A stretch of DNA of 64,000 nucleotides from positions 128,001-192,000 of the forward strand of contig CAVPCQ010000011.1 of assembly GCA_963702425.1 (NCBI GenBank), given 5' to 3'. Shown here one piece after another: positions 1 through 64,000 of the stretch; position 1 is the first letter of the stretch; every line of letters begins with the position of its first letter. The notes beneath the pieces were generated by a model that searched no databases, had not been told where the DNA came from, and saw only the letters and a program-made list of their open reading frames with translations. This stretch comes from an uncultured Acidobacteriota bacterium (GTDB lineage Bacteria > Acidobacteriota > Polarisedimenticolia > J045). Made by a program: the position numbers and the translations under genes.

Positions 1-541
1 GATGCGCGTACCGTCCCAGGTCGAGGCAGGCCGCATAGCCGCCGCGCTGCCGCTCCGCCAGGCGCCGCCAAAGCGCACGGGGGTCGCCCGCGAACCGCGC
101 CGCGAGACGCAGCGTGAGGTTGGCCTGGTAGGTGTCGCCGCGGGCGATGGCGGCACGCACCTCCGCGACCGACGCGGCCCACGCGGCCTCGTCCGCATCG
201 GCCTCGAAGGGATCGAGCGCGAGCGGCGGCTCGATCGCGCCGCGCTCGCCCGGCGGCTCCCCGGCCGGCGCCTCGAACAGCGCGAACCACGCCAGCGGAA
301 GGGGGCCGGAGGGGCGCGTGACGAGCGCGGCGTCGAAGGCCGGCGCGGCCTCGTAGGCGACGAAGCCGGCCGCCCACCGCCCTGCCGCGGCGGCCGCTTC
401 GACCTCCGCCAGGAGCGGCGGCACTTCGTCCGGCCGGCGGGCCTCGAGCACCGCCAGCGGATCCGAGAACTGGCGGGGTGTCACGCCTCCCGAAGCGTTC
501 TCGAACCGGGCGAGCACCCGGGGCGAAGCGGGGCGGCTCAT
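1..541 (-). CDS. pabB: Aminodeoxychorismate synthase component I / chorismate-binding protein (runs off the left edge)
   Basis: Not in the ORF track. Manual reverse-strand translation from ATG 541 gives MSRPASPR...GRWAAGFVAYEAAPAFD...IARGDTYQANLT, typical of the PabB/TrpE family. ATGA overlap with the upstream gene. Confidence 0.8.
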   Translation of the reverse strand, partial: MSRPASPRVLARFENASGGVTPRQFSDPLAVLEARRPDEVPPLLAEVEAAAAAGRWAAGFVAYEAAPAFDAALVTRPSGPLPLAWFALFEAPAGEPPGERGAIEPPLALDPFEADADEAAWAASVAEVRAAIARGDTYQANLTLRLAARFAGDPRALWRRLAERQRGGYAACLDLGRYAH

Positions 542-2219
542 GGCGCGACGAGCGCCCTGGCCTCCCGCAGCGTGCGGCGCGCGATCTCGTCCTGCACCGC
601 GCGGGTCGCCTCCGGCGCGGGTGCGACCTTGCGCCACGCACCCAAGGCCTCGTTGGCGACGTCGCGCGCGATCCGGGACAGCAGGAGCGGCGCGTCGAGC
701 GTTCTCGCGCTGGCGGCCGCGCCGCGCAGCGCGCTCGCGCGCCGCCGGCGCAGCGTGCCCGAGCCGCGCTGGTCGTCACCGGAGTCGCTGAAGCTGCTGC
801 GCACGAGGTAGCCCTGCGGCGCAAGCGTGGGGTCGGTCGCGTCGAACCGCTGGTAGGCCTTGGGGGAGGTCTCGAAGTAGGCGGCTCCTCCCTTGGCGTC
901 GATCACGCCGAAGTTGGAGGCGACCGCGCGGCCGCCCGGGTTGGTGCGGTCGAGCAGCGCCTTGGATTCCGAGAGGCTCGTGCAGGTCTGCAGCGCGAGC
1001 CGCATGAACTGCCCGTCGGCGGTCGCGGAGCCGGAGATGACCGCCGTCGTGCAGGCCGGAGCGGACGGCGCCGCCGCAACAGCACGCGGTGCGGCCTTGC
1101 GCCACGCGTCCAGGGCCTGCCCCGCGGCGGCGACGTTCTTCCGCTCGATCGCGAGCAGCCCGTCGACGAGCCGGCGGTCGTTCGCGCGCAACGCGTCGAC
1201 GCTGACGAAACGCTTCAGCTCGCCGCGCGTCGCGGGATAGAAGACCGCTTTCACCGCGTCGAAGGCCTGCGTCAGCGGCGCCGGCCCGGGAGCGGCCGCG
1301 ATCTCCGCGGGGACACCGCGCGCGGCGACCCAGGCCGGGACCGCGACCCCGGTGATCGGCTGCCCGAGGATCACCCAGAGCGTCGCGAGCAGCGCGTTCT
1401 CGCCCGGCTTCACCCCGGCGATCACGAACGCCGCCGACGTGGCATCGCGGCAGATGCTGTCGCCGACGTAGGCGTAGGGCCCCGCGGCGGCGGCGGTCCC
1501 GAGCGGGTCGCTCCCCAGGGCCTCGTTGGCGACGTCGCGCGCGATCCGCGACAGCAGGAGCGGCGCGTCGAGCGTCCTGGCGCTGGCGGCCGCGCCGAGC
1601 AGCGCGCTCGCGCGCCGCCGGCGCAGCGTGCCCGAGCCGCGCTGGTCGTCACCGGAGTCGCTGAAGTTGCTGCGCACGAGGAAGCCCTGCGGCGCGAGCG
1701 CAGGGTCGGTCGCGTCGAACCGCTGGTAGGCCTTGGGGGAGGTCTCGAAATAGGCGGCTCCTCCCCTGGCGTCGATCACGCCGAAGTTGGAGGCGACCGC
1801 GCGGCCGCCCGGGTTGGTGCGGTCGAGCAGCGCCTGGAACTCCGAGAGGCTCGTGCAGGTCTGCAGCGCGAGCCGCATGAACTGTCCGTCGGCCTCCTCG
1901 TCGTTCTCCTCGATGTTGTACGAGGCGGAGTTCATGATCGCGAAACCGGCGTCGTTGACGCCGGCCCAGATCTTCATCCCCGCGGCGTCTCCGGTGTCGA
2001 CCAGGCCGACGAAGGCGTGCCTGCCGTCGTCGTTGAAGACGAGCTGGTTGGCAAGGTTGTCGGCGTCGCGGTTCTTCCACAGGATCGGCCGCCCGTCGGC
2101 GGTCGCGGAGCCGGAGATGACCGCCGTCGTGCAGGCCGGAACGGACGGCGCCGCGCGACGGCGACGGCGGCGAGGGCGGTCAGCGCCAGGACGGTGCGGC
2201 CGGGCGTGCGGGACAGCAT
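538..2219 (-). CDS. Secreted Ntn-hydrolase (C45/C69-like) with an internal partial duplication; frameshift near 2155
   Basis: Signal peptide MLSRTPGRTVLALTALAAVAVA, then CTTAVISGSATADGRPILWKNRD (N-terminal Cys nucleophile) and WAGVNDAGFAIMNS. A second partial copy lies at ~615-1075. Confidence 0.75.
615..2150. repeat. Diverged direct duplication: ~640-1015 matches ~1515-1890, and ~1010-1075 matches ~2090-2150
   Basis: Near-identical DNA and peptide blocks (QFMRLALQTCTSLSE...RDVANEALG; ACTTAVISGSATADG) with scattered substitutions. Confidence 0.9.
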
Positions 2220-2256
2220 CGACGATCTCCCTTCGAGGGGAGTCTAGCCGATCGCC

Positions 2257-2901
2257 TCAGGCTCCCGGCCGCCGCGCGGCCCCGGTCAGCCGGTCCGGGT
2301 CGAGGACGACCACCGAGCCGCGCTCGAGCCGGACGCAGCCGCGCTGCTCGAAGGCCTTGAGCGCGCGCGAGACGACCTCCCGCGCGGTCCAGAGGTCGGC
2401 GGCGATCTTCTCGTGCGTCATCTCGAGCCGCCCCTCCCCGGCGGCACCCGGCCGAACGCGCGCGCGGTCCAGCAGGTAGGAGGCGAGGCGGTCGTCGACC
2501 GACAGGTTCTGGATGTCTTCCAGCAGCTCGAGAATCGCGCGCAGCCGCCCCGACAGCGAGGCGAGGAAGAGCCCGCGCAGGAACTCGTCGCTGCCGAAGA
2601 GCCGCCGGAAGGCTGCCGCCGGGACGGCCCACCCGACCGCAGGCTCTTCGACCGTGGCGCTGGCCAGAAGCGGCTCGTCGTTCAGCGCGCCGAGGCAGGA
2701 GACGAGGCACAGTTCGCCCGGACGCATGTGGTAGAGCGTCCCCTCGCGGTCGCCCGGTCGCGAGCGGAAGACGCGGACCGACCCTTCCTCGAGCAGGCCG
2801 ACGTGGCGGCACGGTTCCCCCTCGGCGAAGAGTCCCGTTCCTCGCGGGAGGTGGAAGGGACTGCCGTGCCGTCGAAACAGGGTCGCGAGGGTGGCGTTCA
2901 T
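2257..2901 (-). CDS. Crp/Fnr family transcriptional regulator
   Basis: cNMP-binding region LFAEGEPC...EGSVRVF...PGELC and HTH MTHEKIAADLWTAREVVSRALK. Likely start ATG 2901. Confidence 0.9.
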   Translation of the reverse strand: MNATLATLFRRHGSPFHLPRGTGLFAEGEPCRHVGLLEEGSVRVFRSRPGDREGTLYHMRPGELCLVSCLGALNDEPLLASATVEEPAVGWAVPAAAFRRLFGSDEFLRGLFLASLSGRLRAILELLEDIQNLSVDDRLASYLLDRARVRPGAAGEGRLEMTHEKIAADLWTAREVVSRALKAFEQRGCVRLERGSVVVLDPDRLTGAARRPGA

Positions 2902-3127
2902 CGGCGCTCTCCCGGGCCCCTCCAGCGCGGCCCCTTCGGACCGGAAGAGGGGGCGACCGGGTTCTGATACGCCGGACCGGTGAGTCGACGCCGGGCCGGC
3001 CGGACCCCCGGCAGGGTCAAGCAGAAGGAGGGGCGCCGGGGCATCCCCACCTCCCGCAGCGGCCCCCACCCGGTCCTCCGACCGTGGAATAATGAAGATT
3101 CTTGGTCGGGTTAAAGGTGGGGTGTCG

Positions 3128-3974
3128 ATGGTCAACCGAACGCGTTTCTCTGCGTCGCCGTTACGAGGCGGGGCGGCCCCGGCAAGCGTGGTCCTGGTCG
3201 TGGGCCTCGCGCTGCTCTCCGCTGCAGCTTCTCCCGCCGTGGCAAGCGAGACGGCGAGCAGCCGGCACGACGCTCTCGGACCCCTTCCCCTCCAGCCTCT
3301 ACGTCGAGCAGGACGTCAAGATCGCGGCGCGGCGCTCGGGCGTGATCGAGAAGGTCCTGGTCGACCGCGGGCAGGCCGTCCGGGCGGGCCAGGCGCTGGC
3401 GCTGCTCGAGACCGACCTCGCAACGCGGGACCTGGAGCTGGCCCAGGAGGAACTGCGCCTGGCCGAGGCCGAGCTGGCGCGGGTCGCGCCGCTGGCCGAC
3501 TCGGGAATCGTCTCGCAGCAGGAGCTGCAGCAGCGTCAGATCGACCGCGACCTCGCGAAGACCCGGGTCTCCCGCGCCCGCTCGATGCTCGAGCGCTGCA
3601 CCGTCGCGGCGCCGTTCGCCGGCGTCGTCGCCGAGCGCTGGGCGGTCCTGGGGGAGCGCGTCCAGGAGGACGACAACACCCCGCTCTTCCGCATCGTCGC
3701 CTCCGGACCGCTCCGCGCGCGGATCGACCTTCCCGAGGCCCTGCTCGCGCGCGTCGGGGTCCCGGGCCGCGCGACGCTCCGCCTGGACCGGGCGGCGACC
3801 GAGAGCTTCGCGGCGCGGGTGGTCTTCGTCAGCCCGACCGTCGACGCCGCCAGCGGCACCGCGCCGGTGATCGTCGAGCTGCCGAACACGGCGGGCCGGT
3901 TGCGCCCGGGGACGGCGGTCACCGTCCGGTTCGAGCTGGGCACGGGGACGGCAGGGGCACGGGAGGGGCGATGA
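3128..3974 (+). CDS. Efflux/secretion periplasmic adaptor (MFP/HlyD family); frameshift near 3270-3290
   Basis: Signal-like N-terminus in one frame, then VKIAARRSGVIEKVLVDRGQAV, coiled coil, VAAPFAGVV, VSPTVDAASGT and LRPG. Confidence 0.85.
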
Positions 3975-4675
3975 GCCCGCGCCTCGCGGCGCGCTTCGGG
4001 GCGGGCCGCCGGCCGCCGGCGGCCCACGCCGCCCCGAACCTGCTGGTCCACGAGCTCAAGCACCTCGCCAGTCGCCTGCAACTGCTCAACGAGAACCTCT
4101 TGCACCACTTCGACGACCCGGACTTCCGGCGGAGCGCGGCGGAGCTGCTCGACGACACGGTGCGCCAGCTGCGGCGCCTCGCCGGCGAGATGCACGAGCG
4201 CGAGGGGCGGCTGCTGGTCAAGCTGCGCGTCGACCTCAACGAGATCCTCGAGGACGCGCTGGTGAGCTGCCATCTCGGGCTGGCCCCGACGCTGCAGCTG
4301 GAGCGGCACTTCGGCCATCTGCCCCCGATCTGGGGCGACCAGTTCCTGCTGCGTCGAGCGTTCTGCTGCGCGATCGAAAATGCGCTCGAAGCGCTGGACG
4401 GACGCGGCAGGATTTCCGTCCGCACGCGCTGCTCGTCGAAGCGCCGCACTCCGCAGATCCTCGTCGAGATCCGCGACGACGGCCCGGGCATGTCCGCCGA
4501 GTTCCGGCGGCAGCTGCTGGCGCAGCGCTTCGCGAGCACCAAGTCCGACGGGTTGGGACTGGGCGTCTACACCGTGCGCCAGGTCGCGCGCCTGCACGGG
4601 GGCACGATGCGGATCGCCAGCTCCCCCGGCACCGGAACCTGCGTCCGTTTCTGGTTCCCGTTCGAAGGTGAGTGA
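3971..4675 (+). CDS. Histidine kinase, PrsK-like catalytic core with no sensor domain
   Basis: H-box VHELKHLAS...HFDDPDF resembles PrsK (VHDLKN...HxDNPEF). N-box ENALEA, DDGPGM, STKSDGLGLG. ATGA overlap with the MFP gene. Confidence 0.85.
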   Translation: MSPRLAARFGAGRRPPAAHAAPNLLVHELKHLASRLQLLNENLLHHFDDPDFRRSAAELLDDTVRQLRRLAGEMHEREGRLLVKLRVDLNEILEDALVSCHLGLAPTLQLERHFGHLPPIWGDQFLLRRAFCCAIENALEALDGRGRISVRTRCSSKRRTPQILVEIRDDGPGMSAEFRRQLLAQRFASTKSDGLGLGVYTVRQVARLHGGTMRIASSPGTGTCVRFWFPFEGE

Positions 4676-4678
4676 GCC

Positions 4679-6047
<1,369 letters not shown>

Positions 6048-6076
6048 TGGGTGAATAACCGGACTCCCGTGGGTGA
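6048..6076 (+). promoter_or_regulatory. Candidate enhancer (UAS) for the sigma-54 activator: TGGGTGA direct repeat, 22 bp apart
   Basis: TGGGTGA at 6048 and 6070, ~110-135 bp upstream of the -24 element. Confidence 0.4.
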
Positions 6077-6181
6077 CTTTTTCTTCCGACGCGCGCGATC
6101 CCGCCGGGGACGTGCGGGGGCCTGTGGTCGATCCTGTTGAAACGGCGAGAGTTGCGCGCCTCTCCCAGTTCGTCGGCTGCG

Positions 6182-6198
6182 GCGGCACGGCGATTGCA
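6182..6198 (+). promoter_or_regulatory. Sigma-54 (-24/-12) promoter
   Basis: GCGGCACGGCGATTGCA has GG-N10-GC spacing and matches YTGGCACGNNNNTTGCW except the two bases 5' of GG. It is followed by RBS AGGGAG and ATG 6235. Confidence 0.85.
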
Positions 6199-6234
6199 GG
6201 AAGCCAGGCGTCATCCTCAACAGGGAGAAACGCG

Positions 6235-6642
6235 ATGGATCAGCCGAAGGGCGTCACGATCAAGCTCACCGACAAGCAGCGCAGCCAGATCAAGACCGTC
6301 ACGGGGAAGGATCACGTCGAGATCCGGGTCGAGTCCTTCGACGGCGTCGGGCAGCAGCTCGGCGCGAAGGCCGCCGCCAAGATGCCGGCGAAGGCCGCCG
6401 CCAAGGCCGCCGCCAAGATGCCGGCGAAGGCCGCCGCAGCGAAGGCCGCCGCGCAAGATGCCGGCGAAGGCCGCTGGCCAAGGCCGCCGCCAAGATGCCA
6501 GGCGAAGGCGCGCTGCCGAAGCGGCTGCCGCCAAGATGCCGGCGAAGTCGGCCGCCGCCGCCAAGATGCCGGCGAAGGCCGCCGCCAAGAGTGCCGGCGA
6601 AGGCCGCTGCCAAGGCCGCTGCTGCGAGGCAAGAGGTTCTAG
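6235..6642 (+). CDS. Small Ala/Lys-rich repeat peptide; putative precursor or secreted substrate (several apparent 1-nt insertions)
   Basis: MDQPKGVTIKLTDKQRSQIKTVTGKDHVEIRVESFDGVGQQLG followed by AKAAAKMPAK-type repeats, probably ending GKRF*. Has an RBS and a sigma-54 promoter. Confidence 0.8.
   Translation: MDQPKGVTIKLTDKQRSQIKTVTGKDHVEIRVESFDGVGQQLGAKAAAKMPAKAAAKAAAKMPAKAAAAKAAAQDAGEGRWPRPPPRCQAKARCRSGCRQDAGEVGRRRQDAGEGRRQECRRRPLPRPLLRGKRF
6364..6625 (+). repeat. Coding tandem repeat, 7 x AAGATGCCGGCGAAG (KMPAK) with poly-Ala/Lys linkers
   Basis: Copies near 6379, 6415, 6456, 6492, 6533, 6563 and 6587; two carry single-base insertions. Confidence 0.9.
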
Positions 6643-6654
6643 TCCGCGCGCCGG

Positions 6655-6720
6655 GCGCCGACCCCGTGCGGGTTGGCGCGCGGCGGCCGGTGGTCGCGGG
6701 GTCCCTGTTTCGGGGCCCTT
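6655..6720. terminator. GC-rich hairpins between convergent genes
   Basis: GCGCCGACCC-cgtgc-GGGTTGGCGC and GGGTCCC-tgtttc-GGGGCCC. Confidence 0.5.
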
Positions 6721-6723
6721 CCG

Positions 6724-8829
6724 TCACCAGACGACGGTCGAAATCCACCGCGAAAAACGCCACCAGACCTGTCCGGCGAGGCTGCGTCGGGCCAGTTGGA
6801 ACTGGGCCTGGCCGGTCATGCCCGGGAGCAGGGCTCACCCGGATTCTCGATGTCGACCAGGACCCTCACCTGGTGCACGCGCCGCACGAGATCGACGGCC
6901 GAGGCGACCCCCTCCGGGGGAGCGGAGGCGAGCGGCGAGACGGCCTTCACGCGAGCCCGCAGGGTCTCGCCGGCAAGCGCCTCGACCCGCACCGGGCCGG
7001 CGTTCCGGGAACGACTTCCTGGACGTCGCGCTCGCTCATCCGCACCCCCAGGCGCACGGTGTCGGGCACGACGATCGTGCAGAGCTCGTCTCCCTCCGCG
7101 AGCCAGCGCCCCACGGACTCCTCGACGCGATATCCGGCGACGATCCCGGCGACCGGAGCCTTCATGACGAGGCGCTCGCGCCGCTGGTCGAGCATCGCGC
7201 CGCGAGCTTCGGCCGAGCCGGCCCGCTCCGATGCGGCGCTCGCGGCCGCGGGGTCCATCCTGGCGCGAGCCAGCACGGCACCGCGCCGGGCGACGTCGGC
7301 GTCCATCGCCGCGCCGGCAGCCGCGGCGGACAGCTCGGGGCTCGCGATCCGTGCGAGAACGGCTCCTGCCGGCACCCGGTCCCCTTCCCGGACCTCTACG
7401 GTCTCGACGACCCCCTCGGCCGGAGCGCGCACGACGGCTCGCTCGCCGGCCTCCACTTCGAAGACGCCACCGACGCGGGTCGGCAGCGGAGGATCGCGAC
7501 ACACGCCACGAGCAGCAGCCCGATGGCCGCTGCCGTCGCCTTTCCGGCCCCGGTCCCGAGCCACTCGCGCTTGTCGAGCCAGAGGTGCTTGAGGAAGCCC
7601 CGGATCGTTCGCACGCGACGCCTCAGGATCCAGGCGAAGAACAGGATCAGCGCGAGGTACCCGGCCGGCCCGAGCCACCCGACGAACCAACGTTCGAGCA
7701 GGTGGTAGATCACGATCATGATGGTCGCCGTGTAGAGGATGGCCGCCGTTCCGTACACGAGGTAGATCCGGCGCCGCCGTCGCGAAATCGGCGTTTCGGG
7801 GACCTCGAGCCGGAGCACGGTGCGCCGGAACAGTCCCCCGACGTATTCGAAGCTCTCTTCGCGCAGGTTCGGAACGTCGAGCCAGTCCATCAGCAGGTAG
7901 TAGCCGTCCAGCTTCAGCAGCGGATTGATGTTCAAGACGACGACAGACAGGCCGGTGAAGAAGACGACGGTCAACGCGAACTGATGGAGCCACGACTCGG
8001 CCGGTGTCAGGAGCCAGACCGCAGTCGCCACCGACGCCAACATGAGTTCGAAATACGGCCCGCCGAATGTCGCGTAGAGCCGGTGAGCGCGGTTCGTAAA
8101 GAGGTACGAATCGTCGATGTTGCAGTAGAAGGCGGGCTGGAAGTAGAAGATCATGAAACCGATGTCGTGCACCTCCCCGCCATAACGCTTGCACGTGAAG
8201 CCGTGACCCAGCTCATGCCAGATGCTGACGCCGATCAGGAACGCGAAGAACGCGAACCAGCCCCCGAGAGTCTTCTCCTTGAAGTTCCAGAGCTCGAAGA
8301 ACCCCTCCCAGTAGAGGCCCCAGTGGCGGAAGAGGAACACGAGCAGGACCGCGAATACCGCGATCCACGGGACGACGAACCACGGGGACCAGACCCAGCG
8401 GATCCACGGGATCACACGATCCATCATCCGGTTCGGGTCGAACATCGGGACCAGGATCTGGAACAGGCTGGATCGCTCGGCATCGTAGAACCGCCTCTGC
8501 CGCCTGGAGCGCAGCTTGTCCATCATGATGAGATGACGATCGCGTTCGCTGCGCTCGATCAGGTCGATCGATGTCAGCCCCTCGACGTACTCGACTACCC
8601 ACGCGGCGTCGATGGCGCGCTGCGGATTGTTCCGCGTGTATTCCTCGGCGATCTCCTCGGCGGTTCGCGAGCCATCCATCAGGAGCAGGAGCTCCTCGTA
8701 GTCGGGCTCGAACTTGTAGTAGTTCTGCGTCGCTGCGTCCTTGACCATGACGTAGTCGTCTTCACGGGTCGCGATCCGGCGGACGATGACTCCGGCCTTG
8801 AGACGCGGCTGAGAGTTCGCCGTATTCAC
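6724..8829 (-). CDS. Fusion of PqqD/RRE-like domain, site-2 (M50) metallopeptidase and HlyD/MFP domain; frameshifts near 7490, 6995 and 6830
   Basis: GTG 8829 (GTGA overlap). N-terminal VKDAATQNYYKF...LMDGSRTAEEIA, then TM helices, HELGH zinc motif and NINPLLKLDGY. C-terminal VRAPAEGVV...KAPVAG...LLPGMTGQAQ...VVW* ends at 6724. Confidence 0.88.
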
Positions 8830-11204
8830 GGCAACCAGCCCCAGAGCTTGTTCCAGATCCAGCGGGCGGGGCGACGGAGCAGGACGCGGCCCAGACTGGC
8901 GTTTCCGGTGTTGATCTTGGCTCGCCCCGTCATCCCCGACCGGAGGCCCTCGGGTTGCCCCGCCAACGCCGCGCGGACGAGAAAGACCTTGTATCCGTCC
9001 TCGTCGATCACGGCCTGGACCCCGACCCGCTGCACTTCCGCGCGAACGCTCGCCGTCGGCAGGGCGTAGAGCCGCACCTTGACCGGCATCGCAGCCGCAA
9101 TCAGCCCGGCGTCCCGCTCGGGGACGGCCACCTCGACCTCCTGGCGCTCGAGGTTGGCGATCTCGCAGAACACCTCCCCCGCTTCGAATCGCTCGCCCGA
9201 ACGATCCTCGATGCGCGGCGTGACCACGATGCCCGGCTCGCGAGCCCGGAGCCGGCTCCGTTCCAGCTCCGTCTCCCACCGCGTGACCTCGGAGGCGAGG
9301 CCTGCTGCCCGGGCCGCCTCGGCGGCCGCACCCGCGGCGTCGCCTTCGGCCCGACGCCGGGTCAGGGCACGCTCGGCGATCGCCAGCTGAGCCGTCGCCT
9401 CGGCCAGCGCCGCCCGGACTTCGACGTCATCGAGTCGCGCGATCTCCTGGCCCGCGTCCACGCTGTCCCCCTCCCGGACCAGGACCTGGGCGATGCGACC
9501 GCTGGCTTGCACCGAAACGGGCAGGCGCCGCTCCGGAAGGACGCGCGCGTCCCCCGCGATGCGCAGCGGCACCGGCACGAAGAGCAGAACTGCTGCCGCA
9601 AGTGCCGCGCCGCCGAGCCACGCGATGCGGCGCCGGCCCAGGGCGGCCAACCTCGCTTGCGTCCTCGCCAGGGGCTGCATCACCTGCCGCATCGGCATCT
9701 GCTGAAACAGGATGGCGTTGCGCAGCGCGACCGTGGCCTGGGTGGCGAGCAACTGCACCACTTCGAGATCCCGCGCCGAGAAGGCGTAGGGCTCCATGGC
9801 CTCGAGCGTCCAGACACCGAGTTTGCCGTCTCCATCGGCCAGGGGGACCGCGAGGAAGGAGTTGTTGCCCGTCTTCTCGAACCACGCGCTGAACTTCTCG
9901 CGCGTCTCGGGACGAGCGGTGTCGATCGAACCGTCCTCCTCGCGGACGACATAGACCCCCTCGTCCAGTCCCGCCGCCCACTCGACGATCCCTCGCAGTT
10001 CCTTTGTTTCGCTCAGGGTTTCGTCGACGAACCGCTGGCCGCTGATGGCCGTCAGTCCGAATCGCGCGCCGTGCTGGAGGCCGACCACCGCGCGCTGGTA
10101 CGAAAGCAGTTCGGCCGGCTTGTGGACCAGCGTGAAGGTGACGGTCTTGGCGTCGAGGTGCGAGGCGAGGGACTGCGACACGCCGAGCAGCGCCCCCAGG
10201 TCGGCCGCGCGACGTTCCGCATCGAGCCGCCGCGCGTTCGCGAGCGCGATCGCGGCGGTTCCCGCGATCTCCTTCAGGAAGGTCAGGTCGTCGGTATCGA
10301 GCAGCTCGCCACCGTTCCGGTTGACGACTTCGATCGCGCCGATGACACCGCCGTCGTCGTCGATGATCGGGGCTGCGGATGCCGAGGCGATCTCGAGGCC
10401 GCTCTGAACGTCGGGACGCGCCTCGACGTCGGCGATCTCCTCGGGCCCGGCAGCGAGCACGGGCTCGCCGGCCGCGAGGGCTGCTCCGGCGAGTCCTTCC
10501 GGAAGGCGCAACTCCCACCCCGCGACGACCTCCGCCGCGGTGCCCGCGGCGGCCGTCACGCTCACCGACTCGCCGCTCCCGTCGAGCAGCCACAGGTAAA
10601 CCTGCTCGACGTCGAGCGCGGCCTGCACGCGGTTGACGATCACCTCGGTCAGTGCGGCCATCTCGAGCGTGGCCGCGAACGAGCGCCCGATGTCGTAGAG
10701 GCGGCTCAGACGCTCGATCACCTCGATCATGTCCTGCTGCGCACGGTCCCGCTCGCGCACCGCGGCCAGGGCCGACTCGGCGGCGCCGAGCGGCTCGCGG
10801 GCCGAGGCGGCGTCGGCGACGCTGTAGGGACCCTCGCCGCGCGCGCGCTCGAGCAGCTCGATCACTCCGAACGGGCGCCCGGCCGCCCGCAGCGGGAGCA
10901 CGAGGCGCGAGCGGAAGCCGGCCTCGGTCGCCGCGGCCACGACCGGGGCGTCGAATGCCATCGCGCGCGCCGCCGCGTCCGGCGGCTCGACGTCGCCGCC
11001 ACCGCCGCGCGCGTCGGCCGGCCAGGCCCCCGCATACCGGAACCCGCGCCGCCGATCGAAGACGAACACCCGGACTCCGTCGGCGCCGAGCAGGGCCCCG
11101 ACCGCGCGCGCCAGCGCCCCCGCCGCCTGTGCCTCTCCGGTCGCCCGCGCCAGTTCGCCGGCCAGCCGCCAGACCGCCGCGGTGTCACCGCCTGGAACGC
11201 CCAT
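8826..11204 (-). CDS. Multi-GAF (about 3) domain protein fused to a HlyD/MFP adaptor
   Basis: GAF signatures (LVLPLRAAGRPFGVIEL; APIIDDDGGVIGAIEVVN...ALANARR; LAVPLADGDGKLGV...ALRNAILF), one TM helix, then the MFP region ending LRSGMTGRAKI. Confidence 0.9.
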   Translation of the reverse strand: MGVPGGDTAAVWRLAGELARATGEAQAAGALARAVGALLGADGVRVFVFDRRRGFRYAGAWPADARGGGGDVEPPDAAARAMAFDAPVVAAATEAGFRSRLVLPLRAAGRPFGVIELLERARGEGPYSVADAASAREPLGAAESALAAVRERDRAQQDMIEVIERLSRLYDIGRSFAATLEMAALTEVIVNRVQAALDVEQVYLWLLDGSGESVSVTAAAGTAAEVVAGWELRLPEGLAGAALAAGEPVLAAGPEEIADVEARPDVQSGLEIASASAAPIIDDDGGVIGAIEVVNRNGGELLDTDDLTFLKEIAGTAAIALANARRLDAERRAADLGALLGVSQSLASHLDAKTVTFTLVHKPAELLSYQRAVVGLQHGARFGLTAISGQRFVDETLSETKELRGIVEWAAGLDEGVYVVREEDGSIDTARPETREKFSAWFEKTGNNSFLAVPLADGDGKLGVWTLEAMEPYAFSARDLEVVQLLATQATVALRNAILFQQMPMRQVMQPLARTQARLAALGRRRIAWLGGAALAAAVLLFVPVPLRIAGDARVLPERRLPVSVQASGRIAQVLVREGDSVDAGQEIARLDDVEVRAALAEATAQLAIAERALTRRRAEGDAAGAAAEAARAAGLASEVTRWETELERSRLRAREPGIVVTPRIEDRSGERFEAGEVFCEIANLERQEVEVAVPERDAGLIAAAMPVKVRLYALPTASVRAEVQRVGVQAVIDEDGYKVFLVRAALAGQPEGLRSGMTGRAKINTGNASLGRVLLRRPARWIWNKLWGWLP

Positions 11205-11607
11205 CGCGCCCCTCCCACGAACACGGGAGTCTAGCCGCGATCGGAGTCCTGATGAAACGCTGTCTTGGCGCGGTTAGCGGGCGCGGACGAACACGCGCCG
11301 CGGCGGCGATGGTCGGTTGGACGGGCCCGGGCGGCGAAGTCCCCGCCGCGTGGCGGAGGCGCGCACACTCTCCGCGCCCGGACCCGTCCCCCCGAAACGT
11401 CCGGCAGCACCCCGGGACCGGCAAAGCCGTCGGGGGGGACGGGAAAGCGGCCTTCGCGCGTTCCCGGGGCACCACCGGTATGCAGGGTGATGGTGACCCG
11501 CGGGAGCGGACTCCGCCGTGTCCGGGAGCGCCAAGTTTCTGATCCGGCGCGCCAGCCGGCGGCTTGAAGCGGGTCCGTCCGAAAGGTGGCGAAGCGGTGC
11601 GGACCGG

Positions 11608-12618
11608 TTATCGCCCCGCGGCGCGGAACTTGCGCGGCGAGTCGCCGTGCCAGCGGCGGAATGCGCGATGAAAGGCGCTGGGGTCGGAGTAGCCGAGCAG
11701 ATAGGCGACCTCGTAGACCGTGACGTCGCGCTCCTGCAGCAGGCGCCGCGCAACCCCACTGCGGAAGGAGTCGAGGACCTCCTTGAAACTCGTCCCCTCA
11801 TCCGCCAGGCGGCGCTGCAGGCTGCGGCCGCTCACGCCGAGCCGGGCGGCCACGACGCCGATCGACGGGCTGCCGGAGGCCATCTCCTGCCACAGCACCC
11901 TCCGCACGCCGTCGCCCGCCGAGTCGTCGTGCGACAGTTCTTTCCGCGCCTGCTCGGCCAACTGGTCGAGGTACGTGAGCAGGGTCTCGTCGGCCGTAGC
12001 GAGCGGCAGCTCGAGGTCCGAGGCATGCAGCACGAAGGCGGGCGCCTCCTGCTCGAAGCGGAGCGGGCAGCGGAAGATCCGGCGGAGCGCGGTGAGGTCG
12101 GCCGGAGCCGGGTACGGGAACCGGGCCTCGAGCGGGACGAGCTCGACCCCCGTCGTCAGCCGCGCGCCCGAGAGCAGCAGCGACAGGCGGAAGTCGATCG
12201 GCGGCCGCACCGGAGCGTACAGGAACGCGCGCTGCAGCTGGACCTCGGCCCGGTCCTCGCGGCGCCGCAGCGCGACGACGAGGTCCTCCGCAACGATCTG
12301 GCTGTAGCGGGAGACGCGGTGCAGCCCTTCCCCCAGCGTGCGGGCGAGCCGCATCGTGTAGGCGACGAGGCCGAGATCGCGATACGCTCGACTCTCCGCC
12401 ACGAGCAGGCCGACCGCCGGGTCCGGGACGCGCTTCGCGATCACTCCCCAGAGCCGCCGGAGCTTCGAGATCGGGACCCGGGCGTCCGGGTCGCGCAGTT
12501 CGTCCGCGCCGAAGCCGGCCTCCCTCAGCAGGGCGTCGGGGTCGAGCCCGAAGCGCTTCGTGCCGTGCGCGATGAAGAGCGGCAGGCGAACGAGCGCGGT
12601 CTGGTCGGAATCGTGCAT
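11608..12618 (-). CDS. AraC family transcriptional regulator (OruR-like)
   Basis: C-terminal LGVSGRSLQRRL...EVAYLLGYSDPSAFHRAFRRW. Confidence 0.92.
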   Translation of the reverse strand: MHDSDQTALVRLPLFIAHGTKRFGLDPDALLREAGFGADELRDPDARVPISKLRRLWGVIAKRVPDPAVGLLVAESRAYRDLGLVAYTMRLARTLGEGLHRVSRYSQIVAEDLVVALRRREDRAEVQLQRAFLYAPVRPPIDFRLSLLLSGARLTTGVELVPLEARFPYPAPADLTALRRIFRCPLRFEQEAPAFVLHASDLELPLATADETLLTYLDQLAEQARKELSHDDSAGDGVRRVLWQEMASGSPSIGVVAARLGVSGRSLQRRLADEGTSFKEVLDSFRSGVARRLLQERDVTVYEVAYLLGYSDPSAFHRAFRRWHGDSPRKFRAAGR

Positions 12619-12628
12619 CGGCGATGCC

Positions 12629-13108
12629 TCAGACGAAGTATGCCAGCATGAGCACCCCGACCATCACGGCCGCGAGCGCGAGCTTGCCGACCGTGCCGAG
12701 CAGGAACCCGAGCGCGACCCCGGCGCCGGCCCGGGCCGCCCGCTTGAACTCCGGGTCCTTGAAGTACTCCAGCGCGAAGGCCCCGAGGGGCGGGCCCAGC
12801 AGCACCCCGGGCAGGCCGAAGAACAGCCCGACCAGGAGCCCGAGGCCCGCGCCGGCGAGGCCCCAGGCCGAAGCGCCCATCTTCTTCGCCCCCAGCAGCG
12901 AGGCGGCGAAGTCGACGATCGTCATCAGCAGCGCAAGGACTACCGCGGCGACGATCGTCGGCCAGCCGATCCGCTGGAACCCCTCGGCCCAGGCGATCGC
13001 GACCACGCCCAGCACCAGGAACAGCGCGCCCGGCAGGGCCGGCACCACGAGTCCCGCGATGCCGAGCCCCACGAGCGCGATTCCCAGGGCGTAGAGCGCG
13101 ATGGTCAC
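12629..13108 (-). CDS. DUF456/YqgC-like membrane protein
   Basis: GLVVPALPG...GAKKMGAS...GPPLGAFALE pattern, hydrophobic. Confidence 0.85.
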   Translation of the reverse strand: MTIALYALGIALVGLGIAGLVVPALPGALFLVLGVVAIAWAEGFQRIGWPTIVAAVVLALLMTIVDFAASLLGAKKMGASAWGLAGAGLGLLVGLFFGLPGVLLGPPLGAFALEYFKDPEFKRAARAGAGVALGFLLGTVGKLALAAVMVGVLMLAYFV

Positions 13109-13133
13109 CGGTCGAGGACGCCGACGGGTCCGG

Positions 13134-13709
13134 TTACGGCCGGCCGCCGGCGACCGCGGACCTCACACGGCCGGCGAAGCCCTTGATCTTGAACGCGAAG
13201 ATGATGTTGAAGACGCCGATCGCGAGCGCGAACAGCCCCAGCGCCATCGTGATGCCGACCGCCGAGACCAGGGGCGCGTAGACGCAGTAGATCCCGAAGA
13301 GGATCGAGATCGCACCGAGCAGGACCAGCAGCCACTCGCCCTCGATCTCGTGGCGCAGCTTGAGCGCGGTGTAGATCTCGAACCCGCCGCCGATGATGGC
13401 CCAGGCGGCAATGAACATCAGGATCGCCAGGCCGGTGGCGAGCGGCGAGGTGAAGGTCAGGATCCCGAGCAGGATCCCGAGCGCGCCGCCGATCCCGACC
13501 AGCCACTTGTCGTCCTTGGGGGTGTTGCTCGAGAAGGCCGCGAAGAGCCGGAAGACGCCGTCCACGAGGAACCAGGCGCCGATGTAGAGCAGCAGCGCCT
13601 CCATCGTCAGGCCCGGCTTCAGGAGCGCGAGCACACCGAACAGGATCGCGAGGATCCCGCGGATCAGGAAGAGCCACCAGGTGCGCGAGAGCTGGTTGAG
13701 CAGCGACAT
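13134..13709 (-). CDS. HdeD/DUF308 family membrane protein
   Basis: WWLFLIRGILAILFG...P motif with repeated TM hairpins. Start ATG 13709. Confidence 0.88.
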   Translation of the reverse strand: MSLLNQLSRTWWLFLIRGILAILFGVLALLKPGLTMEALLLYIGAWFLVDGVFRLFAAFSSNTPKDDKWLVGIGGALGILLGILTFTSPLATGLAILMFIAAWAIIGGGFEIYTALKLRHEIEGEWLLVLLGAISILFGIYCVYAPLVSAVGITMALGLFALAIGVFNIIFAFKIKGFAGRVRSAVAGGRP

Positions 13710-13873
13710 GAGTTTTCTTCTCCTGGAACTGAACCAGTGGATCGAATCGCAGCGGCGAGCCATCCCCGAGGCTGCCGGCGGAAGGCTATCACGCTCGCCG
13801 GAGGCGGCGCTGCCCACGCCGCGCCGCCCCCTGCCCGATGCGTTTGTCAGTCATCCCGCGCCGATTCCCCGTC

Positions 13874-14347
13874 TCAGTGGGGCGGGCCGCTCACGGTCGC
13901 GCGCTTCGGGTGCACGAGGCGTTCGAAGTCGTCGAAGGCCATCTCGACCAGCTCCGTGTGGTCGCCGCCGTTGAAGGCGATCCGGTCGTTGTGGAAGACC
14001 TTGTCGTCGACGACGACCGGCACGCCGTAGAGGTTCCCGAACGGCGGCATCGCCCCGACGTCGCAGTCCCGGAACAGGCCGGCGAACTCGCGCTCGTGCT
14101 CCATCACCGCGTCGTGGGCGTGGAGCGCGGTCTTGAGCTTGCCGACGTCGATCCGGTCGTTGGCCGTGGTGACGACCATCGTGTGCTCGCCGTCGATCCG
14201 GACCATCACCGGCTTGACCATTTTCTGCCCGTGCACGTGCGCGCGTTCGGCGACGCGTTGCGCGGTGTAGGCCGGCGTGTGGACGGTGACGGTGTAGTGC
14301 ACGTGGTGGTCGTCGAGGAACGACTTGAGACGTTGGCACAGTGGCAT
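13874..14347 (-). CDS. YbaK/EbsC aminoacyl-tRNA deacylase family protein
   Basis: MVKPVM...GAMPPFG...FNGGDH. Confidence 0.88.
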   Translation of the reverse strand: MPLCQRLKSFLDDHHVHYTVTVHTPAYTAQRVAERAHVHGQKMVKPVMVRIDGEHTMVVTTANDRIDVGKLKTALHAHDAVMEHEREFAGLFRDCDVGAMPPFGNLYGVPVVVDDKVFHNDRIAFNGGDHTELVEMAFDDFERLVHPKRATVSGPPH

Positions 14348-14483
14348 CGGGTCCTCCTCGCTCGCGCGCCGGGGCGGCGCAGGACGAGGCGCGCGCCCCG
14401 ATTCGAGAATGATTATGCGCCTCGATCGGGCCGGAGGGCCCGGCCTTACCGAGTTCCTTTCGCGGTGCCTTCAAACCGGAAGC

Positions 14484-15737
14484 TCAGCCGGGCTGCGTCA
14501 TCTCCGCCAGCGCGGAGCCGAAGCGCTCGACCTCCTCCGCGGTGTTGTAGTGCAGGAGGCCGGCGCGCAGGACCCCGTCGGGCTCGAGACCCAACGCCTC
14601 GGTCAGCGCGATCGCGTAGAAGTGCCCGCTCCAGGTGAAGATCCCGCGCCCGGCGAGGTGTCGCGCCAGCTCGGCCGGCGACCGGCGGACGCACGTGACG
14701 GCGAAGGTCGGCGTGCGCTCGGCGATGCGCGCCGGATCGGCGACCCCGTGCAGGGTGAGGCCCGGGATCGCCGCCAGGCGCTCGAGAGCCTGGCGGGACA
14801 GGTCCCGCTCGTAGGCCTGGATCCCCGCCATGGCGGCAGCGATCGCGGCGCGGCGCCCCGCCGCGGCCGGGTCGAGCGCGCGGCCGAGGTCGGCCAGGTA
14901 CTCGATCGCGGCCAGCGTTCCCGCGATCCCCTCGTGGTTCAGCGTGCCGGTCTCCCAGCGGTGCGGCAGCGCTTCGGCGGCCGGACGAACCTTGTAAGCC
15001 GGGAGTGTCTCGAGCAGCGCGCGGCGGCCCCACAACAGGCCGACGTGCGGCCCGAAGAACTTGTAAGCCGAGCAGGCGAGGAAGTCGCAGTCCCACGCCG
15101 CGACGTCGACCAGCGCGTGCGGGGCGTAGTGGACCGCGTCGAGGAAGACCAGCGCGCCCCGGGCGTGGGCCAGCTCGGTGATCCGGCGGACGGGCTGGAT
15201 CGTTCCGACCGCGTTGGAAGCACAGCCGACCGCGACGAGTCGCGTGCGGCGCGACAGCTTCCGGGCCAGGTCGTCGAGGTCGAGCGTGCAGTCCTCGCGC
15301 CGGATTTCGACGTGTTGCACTATCACATTGGCGTCGCGCGCGGCCAGCAGCCAGGGCGCGACGTTTGCGTCGTGGTCGGCCCGCGTGACCAGCACTTCGT
15401 CGCCGGGGTTCCAGCTGCGGGCGAGCGAGCGAGCCAGCGCCATCGTCAGCGTCGTCATGTTCGCGCCGAACGCGATCTCGCCGGGATCGGTCGCGCCCAG
15501 CAGGTCGGCCGCGGCGGCGTGGGCCTCGTCGAGCATCGCGTCGGTCTCGACGCTGGTCGCGAAGGCGCCCCCGGAGTTGGCGTTCCGGTCCGAGAGGGTG
15601 CCGGAGACGGCGTCGATCACCCGCCGCGGGACCTGGCTCCCCCCGGGCCCGTCGAGATAGGCCGCCGGGAACTCCCCCACGCGGCGCGCGAGGGCCGGGA
15701 ACTGGGCGCGGACGCGGTCGACCGGAAACGGCTCCAT
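14484..15737 (-). CDS. Cysteine desulfurase-like PLP aminotransferase class V
   Basis: VRAQFPAL...YLDGPGGSQVP, DHDANVAPW, DAVHYAPH, SAYKFFGPH, ETGT. Start ATG 15737. Confidence 0.9.
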   Translation of the reverse strand: MEPFPVDRVRAQFPALARRVGEFPAAYLDGPGGSQVPRRVIDAVSGTLSDRNANSGGAFATSVETDAMLDEAHAAAADLLGATDPGEIAFGANMTTLTMALARSLARSWNPGDEVLVTRADHDANVAPWLLAARDANVIVQHVEIRREDCTLDLDDLARKLSRRTRLVAVGCASNAVGTIQPVRRITELAHARGALVFLDAVHYAPHALVDVAAWDCDFLACSAYKFFGPHVGLLWGRRALLETLPAYKVRPAAEALPHRWETGTLNHEGIAGTLAAIEYLADLGRALDPAAAGRRAAIAAAMAGIQAYERDLSRQALERLAAIPGLTLHGVADPARIAERTPTFAVTCVRRSPAELARHLAGRGIFTWSGHFYAIALTEALGLEPDGVLRAGLLHYNTAEEVERFGSALAEMTQPG

Positions 15738-15814
15738 GAAGGGTCCCCTTTCGGGCGGCGAGTATAGGCGCGCCGCTGGATCTCCCTGATAATCGCCGGT
15801 CTGCGAGGAGCCCC

Positions 15815-17206
15815 GTGACCGACCCGATGACTGCCGCTCGATTCGCGCTCGTCGCTGTTGCTTTCCTTCTCCTGCCGGGCGGCAGCGCGCCGGGGCTCGG
15901 CTCCCCGGCCGACGGCAGCCCGGACGAGCGGGCGGCTCCCGGCGCGGCCGGAGCGCCGGCACTGGCCCTCGTCGGCGCGCGGATCCTGCCGGTCGCGGGG
16001 CCGCCGATCGACGACGGCGTGCTGGTCGTCTCCGGCGGGAAGGTCGCGGCGGTCGGGGCGCGCGGGTCCGTGGCGATCCCCGCCGGCGCGGAGGTGCGCG
16101 ACCTCTCCGGACGCGTCGTGATCCCGGGCCTCGTCGACACGCACAGCCACATCGGCGGCGTCGGCGGCGCGGACGGGAGCGGGCCGATCCAGCCCGAGGT
16201 CCGGATCTACGACTCGCTGAACCCGTTCGATCCCGGCTTCCGGCGCGCGGTCGCGGGCGGCCTGACGACGATGAACGTGATGCCGGGCTCGGGCCACCTG
16301 CTTTCCGGCCAGACGGTCTACCTGAAACCGCGCGGCGGCGAGACGATCGACGCCTTCTTCATCCTGACGGCCGACGGCCGCCCTGCCGGCGGCATGAAGA
16401 TGGCGAACGGCACCAACTCGATGCGCGACACCCCGTTCCCCGGCACCCGCGGCAAGTCGGCGGCGCTCGTCCGCGAGATGTTCGTGAAGGCGCAGGCCTA
16501 CCGCGAGAAGAGCCGGGACGAGGACCCGGCGAAGCGCCCCGCGCGCGATCTCGGGATGGAGGCGGTGGTCGAGGTGCTCGACGGTACGCGCATCGTGCAG
16601 TACCACTCCCACCGCGCCGACGACATGATGACCGTCCTTCGGCTCGCGCAGGAGTTCCACTTCAAGCCGGTGCTGCACCACGCGAGCGAGGCGTGGAAGA
16701 TCGCCGACGAGCTCGCAGCGGCAGGGATCCCGGTGTCGGCGATTCTCGTCGACAGCCCGGGCGGCAAGCTCGAGACGCGCGACCTCTCCTTCGAGACCCC
16801 CGGGGTCCTGGAGCGGGCCGGCGTCACGGTGGCGCTCCACACCGACGACTGGATCACGGACAGCCGATTCTTCCTGCGGATGGGGGCGATCGCGGTGCGC
16901 GGCGGCATGTCGCGCGAGGGAGCGCTGCGTGCGCTGACCTCGTCCGGCGCGGAGATCCTGGGCCTCGCGGGGCGCGTCGGCTCGCTCGCGCCGGGGAAGG
17001 ACGCCGACTTCGTCGTGCTCGACGGCGACCCGTTCGGCGTCCACAGCCACGTCGAGGAGACCTGGATCGAGGGGCGGAGGGTCTTCGACCGCAGCCTCCC
17101 GGCCGACCGCCTCTACGCGACCGGCGGCTTCGGCGCCGGCAGCGAGCGCAAGCCGTACCTGTGCTGCGCGGACGAGGCGGCGCTGGCCGCGGGAGACGCG
17201 CAGTGA
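15815..17206 (+). CDS. Secreted amidohydrolase (imidazolonepropionase-like fold)
   Basis: Signal peptide; PGLVDTHSH metal site; HTDD; GSLAPGKDADFVV. Confidence 0.88.
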   Translation: MTDPMTAARFALVAVAFLLLPGGSAPGLGSPADGSPDERAAPGAAGAPALALVGARILPVAGPPIDDGVLVVSGGKVAAVGARGSVAIPAGAEVRDLSGRVVIPGLVDTHSHIGGVGGADGSGPIQPEVRIYDSLNPFDPGFRRAVAGGLTTMNVMPGSGHLLSGQTVYLKPRGGETIDAFFILTADGRPAGGMKMANGTNSMRDTPFPGTRGKSAALVREMFVKAQAYREKSRDEDPAKRPARDLGMEAVVEVLDGTRIVQYHSHRADDMMTVLRLAQEFHFKPVLHHASEAWKIADELAAAGIPVSAILVDSPGGKLETRDLSFETPGVLERAGVTVALHTDDWITDSRFFLRMGAIAVRGGMSREGALRALTSSGAEILGLAGRVGSLAPGKDADFVVLDGDPFGVHSHVEETWIEGRRVFDRSLPADRLYATGGFGAGSERKPYLCCADEAALAAGDAQ

Positions 17207-18447
17207 GCGGGCGCCGGCTTTCCTGCCGGACGCTGGCCGTCGCGGCGGCCGTCGCCGCCGCGCTGCTGGCATCCCCGGCGATCTCCCCCGCCGCCGCACA
17301 GGTCGCGGTGCGCGGCCGGCTGGTCCACACGATGGCGGGCCCGGCGATCCCGGACGGCGTCGTGATCGTCGCCGGCGGCAGGATCGTCGCGGTCGGCCCG
17401 GCGGCGACGACGCCGGTCCCCGCGGGCTACCGCGTGATCGAGGCGGCGGTCGTCATGCCGGGGCTGATCGACGCGCGCTCGGTCGTCGGGCTGTCGGGGC
17501 TGCTCAACCAGAAGCAGGACCAGGATCAGCTCGAGCACTCGACCCCGCTGCAGCCGGAACTGCGGGCGATCGACGCCTACAACCCGCTCGATCCGCTGGT
17601 GGCGTGGGTGCGCGGGTTCGGCGTCACGACGCTGCACACCGGGCACGCGCCGGGCGAGACGGTCGCGGGCCAGACGATGATCGTCAAGACCGCGGGGCGC
17701 ACCGCCGACGCCGCGCTGGTGCGTGAGCCGGCCGCCATCGCCGTCTCGCTCGGGCCGATCGCAACCAAGGACGAGGGGAGATCGCCCGGCACGCGCGGCA
17801 AGCAGGCTGCGCTGCTGCGGGCCGAGTTGGTCCGGGCGCAGGAATACCGCACCAAGCTCCGGGATACCGCGGCCGAGAAGCGGCCCGAGCGGAGCCTGCG
17901 GCTCGAGGCGCTGGTCCGCGTCCTGGACGGCGAGTTGCCGCTCCTGGTCTACGCGCAGCGCGCGCAGGACATCGCCACCGCGCTGCGGATTGCCGAGGAA
18001 TTCGGGATCCGGGTCTGGCTCGAGGGGGCCGCCGAAGGCTACCTGCTGCTCCCCGAGATCAAGTCGGCGGGCGTGCCGGTGATCGTCCACCCGACCATGG
18101 CGCGCGATTACGGCGAGCTGGAGAACGCCAGCTTCGAGACCGCGGCGACGCTGCGGCGCGCCGGGACCCCGGTGGCGTTCCAGAGCGGCTACGAGAGCTA
18201 CGTGCCGAAGACGCGCGTCGTGCTGTTCGAGGCCTCGGCGGCCGTGGCGAACGGCCTCCCGGACGAGGCGGCGCTGGCGCTGCTGACGATCGACGCGGCG
18301 CGGATCCTCGGGATCGCGGACCGGGTCGGCTCGCTCGAGCCGGGCAAGGATGCGGACCTCGCCCTGTACGACGGTGACCCGCTGGAATACACCTCCCACT
18401 GCCTGGGGGCCGTGGTCGGCGGCGAACCGTTCCTCGAGGGGCGATAG
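17203..18447 (+). CDS. Second secreted amidohydrolase-family protein with degenerate metal site
   Basis: GTGA overlap; PGLIDARS (HxH lost); GSLEPGKDADLAL. Confidence 0.85.
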   Translation: MSGRRLSCRTLAVAAAVAAALLASPAISPAAAQVAVRGRLVHTMAGPAIPDGVVIVAGGRIVAVGPAATTPVPAGYRVIEAAVVMPGLIDARSVVGLSGLLNQKQDQDQLEHSTPLQPELRAIDAYNPLDPLVAWVRGFGVTTLHTGHAPGETVAGQTMIVKTAGRTADAALVREPAAIAVSLGPIATKDEGRSPGTRGKQAALLRAELVRAQEYRTKLRDTAAEKRPERSLRLEALVRVLDGELPLLVYAQRAQDIATALRIAEEFGIRVWLEGAAEGYLLLPEIKSAGVPVIVHPTMARDYGELENASFETAATLRRAGTPVAFQSGYESYVPKTRVVLFEASAAVANGLPDEAALALLTIDAARILGIADRVGSLEPGKDADLALYDGDPLEYTSHCLGAVVGGEPFLEGR

Positions 18448-18455
18448 CGGAGACG

Positions 18456-20099
18456 ATGCGCGCGCTCGCGCTGCTGCTCGCGCTCGGCGCAGCCACCGGC
18501 TTCGCGGCCGCCGAGGAGCTCGCTCCACCCGCTCCGGAGTCGATCCCGGCCGCGGACAGCGTGCAGCTGCCGGCGAACCCGGTCGACGTCGCGGTGGGCG
18601 ACGTCGACGGCGACGGCCGCGCGGAGATCGTGCTGCTCCTGCTGTACCCGGCCTGGGGCTCGGCCGCGGAAGTTCGCGACACGAAGGAAGGCCAGGAGGT
18701 CGATGTCGTCGCCGCGCTGCAGGACCGGCGCGAGCTGCGAGCGTACGGGATCGAGGGGGGAACGCGGTTGCGGCTCGCGGCGCCGCCCCTGCCGCTCGAC
18801 GGGAGCATCTTCGCGATCGATGCGCTGCCGCGCGGCGGACCGGTCGTGGCGATGACCGCGACCGGGCCGGCGCGGGTCGTGGTCCAGCCCGCGGTCGCTG
18901 GATCGCCCGGTGAGACGCCGACCGCAACCGCGGCGCGACTGGCCCTCATCCCGGTGGCCGAGGTACAACCGGTCTTCGCCGGCGTTGAGCGCTTCTTTTC
19001 CTTCGCCCCGCTGCTCACCGATCTCGACGGGGACGGGCAGCCGGAATCGCTGGTGCCGACCGACCGCGGCCTCGTCGCCGTGCGCATCGCGAGCGGCGAG
19101 CGGATCGAGCTGGGGGCCCCGCTCGCCGAGTACGTGTCGGGGGCACAGGGCCGGATGCGCACGACCCTGCCCCGGGTCCTCGACGTCGACCGCGACGGGA
19201 CGGCCGACCTGCTGGACGTGGACGATCGGACGGAGCGGGTGGCCCTGCGCCGCGGACTCGGCGGCGGGCGGTTCGCGGACGCGACGAGCTGGAGCCTGGG
19301 CGGGCTGCTCGCTGAACGGCCGCTGAAGACCGGGAAATTGCGCTCGCCGTGGCTGCTCGACGTGCTGGACGTCGACGCCGACGGGACGCTGGAGGCGGCG
19401 ATCGCGGTGCGCGAGGGGGACGAGGACGACGAACCGAGCCTGCGTGCGCTGAAAGGAGGCCCGCACGCGGTGACCTTCCACGCGCTCGTACCCGGCCGGC
19501 CTGCCGCGAGTCAGCCGGAATCGACGCTGCGCGCGAGCTTCACCGCGCCGCTGTCGGTGCCGCGCGAGGACTCGTTCTCCCCCTTCGTCGACGTCGACGG
19601 CAACGGGTCGAAGGAGCTGCTCGTCTTCGACCTGTCCCTCGGGTACTTCGGGGTGGCCAGGGCCGTCGTCACCGGGGCCGCGAAGGTCGGCGTCGCGCCA
19701 CGCGGTTTCCGGCAAACGGCCGACGGCTGGACCGAGATCCGGGACCTCGCCCCGGCCTTCGACGTCCGGCTCAACCTGCGGCAGGGGGAGCTGCGCGGCT
19801 TCGCGCTCCTGCCGGGCGACGTCACCGGGGACCGGATCGACGACATGGTCGTGCTCGACGGGGACGAGGTCCTCGTCCACGCGGGACGCCGGAACGGGAC
19901 GATCGAGCCGCGCGCCCGGACGCGCAGCAGGCTGCCGCGCGCCCAGTCGGGCAGCACATTCCTGCCCCTCTTCGTCGACCTCGAAGGCGACGCGGTGCTG
20001 GAACTGATCGCGGTGGAGCAGCTCGAGGAGCGCGAAGGAGAGCCGGCCCGGCCGACCCAGCTCTCGCTCCACCGCTTCGCCGCGACGGGTGCGCCGTGA
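18456..20099 (+). CDS. Secreted FG-GAP/VCBS-repeat protein
   Basis: Signal peptide; repeated DxDGDG motifs (DVDGDGRAE, DLDGDGQPE, DVDRDGTAD, DVDGNGSKE, DVTGDRIDD). Confidence 0.8.
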   Translation: MRALALLLALGAATGFAAAEELAPPAPESIPAADSVQLPANPVDVAVGDVDGDGRAEIVLLLLYPAWGSAAEVRDTKEGQEVDVVAALQDRRELRAYGIEGGTRLRLAAPPLPLDGSIFAIDALPRGGPVVAMTATGPARVVVQPAVAGSPGETPTATAARLALIPVAEVQPVFAGVERFFSFAPLLTDLDGDGQPESLVPTDRGLVAVRIASGERIELGAPLAEYVSGAQGRMRTTLPRVLDVDRDGTADLLDVDDRTERVALRRGLGGGRFADATSWSLGGLLAERPLKTGKLRSPWLLDVLDVDADGTLEAAIAVREGDEDDEPSLRALKGGPHAVTFHALVPGRPAASQPESTLRASFTAPLSVPREDSFSPFVDVDGNGSKELLVFDLSLGYFGVARAVVTGAAKVGVAPRGFRQTADGWTEIRDLAPAFDVRLNLRQGELRGFALLPGDVTGDRIDDMVVLDGDEVLVHAGRRNGTIEPRARTRSRLPRAQSGSTFLPLFVDLEGDAVLELIAVEQLEEREGEPARPTQLSLHRFAATGAP

Positions 20100-21571
20100 G
20101 GTCCGTCGCGGCCACGGCCTGGCGGCGCGCGGTGGGGACCGGCCGGGTCGCCGCCGGCGTGGCCGCATTCGCGGCGCTGGCGTTGGGCGAACCGGTGCTG
20201 GCCGCCCGGACGACGGCCCCGAAGGCACCGGCCCCGATCGTCCTCGAGCGGCCGTCGCCGTTGCAGGCGCTCGTGGCTGCACCCTCCGGCCCGGCGTGGG
20301 AGGGCTGCGCCTTCGTGCTGGAAGGTCCGCCCGAGCGCGGCGCCGAGCGGGCCCTGCTGGCGGTCTGCCGCGCTCCGTCGCCGGCCGACGCACCCGAGGT
20401 GCGACCGCTGGTGACCGGGCTCGCGGGCGCGGGAGCGCTTGCGGCGGACGCGCTGGGCGACGGCCGGGTCCGCGTGCTGGTCGGCGTGACCGGAGGGGTG
20501 CGCACCTTCCTGCTCGGCCCGCCCGGTGAACCGCCGGTCGAGGCGCGCGCCCTCCTCGACGGGAAACTGGATCCCTCGTCCCTCGCCGACCGTCCCGATC
20601 TCGACGGCGACGGCACGCGGGACCTGCTGCAGACGACCTGGGACGGCCTCGCTGCGTGGCGCTGGGCCGGCGACGGGTTCGAACCGCTGGCCGCGGCCGC
20701 GCTGCCCCGCCGCGCCAGGGCGGCCGGCGGCGAGGTGATGGTCTGGAGCCCGAGCGTGATTACCGGCGAGGAGGCTGCGTCCCCGCGCTGGACCTACCCC
20801 GCGAGCTGGACCGGCGACCGGCTGCGCGTCGAGCGGATCGCGATCGGCGCGCAGGGTGCGGGGCCGGCCTGCTCGGCGTGGATCGCGCCCGGCTCGCGCG
20901 TGCGGGCCGTGGAGGCGGCGGTCACCCGTGGCGACCGCCCGCGCCTGGTGGCGCTGGTCGAGCCGACCGAGCGGATCGCCCTGCTCGGTGAGCGCCGCCT
21001 CCTCGTCGCGCCGCTGGTCTGCCGCGCCAGCGGGCGCGGCGAGCCGCCCACGATGCTGCTCGACACCCCACTCGCGAACTACTTCGCGGGGGCGACGCTG
21101 CTGGTGCGCGACGAGACCGGCGACGGCGTCGACGACCTGGTCGCGATCGGGATCAGCGGGCGTCTCAAGCCCGATCTCGAGGCCCTGGTTTGGGCCGGGG
21201 ACGCAGCCGGCGGCTTCGCCCGCCAGCCGCTGCGCTGGTCGCGCAAGTCCGAGACGATGTCCGGGAGCTGGTTTTTCGCCTGGGATGTCGACGGCGACGG
21301 GCGGATGGACCTGGTCCGGCGCGAGGAGCAGCGCGTCTGGGTCGCGCGCGGCGTGGCCCCCGAGCGGGGCCGGGTGCCGCTCGAGCGGACGCCGTCGTTC
21401 ACGGCCGAACTGCCCGGGGAGTACGTCGTGTCCGGGCCCTGGGGGCGAGTGCTGCCGCGCGCGGCAGCCCCGGGCGACGCAGGTTGGCTGATCTTCGCCG
21501 CGCAGCGCGCCGGGAAGGACGGCGGCGCGCCGGGCCAGGCGCTGATCGTGGTGCCGGTGCCGGCCCGCTGA
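20096..21571 (+). CDS. Second secreted FG-GAP/VCBS-repeat protein
   Basis: GTGA overlap; DLDGDGTRD, DETGDGVDD, DVDGDGRMD. Confidence 0.75.
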   Translation: MRSVAATAWRRAVGTGRVAAGVAAFAALALGEPVLAARTTAPKAPAPIVLERPSPLQALVAAPSGPAWEGCAFVLEGPPERGAERALLAVCRAPSPADAPEVRPLVTGLAGAGALAADALGDGRVRVLVGVTGGVRTFLLGPPGEPPVEARALLDGKLDPSSLADRPDLDGDGTRDLLQTTWDGLAAWRWAGDGFEPLAAAALPRRARAAGGEVMVWSPSVITGEEAASPRWTYPASWTGDRLRVERIAIGAQGAGPACSAWIAPGSRVRAVEAAVTRGDRPRLVALVEPTERIALLGERRLLVAPLVCRASGRGEPPTMLLDTPLANYFAGATLLVRDETGDGVDDLVAIGISGRLKPDLEALVWAGDAAGGFARQPLRWSRKSETMSGSWFFAWDVDGDGRMDLVRREEQRVWVARGVAPERGRVPLERTPSFTAELPGEYVVSGPWGRVLPRAAAPGDAGWLIFAAQRAGKDGGAPGQALIVVPVPAR

Positions 21572-21725
21572 CCGCGCAGCACGAGCCGTCGGCCGGTCGT
21601 TCGTTCCCGGAGCCCGGCGTCGCCTCCGCCTCCTCCCCGGGATTAGCATGTAGTTTCCGGCTGACTTCGCCGGGGTCCGCGAAGGTCGGTGGAGTTGCCG
21701 GGGAGTGCGCCTCGAGGAGCCGACG

Positions 21726-22730
21726 ATGACCCCCGAAGAGGCCTACTTCCGCGACGAGCTGGTCGATCGGCGGCAGCGCGCCGAGCAGACCGCCCTGCGG
21801 ATCGGCAACCGCCCCGACCTGGCGGCGCTCCTGGTGCGGATCGACGAGGCCCTCGGGGAGATCGAGGGGGGGACGTTCGGGATCTGCCGGACCTGCCGCG
21901 ACCCGATCGAGGCCGAGCTGCTGCACGCCGATCCGCTGATCCGGTTCTGCATCGACCACCTCGACCGCGGCGCGCGGCAGCGACTGGAGGCCGATCTCGA
22001 CCTGGCCGCGCGGATCCAGCAACGGCTGCTGCCGTCCGAGGCGGCGGCGGGCTCGTGCTGGCGCACGGCGCGCGCCTACATCCCGGCCGGTCCCGTCGGC
22101 GGGGACATCTTCGACCTCGTCACCGGCGGAGGGCCCGGCGACGCCCGCGCGGCGGACGGTCTGACCTTCGTGCTCGGCGACGTCGCCGGGAAGGGGGTCG
22201 CGGCCGCGCTCCTGATGTCGAACGTTCAGGCCACCTTCCGCGCGCTGGCGCCGATCGAGCCCGACGTCGCGCGGCTCGCCGCGCGGATCAACCACCTCTT
22301 CTGCCGCAGCATCCTGGAGTCGCACTACGCGACGCTGGTCGTCGGGAGCGCCGCACCCGACGGCCGCGTCGAGCTCTGCAACGCCGGGCACCTGCCGACG
22401 CTGCTCGTTCGCCCGGACGGCGTCACCGAGCTGGGCGCCACCGGGCTGCCGACCGGGATGTTCTGCGACGGTGAGTACGAGGCGCACCGCCTGGTTCTCG
22501 CGCCGGGGGAGTCGCTGCTGCTGTACACCGACGGCGTAACCGAGGCGCGCGACGCCGCGGGCGAGGAGTACGGGCTGGCGCGGCTCGTCGCGCGGGTGGC
22601 GGCGCTGGCCGGCGGGCCGGCCGAGACGCTGGTCTCCGCCTGCCGCGACGACCTCGAACGCTTCCACGCCGGCGTGCCCCGCGGCGACGACGTCACGCTC
22701 TTCGCGCTCGAGCGCCTCCGGAACGCCTGA
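21726..22730 (+). CDS. SpoIIE/RsbU PP2C phosphatase with N-terminal DksA/TraR-type zinc finger
   Basis: GTFGICRTC...RFCIDH finger; VGGDIFD, GDVAGKG, NAGH, LYTDGVTEA, DDVT. Confidence 0.9.
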   Translation: MTPEEAYFRDELVDRRQRAEQTALRIGNRPDLAALLVRIDEALGEIEGGTFGICRTCRDPIEAELLHADPLIRFCIDHLDRGARQRLEADLDLAARIQQRLLPSEAAAGSCWRTARAYIPAGPVGGDIFDLVTGGGPGDARAADGLTFVLGDVAGKGVAAALLMSNVQATFRALAPIEPDVARLAARINHLFCRSILESHYATLVVGSAAPDGRVELCNAGHLPTLLVRPDGVTELGATGLPTGMFCDGEYEAHRLVLAPGESLLLYTDGVTEARDAAGEEYGLARLVARVAALAGGPAETLVSACRDDLERFHAGVPRGDDVTLFALERLRNA

Positions 22731-22747
22731 CGCCGCGGCCCGAAACA

Positions 22748-22775
22748 CGACGGGCCGCCGGAAGGCGGCCCGTCG
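22748..22775. terminator. Hairpin terminator between convergent genes
   Basis: CGACGGGCCGCC-ggaa-GGCGGCCCGTCG, a perfect 12-bp stem. Confidence 0.8.
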
Positions 22776-22796
22776 CTGTCGTTCGCGGTCCGTGGG

Positions 22797-25016
22797 CTAC
22801 TGGTCGGCGACCTCTTCCTTCCAGGCCCGGATCTCGATCGCCTTCTCGCGCGGCAGGTAGATGCCGAAGTCCTTCGCCCCTCCGAGCAGGCGCGGGTCGT
22901 GCGAGAACATCGTGATCGACGCCCCGACCGTCGCCTCGACCCGCGAAACGAACGCGCCGTAGGTCTCGATGATCCCGGAGGCGTCGGGGCGGAAGACCCC
23001 CGCGGTCGCGTGGTTGTTGTAGAGCACTCCGGCGATCTGCGGCACGCTCGGCGGGTTGGGCGAGAACTCGGACCAGGCGTGCGTCGTCACCGCGTCCAGC
23101 CAGAGCGGGCTTCCGCGCCAGATCCTGCCGTCGTTGTCGGTGTCGAGCGGCGCCGCGGTGTTGGGGTCGGCGGCGGAGGAGTTGAGCCGGTCGTTGATGT
23201 TCTCGGGCAGTGCGAAGCTCGACGAGCCGGCCGTGGGCAGTCCCTGCCCGTTGAGCGAGCCGCGTTGGATCCGGTCGTCGAACCGCGCGTCGCCGTCGAT
23301 GTCCTCGCCCGAGCCGGGGATGACGTCGCCGATCGCATAGCCGGCCGGGATCAGCCCGGACCCGCACTGGCCCTGGCCGTCGGCGGAATAGTACTTCACG
23401 TTCCAGACGTTGTTTCCCTCGTTGGTGTCGGCCGTGTTGGGCAGGTTGTCGACGCCGAGATCTTCCTTGGATTGGTTGTTGGCGTCCGCCAGCCAGCCAT
23501 CCACCAGGCCCCAGTTCGCGCCGTCGGGAAAGCGGCCGATGATGATGTTCTCGCGCGCGAACATCCCGACCAGGTCGGCGTCGCGTACGGAGTAGGTCCC
23601 GGCGGGAGCCGTGGCCGAGGTCAGGGCGCGCCAGGCCTGGATGTCCGCGGTCGCCATCGACGCGAACCCGGTCTTGGCGACGTTGCCGTAACCGGTCCCC
23701 GCGGGCGTACCCGAGTCCGGCAGGTGCGGCCGCGGCGGGTTGTCGTAGAGCAGGCCGTTCGGGAGGTAGACGTTCCCCGAGGTGTAGATGCTCCCCTGCC
23801 CCGAGATCCGGCCCATCAGGATGACGCTCCCGGTCATGGGTCGCAGGCCGGCCGCGTCCCACTCGTCGCTCGTGTTCCAGATCCCGTCGGCGCCGGGCGA
23901 TCCGATCACCACCGGCCCATCGACGATGATCGGACGCGTGCGGCCGTCGAGGATCATGAACGGCGACTCGTCGTCGTCCGTGTTGGCCGTTCCGTCGCGG
24001 CCGTAGCCGTCGTCCGCGGTGTTCCAGGTGGCGTCCGGGCCGACGTTGCAGCCGATGCAGCCGCGGTAGGTGCGGTAGCGGCCGAGCTTCTGGTCCCAGA
24101 CCTTCAGCGTCGAGCCGCCGGTGTCGTCCGGGGTCCCCCAGAGATCGTCCGCTCCGGCCGCTCCGCCGTTCCATTCGCGCGCCGCCTTGATGTAGACGGA
24201 GAGATCCGACAGGTTCGGCATCGGGACGATGTCCTGGTATTCCAGTCGGTTCGCGGCGACGCTGTAGTCACCCTTGAGGTTCTCCGGCCCGAGAATCCGC
24301 TTGCCGGCGATCACGCCGCCGTCGTGCAGCCGGTGGATCAGCTTGTTGCCGACGATCTTCTCGAAGTAGGGCGTACCGCGGCCCCAGATGCACGAGCCGT
24401 AGAGCCGCACGTCGCCATTCGCCCGCAGGTTGCCGTGGAAGTAGAGCTGCCCGCAGCCCCAGCCGCTCATCCAGCCGAAGTTGTTCATGAAGTAGGCGTT
24501 GTCGAACACCCGTGAGGGGATGAGCTTGAGCCGGATGACCGCCGACAGCGTCTTCTGCTTGCCCTCCAGGACGGCCGTCGAGCGGATGTTCATGTCGACG
24601 TACTCCAACTGGCGGGCTTCGTCGATCGTCGTGGGGTAGGTCAGGATGTTGACGGTGTAGCTGCCGCGGCCGTGCTGGATGTTCACGTAGTCGCGACCGG
24701 AGTCGTCGGCCGTCCCGGCAGTGCCGTCGGCGCCTCGCGACTTGCCGTGCGTCAGGTGCAGCATGACGTAGTTGTCGAAGATGTGGTCGAGGTTCGGGTT
24801 GCCGACCAGAGAGCAGGTGACGTCGCCGGTCATCCGCTCGAGGCCCGCCTCTGCGATATAGAGCAGCTCGTTGTTGTCCTTGTCCTGATCGGTCGTCCTG
24901 AGCGAGAGCATCGACGATCCGAGCATCGCCAGACCCATCAGGGTCAGCGCGGACACGACGAACATGACGACGAGCAGGGCGGCGCCGCGCTCGTCACGCT
25001 GCTTTCCGATGTTCAT
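22797..25016 (-). CDS. Large PilX-like minor pilin (~740 aa)
   Basis: ERG|AALLVVMFVV (class III signal lacking E5) and LYIAEAGLE PilX motif. RBS GAGGTG before ATG 25016. Confidence 0.82.
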   Translation of the reverse strand: MNIGKQRDERGAALLVVMFVVSALTLMGLAMLGSSMLSLRTTDQDKDNNELLYIAEAGLERMTGDVTCSLVGNPNLDHIFDNYVMLHLTHGKSRGADGTAGTADDSGRDYVNIQHGRGSYTVNILTYPTTIDEARQLEYVDMNIRSTAVLEGKQKTLSAVIRLKLIPSRVFDNAYFMNNFGWMSGWGCGQLYFHGNLRANGDVRLYGSCIWGRGTPYFEKIVGNKLIHRLHDGGVIAGKRILGPENLKGDYSVAANRLEYQDIVPMPNLSDLSVYIKAAREWNGGAAGADDLWGTPDDTGGSTLKVWDQKLGRYRTYRGCIGCNVGPDATWNTADDGYGRDGTANTDDDESPFMILDGRTRPIIVDGPVVIGSPGADGIWNTSDEWDAAGLRPMTGSVILMGRISGQGSIYTSGNVYLPNGLLYDNPPRPHLPDSGTPAGTGYGNVAKTGFASMATADIQAWRALTSATAPAGTYSVRDADLVGMFARENIIIGRFPDGANWGLVDGWLADANNQSKEDLGVDNLPNTADTNEGNNVWNVKYYSADGQGQCGSGLIPAGYAIGDVIPGSGEDIDGDARFDDRIQRGSLNGQGLPTAGSSSFALPENINDRLNSSAADPNTAAPLDTDNDGRIWRGSPLWLDAVTTHAWSEFSPNPPSVPQIAGVLYNNHATAGVFRPDASGIIETYGAFVSRVEATVGASITMFSHDPRLLGGAKDFGIYLPREKAIEIRAWKEEVADQ

Positions 25017-25024
25017 CGTCCACC

Positions 25025-28000
25025 TCATGGCATCGTCACTCCCAGCTCGAAGCTGTTGCAGGAGTCGACCAGGATCTGGTCCTCCCCGTCGTCCGGATTC
25101 TCGGTCGGGCCGGCCCGGTCGGTGAGCATTCCCGACTCGCCGTCCAGCGCGCTCGTCTGGGAGTAGCTGGCGGTGACGACATAGAAGTACGAGGCTCCGC
25201 TCGACGCGGTCTTCGTGCCGTCGTCTTCCCAGGCCAGTTCGGGCCGCAGAGCCAGGGCGCGCAGCGGCTCGCCGGAACTCTCTGCCATCACGCTGGTCCA
25301 GTTCCCCGCGTGATCGCGGTGGAAGACGAAGCCGCTCGAGTCCGACACCCAGGCCCTGCTGCCGTCGAGCATTGCCACCGCGAGCGGGCCGTTGGGAGCC
25401 GGCGCCTCGGTCGCCCAGCTCACTCCGTCGGTCGTCCGGTAGATCGCGTTGGCCGACGGCACGACAGCCATGGCGGGCCCGCCGGGAGCCACGGCGACGC
25501 CGCGGAAGCGCCCGGCGCCGGGGAAGTCGAGCGGGACCCAGTTCACGGCGCTGTCGGTCGAACGCCAGATCCGATCCTCGGCCCCGACCACGACCGTCCG
25601 GTCGCCCAGGCCCTCGCGGGCCATCGCGACGCCGTAGAGGTCGCTGCCGGCCGCGAACCCGAGGATCGTCCAGTTGATGCCGCCGTCCGGCGAGCGGGCC
25701 GCCGCTCCGTTGTGGCCGACGACGACCACGAAGTTGCCGTCGTTCGCGATCCCGGTGAGGTCGTCGGTGATGCTCACCGTGACCGAGCTGAAGGTCGCCC
25801 CGCCGTCGGTGGACTTGAGGACGGTTCCGTTGTTCCCGACGGCCATGACCGTCTGCTCGGACAGGAAGGCCACCGCGTTCAGGTTGTCGCTGCCGGCGAT
25901 GCTCGAGGCGTTCCAGGTCGCGCCCCCGGTCGTCGAGTAGTAGCCCTTGCCGGACTCGCCGACCACGACCGCGTTCAGGCGGTTGCCGAAGGCGATCCCG
26001 TTCGGCCGGAAGCCGCTCGCGTCCCCGACCTCGCGCCAGTTCGTGCCGCCGTCGAGACTCTGGACCACCTTGCCCGGCGAGTTGCCACCGGCGGCGTAGG
26101 CCAGGCCGGTCCAGCGGATCGTCGCCACGCGGTCGGATACCCGGTACCCGGCGCTGTGGTCCGAGAGCGACCGGAGCGTTCCGTCGCCGTCGAAGTCATG
26201 GGCGAGGTAGATGTTGTAGTCGATCAGGTGCGGATCGTACCCGGGGCCGTCGTTGCGCGGGTTCGGAGAAAAATAGATCTCCACCGGGTGGTCGTTCACC
26301 GCGTGCTGCGCGACCCGGGCGTGCTGCGCCACGGGGAAGACCGGGCCCTTGTACGGTCGTGCGCAGTAGCGCGGGCTGTAAGGCGAGAGCGCGTTCGCCG
26401 CATCGATCGCGCGCATCCAGTAGTAGTAGAGCGTGCCCCAGACCAGGCCGGACGACGAGTTGGTGGCGTTGTCCGTGAAGGTGTACGAGGCTGCAGCCGT
26501 GGCGTCGATCGGAACGTTGTTGACCGGCGGGACGCAACGGTAGTCCTGGCTCTCCGAGCGGTGGACGTAGTACTTCTTGACGATGCCGCCGAACCCGGTG
26601 GTGTTGGCCACCTCGTCGGCCGAACGGTCGAATACGACATCCAGCTGGGTCCCGTCGTCGCCCGGGATGTCGAGGATCTCGATCTGCTCCGGGTACTGGC
26701 CGCCGATCCTGGAGGGGTAGGCTCCGCCGGCCGGGTCCAGCACCGACAGCTGCGGTGTGCAGTCCATCGCGCGGAGCTTGTACCAGTACTGCCGCGGCGG
26801 CCACGTCCGCATGATGACCCAGTCGTCGACGACCTCCGTCTCGCCCTTGTTCGCCTCGCTGTAGGGTGTCGTCCCGAACACGCTGTCGACGTCGGTCCGG
26901 TAGAGAATGTACTTCTCGACGTCCATCTCACCGCCGCCGTCGTCCGACGACAGGGCCCACGTGACGCGGACCTTCCCGTCCGCCAAGGCGTCAGGGCACG
27001 CGTTCTCGACCGTGATCGACGATGTCGGATGGGGCTGATCGCCGCACGCACCGCCAGGCAGGTCGATGTTCCGCGGCTTGATCTGCGTCGACATCGTGAC
27101 CGTCCGGTACCGGAAGGGAGTCATCGCGGTCGATCGCGCCTTGTCGGCGTACTTCATGTCCGGGTAGGGTGTCTCGACCGTGACGTGGATGTCGATCTTC
27201 TTGATGATGTCGCCGATGCGGCGGTCCAGCAGCCCGTTCGCGTTGCGGTCCTCGCCCACGTCCATCACGGCGTTGTCATTCGCGTCCTCGTCGGTGATGG
27301 CGGTCAGGGCGGCCAATTCGCCCGTCTCGAGGACGCCGTTGTAGGCGACCCCGCCGCCGGCGCCGGTGTCGCCCCACAGCGTGAGGCCCTTCTGGTTGTA
27401 GAATTCGCCCCAGTACTGGAAGAGCGGCAGCGGCTTGGCCCCGCTCGGGTAGGCGCCCGGCCCGCGGACCAGGCCGACCGGTCCCGCGCCGGACACGTTG
27501 TCGGTGCCGTTGTCGCCGTAGACCTCGCGGCGCAGCATGTAGAGTCCCGTGTTGTCGACAACCGCCTCCTCGGCCTCGTCCTGCCTGTCGGCCGTATCCA
27601 GCGTGCCGTCGCCGTTGGAGTCGAGGGTGTAGCGCACCGTCTCGGCCCCGGTATGGAAGGTCACGGGGGCGTAGCCGGTCGGAAGCGCGTCGCCGCCGTT
27701 CCCGTCGATGATCGCTTCGACCTCGGGGTTCACGTCCGCGTTGACGACCAACTCGTAGGGCGCGGCGTACACGACCGCCGACTGGCCGACGAGGTCGTCG
27801 CCCGTGTCGGCCGTTCCGTCGGGGCCGACGTCGGCGATCGTCTGCTTGTCGATCAGGAACCCCGTCATCAGCAGGTCGTGCTCGAGGGTCTCGACGGTGT
27901 GGCGGGCCTCGCGGGTGACCTCCAGCACCGCGTCGTCTCGATGGTAGACGCGGTTGTCGATCGCCAGCATCGACAGCGCGGCGAGAAACACCATCGAAGT

Positions 28001-28150
28001 GATGGCGATCGCGACGAGGGCCTCGGCGAGCGAGAACCCCCGCTCCGTCTCGGCGGGCTGTGCCGTCCTCGCACTCGGGCGAAGGCGGTCAGAACGACGG
28101 AATGTAGAACGCCTTTTCCGTGGAGAGCGTGACGTGATGTAGTTGTCCAT
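25025..28150 (-). CDS. Very large PilW-like minor pilin (~1000 aa) with FN3-like and BNR/YCF48-type repeats (start uncertain, 28070-28150)
   Basis: ERG|FSLAEALVAIAI; YWYKLRAMD and YYYWMRAID FN3-like strands; SxDGGxxW Asp-box repeats (SLDGGTNW, STTGGATW, STDGGATF, SPDGGINW). Confidence 0.82.
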   Translation of the reverse strand: MDNYITSRSPRKRRSTFRRSDRLRPSARTAQPAETERGFSLAEALVAIAITSMVFLAALSMLAIDNRVYHRDDAVLEVTREARHTVETLEHDLLMTGFLIDKQTIADVGPDGTADTGDDLVGQSAVVYAAPYELVVNADVNPEVEAIIDGNGGDALPTGYAPVTFHTGAETVRYTLDSNGDGTLDTADRQDEAEEAVVDNTGLYMLRREVYGDNGTDNVSGAGPVGLVRGPGAYPSGAKPLPLFQYWGEFYNQKGLTLWGDTGAGGGVAYNGVLETGELAALTAITDEDANDNAVMDVGEDRNANGLLDRRIGDIIKKIDIHVTVETPYPDMKYADKARSTAMTPFRYRTVTMSTQIKPRNIDLPGGACGDQPHPTSSITVENACPDALADGKVRVTWALSSDDGGGEMDVEKYILYRTDVDSVFGTTPYSEANKGETEVVDDWVIMRTWPPRQYWYKLRAMDCTPQLSVLDPAGGAYPSRIGGQYPEQIEILDIPGDDGTQLDVVFDRSADEVANTTGFGGIVKKYYVHRSESQDYRCVPPVNNVPIDATAAASYTFTDNATNSSSGLVWGTLYYYWMRAIDAANALSPYSPRYCARPYKGPVFPVAQHARVAQHAVNDHPVEIYFSPNPRNDGPGYDPHLIDYNIYLAHDFDGDGTLRSLSDHSAGYRVSDRVATIRWTGLAYAAGGNSPGKVVQSLDGGTNWREVGDASGFRPNGIAFGNRLNAVVVGESGKGYYSTTGGATWNASSIAGSDNLNAVAFLSEQTVMAVGNNGTVLKSTDGGATFSSVTVSITDDLTGIANDGNFVVVVGHNGAAARSPDGGINWTILGFAAGSDLYGVAMAREGLGDRTVVVGAEDRIWRSTDSAVNWVPLDFPGAGRFRGVAVAPGGPAMAVVPSANAIYRTTDGVSWATEAPAPNGPLAVAMLDGSRAWVSDSSGFVFHRDHAGNWTSVMAESSGEPLRALALRPELAWEDDGTKTASSGASYFYVVTASYSQTSALDGESGMLTDRAGPTENPDDGEDQILVDSCNSFELGVTMP

Positions 28151-28790
28151 TGAGGTCCTTCCACTTGACGCGCACGAGCACGTATTTGACGTAGCGGCTC
28201 GCCGGCTGGTCGGCGGTCGGCGTCGTGGTTTCGACGGTGACGCTGTCGCGGGCATCCGGCGAAGCCGGGCCGAGACGGACGTTCGTGATCGCCTGGGCAT
28301 GATCCGCAGCGTCCACGATGTAGACCTCGCGGCGGAATCGTCTGTACTGGCCGGCGTTGACCGCGTAGTCGAGCTTGCCCTGCGTCCCGGCCGAGTAGGT
28401 CGCGAGCGTGATCGGGATCGGCGAGAGCTTGATGTCCGGGACGTTGGCGCAGTTCCGGTAGTTGAAACGCGTCCCGTTCAGAAGGTCGACCTGGCCATAG
28501 TCTTCGTCCGTGAAGATCGTGGTCGTGACCTCGTCGATGTCGGTGCAGGGGTCGGACACGTCACGGTAGGCGTCGCGGTCGCCGTCCTGGTAACGGGAGT
28601 TCTTGATCTGCTCCAGCCGGTGGCCGGCCAGGTAGCGGGCGGTCGCGTAGTCCTTGGTGAACTGCGAGGTCTTGAGCGTCGAGATCAGCAGCATGTTCAG
28701 GCCGAGCAGCGCGATCCCGAAGATGCCGACGGCGACGAGCGCCTCGGCCAGCGACACGCCCGCTTCCGACGAGAGTCCGCGCCTGGTCAT
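28089..28790 (-). CDS. PilV-like minor pilin
   Basis: EAG|VSLAEALVAVGIF and C-terminal KYVLVRVKW. ATGA overlap. Confidence 0.82.
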   Translation of the reverse strand: MTRRGLSSEAGVSLAEALVAVGIFGIALLGLNMLLISTLKTSQFTKDYATARYLAGHRLEQIKNSRYQDGDRDAYRDVSDPCTDIDEVTTTIFTDEDYGQVDLLNGTRFNYRNCANVPDIKLSPIPITLATYSAGTQGKLDYAVNAGQYRRFRREVYIVDAADHAQAITNVRLGPASPDARDSVTVETTTPTADQPASRYVKYVLVRVKWKDLNGQLHHVTLSTEKAFYIPSF

Positions 28791-29413
28791 CGCTCGAGCC
28801 TCCACGGCACCGGTCCGCTGCTGTCCGGGTCGTATTTCCACCGGCGCACCCGTCCGGTCGCCTCGTTCACGCTGATCGCGCGCATCTTCGCGGGGTCGTT
28901 GTGCGCCAGGTCCTGCTTGTCGATCAGGTAGACGATGCCCGCTGTCGATGAGCCGCCCGGCCGGAAGACCGCCGCCGGCGGGCTGCCGGCGAAGGTCACG
29001 GCGTCGGCCACCGCCGCCCCGTCGAGCCCGACGACTCCGGGGGGGCAGCCGAACACGATGTGCTCGGCCGATGCGGACAGGCGGGATTCCACCAACGTCT
29101 CACCGATCGCCTCGTCGAGGTCGCCGTCGCTGTTGCGGTCCGCGTGGACGGCGTAGCGACCATCCACGTCGTTGAACACGACACGGAAGTTGTAGTCGTT
29201 GAACGCGGCCTGGGAGCGCGCCAGTTCCAGCCGGCGCGCCACGTCCGAGGCGACGGCGCTGGTGCGCCAGCCGGACGTGTTCGCCACGTAGACCCCGATG
29301 GTCGTCGTGACACCGAGGATGGCGAGCACGACGAGAAGTTCGGGCAGGCTGTAGCCGCGCTCCCGGCGAGTACGGCCTCGGCGTCCGTGCTCAGTGCAAT
29401 GTGTGATGTCCAC
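28787..29413 (-). CDS. FimT/FimU/GspH-like minor pilin
   Basis: ERG|YSLPELLVVLAILG; LELARSQA; VFRPGG. Probable GTG start at 29413. Confidence 0.82.
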   Translation of the reverse strand: MDITHCTEHGRRGRTRRERGYSLPELLVVLAILGVTTTIGVYVANTSGWRTSAVASDVARRLELARSQAAFNDYNFRVVFNDVDGRYAVHADRNSDGDLDEAIGETLVESRLSASAEHIVFGCPPGVVGLDGAAVADAVTFAGSPPAAVFRPGGSSTAGIVYLIDKQDLAHNDPAKMRAISVNEATGRVRRWKYDPDSSGPVPWRLER

Positions 29414-29619
29414 GGGCGTTCCGTCCGCGCGAGGATCCCCGGTCGAATATTGGTTCGGGGCCGGGTCCGGGCAAGGCCTTGCGGGGCGCGGCTTTTCGAG
29501 GATCGAGGAGATGTCCCCAGGGCTGTTCAGGAGCTGAACACCGGGCTCCCCGCGGCTGTTCCGTCCCGTTCGAAGCGCTACCTTCGGCGGGCGGGATCGT
29601 GGCAGTATCTTCTTCCCCG

Positions 29620-30048
29620 ATGGTCGACCCCGGTTCCGCCCGCTTGACCCTCCGTTGCGACCTGGACGAGGTCGCCCGGGCCGACGCATGGCTGCAGGAG
29701 TTCTGCGCCGGCCACGGGGTCATCGAGGACGCGCTCTACGACCTGCGGCTCTGCCTCGACGAGGTCCTCGCGAACGTGATCCGGCACGGCTACGGCGTCG
29801 GCGACACGGGGACGGTCCACGTCTCGATCGAGTGCCCGGGGGACCGGGTGAGACTCGAGGTTCGCGACGCGGCCGCACGGTTCAACCCGCTCGACGCGGC
29901 GGATCCCGATCTCGATGTCGCCCCCGAGGATCGCCCGATCGGCGGGCTCGGGATCTTCCTCGTCCGGCAGCTGATGGACATGGTCAGCTACGATTACGAA
30001 AACGGTGAGAACCGGCTCTCGATGGAACGCAGCCTCAGGCGGCGGTGA
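29620..30048 (+). CDS. RsbW-like anti-sigma factor Ser/Thr kinase
   Basis: LCLDEVLANVIRHGY...FNPL...GGLGIFLVRQLMD. Confidence 0.9.
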   Translation: MVDPGSARLTLRCDLDEVARADAWLQEFCAGHGVIEDALYDLRLCLDEVLANVIRHGYGVGDTGTVHVSIECPGDRVRLEVRDAAARFNPLDAADPDLDVAPEDRPIGGLGIFLVRQLMDMVSYDYENGENRLSMERSLRRR

Positions 30049-30093
30049 AGCCGCTGTCCGTGACCGCGATCGAGCGGCCTGAGGCCGGTGGGG

Positions 30094-31263
30094 TCACGCG
30101 CGTCCCGTCCGCGCCAGCGCCTCGCGGTAAGCGGCTTCCAGCTCGCCGATCATCCGCTCGCGCGTGAACCGCGCGCGCACGAAGCGCTCGCCCTCGGTCG
30201 CGCGGGCCCTCCAGGCCGGCAGATCGCGCGCCATCGCGCCGATCGCATCCGCCAGGGCCGCAGCGTCGCGCGGCGGAACGACGATCCCGTACTTCCCGTC
30301 ACCGGTCAGCTCGCGCGCGGCACCGATCCCGGTCGCGACGACCGGGACCTTCGAGGCCAGGGCCTCCTTGATCATCCCGGAGGAGGCATCGCAGTCCACC
30401 GCCGGCAGGATCGCGAGGTCGAGCGCGGCGTAGATGTCGTTGACGTCGTCGCGATAGCCGAGGAAGTGGACCCGGCCGGCCAGCCCGAGCGCCCGAGCGC
30501 GGGCCCGGAGCGCCTCCGCCGCGTCCCCGTCGCCGGCGAGGACGACGGAGAGCTGCGGCCACTCGGGCGCCAGGATCGCCAGCGCGTCGATCAGGTACTC
30601 CTGTCCCTTGTCGGGCACCAGCCGCGCCACCGTTCCGGCCAGCAGGTCGCCCTCCCCCGCTCCGACCTCGCGCCGCACCTTCGCGCGGTCGGGCGGCCGG
30701 GTGGGCGTCGCGACCTCGGGGCGCAGTGGGCTGTGGATCGCCGGGATCTCGCGCTCGTCCAGCGCCCCGGCCGCGATGATCCCGCGAAAGCGGTCCTTCA
30801 CCTCGGGGGCGACGACGATCAGCCCGTCGAGACCGCGCCCGAAGAGCCAGCGATTGACCGCCGTGTTCCGCACGCGCTTGGTGTTGTGCCGCGTGTAGAG
30901 CTGGACCGGGCGCGACGCCCGCGGCATCGCGAGCCGCGCCAGCGCCGCCGCCCAGGTGTCCTGCGAGCCGTGCGAGTTGACGATGTCGGGAGCGTAGGCG
31001 GTGAAGAGGCGACGCAGCGTGAGGGCGTCCCGGACCAGCGAGACGACCTGCTGCTTGGGGCGGAAGCGGACGTCGCCGAAGACGGCGATCCCCTCCGCGC
31101 GCGCCGTCGCCGCCGGCCGCCCGTCCCCCGGCACCGCCAGCATGACCGTGTGGCCGCGCGCGGCGAGGCCGCGGCACTCGGCGAGCACGCGATTGATCTG
31201 GCCGCCCCACCCGCGGTGGAAATCGGTGTGGAGGATCGTGAGGCGGCCGTCCCCCACCATCAC
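30094..31263 (-). CDS. Glycosyltransferase family 4
   Basis: GWGGQ, VARLVPDKGQ, FLGYRDDV, EALASKVPVVAT. Confidence 0.9.
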   Translation of the reverse strand: MMVGDGRLTILHTDFHRGWGGQINRVLAECRGLAARGHTVMLAVPGDGRPAATARAEGIAVFGDVRFRPKQQVVSLVRDALTLRRLFTAYAPDIVNSHGSQDTWAAALARLAMPRASRPVQLYTRHNTKRVRNTAVNRWLFGRGLDGLIVVAPEVKDRFRGIIAAGALDEREIPAIHSPLRPEVATPTRPPDRAKVRREVGAGEGDLLAGTVARLVPDKGQEYLIDALAILAPEWPQLSVVLAGDGDAAEALRARARALGLAGRVHFLGYRDDVNDIYAALDLAILPAVDCDASSGMIKEALASKVPVVATGIGAARELTGDGKYGIVVPPRDAAALADAIGAMARDLPAWRARATEGERFVRARFTRERMIGELEAAYREALARTGRA

Positions 31264-32372
31264 TTCTCCCAGGGCAGCCCGGGCTTTCCGAAGTGGCCGT
31301 AGTTGGTGGTCTTCGTGTAGAGCGGCTGCAGCAGCTTGAGCCGCTCGATGATCGCGTGCGGCCGGAAGTCGAACTTCTCGCGCACGAAAGCCGCCGCCTT
31401 GTCGGGGTCACCGGTGCCGAACGTCTCGACCAGCACCGACATCGGCTGGGCGCGGCCGATCGCGTAGGCGACCTGGATCTCGGCTCGCCGCGCGAGCTTG
31501 TGCCGGACCAGCTGGCGCGCGACGAAGCGGCAGAAGTAGGCGCTGGACCGGTCGACCTTCGAGGGGTCCTTGCCCGAGAACGCGCCGCCGCCGTGACGGG
31601 CGAAGCCGCCGTAGGTGTCGACGATGATCTTGCGGCCGGTCACGCCGGCATCGGCAGTGGGGCCGCCGATCTCGAAGGCCCCGGTCGGATTGACGAGGTA
31701 CTCGATCTTCCTGTGCGCCCAGTCGCCCAGCACCTGGGGCGCGAACTGTTCGACGATCCAGGACCGGATCTCCTTCGGCTTCGTCCCGTGCGCGTGCTGG
31801 GTCGAGACCAGAACCGACTCGACCTCGACCGGCCGGCCGTCCCGGTACTGCACGGTGACCTGCGTCTTGGCGTCGGGCCGCAGCCACTTCGGACCGTCGC
31901 CGTGCCGTGCCTCGGCCAGGGCGCGCGAGAGCTTGTGGGCCAGCAGGATCGGCAGCGGCATCAGTTCCGGCGTCTCGTCCGTCGCGTAGCCGAACATGAT
32001 CCCCTGGTCGCCGGCGCCCTGCTGGTCGGGGTCGGTGCGGTCCACCCCCTGAGCGATGTCGGCCGACTGCCGCGTCAGGTGGAGCTGCACCGAGACGCCG
32101 GCGGCGTTGAAGGACTCGCTCGGGTCGGTGTAACCGATCTTCTCGATCGTGTCGCGCACGAGCTTCTCGAAGTTCAGCCTGGCACCGGTCGTGATCTCGC
32201 CCCCCAGGATGACCTGGTTGCTCTTGCACATGACTTCGCAGGCGACGCGGCTGTGCTTGTCCTGCCTCAGGCACTCGTCGAGCACGGTGTCGGCGATCAG
32301 GTCGCAGACCTTGTCGGGGTGGCCTTCGGTCACGGACTCGGAGCTGAACAGGAACTCGTTCGTTTTCGCCAT
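31260..32372 (-). CDS. metK: S-adenosylmethionine synthetase
   Basis: SESVTEGHPDK, GAGDQG, TGRKIIVDTYG, GGGAFSGKDPSKVDRS. Confidence 0.98.
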   Translation of the reverse strand: MAKTNEFLFSSESVTEGHPDKVCDLIADTVLDECLRQDKHSRVACEVMCKSNQVILGGEITTGARLNFEKLVRDTIEKIGYTDPSESFNAAGVSVQLHLTRQSADIAQGVDRTDPDQQGAGDQGIMFGYATDETPELMPLPILLAHKLSRALAEARHGDGPKWLRPDAKTQVTVQYRDGRPVEVESVLVSTQHAHGTKPKEIRSWIVEQFAPQVLGDWAHRKIEYLVNPTGAFEIGGPTADAGVTGRKIIVDTYGGFARHGGGAFSGKDPSKVDRSSAYFCRFVARQLVRHKLARRAEIQVAYAIGRAQPMSVLVETFGTGDPDKAAAFVREKFDFRPHAIIERLKLLQPLYTKTTNYGHFGKPGLPWEK

Positions 32373-32462
32373 GGGGCTTTTTCCTTCTTCCGGGCGGGCC
32401 TCGGGCCCGCGAACGCTCGTTGGACTCGGATCCGCGGCCGCGCACCGGGGAACGCGGATCGA

Positions 32463-32593
32463 CCGGACACTTGGTTGCCCAGGCCTTCAGGACCGCATCC
32501 CCGAAACGAGCCCTTGCGGGACCGTCTCGGGATGGCACCTTGGGTGTCCGCCCAGGTTGCCGGACCCGGCGCCGGCCGGGTCGCTCCCGATGC
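32463..32593 (-). ncRNA. SAM-I/IV-type riboswitch upstream of metK
   Basis: Minus strand: P1 GCAUC/GAUGC; P2 GACCCGG/CCGGGUC; core GGCAACC...AGGUGCC; P4. The 3' GUGUCCG is complementary to L3 CGGACAC (PK-2). Confidence 0.8.
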
Positions 32594-32699
32594 AACGGCG
32601 CAAGATACCGTCCCGCGGCGACGCCATCAACACGCCGGGGGGCGCGCTCCGCTCCGGCCGCACCCCAGACCGCGCCCGCCGGCCAGCCGGCCGGCCCGG

Positions 32700-33680
32700 C
32701 CGGCCGGGGGTCGCCACCCCCCACCCCAACGACGGAGGAGAAGAAGGCGGCCGACGGCGGCTTCCCGGCATCGGACGGGGTCCCCGATCGCGAACCCTCC
32801 CCGGTCGAATCCGCCGAGTTTCAGGCGGTCGATCCGGGCGATCGCTGGCCGGTCGAGCAGATCGTCGCCGGCCGGTGGATCGAGGCCGGACCGACCAACA
32901 TCCCCGGCCCGGTCACCGGCCTGGCCCGGCCGGCGAACTCGCCCGGGTCGCTCCTGGTCGCCAACGCCGACGGCGGGCCGAGGCTCACGCGCGACAGCGG
33001 GGCGAGCTGGGAGCCGCTGACCGAGGGCGAGGCGACGCAGGCCTCGGCTCGGTCCAGGCCGATCCGGTCGATCCCCGGGTCTTCTAGTGGGGCACGGGCG
33101 AGTGGAACGGGGCAATCGACAACCACGACGGCGAGGTGATCGGCGGCCGCGATTCGGGCGTCTACGGCAGCACGAACCGCAGCCTCAACCGGGTGGGTGG
33201 CCACCGGGCAGGGCCTGCCCACCACGCAGTTCCACGGGGGCTGCGGCCACGATACCGACGGCGCGTGGCTCGCGGGCGGGACGGAGGACAGCGGCACCGA
33301 CCGGACCCGGACCGGCGAGTCCTGGCGCTGCATCCGCTGGGGCGACGGCGGGAACGGCTTCGCCGATGCCAGCTCGGGGGTCCGCAGCGACGACGCCGAA
33401 GGCGTGGGGCGGGATCTTCGAGCGCAACCCCTCATCCGGTCGAACGATCTACCTCGGCACCAGCCGCGTCTACCGCACGACCGACTTCCACACGGCGGCG
33501 TGGAAGGAGATCCTCGGGCCGGTCTACCGCAACCGGCTGGTGAGCGCGCTCGCGGTCTCTCCCGCCAACCGCAGCGCGCTCTGGGTGGGCTACGAGTGGG
33601 GCGGCCTGTACCGCTCGGCGGACGCACCGGCTGCGCTGGGACACCGAGGCCTGCGCGGCCGCGCGTTACCACCTCTCCTA
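32700..33680 (+). pseudogene. Fragmented remnant of a BNR/VPS10-like beta-propeller (glycosyl hydrolase-like) gene
   Basis: Disconnected motifs in three frames: WIEAGPTNIPG..; GLPTTQF..LAGGTEDSGT..WGDG; TIYLGTSRVYRT..VSALAVSP..LWVG..GGLYRS. Confidence 0.65.
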
Positions 33681-33807
33681 CGGCCCGCTCGGCGCGGTGG
33701 GCGACGCGGTCTACTCGGGGCAGGCGTGCGATGTCGGACGCGGCGGCGTGATCTCTCAGGAGCCGGCCGCGAGCTGTCCCTGAGCACGGGCTGGGCCTCC
33801 CCTCCCG

Positions 33808-34419
33808 TCAGCAGAGGTTCTGCGTGACGAAGACCTTCCCCCCGGCGGTGATCGACACCCCGATCCCCTGGCGCTCGAAGCCGCGCTTGAGCAGGTTCTC
33901 GCGGTGCCCCTCGCTGCTCATCCAGCCCTCGACGACCTGACGGGCGATCTCGTCCGCGCTCATCCACTGGTAGGAGCGCACCCCCGCCGAGCCGAAGGTG
34001 ACCGACGAGAAGACCGCCGACTGGAAGATGTTCTCGCCGAGGCCGTGGGTCACGTAGTTGCCGTGACTCCTGCGACAGGGATACCCGGCGTCGAGCCCGC
34101 GCCGCCCCGGGTCCTTTCCATCGGGCGAAGTGTGGTCGAAGAACTTGCGCGCCGCCATGTCGGCGGAATGGCGGCGCGCGATGTCGGCCAGTTTCAGGTC
34201 GGTGGCGAGCGGCGGCAGCCCGGCCCGCACGCGCTCTGCATTGACCAGCTCGGCGACGCGCGCTTCGACCACCGCCGACTCGACGCCCGACCACGCGGCG
34301 ACGTCGATCGTTCCGTCCGACTGCGCGCGGAGCGGGGTCGCGCCGGGCCACGCCGCGACCAGCGCGACCAGCGCGGCGAACGCGCTCCAACGGGCCGGCG
34401 CGGGCCGGCGGAGGCTCAC
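33808..34419 (-). CDS. Secreted CAP/SCP domain protein
   Basis: VNAERVRAGLPPL, ARRHSADMA..FFDH, GENI, WMSSEGHRENLL. GTGA overlap. Confidence 0.9.
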   Translation of the reverse strand: MSLRRPAPARWSAFAALVALVAAWPGATPLRAQSDGTIDVAAWSGVESAVVEARVAELVNAERVRAGLPPLATDLKLADIARRHSADMAARKFFDHTSPDGKDPGRRGLDAGYPCRRSHGNYVTHGLGENIFQSAVFSSVTFGSAGVRSYQWMSADEIARQVVEGWMSSEGHRENLLKRGFERQGIGVSITAGGKVFVTQNLC

Positions 34420-35549
34420 GGCGCTTCCTTTGCGGGCGGGGCTTGGCGGCCGAAGTGACGGCGCGCTCCCACGAGGTCCTGCGCCCGCCCAAGCACGACG
34501 ACCGTCTCCCCCGCGCGCAGGCGGTGGGCGCCGGGCGGGTTGAAGACGACCTCCTCGGACCCCGGCTCGCGAGCCGCGACGACGAGCAGCCGTCCGAAGC
34601 GGCGCACGTCGGCTTCGGCGAGCGACTTGCCGTCGACGTCGCTGCCGGACTCGACGACCAGTTCCTCGAAGCGGTACGGGTCCTCCGGCTCGCGCAGCAT
34701 CCGCTCGATGAAGGTCATGACGGTCGGGCTGAGCAGCTCGCCGACCAGCCGGCGGCCACCGATCGCGGTCGTGTTGACCACCGCGTCGGCGCCGGCCGCG
34801 CCCAGCTTGTTCCGCGCGAAGTCGTCCACGCCCTTGCTGACGATCCGCAGGCGGGGGTTGAGCGCCCGCGCCGACAGCGTGACGAACACGTTGTCCTTGT
34901 CGTCGGTCAGCGCCGCGACCAGTCCCGTGGCGCGCTCGATGCCGGCCTCGCGCAGCACGGCGTCGTCGTCCGCACGACCGACGACGTAGAGGAATCCGCC
35001 GAGCTGCTGGAACACGTGCCGCAGCCGGTCCGCGTCCTTGTCGATCGCCACGAAGGGCGTTCCCAGCTCGCGCAGCTCCTCGACGCAGTGCATCCCGGTC
35101 GAGCCGACCCCGCAGACGATGACGTGGCCGGCCAGTTTGGCGATGTCGCGATCCATGCGGCGCCTCCGGAAGACGTCGGTGAAGAGCCCGTCCACGATCA
35201 GGGCAGTCGAGTTGGTGATCAGGAAGGCCGGGACGGCCACCCCGACGACGGCGAGGAGCATCGTGAACAGCGTCGCTCCCGGCAGCCCCTTGATGTCGAG
35301 CCAGTCGCCGTAGCCGATCGTGGAGAGCGTGATCACGGTCATGAACAGGCAGTTGAGCAGCGTCCACTGCTCCCGCCCGTGGTAGAGCCCGATCGCGTAG
35401 TAGATCAGGGTCGAGGCCACGATCACGAGGAGCAGGACGATCGCGCCCTGCCGCACGAGGCGGAGCGGCTCGTAGCGGGATGGGCGGGACGCCGCACGGG
35501 GTCGTGAAGGGGACGTCGCGCGCGGCCTGAAACTCGACATCAACCGCAT
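34416..35549 (-). CDS. Potassium channel protein with RCK (TrkA-N/C) domains
   Basis: Selectivity filter TLSTIGYGD; HVIVCGVGSTG; LSARALNP. Confidence 0.92.
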   Translation of the reverse strand: MRLMSSFRPRATSPSRPRAASRPSRYEPLRLVRQGAIVLLLVIVASTLIYYAIGLYHGREQWTLLNCLFMTVITLSTIGYGDWLDIKGLPGATLFTMLLAVVGVAVPAFLITNSTALIVDGLFTDVFRRRRMDRDIAKLAGHVIVCGVGSTGMHCVEELRELGTPFVAIDKDADRLRHVFQQLGGFLYVVGRADDDAVLREAGIERATGLVAALTDDKDNVFVTLSARALNPRLRIVSKGVDDFARNKLGAAGADAVVNTTAIGGRRLVGELLSPTVMTFIERMLREPEDPYRFEELVVESGSDVDGKSLAEADVRRFGRLLVVAAREPGSEEVVFNPPGAHRLRAGETVVVLGRAQDLVGARRHFGRQAPPAKEAP

Positions 35550-35788
35550 TCTACGCGCGCGTCCCTCGAGGCGGCGCCGCTGGAACTGCGGCCCCGCGCC
35601 GGCGTCGGAGGTGCAGGGCGCAGCGCCCGCGAACAGGGTGCGCCCGGGTCTCTCGTGTTCCTGAATGTCCGTAAGTGTTCACAATAGCCGTCCGGACTCC
35701 CCGGCCCGGAATATCGGCTCGCGCGCCCTGCCGGCTCGGCGAACACTTAGAGGCGTCCGGGGACGCTCTGCGGGGGGCGGGAGAACCG

Positions 35789-35944
35789 GTGATAGTTACC
35801 ATCGTCTGTCACTGCGGGAACCACAACCAGGTCTCGGAGCACGAACTCGAGGTGGCGCACTGCTCGCGCTGCTTCCGACTCCTGCTGCCCGCGTCGAGGG
35901 TCGCACCCGAGGCCTCGGCGGCCAGCCTGCCGTCGCACCCGTAG
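35789..35944 (+). CDS. Putative 51-aa zinc-ribbon protein
   Basis: GGGAG RBS and GTG start; IVCHCGNHN...AHCSRCFRLL (CxC...CxxC). Confidence 0.5.
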   Translation: MIVTIVCHCGNHNQVSEHELEVAHCSRCFRLLLPASRVAPEASAASLPSHP

Positions 35945-35991
35945 CGGTTCTCCGTGGCGCTCCGGCGCCCGGGTGAGCAGAATCGACGGTC

Positions 35992-37677
35992 GTGAAGGAA
36001 TCGCCGAAGGAACTCGCCGCCCAACGCCTCCGCCTGCTGGCCCTCCCCCCTCGCGAGCGGGTCGCCGCGATCGAGGATGCCCCGAACCCGGGTGAGCTGG
36101 TCCGTGCGCTTCCGGCGCAGGACCTGTTCCTGACGCTCGTCGAGACCGGCTTCGACGACGCGCTGGTGCTGCTCGAGCACGCCAGCGTGCCGCAGGTCGA
36201 GTTCCTGTTCGACCTGGGCGCGTGGGACCGCGATGCGTTCGACCCCACGCGCTTCTCCCGCTGGCTGTCGGCAGTCGCGACCGCCAACCCGGAACGCGTC
36301 GCCCGCTGGCTCCTCGATGGGGACGAGGCGGCCGTCGTGCTGGCGCTGGCGAGCGTGTTCCACGTCTTCAAGCTCGACGAGTCGAGCGACCCCGCCTTCT
36401 GGCCCCCGGATCGCCCGCTCTCGACGCTCGATGGGACCTACTTCGTCGAACCGCGGGACGAGGTGCCGGACGAGGCGGCCGTGGCGCTGTGGGATGCCCT
36501 GGCGCGGCTGCGCTCCACCCACTCGCCGGCCTTCGAGGCCCTGCTCGAGCAGGTGATGTGGGCTGTCCCGGCCGAGCGCGAGGAGGAGGCCTACGAGCGC
36601 CGCGCCTCGCGCCTGGCGGAGAAGGGCTTCCCGCCGTTCGACGAGGCGATCGAGGTCTGGGCGGCGGGTCGGGAGGCCGATCCGGCCGTTCGGCGGCAGG
36701 CCGCGGACCGGGCGGTCGCGGCCGCCGCGTCGCACCTGATGAACGCCGCGCCGGCTCCAGCCGAGACCGCGCGCCATCTCCCCGCGCCGGTCGCCGAAGC
36801 GGGCCGAGCGCTCGCGCAGGCGGTCGCCGGACTCGATCCGGTCGAGCAGCACCGCGTCCTGGCCGACCTGCTTCGGGTCGGCAACCGCTTCGCGGTCTCC
36901 GGCCTCGGCGACCTCGGTGAGATCGAAACCCACCGCGAGGGGCTGCGGATCGCGCTCTCGCACGCCAGTCTCGGGCTGCACGAGCTGGGCGGCGTGCGCG
37001 CCGGCGCACTCGGCCCGGCGCTGCTGGCGACGGTCCCGGTGCCGGACCTGGTCCGCGCGGGGACCGGCGCGGTGATGGAGCGCGCCGAGCGTGCGCGGCG
37101 ACTCGCGGCCGGCTGGCTGTCTCGCGTCCCCGGCAGCCGGCAGCGACTCGACCCGGAAAGCGAGGAGATGCTCGCCGCGCTGCTCTCGCCGCGCCCGGCC
37201 TTCGGTGCCGCCGGAATGGCGACACGCCCCTTCCGGAGCCCGGAGGATCTCGCGGCCGCAGACGAGGCGCTCGACGCGACCGAGGCGCTCGGCCGGTTCG
37301 TTGAGGAGCGGCTGGGGGTCAACCACGACGGGCGCTGGCCCGAGCTCGACCCCCTTCCCGCGGCGCGGGGGGGCCCGCTGGACCTCGACTGGCCGGCGGT
37401 GGCGCTGACCGCGATCGCGCGCGCGGCGCTCGGCGAGCCAGCCCGTCCGCGGCCGCTCAGCCCGGACGAGGCGCGCCGCGCGCTCGCCCTGCTGCTCGAG
37501 GGCGAGGATCCGCGCCGGCCGGCGGCGCGCCTGTTCGAGATCGCGGAGGGACTGGGCCTCGGCGCGGCGGCGAGTCACCTGGGACGGCGGCTCGCGGACG
37601 AACTGAGCGAACTGCCGCCGGACGACGCTCCCGATCCGCGGTTCGTACGCTCGCTGCTGCTGCGCTGGAACGATTGA
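35992..37677 (+). CDS. Conserved hypothetical protein (DUF6178-like)
   Basis: LVRALPAQDLF...DLGAW..D...EEEAYERRASRLAEKGFP pattern; family name from recollection. Confidence 0.65.
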   Translation: MKESPKELAAQRLRLLALPPRERVAAIEDAPNPGELVRALPAQDLFLTLVETGFDDALVLLEHASVPQVEFLFDLGAWDRDAFDPTRFSRWLSAVATANPERVARWLLDGDEAAVVLALASVFHVFKLDESSDPAFWPPDRPLSTLDGTYFVEPRDEVPDEAAVALWDALARLRSTHSPAFEALLEQVMWAVPAEREEEAYERRASRLAEKGFPPFDEAIEVWAAGREADPAVRRQAADRAVAAAASHLMNAAPAPAETARHLPAPVAEAGRALAQAVAGLDPVEQHRVLADLLRVGNRFAVSGLGDLGEIETHREGLRIALSHASLGLHELGGVRAGALGPALLATVPVPDLVRAGTGAVMERAERARRLAAGWLSRVPGSRQRLDPESEEMLAALLSPRPAFGAAGMATRPFRSPEDLAAADEALDATEALGRFVEERLGVNHDGRWPELDPLPAARGGPLDLDWPAVALTAIARAALGEPARPRPLSPDEARRALALLLEGEDPRRPAARLFEIAEGLGLGAAASHLGRRLADELSELPPDDAPDPRFVRSLLLRWND

Positions 37678-37687
37678 TCGAACACGC

Positions 37688-37762
37688 TGGAGGCGCCGGT
37701 CGGAATCGAACCGACGAATAAGGGTTTTGCAGACCCTCGCCTTACCACTTGGCTACGGCGCC
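37688..37762 (-). tRNA. tRNA-Cys (GCA)
   Basis: GGCGCCGTAGCCAAGTGGTAAGGCGAGGGTCTGCAAAACCCT...GGTTCGATTCC...GGCGCCTCCA, with encoded CCA. Confidence 0.97.
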
Positions 37763-37836
37763 GAGAGCGAAAACCGGAGGATAATCCCCGTCGCCCGGCG
37801 CCGTCAAAAGGCCCGGACCGTCGGAGGTTCCGCCCC

Positions 37837-39384
37837 GTGCAGCCCCAACCCTCGTCCCCCGCAGCGCCCGACGCCACGCTGACCAGCATCGCGCCCGGGT
37901 CCCTGGCCGCGCGCGACGCGATCCTCCCCGAGCCGGCGACCGTCGTCATCTTCGGCGCCAGCGGCGACCTGGCCCGGCGCAAGCTGCTGCCGTCGCTCTA
38001 CTACCTCTTCCGGCAGGGGCTGCTCCCGGAGGGTACGCGGATCCTCGGACTGGCCCGCGAGACCGGCCCGCGCGAGTCGGTCGTCCAGGCCCTCGAGGAG
38101 TCGATCCGGACCCACGCCGCCCCGAGCTACGACGCCGGGACCTTCGCCCGGTTCGCGGAACGCGTCTCGTATCTCGGCGGCGCCTTCGACAACCCGCTGA
38201 CCTTCGACGCACTGAAGATGGAGCTCGCGGGATCGACGGGAGAGGGAGCGACGCTCGGCAACCGCCTCTTCTACCTCTCGGTGCCGCCGGGGATCGTTCT
38301 GGCGATCCTGGACCAGCTCTCCGCGCGCGGACTGCTGCGGCGTGGCGGCACGACCCCCTGGACGCGGGTCGTGTTCGAGAAGCCCTACGGCACCGACCTG
38401 GCCTCCGCCCTCGCACTCGACGCCGAGGTCCACCGCCACCTCGACGAGTCGCAGATCTACCGGATCGACCACTACCTGGGCAAGGAGACGGTCCAGAACA
38501 TCCTGGTCTTCCGCTTCGCGAACGCGATCTTCGAGCCGCTGTGGAACCGCAAGTACGTCGACCACGTGCAGATCACGGCGTCGGAGACGCTGGGGGTCGA
38601 GGGGCGCGGGAAGTTCTACGAGGAGGCCGGGGTCCTGCGCGACGTCGTGCAGAACCACCTACTCGAGGTCCTCTCGCTCTGCGCCATGGAAGCCCCCCTC
38701 TCCTTCGGGGCCGACGACGTGCGGGACGAAAAGGTCAAGGTGCTGCGCGCGCTCCGGCCGATCTACCCGGGGGAGTTCACCGAGCGCGTCGTGATGGCCC
38801 AGTACGACGGCTACCGCGCCGAGCCCAGCGTCGCCCCCGACTCGCGCACGCCGACCTACGCGGCGCTGCAGGTCTTCGTCGAGAACTGGCGCTGGCAGGG
38901 CGTGCCGTTCTACCTGCGCGCCGGAAAGAAGCTGAAGAGCCGCAGCACCGAGGTCGCCGTCTACTTCCAGCCGATTCCGCTCTGCCTGTTTCCGGACCGC
39001 GAGCTGTGCGCGCTCGTCCGCCCCAACGTGCTGACGATGAAGATCCAGCCCGACGAGGGGATCAAGCTCAGCTTCGCCGCCAAGACGCCGGGCGAGCAGC
39101 TGGCCATCTCCGAGGTGACGATGGACTTCTCGTACGCGCGCAGCTTCGGCGTGCCGCTGGCCGACGCCTACGCGCAGTTGCTGCTCGACGCGATGCGCGG
39201 CGACGCCACGCGCTTCGCCCGCACCGACAGCGTCGTCGCCGCCTGGCGCTGGGTGACGCCGATCCTCGACTGGTGGGGCTCGCCGGATGCGCCGCCGCCC
39301 GTGACCTATCCGTCGGGAAGCGCCGGCCCGCGCGAGGCCGATGCGCTCCTCCTCCCCGGCGGTGACGCCTGGCAACCGCTCTGA
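37837..39384 (+). CDS. zwf: Glucose-6-phosphate dehydrogenase
   Basis: [35 protein letters not shown]. Confidence 0.97.
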
Positions 39385-39392
39385 GCAGGGCC

Positions 39393-40097
39393 ATGGAAAG
39401 CTCGCGCGTCATCGTCCATCCCGATCGACCGGCGCTCGATGCCGGCGCGGCCACGCTGATCGTCGAGCGGCTGGCGGCGCTGCTCGCCGAGCGCGAGCGG
39501 GCTTCGTTGATGCTCTCGGGCGGCTCCACGCCGCGCGCGGTCTATCAGGCGCTCGCCACGCCGCCGCTCTCGGCCCGGCTGCCGTGGGACCGGATCGACT
39601 TCTACTTCGGCGACGAGCGGGCCGTGCCGCGCGAGGACCCGGAGAGCAACTACGGCATGGCACGCCGCGTGCTGTTCGACCCGCTCGGCGCCTCGCCGCG
39701 GCAGGTGTTCCGGATGGAGGCCGACGATTTCGACATCGAGGCCGCGGCGGAGCGCTACGGCGCGGTGCTTCCGGAGTCGATCGACCTGGTGCTGCTCGGC
39801 GTGGGCGCCGACGGCCATACCGCGTCGCTCTTTCCCGGACAGCCGGCGCTCGACGAGACCGCGCGTCGGGTCGTAGCCGTGCACGGACCGAAGCCCCCGG
39901 TGCTGCGCCTGACGGTCACTCCACCGGTGCTCGTGGAAGCGGGAGAGATCGTGGTCCTGGCGACCGGAGGCGACAAGGCCAAGGCGATCCAGCGCGCCTT
40001 TGAGGGGCCGTGGGACCCGATGATCTGCCCGGCGCAACTGGCGCGGCGCGGGACCTTCGTCCTGGACCGAGCGGCGGCGGCGCTGCTGGCGCGCTGA
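39393..40097 (+). CDS. pgl: 6-phosphogluconolactonase
   Basis: LSGGSTP, GDERAVP, LLGVGADGHTASLFP. Confidence 0.95.
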   Translation: MESSRVIVHPDRPALDAGAATLIVERLAALLAERERASLMLSGGSTPRAVYQALATPPLSARLPWDRIDFYFGDERAVPREDPESNYGMARRVLFDPLGASPRQVFRMEADDFDIEAAAERYGAVLPESIDLVLLGVGADGHTASLFPGQPALDETARRVVAVHGPKPPVLRLTVTPPVLVEAGEIVVLATGGDKAKAIQRAFEGPWDPMICPAQLARRGTFVLDRAAAALLAR

Positions 40098-40109
40098 CGG
40101 CAGCGCGAT

Positions 40110-40206
40110 CAGGCCGACCGCAGGGGCGCAGCGCCCGGACCTTGGCCACGAGCATCCGCATGCTGAACGGCTTGGTGAGGTCGTCGGCTGCCACGAGGAT
40201 CTTCAT
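40110..40206 (-). pseudogene. Collapsed remnant of an OmpR-like response regulator receiver domain
   Basis: ATGA-coupled to the cysW stop. MKILVA is joined directly to ADDLTKPFSMRMLVAKVRAL, the first and last elements of a REC domain. Confidence 0.6.
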
Positions 40207-41045
40207 TCGTGCGTCCTCCACTCGAGGAACGTCTTGGCGACCAGCGTCACGACCGCCAGGAGGGTCAGGAGCGACGCCACGGCGAACGCGGCGGCCATCT
40301 GGTACTCGTTGTAGAGGATCTCGACGTGCAGCGGCAGCGTCGTCGTCTCTCCGCGGATGTGTCCCGACACGACCGACACCGCGCCGAACTCGCCCATCGC
40401 CCGCGCGTTGCAGAGCACGATGCCGAACAGCAGGCCCCACTTCATCTTCGGCAGGCTGATGCGGCGGAACATCTGCCAGCCGCTCGCCCCGAGCGTGAGC
40501 GCGGCCTGCTCCTCGTCGCTCCCCTGTCCGCGCATCACCGGGATCAGCTCCCGCGCCACGAACGGCGCGGTCACGAAGGCGGTCGCGAGCACGATCCCCG
40601 GCAGCGCGAAGATGACCTTGACGTCGTGCTCGGCGAGCCACCCGCCGAGCAGCCCGTTGGCCCCGAAGAGCAGCACGAACAGCATCCCGGAGACGACCGG
40701 CGAGACGCTGAATGGCAGGTCGATCAGCGTCGTCAACAGGTGCCGGCCGCGGAACTCGAATTTCGCGACCGCCCAGGCCGCCGCCACCCCGAACAGGGCG
40801 TTGACCGGCACGACGATCGCCGCGGTGAGGAGCGTCAGGCGAATGGCCGCGCGGGCCATCGGGTCGGCCAGCGCCGCGAAGTAGACCGCCGGTCCCTTCA
40901 TCAGCGCCTCGACGAAGACGGTCAGGAGCGGAAGGACGAGGAACAGCGCCAGGAAGCCGAGCGCCGCCCCGATGAGCAGCCGGCGCACGAGCGGCGGCTC
41001 GTCCAGGTGGCGGGAGCGGGCTTGCTCCCGCCCCGCGTCAGGCAC
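40203..41045 (-). CDS. cysW: Sulfate ABC transporter permease CysW
   Basis: LIDLPFSVSPVVSG, PFVARELIP, NARAMGEFGAVSVVSG. Confidence 0.95.
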   Translation of the reverse strand: MPDAGREQARSRHLDEPPLVRRLLIGAALGFLALFLVLPLLTVFVEALMKGPAVYFAALADPMARAAIRLTLLTAAIVVPVNALFGVAAAWAVAKFEFRGRHLLTTLIDLPFSVSPVVSGMLFVLLFGANGLLGGWLAEHDVKVIFALPGIVLATAFVTAPFVARELIPVMRGQGSDEEQAALTLGASGWQMFRRISLPKMKWGLLFGIVLCNARAMGEFGAVSVVSGHIRGETTTLPLHVEILYNEYQMAAAFAVASLLTLLAVVTLVAKTFLEWRTHE

Positions 41046-41875
41046 CCTGCGCACGCGATCCCCTCGTCCAAGCCAGCCGGTTGAGGGCCAGCAGCATCGC
41101 GAACGACGCCAGCAGGAAGACCAGCGCGATCGCCGTCGCCCCGGCGGTAGTCGAACTGCTCGAGCTTGATCATGATCAGGAGCGGCGTGATCTCCGAGCG
41201 CATCGGCATGTTCCCGGCGATGAAGATCACCGAGCCGTACTCGCCCAGGCCGCGGGCGAAGGCCAGCACGAAGCCGGTCAGCGCGGCCGGCCTGAGCTCG
41301 GGCAGCAGGACGCGGCGCACGATCTGCAGCCGGCCGGCGCCGAGGCTGGCCGCGGCTTCCTCGAGGTCGGCCGGGAGGTCGCGCAGCACCGGCTGCACCG
41401 TCCGAACCACGAACGGGAGGCCGATGAAGGTCAGGGCGACCACGACGCCGAGCGGGGTGTAGGCGACCTTGATCCCGAGCGGCTCCAGGAACCGGCCGAG
41501 CACGCCGCTCTTGGCGAAGATCGCCGTCAGCGCGATGCCGGCCACCGCCGTCGGGAGCGCGAACGGGAGGTCGACGAGGCCGTCGATCAGCCGGCGTCCC
41601 GGGAAGCGGTAGCGCTCCAGGACCCAGGCCACGAGCAGCCCCATCACGAGGTTGATCAGCGCCGCGACGAGCGCGGCCCCGACGCTCAACCGGTAGCTGG
41701 CAAGCGCGCGCGGCGAGGAGACGGCCGCCCAGAAGTCCGCGAGCGTGAGCGACGCCGATTTCAGGACGAGGGTCGACAGCGGGATCAGGATGAGCAGGCC
41801 GAGGTAGCTCAGCGTCACCCCCATCGCCAGCCCGAAGCCCGGCAGCGGGCCCCGCCGCGCGCGGCGCCAGGCCAC
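41038..41875 (-). CDS. cysT: Sulfate ABC transporter permease CysT (frameshift near 41140)
   Basis: VDLPFALPTAVAG, LPFVVRTVQPVL, GEYGSVIFIAGN. Confidence 0.93.
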
Positions 41876-41877
41876 CG

Positions 41878-42891
41878 TCAGCTCCCCGCGCCGAAGATCT
41901 GGTCGAAGGTGCCGCCGTCGGCGAAGTGCAGCGCCTGGGCCTTCTCCCAGCCGCCGAAGACCTCGTCAATCGTGATCAGCGTGACCTTCGGGAAGGTGGC
42001 TGCGAACTTGCCTGCGACGGCCTCGTTCCGCGGGCGGTAGTAGTGCCGGGCGGCGATCTCCTGCCCCTCGGGTGTGTAGAGGAATCCCAGGTAGGCCTGC
42101 GCCAGGGCCTTGGTGCCCCGCTTCGCCACGACCTTGTCGACGACCGCGACGGAAGGCTCGGCCAGGATGCTGACCGACGGCACGACGATCTCGAACTCCC
42201 CCGGCTTGAGGTCCTTGACGACCAGGAGAGCCTCGTTCTCCCAGGCCAGCAGCACGTCGCCGATCCCGCGCTCGACGAAGGTCACGGTCGATCCGCGGGC
42301 CCCGGTGTCGAGGATCGGCACGTTCTTGAAGATCCCGCGCAGCAGCTCCTTCGCGGTGGCCTCGCTCCCGCCCGGCTGCCGCAGCGCCCAGGCCCACGCC
42401 GCGAGGTAGTTCCAGCGCGCGCCCCCCGAGGTCTTCGGGTTGGGGGTGATCACCGAGACGCCGGGCCGGGCCAGGTCGTTCCAGTCCTTGATCTTCTTCG
42501 GGTTCCCCTTGCGGACCAGCAGGACGATCGTCGAGGTGTAGGGCGCGCTGTTGTCGGGGAGGCGCTTCTGCCAGTCGCGCGCGATCAGGCCGGCCTTGGC
42601 GATCGCGTCGACGTCATAGGCCAGGGCCAGCGTGACCACGTCGGCCTCGAGCCCGTCGATGACCGAGCGGGCCTGCTTGCCGGAGCCGCCGTGGGACTGC
42701 CGGATCGACAGCTCCTCGCCGGACTTCTCCTTCCACTGTTTCGCAAACACCGCGTTGATGTCCTGGTACAGCTCGCGGGTCGGGTCGTAGGAGACGTTGA
42801 GCAGGGTCTTCTCGGCCGCGAGCGTCGGGGCCGAGACGAAGACGGCGGCGGCGAGTGCGGCGGCCAGCCGGAGCAGGTGACGAACGGGCAT
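41878..42891 (-). CDS. sbp: Sulfate-binding periplasmic protein
   Basis: [39 protein letters not shown]. Confidence 0.96.
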
Positions 42892-42922
42892 GCGGAGGCT
42901 CCTTCTCTCGTGTCGTGGCGCG

Positions 42923-44320
42923 CTAGAACGAGACCTGGAAGCGGGTCAGGTAGACCAGCTCGCGGGCGCGGTCGCCGCCCTCGGGGGCGCCGCCCCGGAA
43001 CGTCGTCCGGCAGGCGTCGACCATCCAGCGGAAATTGCGGCTCAGGTACCAGTTGACGCCGGCGCCCCACTCGGACGCTTCCTGCGCCGAAACGTCGGGG
43101 TTGGCGAAGATCGGGAACGCATCGGGGTCCACGCTCAGCACGCCGTACCGGAAGACGAGCTCGACGGCGCCCCACTGCTTCGACTTGAAGTCGATCGGCT
43201 TCTTCGGCGAAACCCCCTTCCACGACTCGACGTCGTCGGTCAGCAGGACCGCTCCCGTCGCCTCCCAGGCCGTGTTCTTCAGCCGCGCCGTATCGGTGCC
43301 GCGGCGGACCTCGGTCGACGAGGAGACGTACTCCGCTTGCAGCGCAAAACGACCGTACGTCCAGTACCCCTGGGGCGAGAAGCGGCGCCGCAGGCCGTCC
43401 GCGACCGTCGCCGCCGGGAGCGTCGTGCCGATCCGGTAGGTGAAGAACGGGACCTGGCCCGCCGAGCGGTAGGGGGCGACGCCGGGTGCGGCGAGGCTGC
43501 CGTAGGTGTTGCCGTAGGTCCCGGCCACCGCGAAGAAGAGCCCCTGCAGCCCGTACAGCGAGCTCTTCTTGAACGGCTGGACCGAGAGCCGGGCCGCGAA
43601 GTCCTTGTAGTCGTTCGTGTCGCCGTCGGTGCTGCCGCCGTCCGGGACGCCGTCGAACACGCCGACCTCGTACCCGAACACGCCGTCCGCGACGTCCCCG
43701 TGCAGCGTGATCCCGATGTCGCGGTTGGGGACGAGGTTGTTCGGCAGGGCGCGCTCGACGAACCAGAGGTCGTTGGCCGACTGCAGCCGCTCGAGCCCGA
43801 AGGGGACCTTGTACTTCCCGATCCGGATCCTGAACTCCGGCGCCAGCCTGACGTCGACGTAGGCGTCCTGGATCACCGTCCTCCCTTCGCCGAAGTCGGG
43901 CATCAGCTTGTAGTCGAAGTACTTCGCCACGGTGCCTTCCAGCGTGAGGCGGGCGCGCCTCAGGAAGAAGGTGTCGTTGTTGTCGATCAGCACCGCGGGC
44001 GCCTCGTCGAAGAAGCGGCCGTCGATGTGGATGTAGCCCTTGATCTTCAGCACGTAGGCCCCGTCAGCCGAGCGCGCCGCGAAGCCGTCCTTCCCGATCG
44101 TGACCTTGGCGGCTTCCTTCTCCTTGGCCGCCGCGGCCTCCTTGTCGAGCTCGTCCTTGCGCTCGAGGATCTTCAGCCGCTGCTCCAGCTCCTCGATCTT
44201 CTGGGCGTCGGTCTGCGGCGCCGCGGGAGCCGAGTCCTGGGCGAGCGCCGCGGGAAGGGCGGCCGCGAGGACGGCGGCGAGCAGCGCGGTGAAGCGGGTC
44301 GTCAGGCGTGCGGGTGTCAT
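42923..44320 (-). CDS. OprO/OprP-like anion-selective porin
   Basis: Signal peptide, coiled coil, [29 protein letters not shown]-terminal RFQVSF. Confidence 0.88.
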
Positions 44321-44330
44321 GCCACTCTCC

Positions 44331-46208
<1,878 letters not shown>

Positions 46209-46362
46209 GGCGCAATACCGTCCTTCGTGGCCGGAGTGGCTGGCCGGCCTTCAATCTCCCCGGTTGGCGGTGATCGCGGTGGGAGAATGCGGGTGACAAT
46301 CCGGTGCAGGACCCTCCCCGGGGCCTCCGGGACACCCCGGGCGAAGTCGCGATAAACTCGGG

Positions 46363-46379
46363 TCCGACATTCAGTTGGA
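46363..46379. promoter_or_regulatory. Candidate Rrf2/IscR-type operator
   Basis: Imperfect inverted repeat TCCGAC-attca-GTTGGA overlapping the nifU RBS. Confidence 0.35.
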
Positions 46380-46387
46380 GCGGCGCG

Positions 46388-47369
46388 ATGGCCTGGGAAT
46401 ACAGCGAGAAGACCAAGCGGATCTTCATGGACGCGGTGCAGGGGAAGCCCGGCACCCATCTCGGCGAGATCGAGAACCCGGACGGCTTCGGCGAGCACGG
46501 GTCGATCGCCTGCGGCGACGCGCTGCGTTTCACCTTCCGCGTCGAGCGCCACCCGGACGATCCGCTCCAGGACCGGATCGTCGAGGCGCGCTACCTGACC
46601 TTCGGCTGCACCTCGGCGATCGCGGCCTCGGAAGCGCTCTGCACCCTGATCGAGGGGGGCGGCTACTCGCCGGTCGGCGCGCTCAAGATCACGAACCACG
46701 ACATCGTCGAGTTCCTCGAGGGGTTGCCGGAGCAGAAGATCCACTGCTCGGTGATGGGAGCCGAGGCGCTCGAGGCCGCCGTCTTCAACTGGGCCCAGAA
46801 GCGGGGCGTCGACCTCGAGGCGCTGGGGGTCGACCTGCACGCCGAGGACAAGGAGGAGGGGCGGATCGTCTGCCAGTGCTTCACGCTCTCCGAGCCCTAC
46901 ATCAAGCGCAAGATCAAGGAGCTGGGGCTGAAGACGATCGCGGAGATCACCGGCGCGATCAAGGCGGGCGGGGCCTGCACCTCGTGCCACCACAAGCCGG
47001 GCGGGCCTGCAGGACCTGCTCGACGACGCCTGGGGCCGGAAGGGGACCAGTTTCGTGTCGCTGCCGGAGTTCCCCGCCCCGCGCGAGCGGGCCGCGGCCG
47101 AGGCCGTGGCGGCGGCGACCGGACGGTCGGCCCTCTCGCCGTTCCAGTTCGCCAGGCAGGTCGAGCGGTCGCTCGACGAGTACGTCCGCCCGCTGCTCAA
47201 GCGCGACGGCGGCGACCTCGAGCTGGTCGACGTCAAGGACACCAGCGTCTTCGTGCAGCTGAAGGGGGCCTGCGCCGGCTGCCCGAACTCGACGCAGACG
47301 ATGAAGCTGATGATCGAGCGGACGCTCAAGGAGATGGTCGACGAGCGGATCCGCGTCGTAGCGGTCTGA
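46388..47369 (+). CDS. nifU: Fe-S cluster scaffold NifU (IscU + BFD + Nfu domains); frameshift near 47005
   Basis: GSIACGD, TFGC, KIHCSVM; IVCQCF...GGACTSC; DGGD...GACAGC. Confidence 0.93.
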
Positions 47370-47382
47370 GAACGGAGCGGCG

Positions 47383-48597
47383 GTGCTGACCTACCTCGAC
47401 AACAACGCCACGACGCCCGTCGCCCCCGAGGCGCTGGAGGCGATGCGGCCGTTCCTCGAGCACGAGTTCTACAACCCCAGCTCGGCCTACGAGAGCGCGC
47501 GCGGCGCGTCCGATGCGGTCCGGACCGCGCGGCGGACCATCGCGGAGGCGCTGGGCGGGGTCGCGCCGGACGAGGTCCTGTTCACCTCGTGCGCGACCGA
47601 GAGCCTCAACGCGGCGCTCTTCGGCGCCGTCCGCGCCAACCCGGCGCGGCGGCACGTCGTGACCAGCGCGGTCGAGCACCCGGCGGTGCTGGAGGTCTGC
47701 AAGGACCTGGCGCGCGACGGCCTCGAGGTCGATGTCCTGCCGGTCGACCGCGCCGGCCGGCTCGACCCGCGCGCGCTGGTCCGCGCCGTCCGCCCCGACA
47801 CGCTGATCGTCGCGCTGATGCACGCCAACAACGAGACCGGGGTCGTCTTCCCGGTCGCGGAGCTGGCGCGGCTGACCAAGGAGATCGACCCGTCGGTGCT
47901 GTTCCTGACCGACGCGACCCAGACGATGGGCAAGCTCCCGCTCGACCTGGCGGGCGAGCTGGCAGCGGTCGACCTGCTGGCCTTCTCCGGCCACAAGCTC
48001 CACGCGCCGAAGGGGGTCGGCGCGCTGTTCGTGCGGCGCGGCACCCGCATCCGGCCGTTCATGGTCGGCGGGCACCAGGAGTCGGGGCGCCGGGGCGGGA
48101 CGGAGAACGTGGCCTCGATCGTCGCGCTCGGGGCAGCCGTCGCGCTGGCGCGCGCGACCCACGACGACGACGAGCGGCGGATCCGTCGGCTGCGCGACCG
48201 GCTCGAGGAGGGGCTCCTCGCGCAGCTCCCCTGCGTCGAGGTCAACGGCGCCGGCGCCGAGCGCCTCCCCAACACGCTCAACCTCTCGGTCCACTTCATC
48301 GAGGGCGAGGGGATGCTGTTCGAGCTCAACCGGCACGGCATCTGCGCTTCGTCGGGCTCGGCCTGCACCTCGGGCTCGCTCGAGCCCTCGCACGTGCTGC
48401 GCGCGATGCAGGTCCCCTTCACCGCGGTCCACGGCTCGGTCCGCTTCTCCTTCAGCCGCTACAACACCGACGCCGACGTCGACCGCGTCCAGGAGGTCTT
48501 CCCCGAGATCGTCCGCGGCCTGCGCCGGCTCTCCCCCTACTGGGACCCCGCGCACGATCGGCCCCGCCCGGAGGCGGAGCCGATGATGCGGGGCTGA
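47383..48597 (+). CDS. nifS: Cysteine desulfurase NifS
   Basis: YLDNNATT, ANNETG, SGHKLH, SSGSACTSGSLEPSHVL. Confidence 0.95.
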   Translation: MLTYLDNNATTPVAPEALEAMRPFLEHEFYNPSSAYESARGASDAVRTARRTIAEALGGVAPDEVLFTSCATESLNAALFGAVRANPARRHVVTSAVEHPAVLEVCKDLARDGLEVDVLPVDRAGRLDPRALVRAVRPDTLIVALMHANNETGVVFPVAELARLTKEIDPSVLFLTDATQTMGKLPLDLAGELAAVDLLAFSGHKLHAPKGVGALFVRRGTRIRPFMVGGHQESGRRGGTENVASIVALGAAVALARATHDDDERRIRRLRDRLEEGLLAQLPCVEVNGAGAERLPNTLNLSVHFIEGEGMLFELNRHGICASSGSACTSGSLEPSHVLRAMQVPFTAVHGSVRFSFSRYNTDADVDRVQEVFPEIVRGLRRLSPYWDPAHDRPRPEAEPMMRG

Positions 48598-48616
48598 GGC
48601 GGGCGCACCGGGTACA

Positions 48617-48847
48617 ATGTCCGTGATGACCCAGCAAGCGCGTCAACAGGCCGCAGACCGGCTGCGACTCGCGATCGACATGGCCGCGACGGGCGAGGCG
48701 CTGATGCGGGCGACGCTGCGCCGCCGCCATCCGGAAGCCAGCGCCGGCACCATCGAGCAGATGATCGTCGCCTGGTACCGGCAGCGTCCCGGCGCCGAGC
48801 TCGGCGACGCCGAGGGCCGCCCCGTCCCCTGGCCGCGGTCACGATGA
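48617..48847 (+). CDS. Small hypothetical protein, putative antitoxin (start may be 48626)
   Basis: Helical ~73-76 aa protein with LRRRHPEAS...W, coupled (ATGA) to a nucleotidyltransferase gene. Confidence 0.6.
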   Translation: MSVMTQQARQQAADRLRLAIDMAATGEALMRATLRRRHPEASAGTIEQMIVAWYRQRPGAELGDAEGRPVPWPRSR

Positions 48848-49443
48848 ACCGGCTCGAAACGACCCTCCGCTCGATCTCGGCCGACCTCTCCGGGAGCCAC
48901 ACCCGATGGGCGCTGGTCGGCGGCCTCGCCGTCTCGGCCCGGTGCGAGCCGCGCTTCACCCGTGACGTCGACCTGGCCGTCGCGGCGGCCGACGATCGGG
49001 AGGCGGAGCAACTCGTCACCGCTCTCGTGCGGCACGGCTACTCGGTCGTGGCGTCGCTGGAACAGACGGCGGCGGGACGGCTGGCCTCGGTCCGGCTCGC
49101 CCCGCCGGGCGAGGCGGTGGCCGGCGTGGTTGTCGATCTGTTGTTCGCCTCCTCCGGCATCGAGCCCGAGATCGTCGCGTTCGCCGACCGGCTCGAGATC
49201 TTCCCCGGGCTCGCGCTGCCCGTCGCTGCGATCGGGGACCTGATCGCGCTGAAGCTGCTCGCCCGCGATGACATCCGACGCCCGCAGGATGGCGCGGACC
49301 TGGTCTCGCTGATCGCCGTCGCGTCGAACGCCGATCTCGCGCGCGCCGCGGATGCGGTCGCTCTCATCGTCGCGCGGGGGTACCAGCGCGACCGCGACCT
49401 CGCGACCGACCTGCGCCGGCTGCTCGGCCACGGTCGAACGTAA
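48844..49443 (+). CDS. Nucleotidyltransferase, AbiEii-like toxin family
   Basis: ALVGGLAV...[16 protein letters not shown]...RPQDGADL. Confidence 0.8.
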
Positions 49444-49589
49444 CTTCGCAGCTCGCCGCGAGCTCCCCCTGCCGGGACCCCGCGCACCGGCGGTCCCGGT
49501 CGCGGTGGAAGAGCCGGGGGTGCTTGAAGGACAATCCCGGCCACGCTCGGCAGCCGGCCGGCCGGCCCGCGCTCCCCACCGAGGACCCC

Positions 49590-51606
49590 ATGCCCTGGAC
49601 CCCCGACGCCACCGACCTGCTCGCCGTCAACACGATCCGCACGCTCGCCGTCGACATGGTCGAGAAGGCGAACTCGGGCCACCCCGGCCTTCCGCTCGGC
49701 GCCGCGCCGATGGCCTACGTCCTCTGGCAGCGGCACCTCCGGGTCAACCCGGCCGACCCGAAGTGGCCCGACCGCGACCGCTTCGTGCTGTCGGCGGGCC
49801 ACGGCTCGGCGTTGCTCTACGCGCTCCTGCACCTCGCCGGCTACGACCTGCCGCTGGACGAGCTGAAGGCCTTCCGGCAGTGGGGCTCGAGGACCCCGGG
49901 CCACCCCGAGTTCGGCCACACGGTGGGCGTCGAGGCGACGACCGGACCGCTCGGGCAGGGCTCGGCGGTCGCGGTCGGGATGGCGATCGCGGAACGGATG
50001 CTCGCCGCGCGGCTCAACGCTCCCGGGCTGCCCGGGATCGTCGACCACCGCACCTTCGCGCTGGTCTCCGACGGCGACCTGATGGAGGGGATCTCGTCCG
50101 AGGCCGGCTCGCTCGCCGGTCACCTCGGGCTGGGGAAGCTGGTCTATCTCTACGACGCCAACTCGGTCTCCCTCGACGGGCCGACGTCGGTGACCTTCAC
50201 CGAGGAAGTCGGGCGGCGCTACGCCGCCTACGGCTGGCACGTGGCCGAGGTCAAGCACGGCGACACCGACCTGGCGGCGATCGACGCCGCGATCGAGGCC
50301 GCGCTGGCCGTGACGGACCGGCCGTCGCTGATCGTCGTGCGGACGACCATCGGGTACGGCTCGCCCGCCAAGGCCGGCAAGGCGGAAGCCCACGGCTCCC
50401 CGCTCGGCGCGAAGGAAGTGGCGGCGACGAAGCAGGCGCTCGGCTGGCAGTACGCGGAGCCGTTCACGGTGCCGGACGCGGCCCGGGAGCGCTTCGGCGC
50501 GATCGGCCGGCGCGGGCTGGCCGCCCAGCAGGACTGGATGCGCCGGCTCGGCGAGCTGCAGGCGCAGGACCCGGAACGCGCGGAGCAGGCGCGCTCGACG
50601 CTCGCGGGGCAACTGCCGGAGGGTTGGGATGCGACGCTCCCCTCCTGGAAGCCGGGCGACGCGCTGGCCACGCGCGACGCGTCGGGAATCGTGCTGAACG
50701 CGATCGCCGAGCACCTCCCGGCCCTGGTCGGCGGCGACGCCGACCTCTCCGGCTCCACCAAGACGCGGATCAAGGGGAGCGACGATTTCCAGGCCGCGAC
50801 GCCGGCCGGACGCAACATCCGCTTCGGCGTCCGCGAGCACGCGATGGGGGCGATCGCCAACGGCCTCGCCTATCACCGCGGCCTGCGCCCCTTCGTCGGG
50901 ACCTTCCTCGCCTTCGCCGACTACATGCGCAGCCCGATCCGCCTCGCGGCGCTGGACCGGCTGCACACGATCTACGTCTTCACGCACGACTCGCTGGCGG
51001 TCGGCGAGGACGGCCCGACGCACCAGCCGGTCGAGCAGGTCGCCTCGCTGCGCGCGATCCCGGGACTGGTCGTGCTGCGGCCGGCCGACGCCAACGAGAC
51101 CGCCGCCGCGTGGCGCTGGGCGGTGGGCCGCGCGTCGGGGCCGGTGGCGCTGATCCTGACGCCGCCAGAAACTGCCGGTGCTGCCCGGCACGCAGCGGAT
51201 GGCGGACGAGGGGGTCGCGCGCGGGGCATACGTGCTGGCGGAGACCGAGGGGGGCGTTCCGCAGGCGCTCCTGCTGGCTTCGGGCTCCGAGGTCCAGCTG
51301 GCGCTCGCGGCGCGGGAGATGCTGGCGACGGCCGGGATCCGCGCGCGCGTGATCTCGGTGCCGAGCATGGAGAACTTCGAAGCGCAGGACGAGGCGTACC
51401 GGCACGCCGTGCTGCCGCCGGAGGTGCGGGTCCGGGTCGCGATCGAAGCCGGAATCACGATGCCCTGGTACCGGTACCTCGGTGACAGCGGCCGCGCGCT
51501 GGGCGTCGACGGCTTCGGCCACTCCGCCCCAGGTGAGCAGGTGCTCGAGCGCTACGGCTTCACCCCGGGGGCCGTCGCCGAGGCGGTGACGGCGCTGCTG
51601 CGGTGA
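49590..51606 (+). CDS. tkt: Transketolase (frameshift near 51165)
   Basis: [50 protein letters not shown]. Confidence 0.96.
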
Positions 51607-51614
51607 CGGCGCTG

Positions 51615-52079
51615 TCAGCTTGACCCCGTCCGGACCAGGCGGTCGCCGACGAACATCATTCCGGGGGTGCGCGCGGCGACCTCGCGCAGGAATCCGGCCT
51701 GGTCGCGGGGCGAGATCATCGCCGCGCCGAAGCCACCCTTCCGGCTCCGGAATCGGATCAGCAGCCGGTCGAGCGACAGCGCCGGCGCGGAGAGGATGCT
51801 GCGCGTCGGTCGGATCTCCTCGATCCCGTCGAGCGGGACCTTCCAGCGAAAGAGCCCGCTCCGGATCACCAGCTCCTGCTCGGTGAGCTCGTAGTAGAGC
51901 GGGAAGCTCGCGGCCAGGATCAGCGTGAAGGTGATCACCGAGATCGTGATCAGGTAGCTTCCCGCCCTGGCGTCGGTCCAGACGATGAGCAGGCCGGCGA
52001 TCAGCGGAAGGATGGCCGAGCCCCAGATCAGGGACACGAGCCAGGCGTCCTTTTTCGACGTGAAGACCCGCGTCATCAT
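51615..52079 (-). CDS. Bacterial PH-domain membrane protein
   Basis: FTSKKDAW, two TM helices, LVIRSG, SAPALSLDRL, ISP. Confidence 0.8.
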   Translation of the reverse strand: MMTRVFTSKKDAWLVSLIWGSAILPLIAGLLIVWTDARAGSYLITISVITFTLILAASFPLYYELTEQELVIRSGLFRWKVPLDGIEEIRPTRSILSAPALSLDRLLIRFRSRKGGFGAAMISPRDQAGFLREVAARTPGMMFVGDRLVRTGSS

Positions 52080-52103
52080 CGCCGTCGCCCCCGGGCGCGG
52101 ACC

Positions 52104-52129
52104 GTAGGGGCCGGCCTCCGTGCCGGCCC
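52104..52129 (+). repeat. GTAG-family REP element
   Basis: GTAGGGGCCGGCCTCCGTGCCGGCCC. Confidence 0.85.
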
Positions 52130-52140
52130 GCATCAGCGCG

Positions 52141-53715
52141 TCACGCCAGCTGCCAGACCGTGTCCAGCACCGTCCCATCGACCCACTTCACGACCGCGAC
52201 CGGGCGGTCGGTGAACCGGGCCGTACGCGGCTTGCCGCCGCACAGCCGCACGACCTCCGCCGCGATCTCCTCGATCGGCCGGATCGGCAGCCCCTTCCCC
52301 TGCACCGCCTCGAGCAGGTCGGTGCGGCGCGGGTTGACCGCGATCCCGCGCTCGGTGACCACGACGTCGATCAGTTCCCCCGGCCCGACCAGCGTCGTGA
52401 CCTCGTCCACCAGCACCGGGATCCGGTCGCGGAACGAGGGGACCGCGAGGATCGTGCACCCCGCATGCAGGCAGTTCTGCCAGCCGCCGATCCCGTGCAG
52501 CAGCCGGCCGTCGGAGTGCGTGACGACGTTGGCGTTGAACGCCAGGTCGACCTCGGTCGCGCCGAGCACCGCAACGTCGACCATCGAGGCGAAGCAGCCC
52601 TTGCCGTGGTCGTTGTACGAAGTGAAGGGGGAGGTCGCGACGTGGCGCGGATCGCTCGCGATCGAGTGGACCGCATCGAGGTCGAAGGTCTGGCCGTCGA
52701 GGATGAACTTCGTCAGCCCCTCGCGCAGCATCTCGACCAGAACCCTGGTCGAGCCGCCGCGGACGAAACCGGCCGTCACGCCGGCCTCGCGCATCATCTG
52801 CGCCAGGACCGGCACGAAGGCCAGCGCCGTCCCGCCGGCCCCGGCCTGGAACGAGAAGCCGTCCCGCATGATCCCGGCTTCCTTGATGAACCGCGCGACG
52901 TACTCGGCGATCAGCAGGCGGTCGGGGCTCTTCGTGAGCTCGGTCGTCCCGGAGACGATCTTCGCCGGGTCGCCGATCGACTCGACCTCCACCACGAAAT
53001 CGACGTTGTTCCCCTGGACCTGCCACGGCACGCACGGGAACGGGACCAGGTTGTCGGTGACGACGATCACCTTGTCGGCGTAGATCGAGTCGGCCAGTGC
53101 GAACCCGATCGAGCCGCAGGCCGACTTGCCGAGCGCGCCGTTGGCGTTGCCGAACGCGTCGGCAGCCGGCGCCGCGATGATCGCGATGTCGATCTTCACC
53201 TCGCCGTCCTGGATCGCCTGCCAGCGCCCGCCGTGCGAGCGGAGCACTCCCAGCCCGCGCATTTCGCCCCGCGAGACGAACTCGCCGATCGGGCCGTTCA
53301 TGCTGCCTTCGATGTGGTGCACCGTCCCGCGGCGCATCATGTCGATCACCGGCTCGTGGCACGGGAACGAGGCCGACGGGAACCACATCAGGTCGCGGAC
53401 CCCCATCTCCTCCGCGATCCGGAGCGCTTCCAGCGCGACGCGGTCGCCGTTGCGCAGGTGGTGGTGGGACGAGACGACCATCCCGTCCTTCAGCCCGCAG
53501 CGCTCGAGCGCCTCGCGCAGCGACCCGACGCGCTTGTCGCCGTTGGCCGGGTAGTCGGCGCTGCGTGCGATCCGGGGTCCATACTTGCGGCCGCGAGCGC
53601 GGTGCTGGCCGACCCCCTCGAAGGGCGTCTGGTCGCGGCCGTTGACTTCCGTCGGCACGCGTCGGCCGGCGGCGTTCTGCACGAGCTTGGTGCGCGTCGT
53701 CCGCTGGGCCATCAC
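52141..53715 (-). CDS. citF: Citrate lyase alpha subunit-like CoA/ACP transferase
   Basis: LKDGMVVSSHHHLRNGD, LRSHGGR, FSFQAGAGG, LGATEVD, VVVTERGIAVNPRR. Confidence 0.92.
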   Translation of the reverse strand: MMAQRTTRTKLVQNAAGRRVPTEVNGRDQTPFEGVGQHRARGRKYGPRIARSADYPANGDKRVGSLREALERCGLKDGMVVSSHHHLRNGDRVALEALRIAEEMGVRDLMWFPSASFPCHEPVIDMMRRGTVHHIEGSMNGPIGEFVSRGEMRGLGVLRSHGGRWQAIQDGEVKIDIAIIAAPAADAFGNANGALGKSACGSIGFALADSIYADKVIVVTDNLVPFPCVPWQVQGNNVDFVVEVESIGDPAKIVSGTTELTKSPDRLLIAEYVARFIKEAGIMRDGFSFQAGAGGTALAFVPVLAQMMREAGVTAGFVRGGSTRVLVEMLREGLTKFILDGQTFDLDAVHSIASDPRHVATSPFTSYNDHGKGCFASMVDVAVLGATEVDLAFNANVVTHSDGRLLHGIGGWQNCLHAGCTILAVPSFRDRIPVLVDEVTTLVGPGELIDVVVTERGIAVNPRRTDLLEAVQGKGLPIRPIEEIAAEVVRLCGGKPRTARFTDRPVAVVKWVDGTVLDTVWQLA

Positions 53716-53721
53716 CGCCTC

Positions 53722-54918
53722 CTACGCCTTCGTCCGGCCGACGAGCGCGAGCGCCCGCTTGACCACCGGCGGATCGATCATCTTGGAGCCCAGGCTGACG
53801 ACGCCGAGCCCTCTGGCATGGGCCTCCTCGAACGCGGCGACGATCCGGGCGGCCTTCTCGAGCTCCGCCACGCCCGGTGCAAACCCGTCGTGGATCACCG
53901 GGATCTGCCGCGGGTGGACGCAGCCCATCCCCTCGAACCCCATCGCGCGCGAGCGCAGGGCCCAGGCGCGGAGTCCATCGAGGTCTCCGACGTCGCCGTA
54001 GACCGAGTCGATCGCCTGCACCCCGGCCGCCTTCGCGGCGTTCACCAACCGTTGGCGGGCCCAGAGCGTCTCCGCCCCTTCCGGCGTCTTCACCACGCCC
54101 AGGTCGGCCGTATGGTCTTCGAGGCCGATCGTGAGCGCGGCGACCGAAGCGTGCGCGCGGGCGATCGCGAAGGCGTGCTCGATCCCGAGCGCGGACTCGA
54201 GGATGGGCATCAGCCAGACCGGCGCGCGGCGGCGTGCGCGCCGCGCAACGGTCGCGATCCGGGCCGCCACCTCGCGCACCTGGGCCGCGCTTTCGACCTT
54301 CGGAATCAGCACGAGGTCGACCCCCTCCGGCACGACCGCGTCCAGGTCGGCCAGTCCGAGCGGCAGCTGGTTGATCCGCACCATCCGCTCCGCACCGCCG
54401 AAGTCGATCGTGCGCAGGGCGTTCCGCACGAGCAGCCGCGCCGAGTCCTTCTCCGCCGGGTGCACCGAGTCCTCGAGGTCGAGGATGACCCCGTCCGCGC
54501 CGTAGAGGGCGGCGTTGACCATGAACTTGGGCTCGGCGCCGGGAACGTAGAGACGCGAGCGCCGACGCCGCTCGCGCGCCGTCGGCGCGGGATCCGGGGC
54601 GAGGCGCGGCGGGCGCGCATCTCCCCCGGCGATCCCGGCCCGGCGCGCCGCCGCCTCCAGCCGCGCCGCGATGACGAACGGCAGCGCTCCGGCGTCGTCG
54701 AGTTCGACCCGCGCGTGTCGGACGCCCAGCAACTTCAGTAGCGCGCGGAGTTGCTCCTCGATCGACGCGCCGTAGTACGGTTTGACCTTGGACCGCATGG
54801 TGAGCGCAATACCGCCGGTCCGGCGAAGCTCGACGGTTACGTGACAGTCGGAGCGGACGTCCGGGCCCTGCCGGCCCGCTGATGTCGTTGTCGGCACCTT
54901 CGCCTTTCGAGTCGCCAT
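53722..54918 (-). CDS. citE: Fused citrate lyase ACP (CitD) and beta subunit (CitE)
   Basis: N-terminal AG...RSDC..V...SKVKPYYG...DAGAL...ARLEAA (CitD); RRSRLYVPG, ILDLEDSV, MVRIN, MIDPPV (CitE). Confidence 0.9.
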   Translation of the reverse strand: MATRKAKVPTTTSAGRQGPDVRSDCHVTVELRRTGGIALTMRSKVKPYYGASIEEQLRALLKLLGVRHARVELDDAGALPFVIAARLEAAARRAGIAGGDARPPRLAPDPAPTARERRRRSRLYVPGAEPKFMVNAALYGADGVILDLEDSVHPAEKDSARLLVRNALRTIDFGGAERMVRINQLPLGLADLDAVVPEGVDLVLIPKVESAAQVREVAARIATVARRARRRAPVWLMPILESALGIEHAFAIARAHASVAALTIGLEDHTADLGVVKTPEGAETLWARQRLVNAAKAAGVQAIDSVYGDVGDLDGLRAWALRSRAMGFEGMGCVHPRQIPVIHDGFAPGVAELEKAARIVAAFEEAHARGLGVVSLGSKMIDPPVVKRALALVGRTKA

Positions 54919-54941
54919 GGCCCCTCCTGGTCCACTCGATC

Positions 54942-54967
54942 GGGCCGCCACAGAGGGCGGCCCCTAC
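54942..54967 (-). repeat. GTAG-family REP variant; its TAG is the dehydrogenase stop codon
   Basis: Reverse complement GTAGGGGCCGCCCTCTGTGGCGGCCC. Confidence 0.8.
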
Positions 54968-56154
54968 AGGTGCGCGAGGATCGCGTCCGTCATCTGGCAC
55001 GTCGTCGCCGCACCGCGCTGGAACACGCCGGGTCCGCCGGTGAGGCGCAGCATGTCGTAGGTCCGAACCTTGCCTTCGCTGACCACGGCGGCCACGGCGG
55101 CCCGGACGCGCTTCCCCTTCCCCTCCTCGCCGACGTGATCGAGCAGCATCGCCGCGGAGAGGATCATCGCGATCGGGTTGACGATCGACGGGTCGAGCGC
55201 CTCGTACTTGGGCGCCGAGCCGTGGGTCGGCTCGAAGACCGCGACCTCATCGCCGATGTTGCCCGAGCAGGCGAAACCCAGCCCGCCGACGAGCCCGGCG
55301 AAGGCGTCGGAGATGATGTCGCCGAACAGGTTGCTGGCGACGATCACGCCGTACTCCTCGGGGTTCTTGGAGAGCCACATCAGCTGGGCGTCGATGTTGG
55401 TCGACCAGAGCGCGATCCCGGGGTAGTTCTTCGCGACCTCCTTCGCCACCTCCTCGAACATTCCGGAGGTCTCGCGCAGGACATTCGGCTTCTCGCAGAC
55501 CGTGACCGACTTGTAGCCGTGCTTCTTCGCGTAGCGGAATGCGGCGTCGACGATCCGCAGGCAGGCCTTGCGGGTGATGATCCGCAGCGAGACGGCCATC
55601 TCCTCGCCCGGCACCGCAGCGAACGGCTTCCACTTGGAGTGCATCGCGAAGGCCTCGCGCACCGCGGCCGGGGGGTTGGTCCACTCGACGCCAGCGTACA
55701 TTCCCTCCGTGTTCTGACGGAAGACGGGGACATCGACCCGCGGCTCCTCGATCGACCCGTCCGCGGTCTTGCGGACGTAGTTGAGCGGGTTGCCGGGGAA
55801 CGACTGGCAGGGGCGCAGGCAGATGTCGAGGCCGAAGCGCTGCCGCATCGCGACGATCGGGCTGAAGTACTGCAGTCCCTTGCCGCGCAGCGCCGGGGCG
55901 AGTTCCGCCTCGGCCTCCTTCTTGGGTTTGCTCGTGATCGCGCCGAACAGGCCGAGCCGGTGCTCGGCGAGCAGCGCGACGGTGCGCTCGGGGAGCGGGT
56001 TGCCCTCCGCGATCCAGGAGTCCCAGCCGATGTCGGCGTGGACGTAATCGGCCTCGAACCCCACCTTGTCGAGCACCCGGATCGCCTCCGGGAGCACCAC
56101 TTTCCCGATCCCGTCGCCGGGCATCGACACGACCGTTCGTTTCGCCATCGTCAT
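54964..56154 (-). CDS. Isocitrate/isopropylmalate/homoisocitrate dehydrogenase family protein
   Basis: PGDGIG, RQNTEG, KPNVL, NLFGDIISD, FEPTHGSAP, NPIAMILS. Confidence 0.92.
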   Translation of the reverse strand: MTMAKRTVVSMPGDGIGKVVLPEAIRVLDKVGFEADYVHADIGWDSWIAEGNPLPERTVALLAEHRLGLFGAITSKPKKEAEAELAPALRGKGLQYFSPIVAMRQRFGLDICLRPCQSFPGNPLNYVRKTADGSIEEPRVDVPVFRQNTEGMYAGVEWTNPPAAVREAFAMHSKWKPFAAVPGEEMAVSLRIITRKACLRIVDAAFRYAKKHGYKSVTVCEKPNVLRETSGMFEEVAKEVAKNYPGIALWSTNIDAQLMWLSKNPEEYGVIVASNLFGDIISDAFAGLVGGLGFACSGNIGDEVAVFEPTHGSAPKYEALDPSIVNPIAMILSAAMLLDHVGEEGKGKRVRAAVAAVVSEGKVRTYDMLRLTGGPGVFQRGAATTCQMTDAILAHL

Positions 56155-56162
56155 CCTCGTTC

Positions 56163-56188
56163 GGGCCGGCACGGAGGCCGGTCCCTAC
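56163..56188 (-). repeat. GTAG-family REP element
   Basis: Reverse complement GTAGGGACCGGCCTCCGTGCCGGCCC. Confidence 0.85.
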
Positions 56189-56215
56189 GTTTCGCGGGCC
56201 GGGCGGAGCCGGCCG

Positions 56216-58163
56216 TTACGCCAGGCCCAGCTTCCGGGCCACCATCTGCTCGATTCCTCCCGCGATCACCAGCGACTGCGGCACGCTGCCGAGCGCCGGG
56301 AACGCAAACGTCTCGCCGCGGAAACGGATCACGCCGTTTCGGTAGTCGATCTCCACCTCGTCGTCGGGCACGATCGTCCGCACGCGCTCCGCGATCTCGG
56401 GCCCGAACAGCTCCGCCAGGCGCCGGGGGAAGGCCGCGTTCTCGACGCAGGGAAAGCCGTTGTTGAACGCGTTGCGCAGGTAGGTCTGCGAGAAACTCCC
56501 GGCGACGACGACCGGGATCCCCTTGGCCTGCAGCGCGGTCACCGCCTGCTCGCGCGAACTCCCGGTGCCGAAGTTGAAGCCGCCGACGACGATGTCCCCG
56601 GGCCGCGTGCGCGCGGCGAACTCCGGGTCGTAGTTCTCCATCACCACCCCGGCCATCATCTCGCGCGTCATGTCCTCGCGATAGGTGTAGTCCTTGCCGT
56701 AGATCCCGTCGGTGTTGAGGTTGTCCTGGGGGACGTAGACCAGGCGGCCCCGGATCGCGGCGGGGAAACCGTCCAGGATCTCGACCGCCTCGGCCGGAGG
56801 CCCGTCGTCGGGAATCACGACGTAGTCGCGCGCGAGCGTGCCGCGCGGCATCTCGCCCGGCCCGCAGATGTACCCCGCCGCCGCGGAGGCCGCGACGACC
56901 GCCGGGCTGGCGAGGTAGCAGCGGGCGTCCCGCGATCCCATCCGCCCCTTGAAGTTGCGGTTGGTCGCCGAGATCCCGACCTCTCCCGGCTCGAGCAACC
57001 CCTCTCCCAGCCCGATGCACGGCCCGCACGACGGGGGCAGCGCCACGGCCCCGGCCTCGAGCAGGACTCTGCCAGTCCCCGGCGGCCTCGGCGACGCGCT
57101 GGACGGCTGCGCTGGCCGGGGCGACGTAGAGCGTCACGCCGCCGGCGACCTTCCTCCCCTTCAGCACGGCCGCGGCCGCCGCGAAGTCCTCGGCCCGGCC
57201 GTTCACGCACGACAGCAGGTAGGCCTTCTGCACGGTGACCCGCTTCGCCTCGATCTCGGCCAGCGGCGTGGTCACCTGCACCTGGTCGGGGCCGGCGACG
57301 AAGGGCCCGACCTCGGACAGGTCGAGCGTGATCTTCGCGGCGTAGACGGCGTCGGGGTCCGGCGCGGGCGGGCGCATCTCCCAGCGCCTCAGATCGTCAT
57401 CGGTGATCCGGCGGATCCCCTGCGCGGCCAGTTCCGCGGCGCGCGCGCCCAGGAAGGCGAGGGTGACGTCGTCGACCGGGAACCAGCCGACGAGGGCGCC
57501 CCACTCGGTCGTCATGTTGGAGATCGTCAACCGCGAGTCCATCGAGAGGCTGGCCACGCCCGGCCCGACGAACTCGACCGCCGCGTTGAGGACCTCTTCC
57601 CGGTTGTAGATCCCGCACAGCGCGAGGATCACGTCCTTGCCGGAGACTCCGGGCCGCAGCCGGCCGGTCAGGACGACCTGCACCGTCCGCGGCACCTGCC
57701 ACCAGAACTCACCCGTGGCCCAGATCGCCGCGGCGTCGGTGCGCACGACCGGGGTCCCGATCGCGCCCAGCGCGCCGTACATGTTGGAGTGCGAGTCGGA
57801 CGCCACGACCAGGCTGCCGGGCACGACGTAGCCGCGCTCGACCATCAGCTGGTGGCCGATGCCGGAGCCGGCCGGGTAGAAGTCGATCCCCTGCTCCTTC
57901 GCGAAGGCCTCGATCCGGCGGTACTTGCCGAGATTCTCGGGGGCCTGGTTCTGGATGTCGTGATCGAGCGTGAAGACCGGCTGCCGCGGGTCCCCGACCG
58001 TCTTCGCCCCGATCCCCTGGAACTTCTTCAGCACCGCGGCGGTGTTGTCGTGGGTCATCACGTGCCGCGGCCGGATCGACAGGAAATCCCCGGCGCGGAG
58101 CGGCCGGTCGGGCCCCTCCGCCATGTGCGCCTGCGCGATCTTCTCGACGATCGTCTGTCCCAT
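56216..58163 (-). CDS. Single-chain homoaconitase-like hydratase (LysF/Lys4 type); frameshift near 57070
   Basis: MTHDNT, ASDSHSNMYG, LSCVN, CGPCIG, TNRNFKGRMG; fused swivel domain NTDGIY...GSSREQA. Confidence 0.88.
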
Positions 58164-58184
58164 CGCTTCTCCTGCCCGGGCCCC

Positions 58185-58210
58185 GTAGGGGCCGGCCTCC
58201 GTGCCGGCCC
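58185..58210 (+). repeat. GTAG-family REP element
   Basis: GTAGGGGCCGGCCTCCGTGCCGGCCC. Confidence 0.85.
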
Positions 58211-58217
58211 GCCCGCG

Positions 58218-59612
58218 TTACCGGTCGGCCTTGCAGAGCGCCATCAGTTCGGCCACCGAGCCGGCGCACTCCAGGCTCCAGACCGCGTCCTTCAGCCGCT
58301 TGCGGGCCGCCGCGGTCATGACCGGCTCGGCCAGCGCGTCGAACTTCTCCTCGACCTCGGCGTCCGTCAACGGGTGCCGCGGATCGCCCTTCGGGTAGTC
58401 GAGCCGCTTTTCGAAGGTCCGCCCGTCGGTCGCGGTGATCTTCACGATCACGCGCTGCAGCCTCGGGAAGTCGGCCTCGATCTCCGGGTCGGCGACGACC
58501 TTCACCTTGTGCAGCTGCTCGCGGATCACGGGATCCATGATCTTGGCGTCCGTGAACTGCAGGGGCGTGACCTGGCGCTCGGCGACCGCCGCCGCGATCA
58601 CGTACGGGAGCGAGTGGTCGGCCGTCTCCTTGGTGCGCGGGTCGTACTTCGAGGGATCGGCCAGGATGTCGGCCGCGCGGGCCAACGAGCGGATGGCAAC
58701 CTCCTTCACCTGCTCCGGCGCGAGGTCGTTCTCCTTGACCAGCTCCAGCGTCGCCGAGATCGGCGCGTGGGTCAGCGCCTCGGTCGGGAAGGCCTTCATC
58801 CCGCAGCGCAGGATGCGCCACGAGGTGCCCAGCCCGTCGGTGAGGATCTCGAGCTTCCACTCCGGCCTCAGGCAGTGCGCGAGCCCCTCCTTGCCGTCGA
58901 TCACATGCTCGGGGCCGGAGTAGCCCTTCTCCGCCAGCAGCGCGGCCAGCACGCCGCTCTGCGTCGCCAGCGGGTCGACGGTGTTCTTCATCATGGTCAG
59001 CTTGCCGGCCGTCACCGCGCCGAGCGTGGCGTGGCGGCTCCCGGAGATCCCGATCGCGTGCTGGATCTGCTCCGGCGTCAACCCGAGCATCCGCCCGGCG
59101 ACGATCGGCGAGGCGAACGCGGTCAGCGTCGCGTGGTGCCAGCCGCGCTCGCGGATCCCGGGGAAAGCGCACTCGCAGAGCCGCATCTCGAACTCGTGCC
59201 CGAGCACGATCCCGACGATCAGCTCCCGGCCGTCGCCCCCGGCGCGCTCGGCGCAGGCCATCGCCGCCGGGATGATGTCCGACGGGTGCGACGGGTCCTG
59301 CTGCCAGTAAATGTCGTTGTAGTCCATGACCCGGACCATCAGGGCGTTGGCGAGCGAGGCCGAGACCGGGTCGATCCGCTGGCCGCTGCCGATGACCGTC
59401 GCGGAGCCAGAACCGGCGATCTCGTCGAGCACCGAGAGCGCGATCGTCACGTCGTGCTGACGGTAGCCGCCCAGCGCGCAACCGAGCGAGTCGAGCAGGT
59501 AGCGCTTGGCCTCGTGGACCGCGTCGGCGGCGATCTGCTCGTAGCGGAGGGAGGCGGCCCAGCGGGCCATCGTCGCGGTGATCGTCGCTCTGCCGGGGGT
59601 GGCATCGGCCAT
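58218..59612 (-). CDS. MmgE/PrpD family protein
   Basis: LLDSLGCALGG, RVMDYND...HPSD, ETADHSLPY, PKGDPRHPL. Start ATG 59612. Confidence 0.92.
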   Translation of the reverse strand: MADATPGRATITATMARWAASLRYEQIAADAVHEAKRYLLDSLGCALGGYRQHDVTIALSVLDEIAGSGSATVIGSGQRIDPVSASLANALMVRVMDYNDIYWQQDPSHPSDIIPAAMACAERAGGDGRELIVGIVLGHEFEMRLCECAFPGIRERGWHHATLTAFASPIVAGRMLGLTPEQIQHAIGISGSRHATLGAVTAGKLTMMKNTVDPLATQSGVLAALLAEKGYSGPEHVIDGKEGLAHCLRPEWKLEILTDGLGTSWRILRCGMKAFPTEALTHAPISATLELVKENDLAPEQVKEVAIRSLARAADILADPSKYDPRTKETADHSLPYVIAAAVAERQVTPLQFTDAKIMDPVIREQLHKVKVVADPEIEADFPRLQRVIVKITATDGRTFEKRLDYPKGDPRHPLTDAEVEEKFDALAEPVMTAAARKRLKDAVWSLECAGSVAELMALCKADR

Positions 59613-59618
59613 CGTGGA

Positions 59619-59760
59619 TCTCCGGGCCGGCGAGGAAGCCGGCCGTTCTAGGGCCGGCACGGAGGCCGGCCGTTCTCCGGGTCGGCACGGAGGCCGGCCA
59701 TTCTCCGGGCCGGCACGGAGGCCGGCCATTCTCCGGGCCGGCACGGAGGCCGGCCCCTAC
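59619..59760 (-). repeat. Tandem array of five ~28-bp REP-derived units
   Basis: Units of TCTCCGGGCCGGCACGGAGGCCGGCCRT; the last ends in CCCCTAC (GTAG tail) and units degenerate away from it. Confidence 0.9.
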
Positions 59761-59761
59761 G

Positions 59762-60296
59762 TCATCGTTTGAAGGGCTCGAAGCTCATGAAGTCGGCGTG
59801 GTGGACGATGAACGCCTCGGGGGTGCGCTTGACCATGATTCCCCTCGCCGGCGTGCGCGGCGATCACGTGGCAGACGGCGTCGGGCACCCCGCACTCCAT
59901 CGCGAGGGCCACGCCGGTGAACGGGTGACGCAGCAGTTCTCCGCGCGCGCTCTGCCGGGCCTTGCCGTCGATCTTCTCGTACTCGAGCAGCTTGCCGACG
60001 TCGGCGAGGATGGCCCCCGCGATCACGGTGTCCATCTCGATCGGCAGCGACCGGCCAAGGAACGCCTGCATCGCCTCTGCGGCGCGGCGAGCGATGTGCA
60101 CGACGCAACGCTTGTGCTCCATGAAGGTGACCGGACAATCGGGAACGAGCAGCGTAAACGGAATCTCCTCGAGATCCCGCGGCGCCAGCGGACTGAGCTC
60201 GAGAGCGCGGACCCAAGTTGCGAGCACCGCCTCGCGCAGCGCGGCGCCCTCGATCCAGTCGATCTCGGGCCACAGCTTCATTACGGCGTCGCGCAT
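59762..60296 (-). CDS. HD-domain protein (frameshift near 59840)
   Basis: MEHKRCV, GAILADVGKLLE (HD reads AD), LRHPFTG, IAAH; continues KRTPEAFIVHHADF...FKR*. Confidence 0.85.
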
Positions 60297-60445
60297 GACG
60301 GCCTCCGATGCGGCAGAGTTGCCGTGAGACTAGCATTGGAAGGGGGGGTTCGTCCATTGATCGTTTGGCATGCTGGCCTGTCAGGCGATTATTATTCGGC
60401 CACGCTGCCGCATCGCCAATGGCTCGCTCCCGTTAGAATCCCTCC

Positions 60446-61042
60446 ATGCACCGGCCCCGGAACGGCATTTTCGATCTCCTGGCTCCCGTTTACGATTGCC
60501 TTACGGGGAGTTATGGACTGGCCCGCCTGTTCGAGGCCCTCGAGCCGCTGGCGGGACTGACGCTCCTCGACCTCGGGGGCGGAACCGGACGCCTCGCCGC
60601 CCGCGGCGCGGCGCGCGGTGCGTCCGTCGTCGTCGCCGACGCCTCGTCGCCGATGCTGGCGCGCGCAGCCGGGAAGGGGCTCCCGGCGGTCCGGGCGCGA
60701 GCGGAACGGCTCCCGCTGGCAGACGGCACCTTCGACCGCGTCGCGATCGTGGATGCGTTCCATCACATGGGCGACCCTCCCGGGGTCGCGCGCGAGGTGG
60801 CCCGTGTGCTGCGACCGGGAGGACGCGCCGTCCTGTTCGAACCCGACCCCGAGCGGTTCGCCGGCCGCTGGGTGGCGCGCCTGGAACGGTGGGCTGGCAT
60901 GGGGAGCCTCATCCTTCCGGGCCCGGCGCTCGCGAGCCTGCTCTGCGACGCGGGGCTCGACGCGAAAGTGCGCCGTGCGCCGTTCCACCTGCTCGTCGTC
61001 GCGGCCAAGCGGGTCCCCGGGAACTCTTCCCCTTCCGGCTAG
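60446..61042 (+). CDS. Class I SAM-dependent methyltransferase
   Basis: LLDLGGGTG, AERLPLADGTFD, RVLRPGG. Confidence 0.9.
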   Translation: MHRPRNGIFDLLAPVYDCLTGSYGLARLFEALEPLAGLTLLDLGGGTGRLAARGAARGASVVVADASSPMLARAAGKGLPAVRARAERLPLADGTFDRVAIVDAFHHMGDPPGVAREVARVLRPGGRAVLFEPDPERFAGRWVARLERWAGMGSLILPGPALASLLCDAGLDAKVRRAPFHLLVVAAKRVPGNSSPSG

Positions 61043-61443
61043 CCCGCCACGAACGCCCCGCGGTGGTGGCGAATCCGGTAGCCGCCGGACGATGCGACGA
61101 CCGCCACGACGTCGAACCGGCAGCGCGCCAGCGGCATGTCCCGCCGCGAGAGCCAGGCGTCCGCGACGCGCGCCAGGCGGGCGCGCTTCCCGTGGTCGAT
61201 CGTCGCCTCCGGCGAGAAGCGGCTGCCGCGCCGCCGCGAGCGCACCTCGACGAAGACGATCTCGTCCCCCTCGCGCGCCACCAGGTCGAGTTCGCCGCCG
61301 GGCAGCCGGACGTTGCGCTCGAGGATCGTCAATCCGCTGGCGGTGAGATAGCGCGCCGCGATCGCCTCCGCCTCGCGTCCGCGCGCGCTCCGTTCGCGTG
61401 GCGGGGCAGCGCCGCGCGGAGATCCGGGTCCGGCTGCTGCCAT
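61039..61443 (-). CDS. YraN/UPF0102 family endonuclease
   Basis: GREAE..A..YL...ILERNVR..GELDLVA...VFVEVR...RFDVV. Confidence 0.9.
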   Translation of the reverse strand: MAAAGPGSPRGAAPPRERSARGREAEAIAARYLTASGLTILERNVRLPGGELDLVAREGDEIVFVEVRSRRRGSRFSPEATIDHGKRARLARVADAWLSRRDMPLARCRFDVVAVVASSGGYRIRHHRGAFVAG

Positions 61444-61532
61444 CGCGTCCTCCCTCGCGATGATCGGGGCGCGCGACCGCGCCCGCACGCTCCTGCCGGC
61501 CGGCTTCTCCCGCCGGCGGGATCGAGCCGGGC

Positions 61533-62939
<1,407 letters not shown>

Positions 62940-62961
62940 CCGGACACCATTCTGCCACCTC

Positions 62962-62996
62962 AAAAAGCGACGCGCCCCGGAGGGTCCCGGGGCGCG
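62962..62996 (-). terminator. Intrinsic terminator after the TonB-dependent receptor gene
   Basis: Minus strand CGCGCCCCGG-gaccct-CCGGGGCGCG followed by TCGCTTTTT. Confidence 0.75.
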
Positions 62997-63013
62997 AGCG
63001 AACGGAGCGACGC

Positions 63014-64000
63014 TCAGAAGTTCAGCTTGAACGCGACTTGGAACTGCCGGCCGAAACGCGAGGTGGCGATCGGCGTCTCGATGTTGCGCGTCTGGTTGGT
63101 GACCGGATCCTGCTGCTCGTTCCGGACGATCGCCTCGATGATCTCCGTGTTGTCGTTCAGCAGGTTGAACACGTCGAGCTGGAACGTGGCCGTCGCCGAA
63201 CGGATCGGGAACTCCTTCTGGAAGTTCACGTTGAGGTCCCAGAACGGCGAGTTCCGGAAGCTGTTGCGCTGGCCGGTGGGATAGACCGTGCGCGGCGTGG
63301 TGTACCAGACGATGACCGGACTGGGACCGACGCCGCCGGTCAGGTCGGTCGGGAAATCCAGCACGGTGCGTTGCTGGATCAGCGAGTAAGGGAGACCGGT
63401 CTCGTAGGAGATCGAGCTCCCGAGGCGGAACCCGCCCCAGTAGGGCACGAACACCCGGCCGTTGAACTTCACCACGTGCCGCTGATCGGTCGACAGCGGG
63501 CCTGCTTCGTCGTCGAGGGTCGTCGGGTCGTCGCCGAGGCCCAGGTTGAAATCCTCCGCCTGACCATAGGACTGTGACCAGGTGTAGGACATGCGCGCTT
63601 CCCAGTTCTGGAAGAAGCGCCGCTCGACCTCGAGGATGAAGGCCTGGTACGTCGCGTAGTTGTTGTTGTCGATGTCGTAGATGTTCGAGAAGGCCGGGCT
63701 CCACAGCTCGAGGTCCGCGATCCCGTCAAACGTAGTCACGAGCAGCCCGTCCTGGACCGCGAGCCCGCCGGTGCAGTCGGCGAATTTCCCGATGCGCCGG
63801 CAATTGCCCGCTTTGACATTCGCGCGCCTCAGCACATCCGGCGAGAGCTCGTCCCAGTAGACCGGGCGATGGTTCGCATCCACGTCCTGGAACAGGTCGA
63901 CGTACTTGCGGTTGACGTAGCGGACCTTCGCGGTCGTCTCCGGCGCGATCTCGCGCTCCACCGCCAGGGTCCACTCGTCATTCTTCTGCGAGCGGATGTC
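63014..64000 (-). CDS. TonB-dependent receptor (Oar-like), C-terminal part; the gene starts beyond the window
   Basis: SYTWS, DQRH, GLPYS, LDVFNLLN, C-terminal GRQFQVAFKLNF. Confidence 0.88.
   Translation of the reverse strand, partial: DIRSQKNDEWTLAVEREIAPETTAKVRYVNRKYVDLFQDVDANHRPVYWDELSPDVLRRANVKAGNCRRIGKFADCTGGLAVQDGLLVTTFDGIADLELWSPAFSNIYDIDNNNYATYQAFILEVERRFFQNWEARMSYTWSQSYGQAEDFNLGLGDDPTTLDDEAGPLSTDQRHVVKFNGRVFVPYWGGFRLGSSISYETGLPYSLIQQRTVLDFPTDLTGGVGPSPVIVWYTTPRTVYPTGQRNSFRNSPFWDLNVNFQKEFPIRSATATFQLDVFNLLNDNTEIIEAIVRNEQQDPVTNQTRNIETPIATSRFGRQFQVAFKLNF

What the first reader, a model, noticed from the sequence alone, without database searches (positions are those of the whole stretch)
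6235..6642. Hidden ~130-aa peptide: unique 43-aa leader-like region plus 7 KMPAK Ala/Lys repeats
Seen: the ORF track splits it across three frames because of several 1-nt insertions. Removing them gives MDQPKGVTIKLTDKQRSQIKTVTGKDHVEIRVESFDGVGQQLG-(AKAAAKMPAK-like)x7-...GKRF*. Inference: the leader plus repeated-core layout resembles multi-core RiPP precursors, and the highly cationic product could be antimicrobial, DNA-binding or a matrix component. The N-terminus resembles small proteins I recall as 'LTxEQxxQIKxxTGK..E' near similar M50 loci, which is unverified. A histone-H1-like (AlgP/HctB-type) nucleoid role is the main alternative.
Basis: partly seen in the sequence, partly recalled or inferred. 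Interest (0 to 1): 0.82.

Follow-up and report, generated by a model that had tools for sequence, protein, structure and literature searches.

The report
Small repeat peptide with protease-exporter partners
A small gene, garbled here by probable sequencing errors, encodes a conserved "address tag" followed by a lysine-rich repeated tail; it belongs to a large unnamed family of soil and sediment bacterial peptides that sit beside a tag-reading membrane protease and export-type proteins, so it is probably cut and secreted.

Summary
Window 6235-6642 (+) has an ATG, a GGGAGA ribosome site and a 34-residue conserved N-terminus. An Ala/Lys repeat array follows whose sensible reading hops frames 1-2-3-1-2-3-1, which means six net 1-nt insertions. 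Discounting them gives about 133 aa with seven KMPAK. Short-read contigs of related strains lack both testable insertions and restore three frameshifts in the neighbouring gene, so assembly error is the likelier cause.

The gene belongs to an unannotated family: 326 clusters match its leader profile. Tails vary between species and are often tandem-repeated. In every locus with enough flank the gene lies after a sensorless histidine kinase and a sigma-54 activator, behind a -24/-12 promoter. It converges on a GAF-HlyD protein and a fusion of RRE, site-2-type metalloprotease and HlyD.

The RRE (RiPP leader-recognition fold; Z about 10 to TfuB1, TbiB1 and PqqD) is new here and is the strongest support for a leader/substrate reading. 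No tailoring enzyme is conserved, and cleavage, export and product function are inferred. A histone-like role is unlikely.

Verdict: a new variant of RRE-dependent leader-peptide systems, closest to the daptide protease MpaP but not a daptide.

The parts
3102..3974 (+). HlyD-type periplasmic adaptor ('HlyD3'), first gene of the plus-strand operon
   Evidence: Pfam HlyD_D23 4.4e-25 and HlyD_3 7.2e-18. The G059 orthologue scores 179.7 bits on TIGR01730 RND_mfp (cut-off 94.9) and begins with a lipoprotein-like signal ending in Cys. Present in 10 of 13 genome loci.
4025..4675 (+). Short histidine kinase (DHp and catalytic domains only; no transmembrane segment or sensor domain found)
   Evidence: HATPase_c 7e-20 at the C-terminal end of ORF 3092-4675. 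Relatives' roughly 215-250 aa kinase maps to window 4025-4660. The G059 orthologue has no hydrophobic segment and resembles the C-terminus of PrsK (107 bits, cut-off 300). The start coordinate is approximate.
4679..6047 (+). Response regulator and sigma-54 activator (REC, AAA+, Fis-type HTH), broken by a frameshift near 5150-5200 in this assembly
   Evidence: REC in ORF 4679-5149; Sigma54_activat (from profile position 27), AAA_lid_14 and HTH_8 in ORF 5175-6047. Relatives have one 510-518 aa ORF that maps to frame 2 and then frame 3 of the window. TIGR02915 PEP_resp_reg 428 bits, below its cut-off of 502.6.
6183..6198 (+). Sigma-54 type -24/-12 promoter element, CGGCACGGCGATTGCA, ending 36 nt before the ATG
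   Evidence: One mismatch to TGGCAC-N5-TTGCW. There are 3 such sites in 64 kb against 0.46 expected. A like element lies within 160 nt upstream of the family gene in 47 of 61 loci, mostly 36-68 nt from the start, against a background of 0.022 per 160 nt.
6223..6228 (+). Shine-Dalgarno GGGAGA, 6 nt before the ATG
   Evidence: Read from the sequence. Relatives have GGGAGA or GGAGG at the same place.
6235..6642 (+). Small precursor-like gene (leader, linker and Ala/Lys repeat tail); about 133 aa once six inserted bases are discounted
   Evidence: The closest intact homologue, P0013, is 84% identical over the leader-linker region. There is one copy in the window's own genome.
6235..6336 (+). Conserved leader, residues 1-34, predicted strand-helix-strand
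   Evidence: Profile search: 326 clusters at E<=1e-3 and 43 at E<=1e-10, nearly all with the match at residue 1. AlphaFold2 on 125 sequences gives strand 5-10, helix 13-23, strand 29-34, pLDDT 95-96 over residues 11-30. Codon changes among same-genus genes are mostly synonymous, e.g. 10 synonymous to 1 non-synonymous.
6364..6627 (+). Ala/Lys-rich tandem repeat array (units AKAAAKMP and AKAAAK; seven KMPAK), holding six net 1-nt insertions near 6453, 6476, 6500, 6509-6521, 6591 and 6628
   Evidence: TRF, three-frame translations, tblastn with P0013. Contigs of other runs lack the extra base at 6591 (2 of 2 runs that cover it) and at 6628 (3 of 3 runs that cover it).
6724..8829 (-). Fusion protein of RRE, site-2-type (M50) intramembrane metalloprotease and HlyD, convergent with the small gene. 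In this assembly the HlyD part has three frameshifts near 7487, 6991 and 6832.
   Evidence: NF041824 daptide_HExxH 1.6e-60 (205 bits, cut-off 300) and Peptidase_M50 and HlyD domains. Relatives have one 733-823 aa ORF that maps to frames -2, -1, -3, -2 of the window. HExxH and NPLxxxDG are invariant in 14 of 14 sequences. Contigs of other runs carry an extra base at 7487 (4 runs), 6991 (3 runs) and 6832 or 6835 (3 runs). The GTG start at 8829 overlaps the upstream stop (GTGA). The low end is approximate.
8545..8796 (-). RRE (PqqD-like winged helix) domain at the N-terminus of the protease
   Evidence: AlphaFold2 gives three strands then three helices, pLDDT 82-90 over residues 11-90. Foldseek top hits are RREs (TbiB1, PqqD, PbtF, TfuB1) at E 5.5e-3 to 4e-2, probability 0.98-1.00. 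VIA-align Z 10.2, 10.0 and 9.4 over whole stand-alone RREs. Pfam PqqD is above cut-off in 1 of 7 homologues but not in the window's own copy.
8826..11204 (-). GAF-HlyD protein: cytoplasmic GAF domains, one transmembrane segment, periplasmic HlyD domain; upstream gene of the minus-strand pair
   Evidence: GAF_2 2.5e-27, HlyD_D23 2.4e-15. One hydrophobic segment at 543-561 in the G059 orthologue. Present in 13 of 13 genome loci.

Best explanation
The gene is real and encodes a leader-plus-tail precursor.

It is transcribed from a sigma-54 promoter under the adjacent kinase and activator. Its conserved 34-residue strand-helix-strand leader is the handle recognised by the RRE domain of the convergently encoded RRE-M50-HlyD protein. 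That protein's intramembrane zinc protease then cuts the Ala/Lys repeat tail from the leader, either once or at each repeat. The three HlyD-type proteins (one fused to the protease, one fused to GAF domains, one lipoprotein-like) pass the cationic product or products out of the cytoplasm. In this window the gene looks broken because the assembly carries six spurious inserted bases.

Shown here:
- gene signals, the family and leader conservation
- selection on the repeat peptides
- the sigma-54 element
- module linkage
- the RRE fold and intact protease motifs
- indels absent from other assemblies

Inferred, not shown:
- leader-RRE binding
- cleavage and its site(s)
- export
- control by the kinase and activator
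- what the product does
For: Gene and family:
- ATG, Shine-Dalgarno site and repeats.
- Intact orthologues in 4 of 4 same-genus genomes and in other families.
- 326 clusters match the leader profile, nearly all small proteins with the match at residue 1.

Selection:
- Leader codon changes are mostly synonymous (10:1, 7:2, 4:0).
- The ASKSAL units of a relative are encoded by six DNA variants, including AGC/TCG serine switches.

Transcription:
- -24/-12 element at 6183-6198 and in 47 of 61 loci, against a background of 0.022 per 160 nt.

Linkage:
- Activator, M50 and GAF-HlyD in 13 of 13 genome loci.
- Activator upstream in 24 of 26 and M50 downstream in 14 of 15 metagenome loci of a distant subfamily.

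Protease:
- Best family matches are RiPP leader peptidases (daptide_HExxH 1.6e-60; YydH/LiaK 8e-12).
- Catalytic motifs are invariant.
- N-terminal RRE fold.
- In daptides an RRE fused N-terminally to an intramembrane site-2 protease is the proposed leader peptidase (PMC10036551, passages).
- The S2P-clan protease TmcP was shown to remove a bacteriocin leader (PMC13712780, passages).
- Two family members carry a double-glycine-type leader end after the domain (P0110, P0115).

Assembly error:
- Relatives' single ORFs split over frames in the window's activator and protease genes.
- About 20 further frame changes against a same-genus genome across the 64 kb.
- Contigs from 4 runs of 3 studies lack the insertions at 6591 and 6628 and restore 6832/6835, 6991 and 7487.
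Against: - No tailoring enzyme, ABC/RND/MFS pump or outer-membrane channel is conserved in the module, so the energy source and route for export are unexplained.
- The tails are hydrophilic, whereas known substrates of S2P-type proteases are membrane-embedded or hydrophobic. This point comes from established knowledge and was not tested.
- The protease scores below the curated cut-offs of both RiPP peptidase models.
- Pfam PqqD is not detected in the window's own copy, and no Foldseek hit to an RRE reaches E<=1e-3.
- Only 38 of 144 tails are strongly periodic, so repeats are common but do not define the family.
- The contigs that lack the insertions differ from the window by about 2% (21 other letters in 1,009). 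They are therefore related strains, not the source population.
- Four of the six insertion sites (6453-6521) are not covered by any long contig.
- Six indels in about 200 bp is far above the window's background of roughly one per 3 kb.
Confidence: 0.6

Rival explanations
1. The frameshifts are genuine: in this strain the precursor gene, and perhaps the whole module, is decaying into pseudogenes, while the family is functional elsewhere.
For: Indels are concentrated in the module. There are six in the small gene, three in the HlyD part of the protease gene and one in the activator, all within 5150-7500. The 3.6 kb from 7558 to 11192 shows none. The contigs lacking the indels come from strains about 2% different. 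Best run shares of the stretch's sampled words are only 0.33-0.44.
Against: Frame changes against a same-genus genome are scattered over the whole window at about 20 places, including highly conserved genes, which fits a generally indel-prone assembly. Every coding-region indel seen in the other assemblies restores the frame. Tandem repeats are a classic site of consensus errors (general knowledge). All six changes are insertions and sum to a multiple of three.
Confidence: 0.2
2. The small protein is a cytoplasmic regulator rather than an exported product. The M50 protease carries out regulated proteolysis of it and so tunes the sensorless kinase and sigma-54 activator. The leader is the docking part and the tail acts as a spacer, timer or degron.
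For: The kinase has no sensor domain or membrane segment, so it needs a partner for input. The GAF domains and the RRE are cytoplasmic. Site-2 proteases are best known for regulated proteolysis of signalling proteins (established knowledge). No pump is conserved.
Against: RRE domains are known for binding precursor leaders in peptide natural-product pathways (structures listed). The nearest protease families are leader peptidases. Selection keeps the exact repeat peptides, and repeat units differ completely between genera, which is unexpected for a spacer. Three HlyD periplasmic domains have no role in a purely cytoplasmic circuit.
Confidence: 0.13
3. It is a histone-H1/AlgP-like nucleoid-associated protein that binds DNA through its Lys/Ala/Pro repeats.
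For: The window's tail (AKAAAKMPAK..) resembles Lys/Ala/Pro repeats of AlgP-type proteins (recalled, not tested). 93 of 144 family tails are net positive.
Against: 15 of 144 tails are net acidic and many are near neutral, for example the DRANP and RKAPF units. The conserved part is the leader, not the basic tail. Linkage to the RRE-protease and HlyD proteins is tight. Expression is from a sigma-54 promoter under a two-component system.
Confidence: 0.04

Closest known systems
Daptide pathway leader peptidase MpaP and its precursors MpaA (Ren et al., Nat Commun 2023, PMC10036551; passages read)
   Same: An RRE domain is fused N-terminally to an intramembrane site-2-type metalloprotease. It sits next to small precursor genes with a conserved N-terminal leader. 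NCBIfam's daptide_HExxH is the best match to the window's protease (1.6e-60, covering profile positions 10-375 of 379).
   Different: The score is below the equivalog cut-off (205 against 300). The precursors have no invariant C-terminal Thr and no ELExMEAP motif. No MpaB/C/D/M-type enzymes or ABC transporter are among the conserved neighbours. The protease carries a C-terminal HlyD domain. Two more HlyD proteins and sigma-54 two-component control are present. The tails are hydrophilic repeats, not aliphatic helices.
Other S2P-clan leader peptidases of bacteriocins: TmcP of TMcin (PMC13712780, passages read) and the YydH/LiaK epipeptide protease family (NCBIfam NF058609)
   Same: An intramembrane HExxH protease removes a leader. 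The second-best NCBIfam match of the window's protease is RiPP_HExxH_LiaK (8.1e-12).
   Different: Those systems are Gram-positive, use ABC transporters and have membrane-embedded or radical-SAM-modified substrates. The score here is far below cut-off (45 against 225).
NHLP/Nif11 long-leader precursor families with HlyD-containing export cassettes (Haft et al. 2010, PMC2887384; only the search listing and abstract start were seen)
   Same: A conserved leader domain of tens of residues is followed by a hypervariable core, and HlyD-type proteins are in the cassette. Two members of the present family end the leader with a double-glycine-type motif.
   Different: There is no sequence match to those leader models. 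No C39-peptidase ABC transporter is present. Processing is by an M50 protease, and no tailoring enzymes are conserved.
Multi-core precursors: microviridin with several cores (PMC5934393, listing and abstract only); cyanobactins, fungal Kex2-processed repeat precursors and yeast alpha-factor (recalled)
   Same: One leader is followed by tandem copies of a short peptide unit whose amino-acid sequence is under selection.
   Different: Release of individual units is not shown here. Only 38 of 144 family tails are strongly periodic. There is no cyclase or other modifying enzyme.
AlgP / histone-H1-like Lys-Ala-Pro repeat proteins (recalled)
   Same: The composition and short-period Lys/Ala/Pro repeats of this window's tail.
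   Different: See the fourth rival. A basic tail is not conserved in the family, and the leader and protease context is foreign to nucleoid proteins.

Membership tests
RRE-dependent leader-peptide (RiPP-type) precursor | Conserved N-terminal leader with a hypervariable C-terminal part | tested here: met
   Invariant or at least 90% conserved columns all lie within residues 1-24. Repeat units differ between genera: ASKSAL, SPAKRV, ASKAGL, DRANP.., RKAPF...
RRE-dependent leader-peptide (RiPP-type) precursor | An RRE (PqqD-like) domain in a protein of the cluster | tested here: met
   The N-terminus of the M50-HlyD protein has a three-strand, three-helix fold. Z is 10.2, 10.0 and 9.4 to TfuB1, TbiB1 and PqqD. 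Foldseek probability is 1.00 but E is only 5.5e-3. Pfam PqqD is above cut-off in 1 of 7 homologues.
RRE-dependent leader-peptide (RiPP-type) precursor | Physical binding of the leader to the RRE | not testable with these tools
   Needs a binding assay with leader peptide and purified RRE domain.
RRE-dependent leader-peptide (RiPP-type) precursor | A leader peptidase in the cluster | tested here: met
   M50-type protease with HExxH and NPLxxxDG invariant in 14 of 14 sequences. Its best matches are RiPP leader peptidase models. Cleavage itself is untested.
RRE-dependent leader-peptide (RiPP-type) precursor | At least one post-translational tailoring enzyme acting on the core | tested here: not met
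   Across 13 genome loci and 45 metagenome loci, only the HlyD proteins, kinase, activator, RRE-M50-HlyD and GAF-HlyD matched the module's reference proteins. Other genes in the relatives' flanks were not annotated. An enzyme encoded elsewhere in the genome is not excluded.
Daptide | [quoted passage not shown] | tested here: not met
   The window's protein ends ..KRF. Relatives end in F, Q, G, K and others, and the leader motif is different.
Daptide | MpaP-type RRE-peptidase scoring as an equivalog | tested here: not met
   NF041824 scores 205 bits (window) and 218 bits (G059) against a cut-off of 300. It is related but outside the family.
Daptide | Decarboxylase partner, aminotransferase and methyltransferase genes in the cluster | tested here: inconclusive
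   None are among the conserved neighbours. Their HMMs were not searched genome-wide.
Site-2 protease / peptidase M50 clan | HExxH in a membrane helix plus a distal NxxPxxxxDG motif | tested here: met
   H205, E206, H209, N302, P303, L304, D308 and G309 are invariant. Several hydrophobic segments are present. Pfam Peptidase_M50 scores 27.6 bits against a cut-off of 27.2. The PDB profile hit to the MJ0392 S2P has E 0.0073.
NHLP/Nif11 leader families | Leader homologous to nitrile hydratase alpha or Nif11; double-glycine site; C39-peptidase ABC exporter | tested here: not met
   No NCBIfam or Pfam hit for the leader. The window's protein has no double-glycine motif. No ABC transporter is among the conserved neighbours.
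AlgP / histone-H1-like nucleoid proteins | A basic Lys/Ala/Pro repeat tail as the conserved, functional part | tested here: not met
   Met for this one protein but not across the family: 15 of 144 tails are net acidic, and the conserved part is the leader.
AlgP / histone-H1-like nucleoid proteins | DNA binding and nucleoid association | not testable with these tools
   Needs fractionation or a DNA-binding assay.

The most novel reading that the evidence does not exclude
The module is a peptide-pheromone circuit of a new type in Acidobacteriota.

The RRE-guided intramembrane protease chops the tandem tail into many copies of a short, species-specific peptide (for example ASKSAL, SPAKRV or xKMPAK), in the way yeast alpha-factor or neuropeptide precursors are processed. 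The HlyD assembly releases the peptides. The flux or load of the machine is reported through the cytoplasmic GAF domains to the sensorless kinase, which drives the sigma-54 activator and hence the precursor's own promoter (autoinduction). The rapid turnover of repeat units between genera would then represent pherotype divergence.
Probability: 0.12. Interest if true: 0.88.

Novelty: new variant of a known kind. Interest (0 to 1): 0.7.

Why it matters
If this reading is right, an unnamed family of at least 326 sequence clusters is a new branch of leader-guided peptide biosynthesis. It is found in Acidobacteriota genomes and in unclassified metagenome contigs. In this branch one protein combines leader recognition (RRE), an intramembrane protease and a periplasmic HlyD adaptor, with no tailoring enzyme and no recognisable pump, under sigma-54 two-component control.

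It would matter in four ways:
- It would give function to hundreds of 'hypothetical' small ORFs that gene callers and assemblies easily lose, as happened here.
- It would extend RRE biology beyond modified peptides.
- It offers a tractable test of whether bacteria make multi-copy repeat precursors of short secreted peptides.
- It is a practical warning that tandem-repeat small genes in error-prone assemblies are mis-framed.

Tried and rejected
- **Complex prediction** of the protease region (alignment A3) with the precursor (A4) and zinc gave no support (score 0.01, mark 0.32). This is not evidence either way.
- **The look-up of sequencing runs** listed no RNA holder. This is no evidence on expression.
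- **The search for homologous proteins** with P0013 found only P0013, P0154 and P0008, because low-complexity words filled the candidate list. With region 1-43 there were only 2 candidates.
- **The listing of cluster members** on 10 family members returned only 'hypothetical protein' or no name.
- **ESM Atlas** gave no usable hit for the leader.
- **Foldseek** of the 43-residue leader model found nothing at E<=0.001. The best hit was E 4.1.
- **blastn gap histogram** against the same-genus genome is not usable. The module region is only 78% identical, so gaps there are unreliable.
- **Pairwise identity of tails** (0.41) is inflated by low complexity and permissive gaps, so I did not use it.
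- **P0004** (2163 aa, nine partial matches to leader positions 4-24) is a repeat of an extracellular Ig-like module. I judged it a chance motif match.
- **Rfam** gave only a sub-threshold CRISPR-DR20 hit on the repeat's minus strand (21.9 bits against 42), which I take as chance.
- **Promoter and terminator scan** found no sigma-70 site and one terminator-like site, no more than in shuffles.
I repeated it with 5 closer sequences.
- **Literature.** Eight full-text searches found no paper describing this leader family or an M50-HlyD or GAF-HlyD module. I combined these terms: M50, HlyD, sigma-54, GAF, Acidobacteria, precursor peptide, tandem repeat, site-2 protease, membrane fusion protein, HExxH, RiPP recognition element. 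Supplements were closed. The daptide paper's supplementary RRE-family lists may include related RRE-peptidase groups that I could not see.
Full report
**1. What is in the sequence**

Window 6235-6642 (+) begins with ATG, preceded by GGGAGA six bases upstream, and ends at TAG 6640-6642. Frame 1 is open throughout, as part of ORF 6073-6642. It reads MDQPKGVTIKLTDKQRSQIKTVTGKDHVEIRVESFDGVGQQLG, then AKAAAKMPAKAAAKAAAKMPAKAAAAKAAA, and then turns into Arg/Pro/Cys-rich nonsense. The Ala/Lys repeat carries on in frame 2 and frame 3.

Tandem Repeats Finder reports 6364-6614, period 25, 9.8 copies, 15% indels.

I read the DNA against the repeat unit and ran tblastn with an intact homologue (P0013). 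The sensible reading follows frames 1-2-3-1-2-3-1, which means six net single-base insertions near 6453, 6476, 6500, 6509-6521, 6591 and 6628. Their sum is a multiple of three, which explains why start and stop are in one frame. Discounting them gives about 133 aa with seven KMPAK: five are intact and two are broken at 6500 and 6591.

**2. Are the frameshifts real?**

The genome is a 42-contig, 5.1-Mb assembly with 91% completeness and 5.9% contamination.

Relatives' single ORFs split over frames in the window:
- The sigma-54 activator changes frame near 5150-5200.
- The protease-HlyD gene changes frame near 7489, 6965-6992 and 6831.

Against a same-genus genome there are about 20 further frame changes scattered over the 64 kb.

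I laid Logan contigs of four metagenome runs (three studies) on 5200-7600. They lack the window's base at 6591 (X2, X4) and at 6628 (X1, X2, X4). They carry an extra base at 6832 or 6835 (X1, X2, X4), at 6991 (X1-X3) and at 7487 (X1-X4). Every coding-region difference restores the frame. With 6628 removed, the Ala/Lys frame runs into ..SKRF-stop, like the ..RSSSF and ..RKSF ends of same-genus relatives.

Caveats:
- These contigs differ from the window by about 2%, so they are related strains.
- No long contig covers 6417-6554, so four of the six sites are untested.
- The indel density in the repeat is about a hundred times the window's background.

I put assembly error at about 75% and a genuine pseudogene at about 20-25%.

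**3. The family**

The leader alone finds one copy in the window's own genome. It finds intact orthologues in 4 of 4 other genomes of the genus, and matches at E<=1 in 15 of 61 relatives, the window's genome included.

All have a strong ribosome site and the same N-terminus, but different tails:
- (ASKSAL) x9-19 in the genus
- (SPAKRV) x12
- (ASKAGL) x15
- NAKSALG.. units

A 12-sequence leader profile searched against 1.84 billion representatives finds 326 clusters at E<=1e-3 and 43 at E<=1e-10. Among the 150 listed, most are proteins of 45-190 aa with the match starting at residue 1.

P0013 (101 aa; 84% identical over the leader-linker region) has uninterrupted AKAAAKLPAK repeats. This independently supports the corrected reading.

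In a 125-sequence alignment Q15 and G24 are invariant and M1, L11, T12 and T23 are at least 90% conserved. Nothing in the tail is conserved.

Of 144 tails:
- 38 are strongly periodic and 59 moderately so
- 93 are net basic and 15 net acidic (for example the DRANP and RKAPF units)
- only 9 contain Cys
- 118 contain [KR]xx[PL]

Two members follow the domain with a double-glycine-type leader end (..LSDGELDAVAGG.., P0110..LSEMDLDKVAGG.., P0115).

Pfam and NCBIfam have no model for the family. Ten sampled members carry only 'hypothetical protein' or no name.

Five loci from named records are all uncultured Acidobacteriota MAGs. In an even sample of the phylum, 14 of 301 genomes have the gene; one of those 14 is the unpublished genome G082.

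**4. It is translated and the peptide matters**

Among same-genus genes, leader codon differences are mostly synonymous: 10:1, 7:2, 6:1 and 4:0.

The 19 ASKSAL units of one relative are encoded by six DNA variants, including AGC/TCG serine switches. The 12 SPAKRV units of another are encoded by seven variants. Selection therefore acts on the amino-acid repeat and not only on slippage-prone DNA. Copy number varies within the genus (9, 13, 14 and 19).

AlphaFold2 on the 125-sequence alignment predicts the leader as strand 5-10, helix 13-23, strand 29-34, with pLDDT 95-96 in the core. No structural neighbour was found for so small a model.

**5. The neighbourhood**

On the plus strand, upstream of the small gene, lie:
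- an HlyD-type adaptor (3102-3974)
- a short histidine kinase with only DHp and catalytic domains (about 4025-4675), with no hydrophobic segment in the orthologue
- a REC/sigma-54 AAA+/Fis-HTH activator (4679-6047)

Thirty-six bases before the ATG lies CGGCACGGCGATTGCA, a -24/-12 element. A like element stands within 160 nt upstream in 47 of 61 family loci, mostly 36-68 nt from the start. The background is 0.022 per 160 nt. The count is a lower bound, because a few loci were taken in the wrong orientation or from an imprecise start.

On the minus strand, converging on the small gene, lie:
- a GAF-HlyD protein (8826-11204)
- a protein that begins at GTG 8829, overlapping the preceding stop as GTGA, and runs to about 6724. 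It has an N-terminal soluble domain, a multi-helix HExxH domain and a C-terminal HlyD domain.

The module is conserved. The activator, M50 and GAF-HlyD genes are present in 13 of 13 genome loci from several families, the kinase in 12 of 13, and the third HlyD in 10 of 13 (contig ends account for some misses).

For a distant, acidic-tail subfamily I scanned metagenome contigs and found 45 loci. The activator is upstream in 24 of 26 loci with at least 1.5 kb of flank. M50 is downstream in 14 of 15 with at least 2.5 kb. In the loci compared with the window no other shared gene appeared; in the remaining loci only these five proteins were sought.

**6. The protease has a leader-recognition domain**

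The best family matches of the protease are RiPP leader peptidases: daptide_HExxH at 1.6e-60 (205 bits, cut-off 300) and YydH/LiaK at 8e-12. HExxH and NPLxxxDG are invariant in 14 of 14 homologues.

[quoted passage not shown] I therefore tested the N-terminal roughly 140 residues:
- Pfam PqqD is above cut-off in 1 of 7 homologues (27.1 against 23.4 bits). Hits to PaaA-like_N are weak in 3 of 7. The window's own copy has no hit.
- A profile search against PDB sequences lists TbiB1, TfuB1 and PqqCD, but only at E 0.12-1.4.
- AlphaFold2 gives three strands followed by three helices, with pLDDT 82-90 over residues 11-90.
- Foldseek's top hits are RRE structures: TbiB1 with its leader peptide, PqqD, PbtF, TfuB1, LynD/TruD, ThcOx, TbtB and CteB. 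Probability is 0.98-1.00 for the leading RRE hits, but the best E is 5.5e-3.
- VIA-align gives Z 10.2 (TfuB1, 84 of 85 residues, 2.6 A), 10.0 (TbiB1) and 9.4 (PqqD, 89 of 94). An unrelated winged-helix domain (Rv2067c, Z 10.5) ranks equally high.

I conclude that the domain has the RRE fold. Its function as a leader binder is inferred.

**7. Mechanism proposed**

The kinase and activator switch on the sigma-54 promoter. The precursor's leader docks on the RRE, probably by adding its VTIKLT strand to the RRE sheet, as leaders do in the TbiB1 and TfuB1 complexes listed. The M50 site cuts between leader and tail, or repeatedly within the tail. The HlyD domains form the path outward.

A second S2P-clan protease, TmcP, has been shown experimentally to remove a bacteriocin leader (PMC13712780, passages).

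Weak points:
- There is no pump or outer-membrane channel in the module.
- The tails are hydrophilic.
- No tailoring enzyme is present.
- Scores are below the cut-offs of the named families.
- Binding, cleavage and export are all untested.

A structure-based test of protease-precursor contact gave no verdict (see Tried and rejected).

**8. Comparison and novelty**

The module works most like the daptide MpaP/MpaA pair but fails the daptide membership tests: no C-terminal Thr, a different leader motif, no Mpa enzymes, and a sub-threshold score. It shares the logic of the NHLP/Nif11 long-leader families but neither their sequences nor their PCAT export. The repeat tails recall multi-core precursors. 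The histone-like reading fits only this one tail's composition.

Eight full-text searches found no description of the leader family or of an RRE-M50-HlyD / GAF-HlyD / sigma-54 module. Supplements were closed, so related RRE-peptidase groups listed there cannot be excluded.

I rate it a new variant of a known kind, with interest 0.7. The boldest reading not excluded is a multi-copy peptide-pheromone circuit with flux sensing through the GAF domains (probability about 0.12).

Noticed in passing
window, about 20 places, e.g. 19490, 23800-23830, 30640, 32350-32400, 33046-33395, 47003, 50253, 51070-51165, 52095, 56345-56375, 57036-57079, 59650-59850: Frame changes relative to a same-genus genome inside otherwise 80-97% identical coding regions. 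This suggests the assembly is indel-prone throughout, so other genes of this window are probably mis-framed as well. Some of these may be errors in the other genome or intergenic differences.
   Followed up: partly
P0150 (322 aa, representative protein): Two leader-like motifs (..IELTSEQQQTILDATG.. and ..IDMTEEQREQIRKLTG..) are embedded in the N-terminal part of a full-length PrmA-type (ribosomal protein L11 lysine) methyltransferase. PF06325 scores 5.6e-50 and its match spans residues 48-321, so it covers the second motif. This may hint that a lysine methyltransferase can be recruited to this leader type, or it may be a chance motif match.
   Followed up: no
P0110 and P0115: Family members in which the conserved domain is followed by a classical double-glycine leader end (..AVAGG and ..KVAGG) and a short non-repetitive core. 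This suggests the same leader domain is also used with double-glycine-type processing. Their genomic context was not examined.
   Followed up: no
P0075, P0076, P0100, P0116: Small proteins with two tandem copies of the leader-like motif and no repeat tail. Their meaning is unknown.
   Followed up: no
window 39658-39673 (+) and 62315-62330 (-): Two further one-mismatch matches to the sigma-54 -24/-12 consensus (TGGCACGCCGCGTGCT and TGGCACATCGAGTGCT). The downstream genes were not examined.
   Followed up: no
window 2257-3135 (-) and 11608-12618 (-): A Crp-type regulator (cNMP-binding domain plus HTH) and an AraC-type regulator flank the module. The Crp-type flank finds no match in the more distant loci compared with the window, so it looks like a neighbour rather than a part; the AraC gene's conservation in relatives was not examined.
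   Followed up: partly
L054 (G171) and L056 (G023): The gene order of the module differs. In L054 the HlyD, kinase, activator, GAF-HlyD and M50-HlyD genes lie on one strand, and in L056 the third HlyD gene sits between GAF-HlyD and M50-HlyD. The set of genes is kept while the arrangement varies.
   Followed up: no
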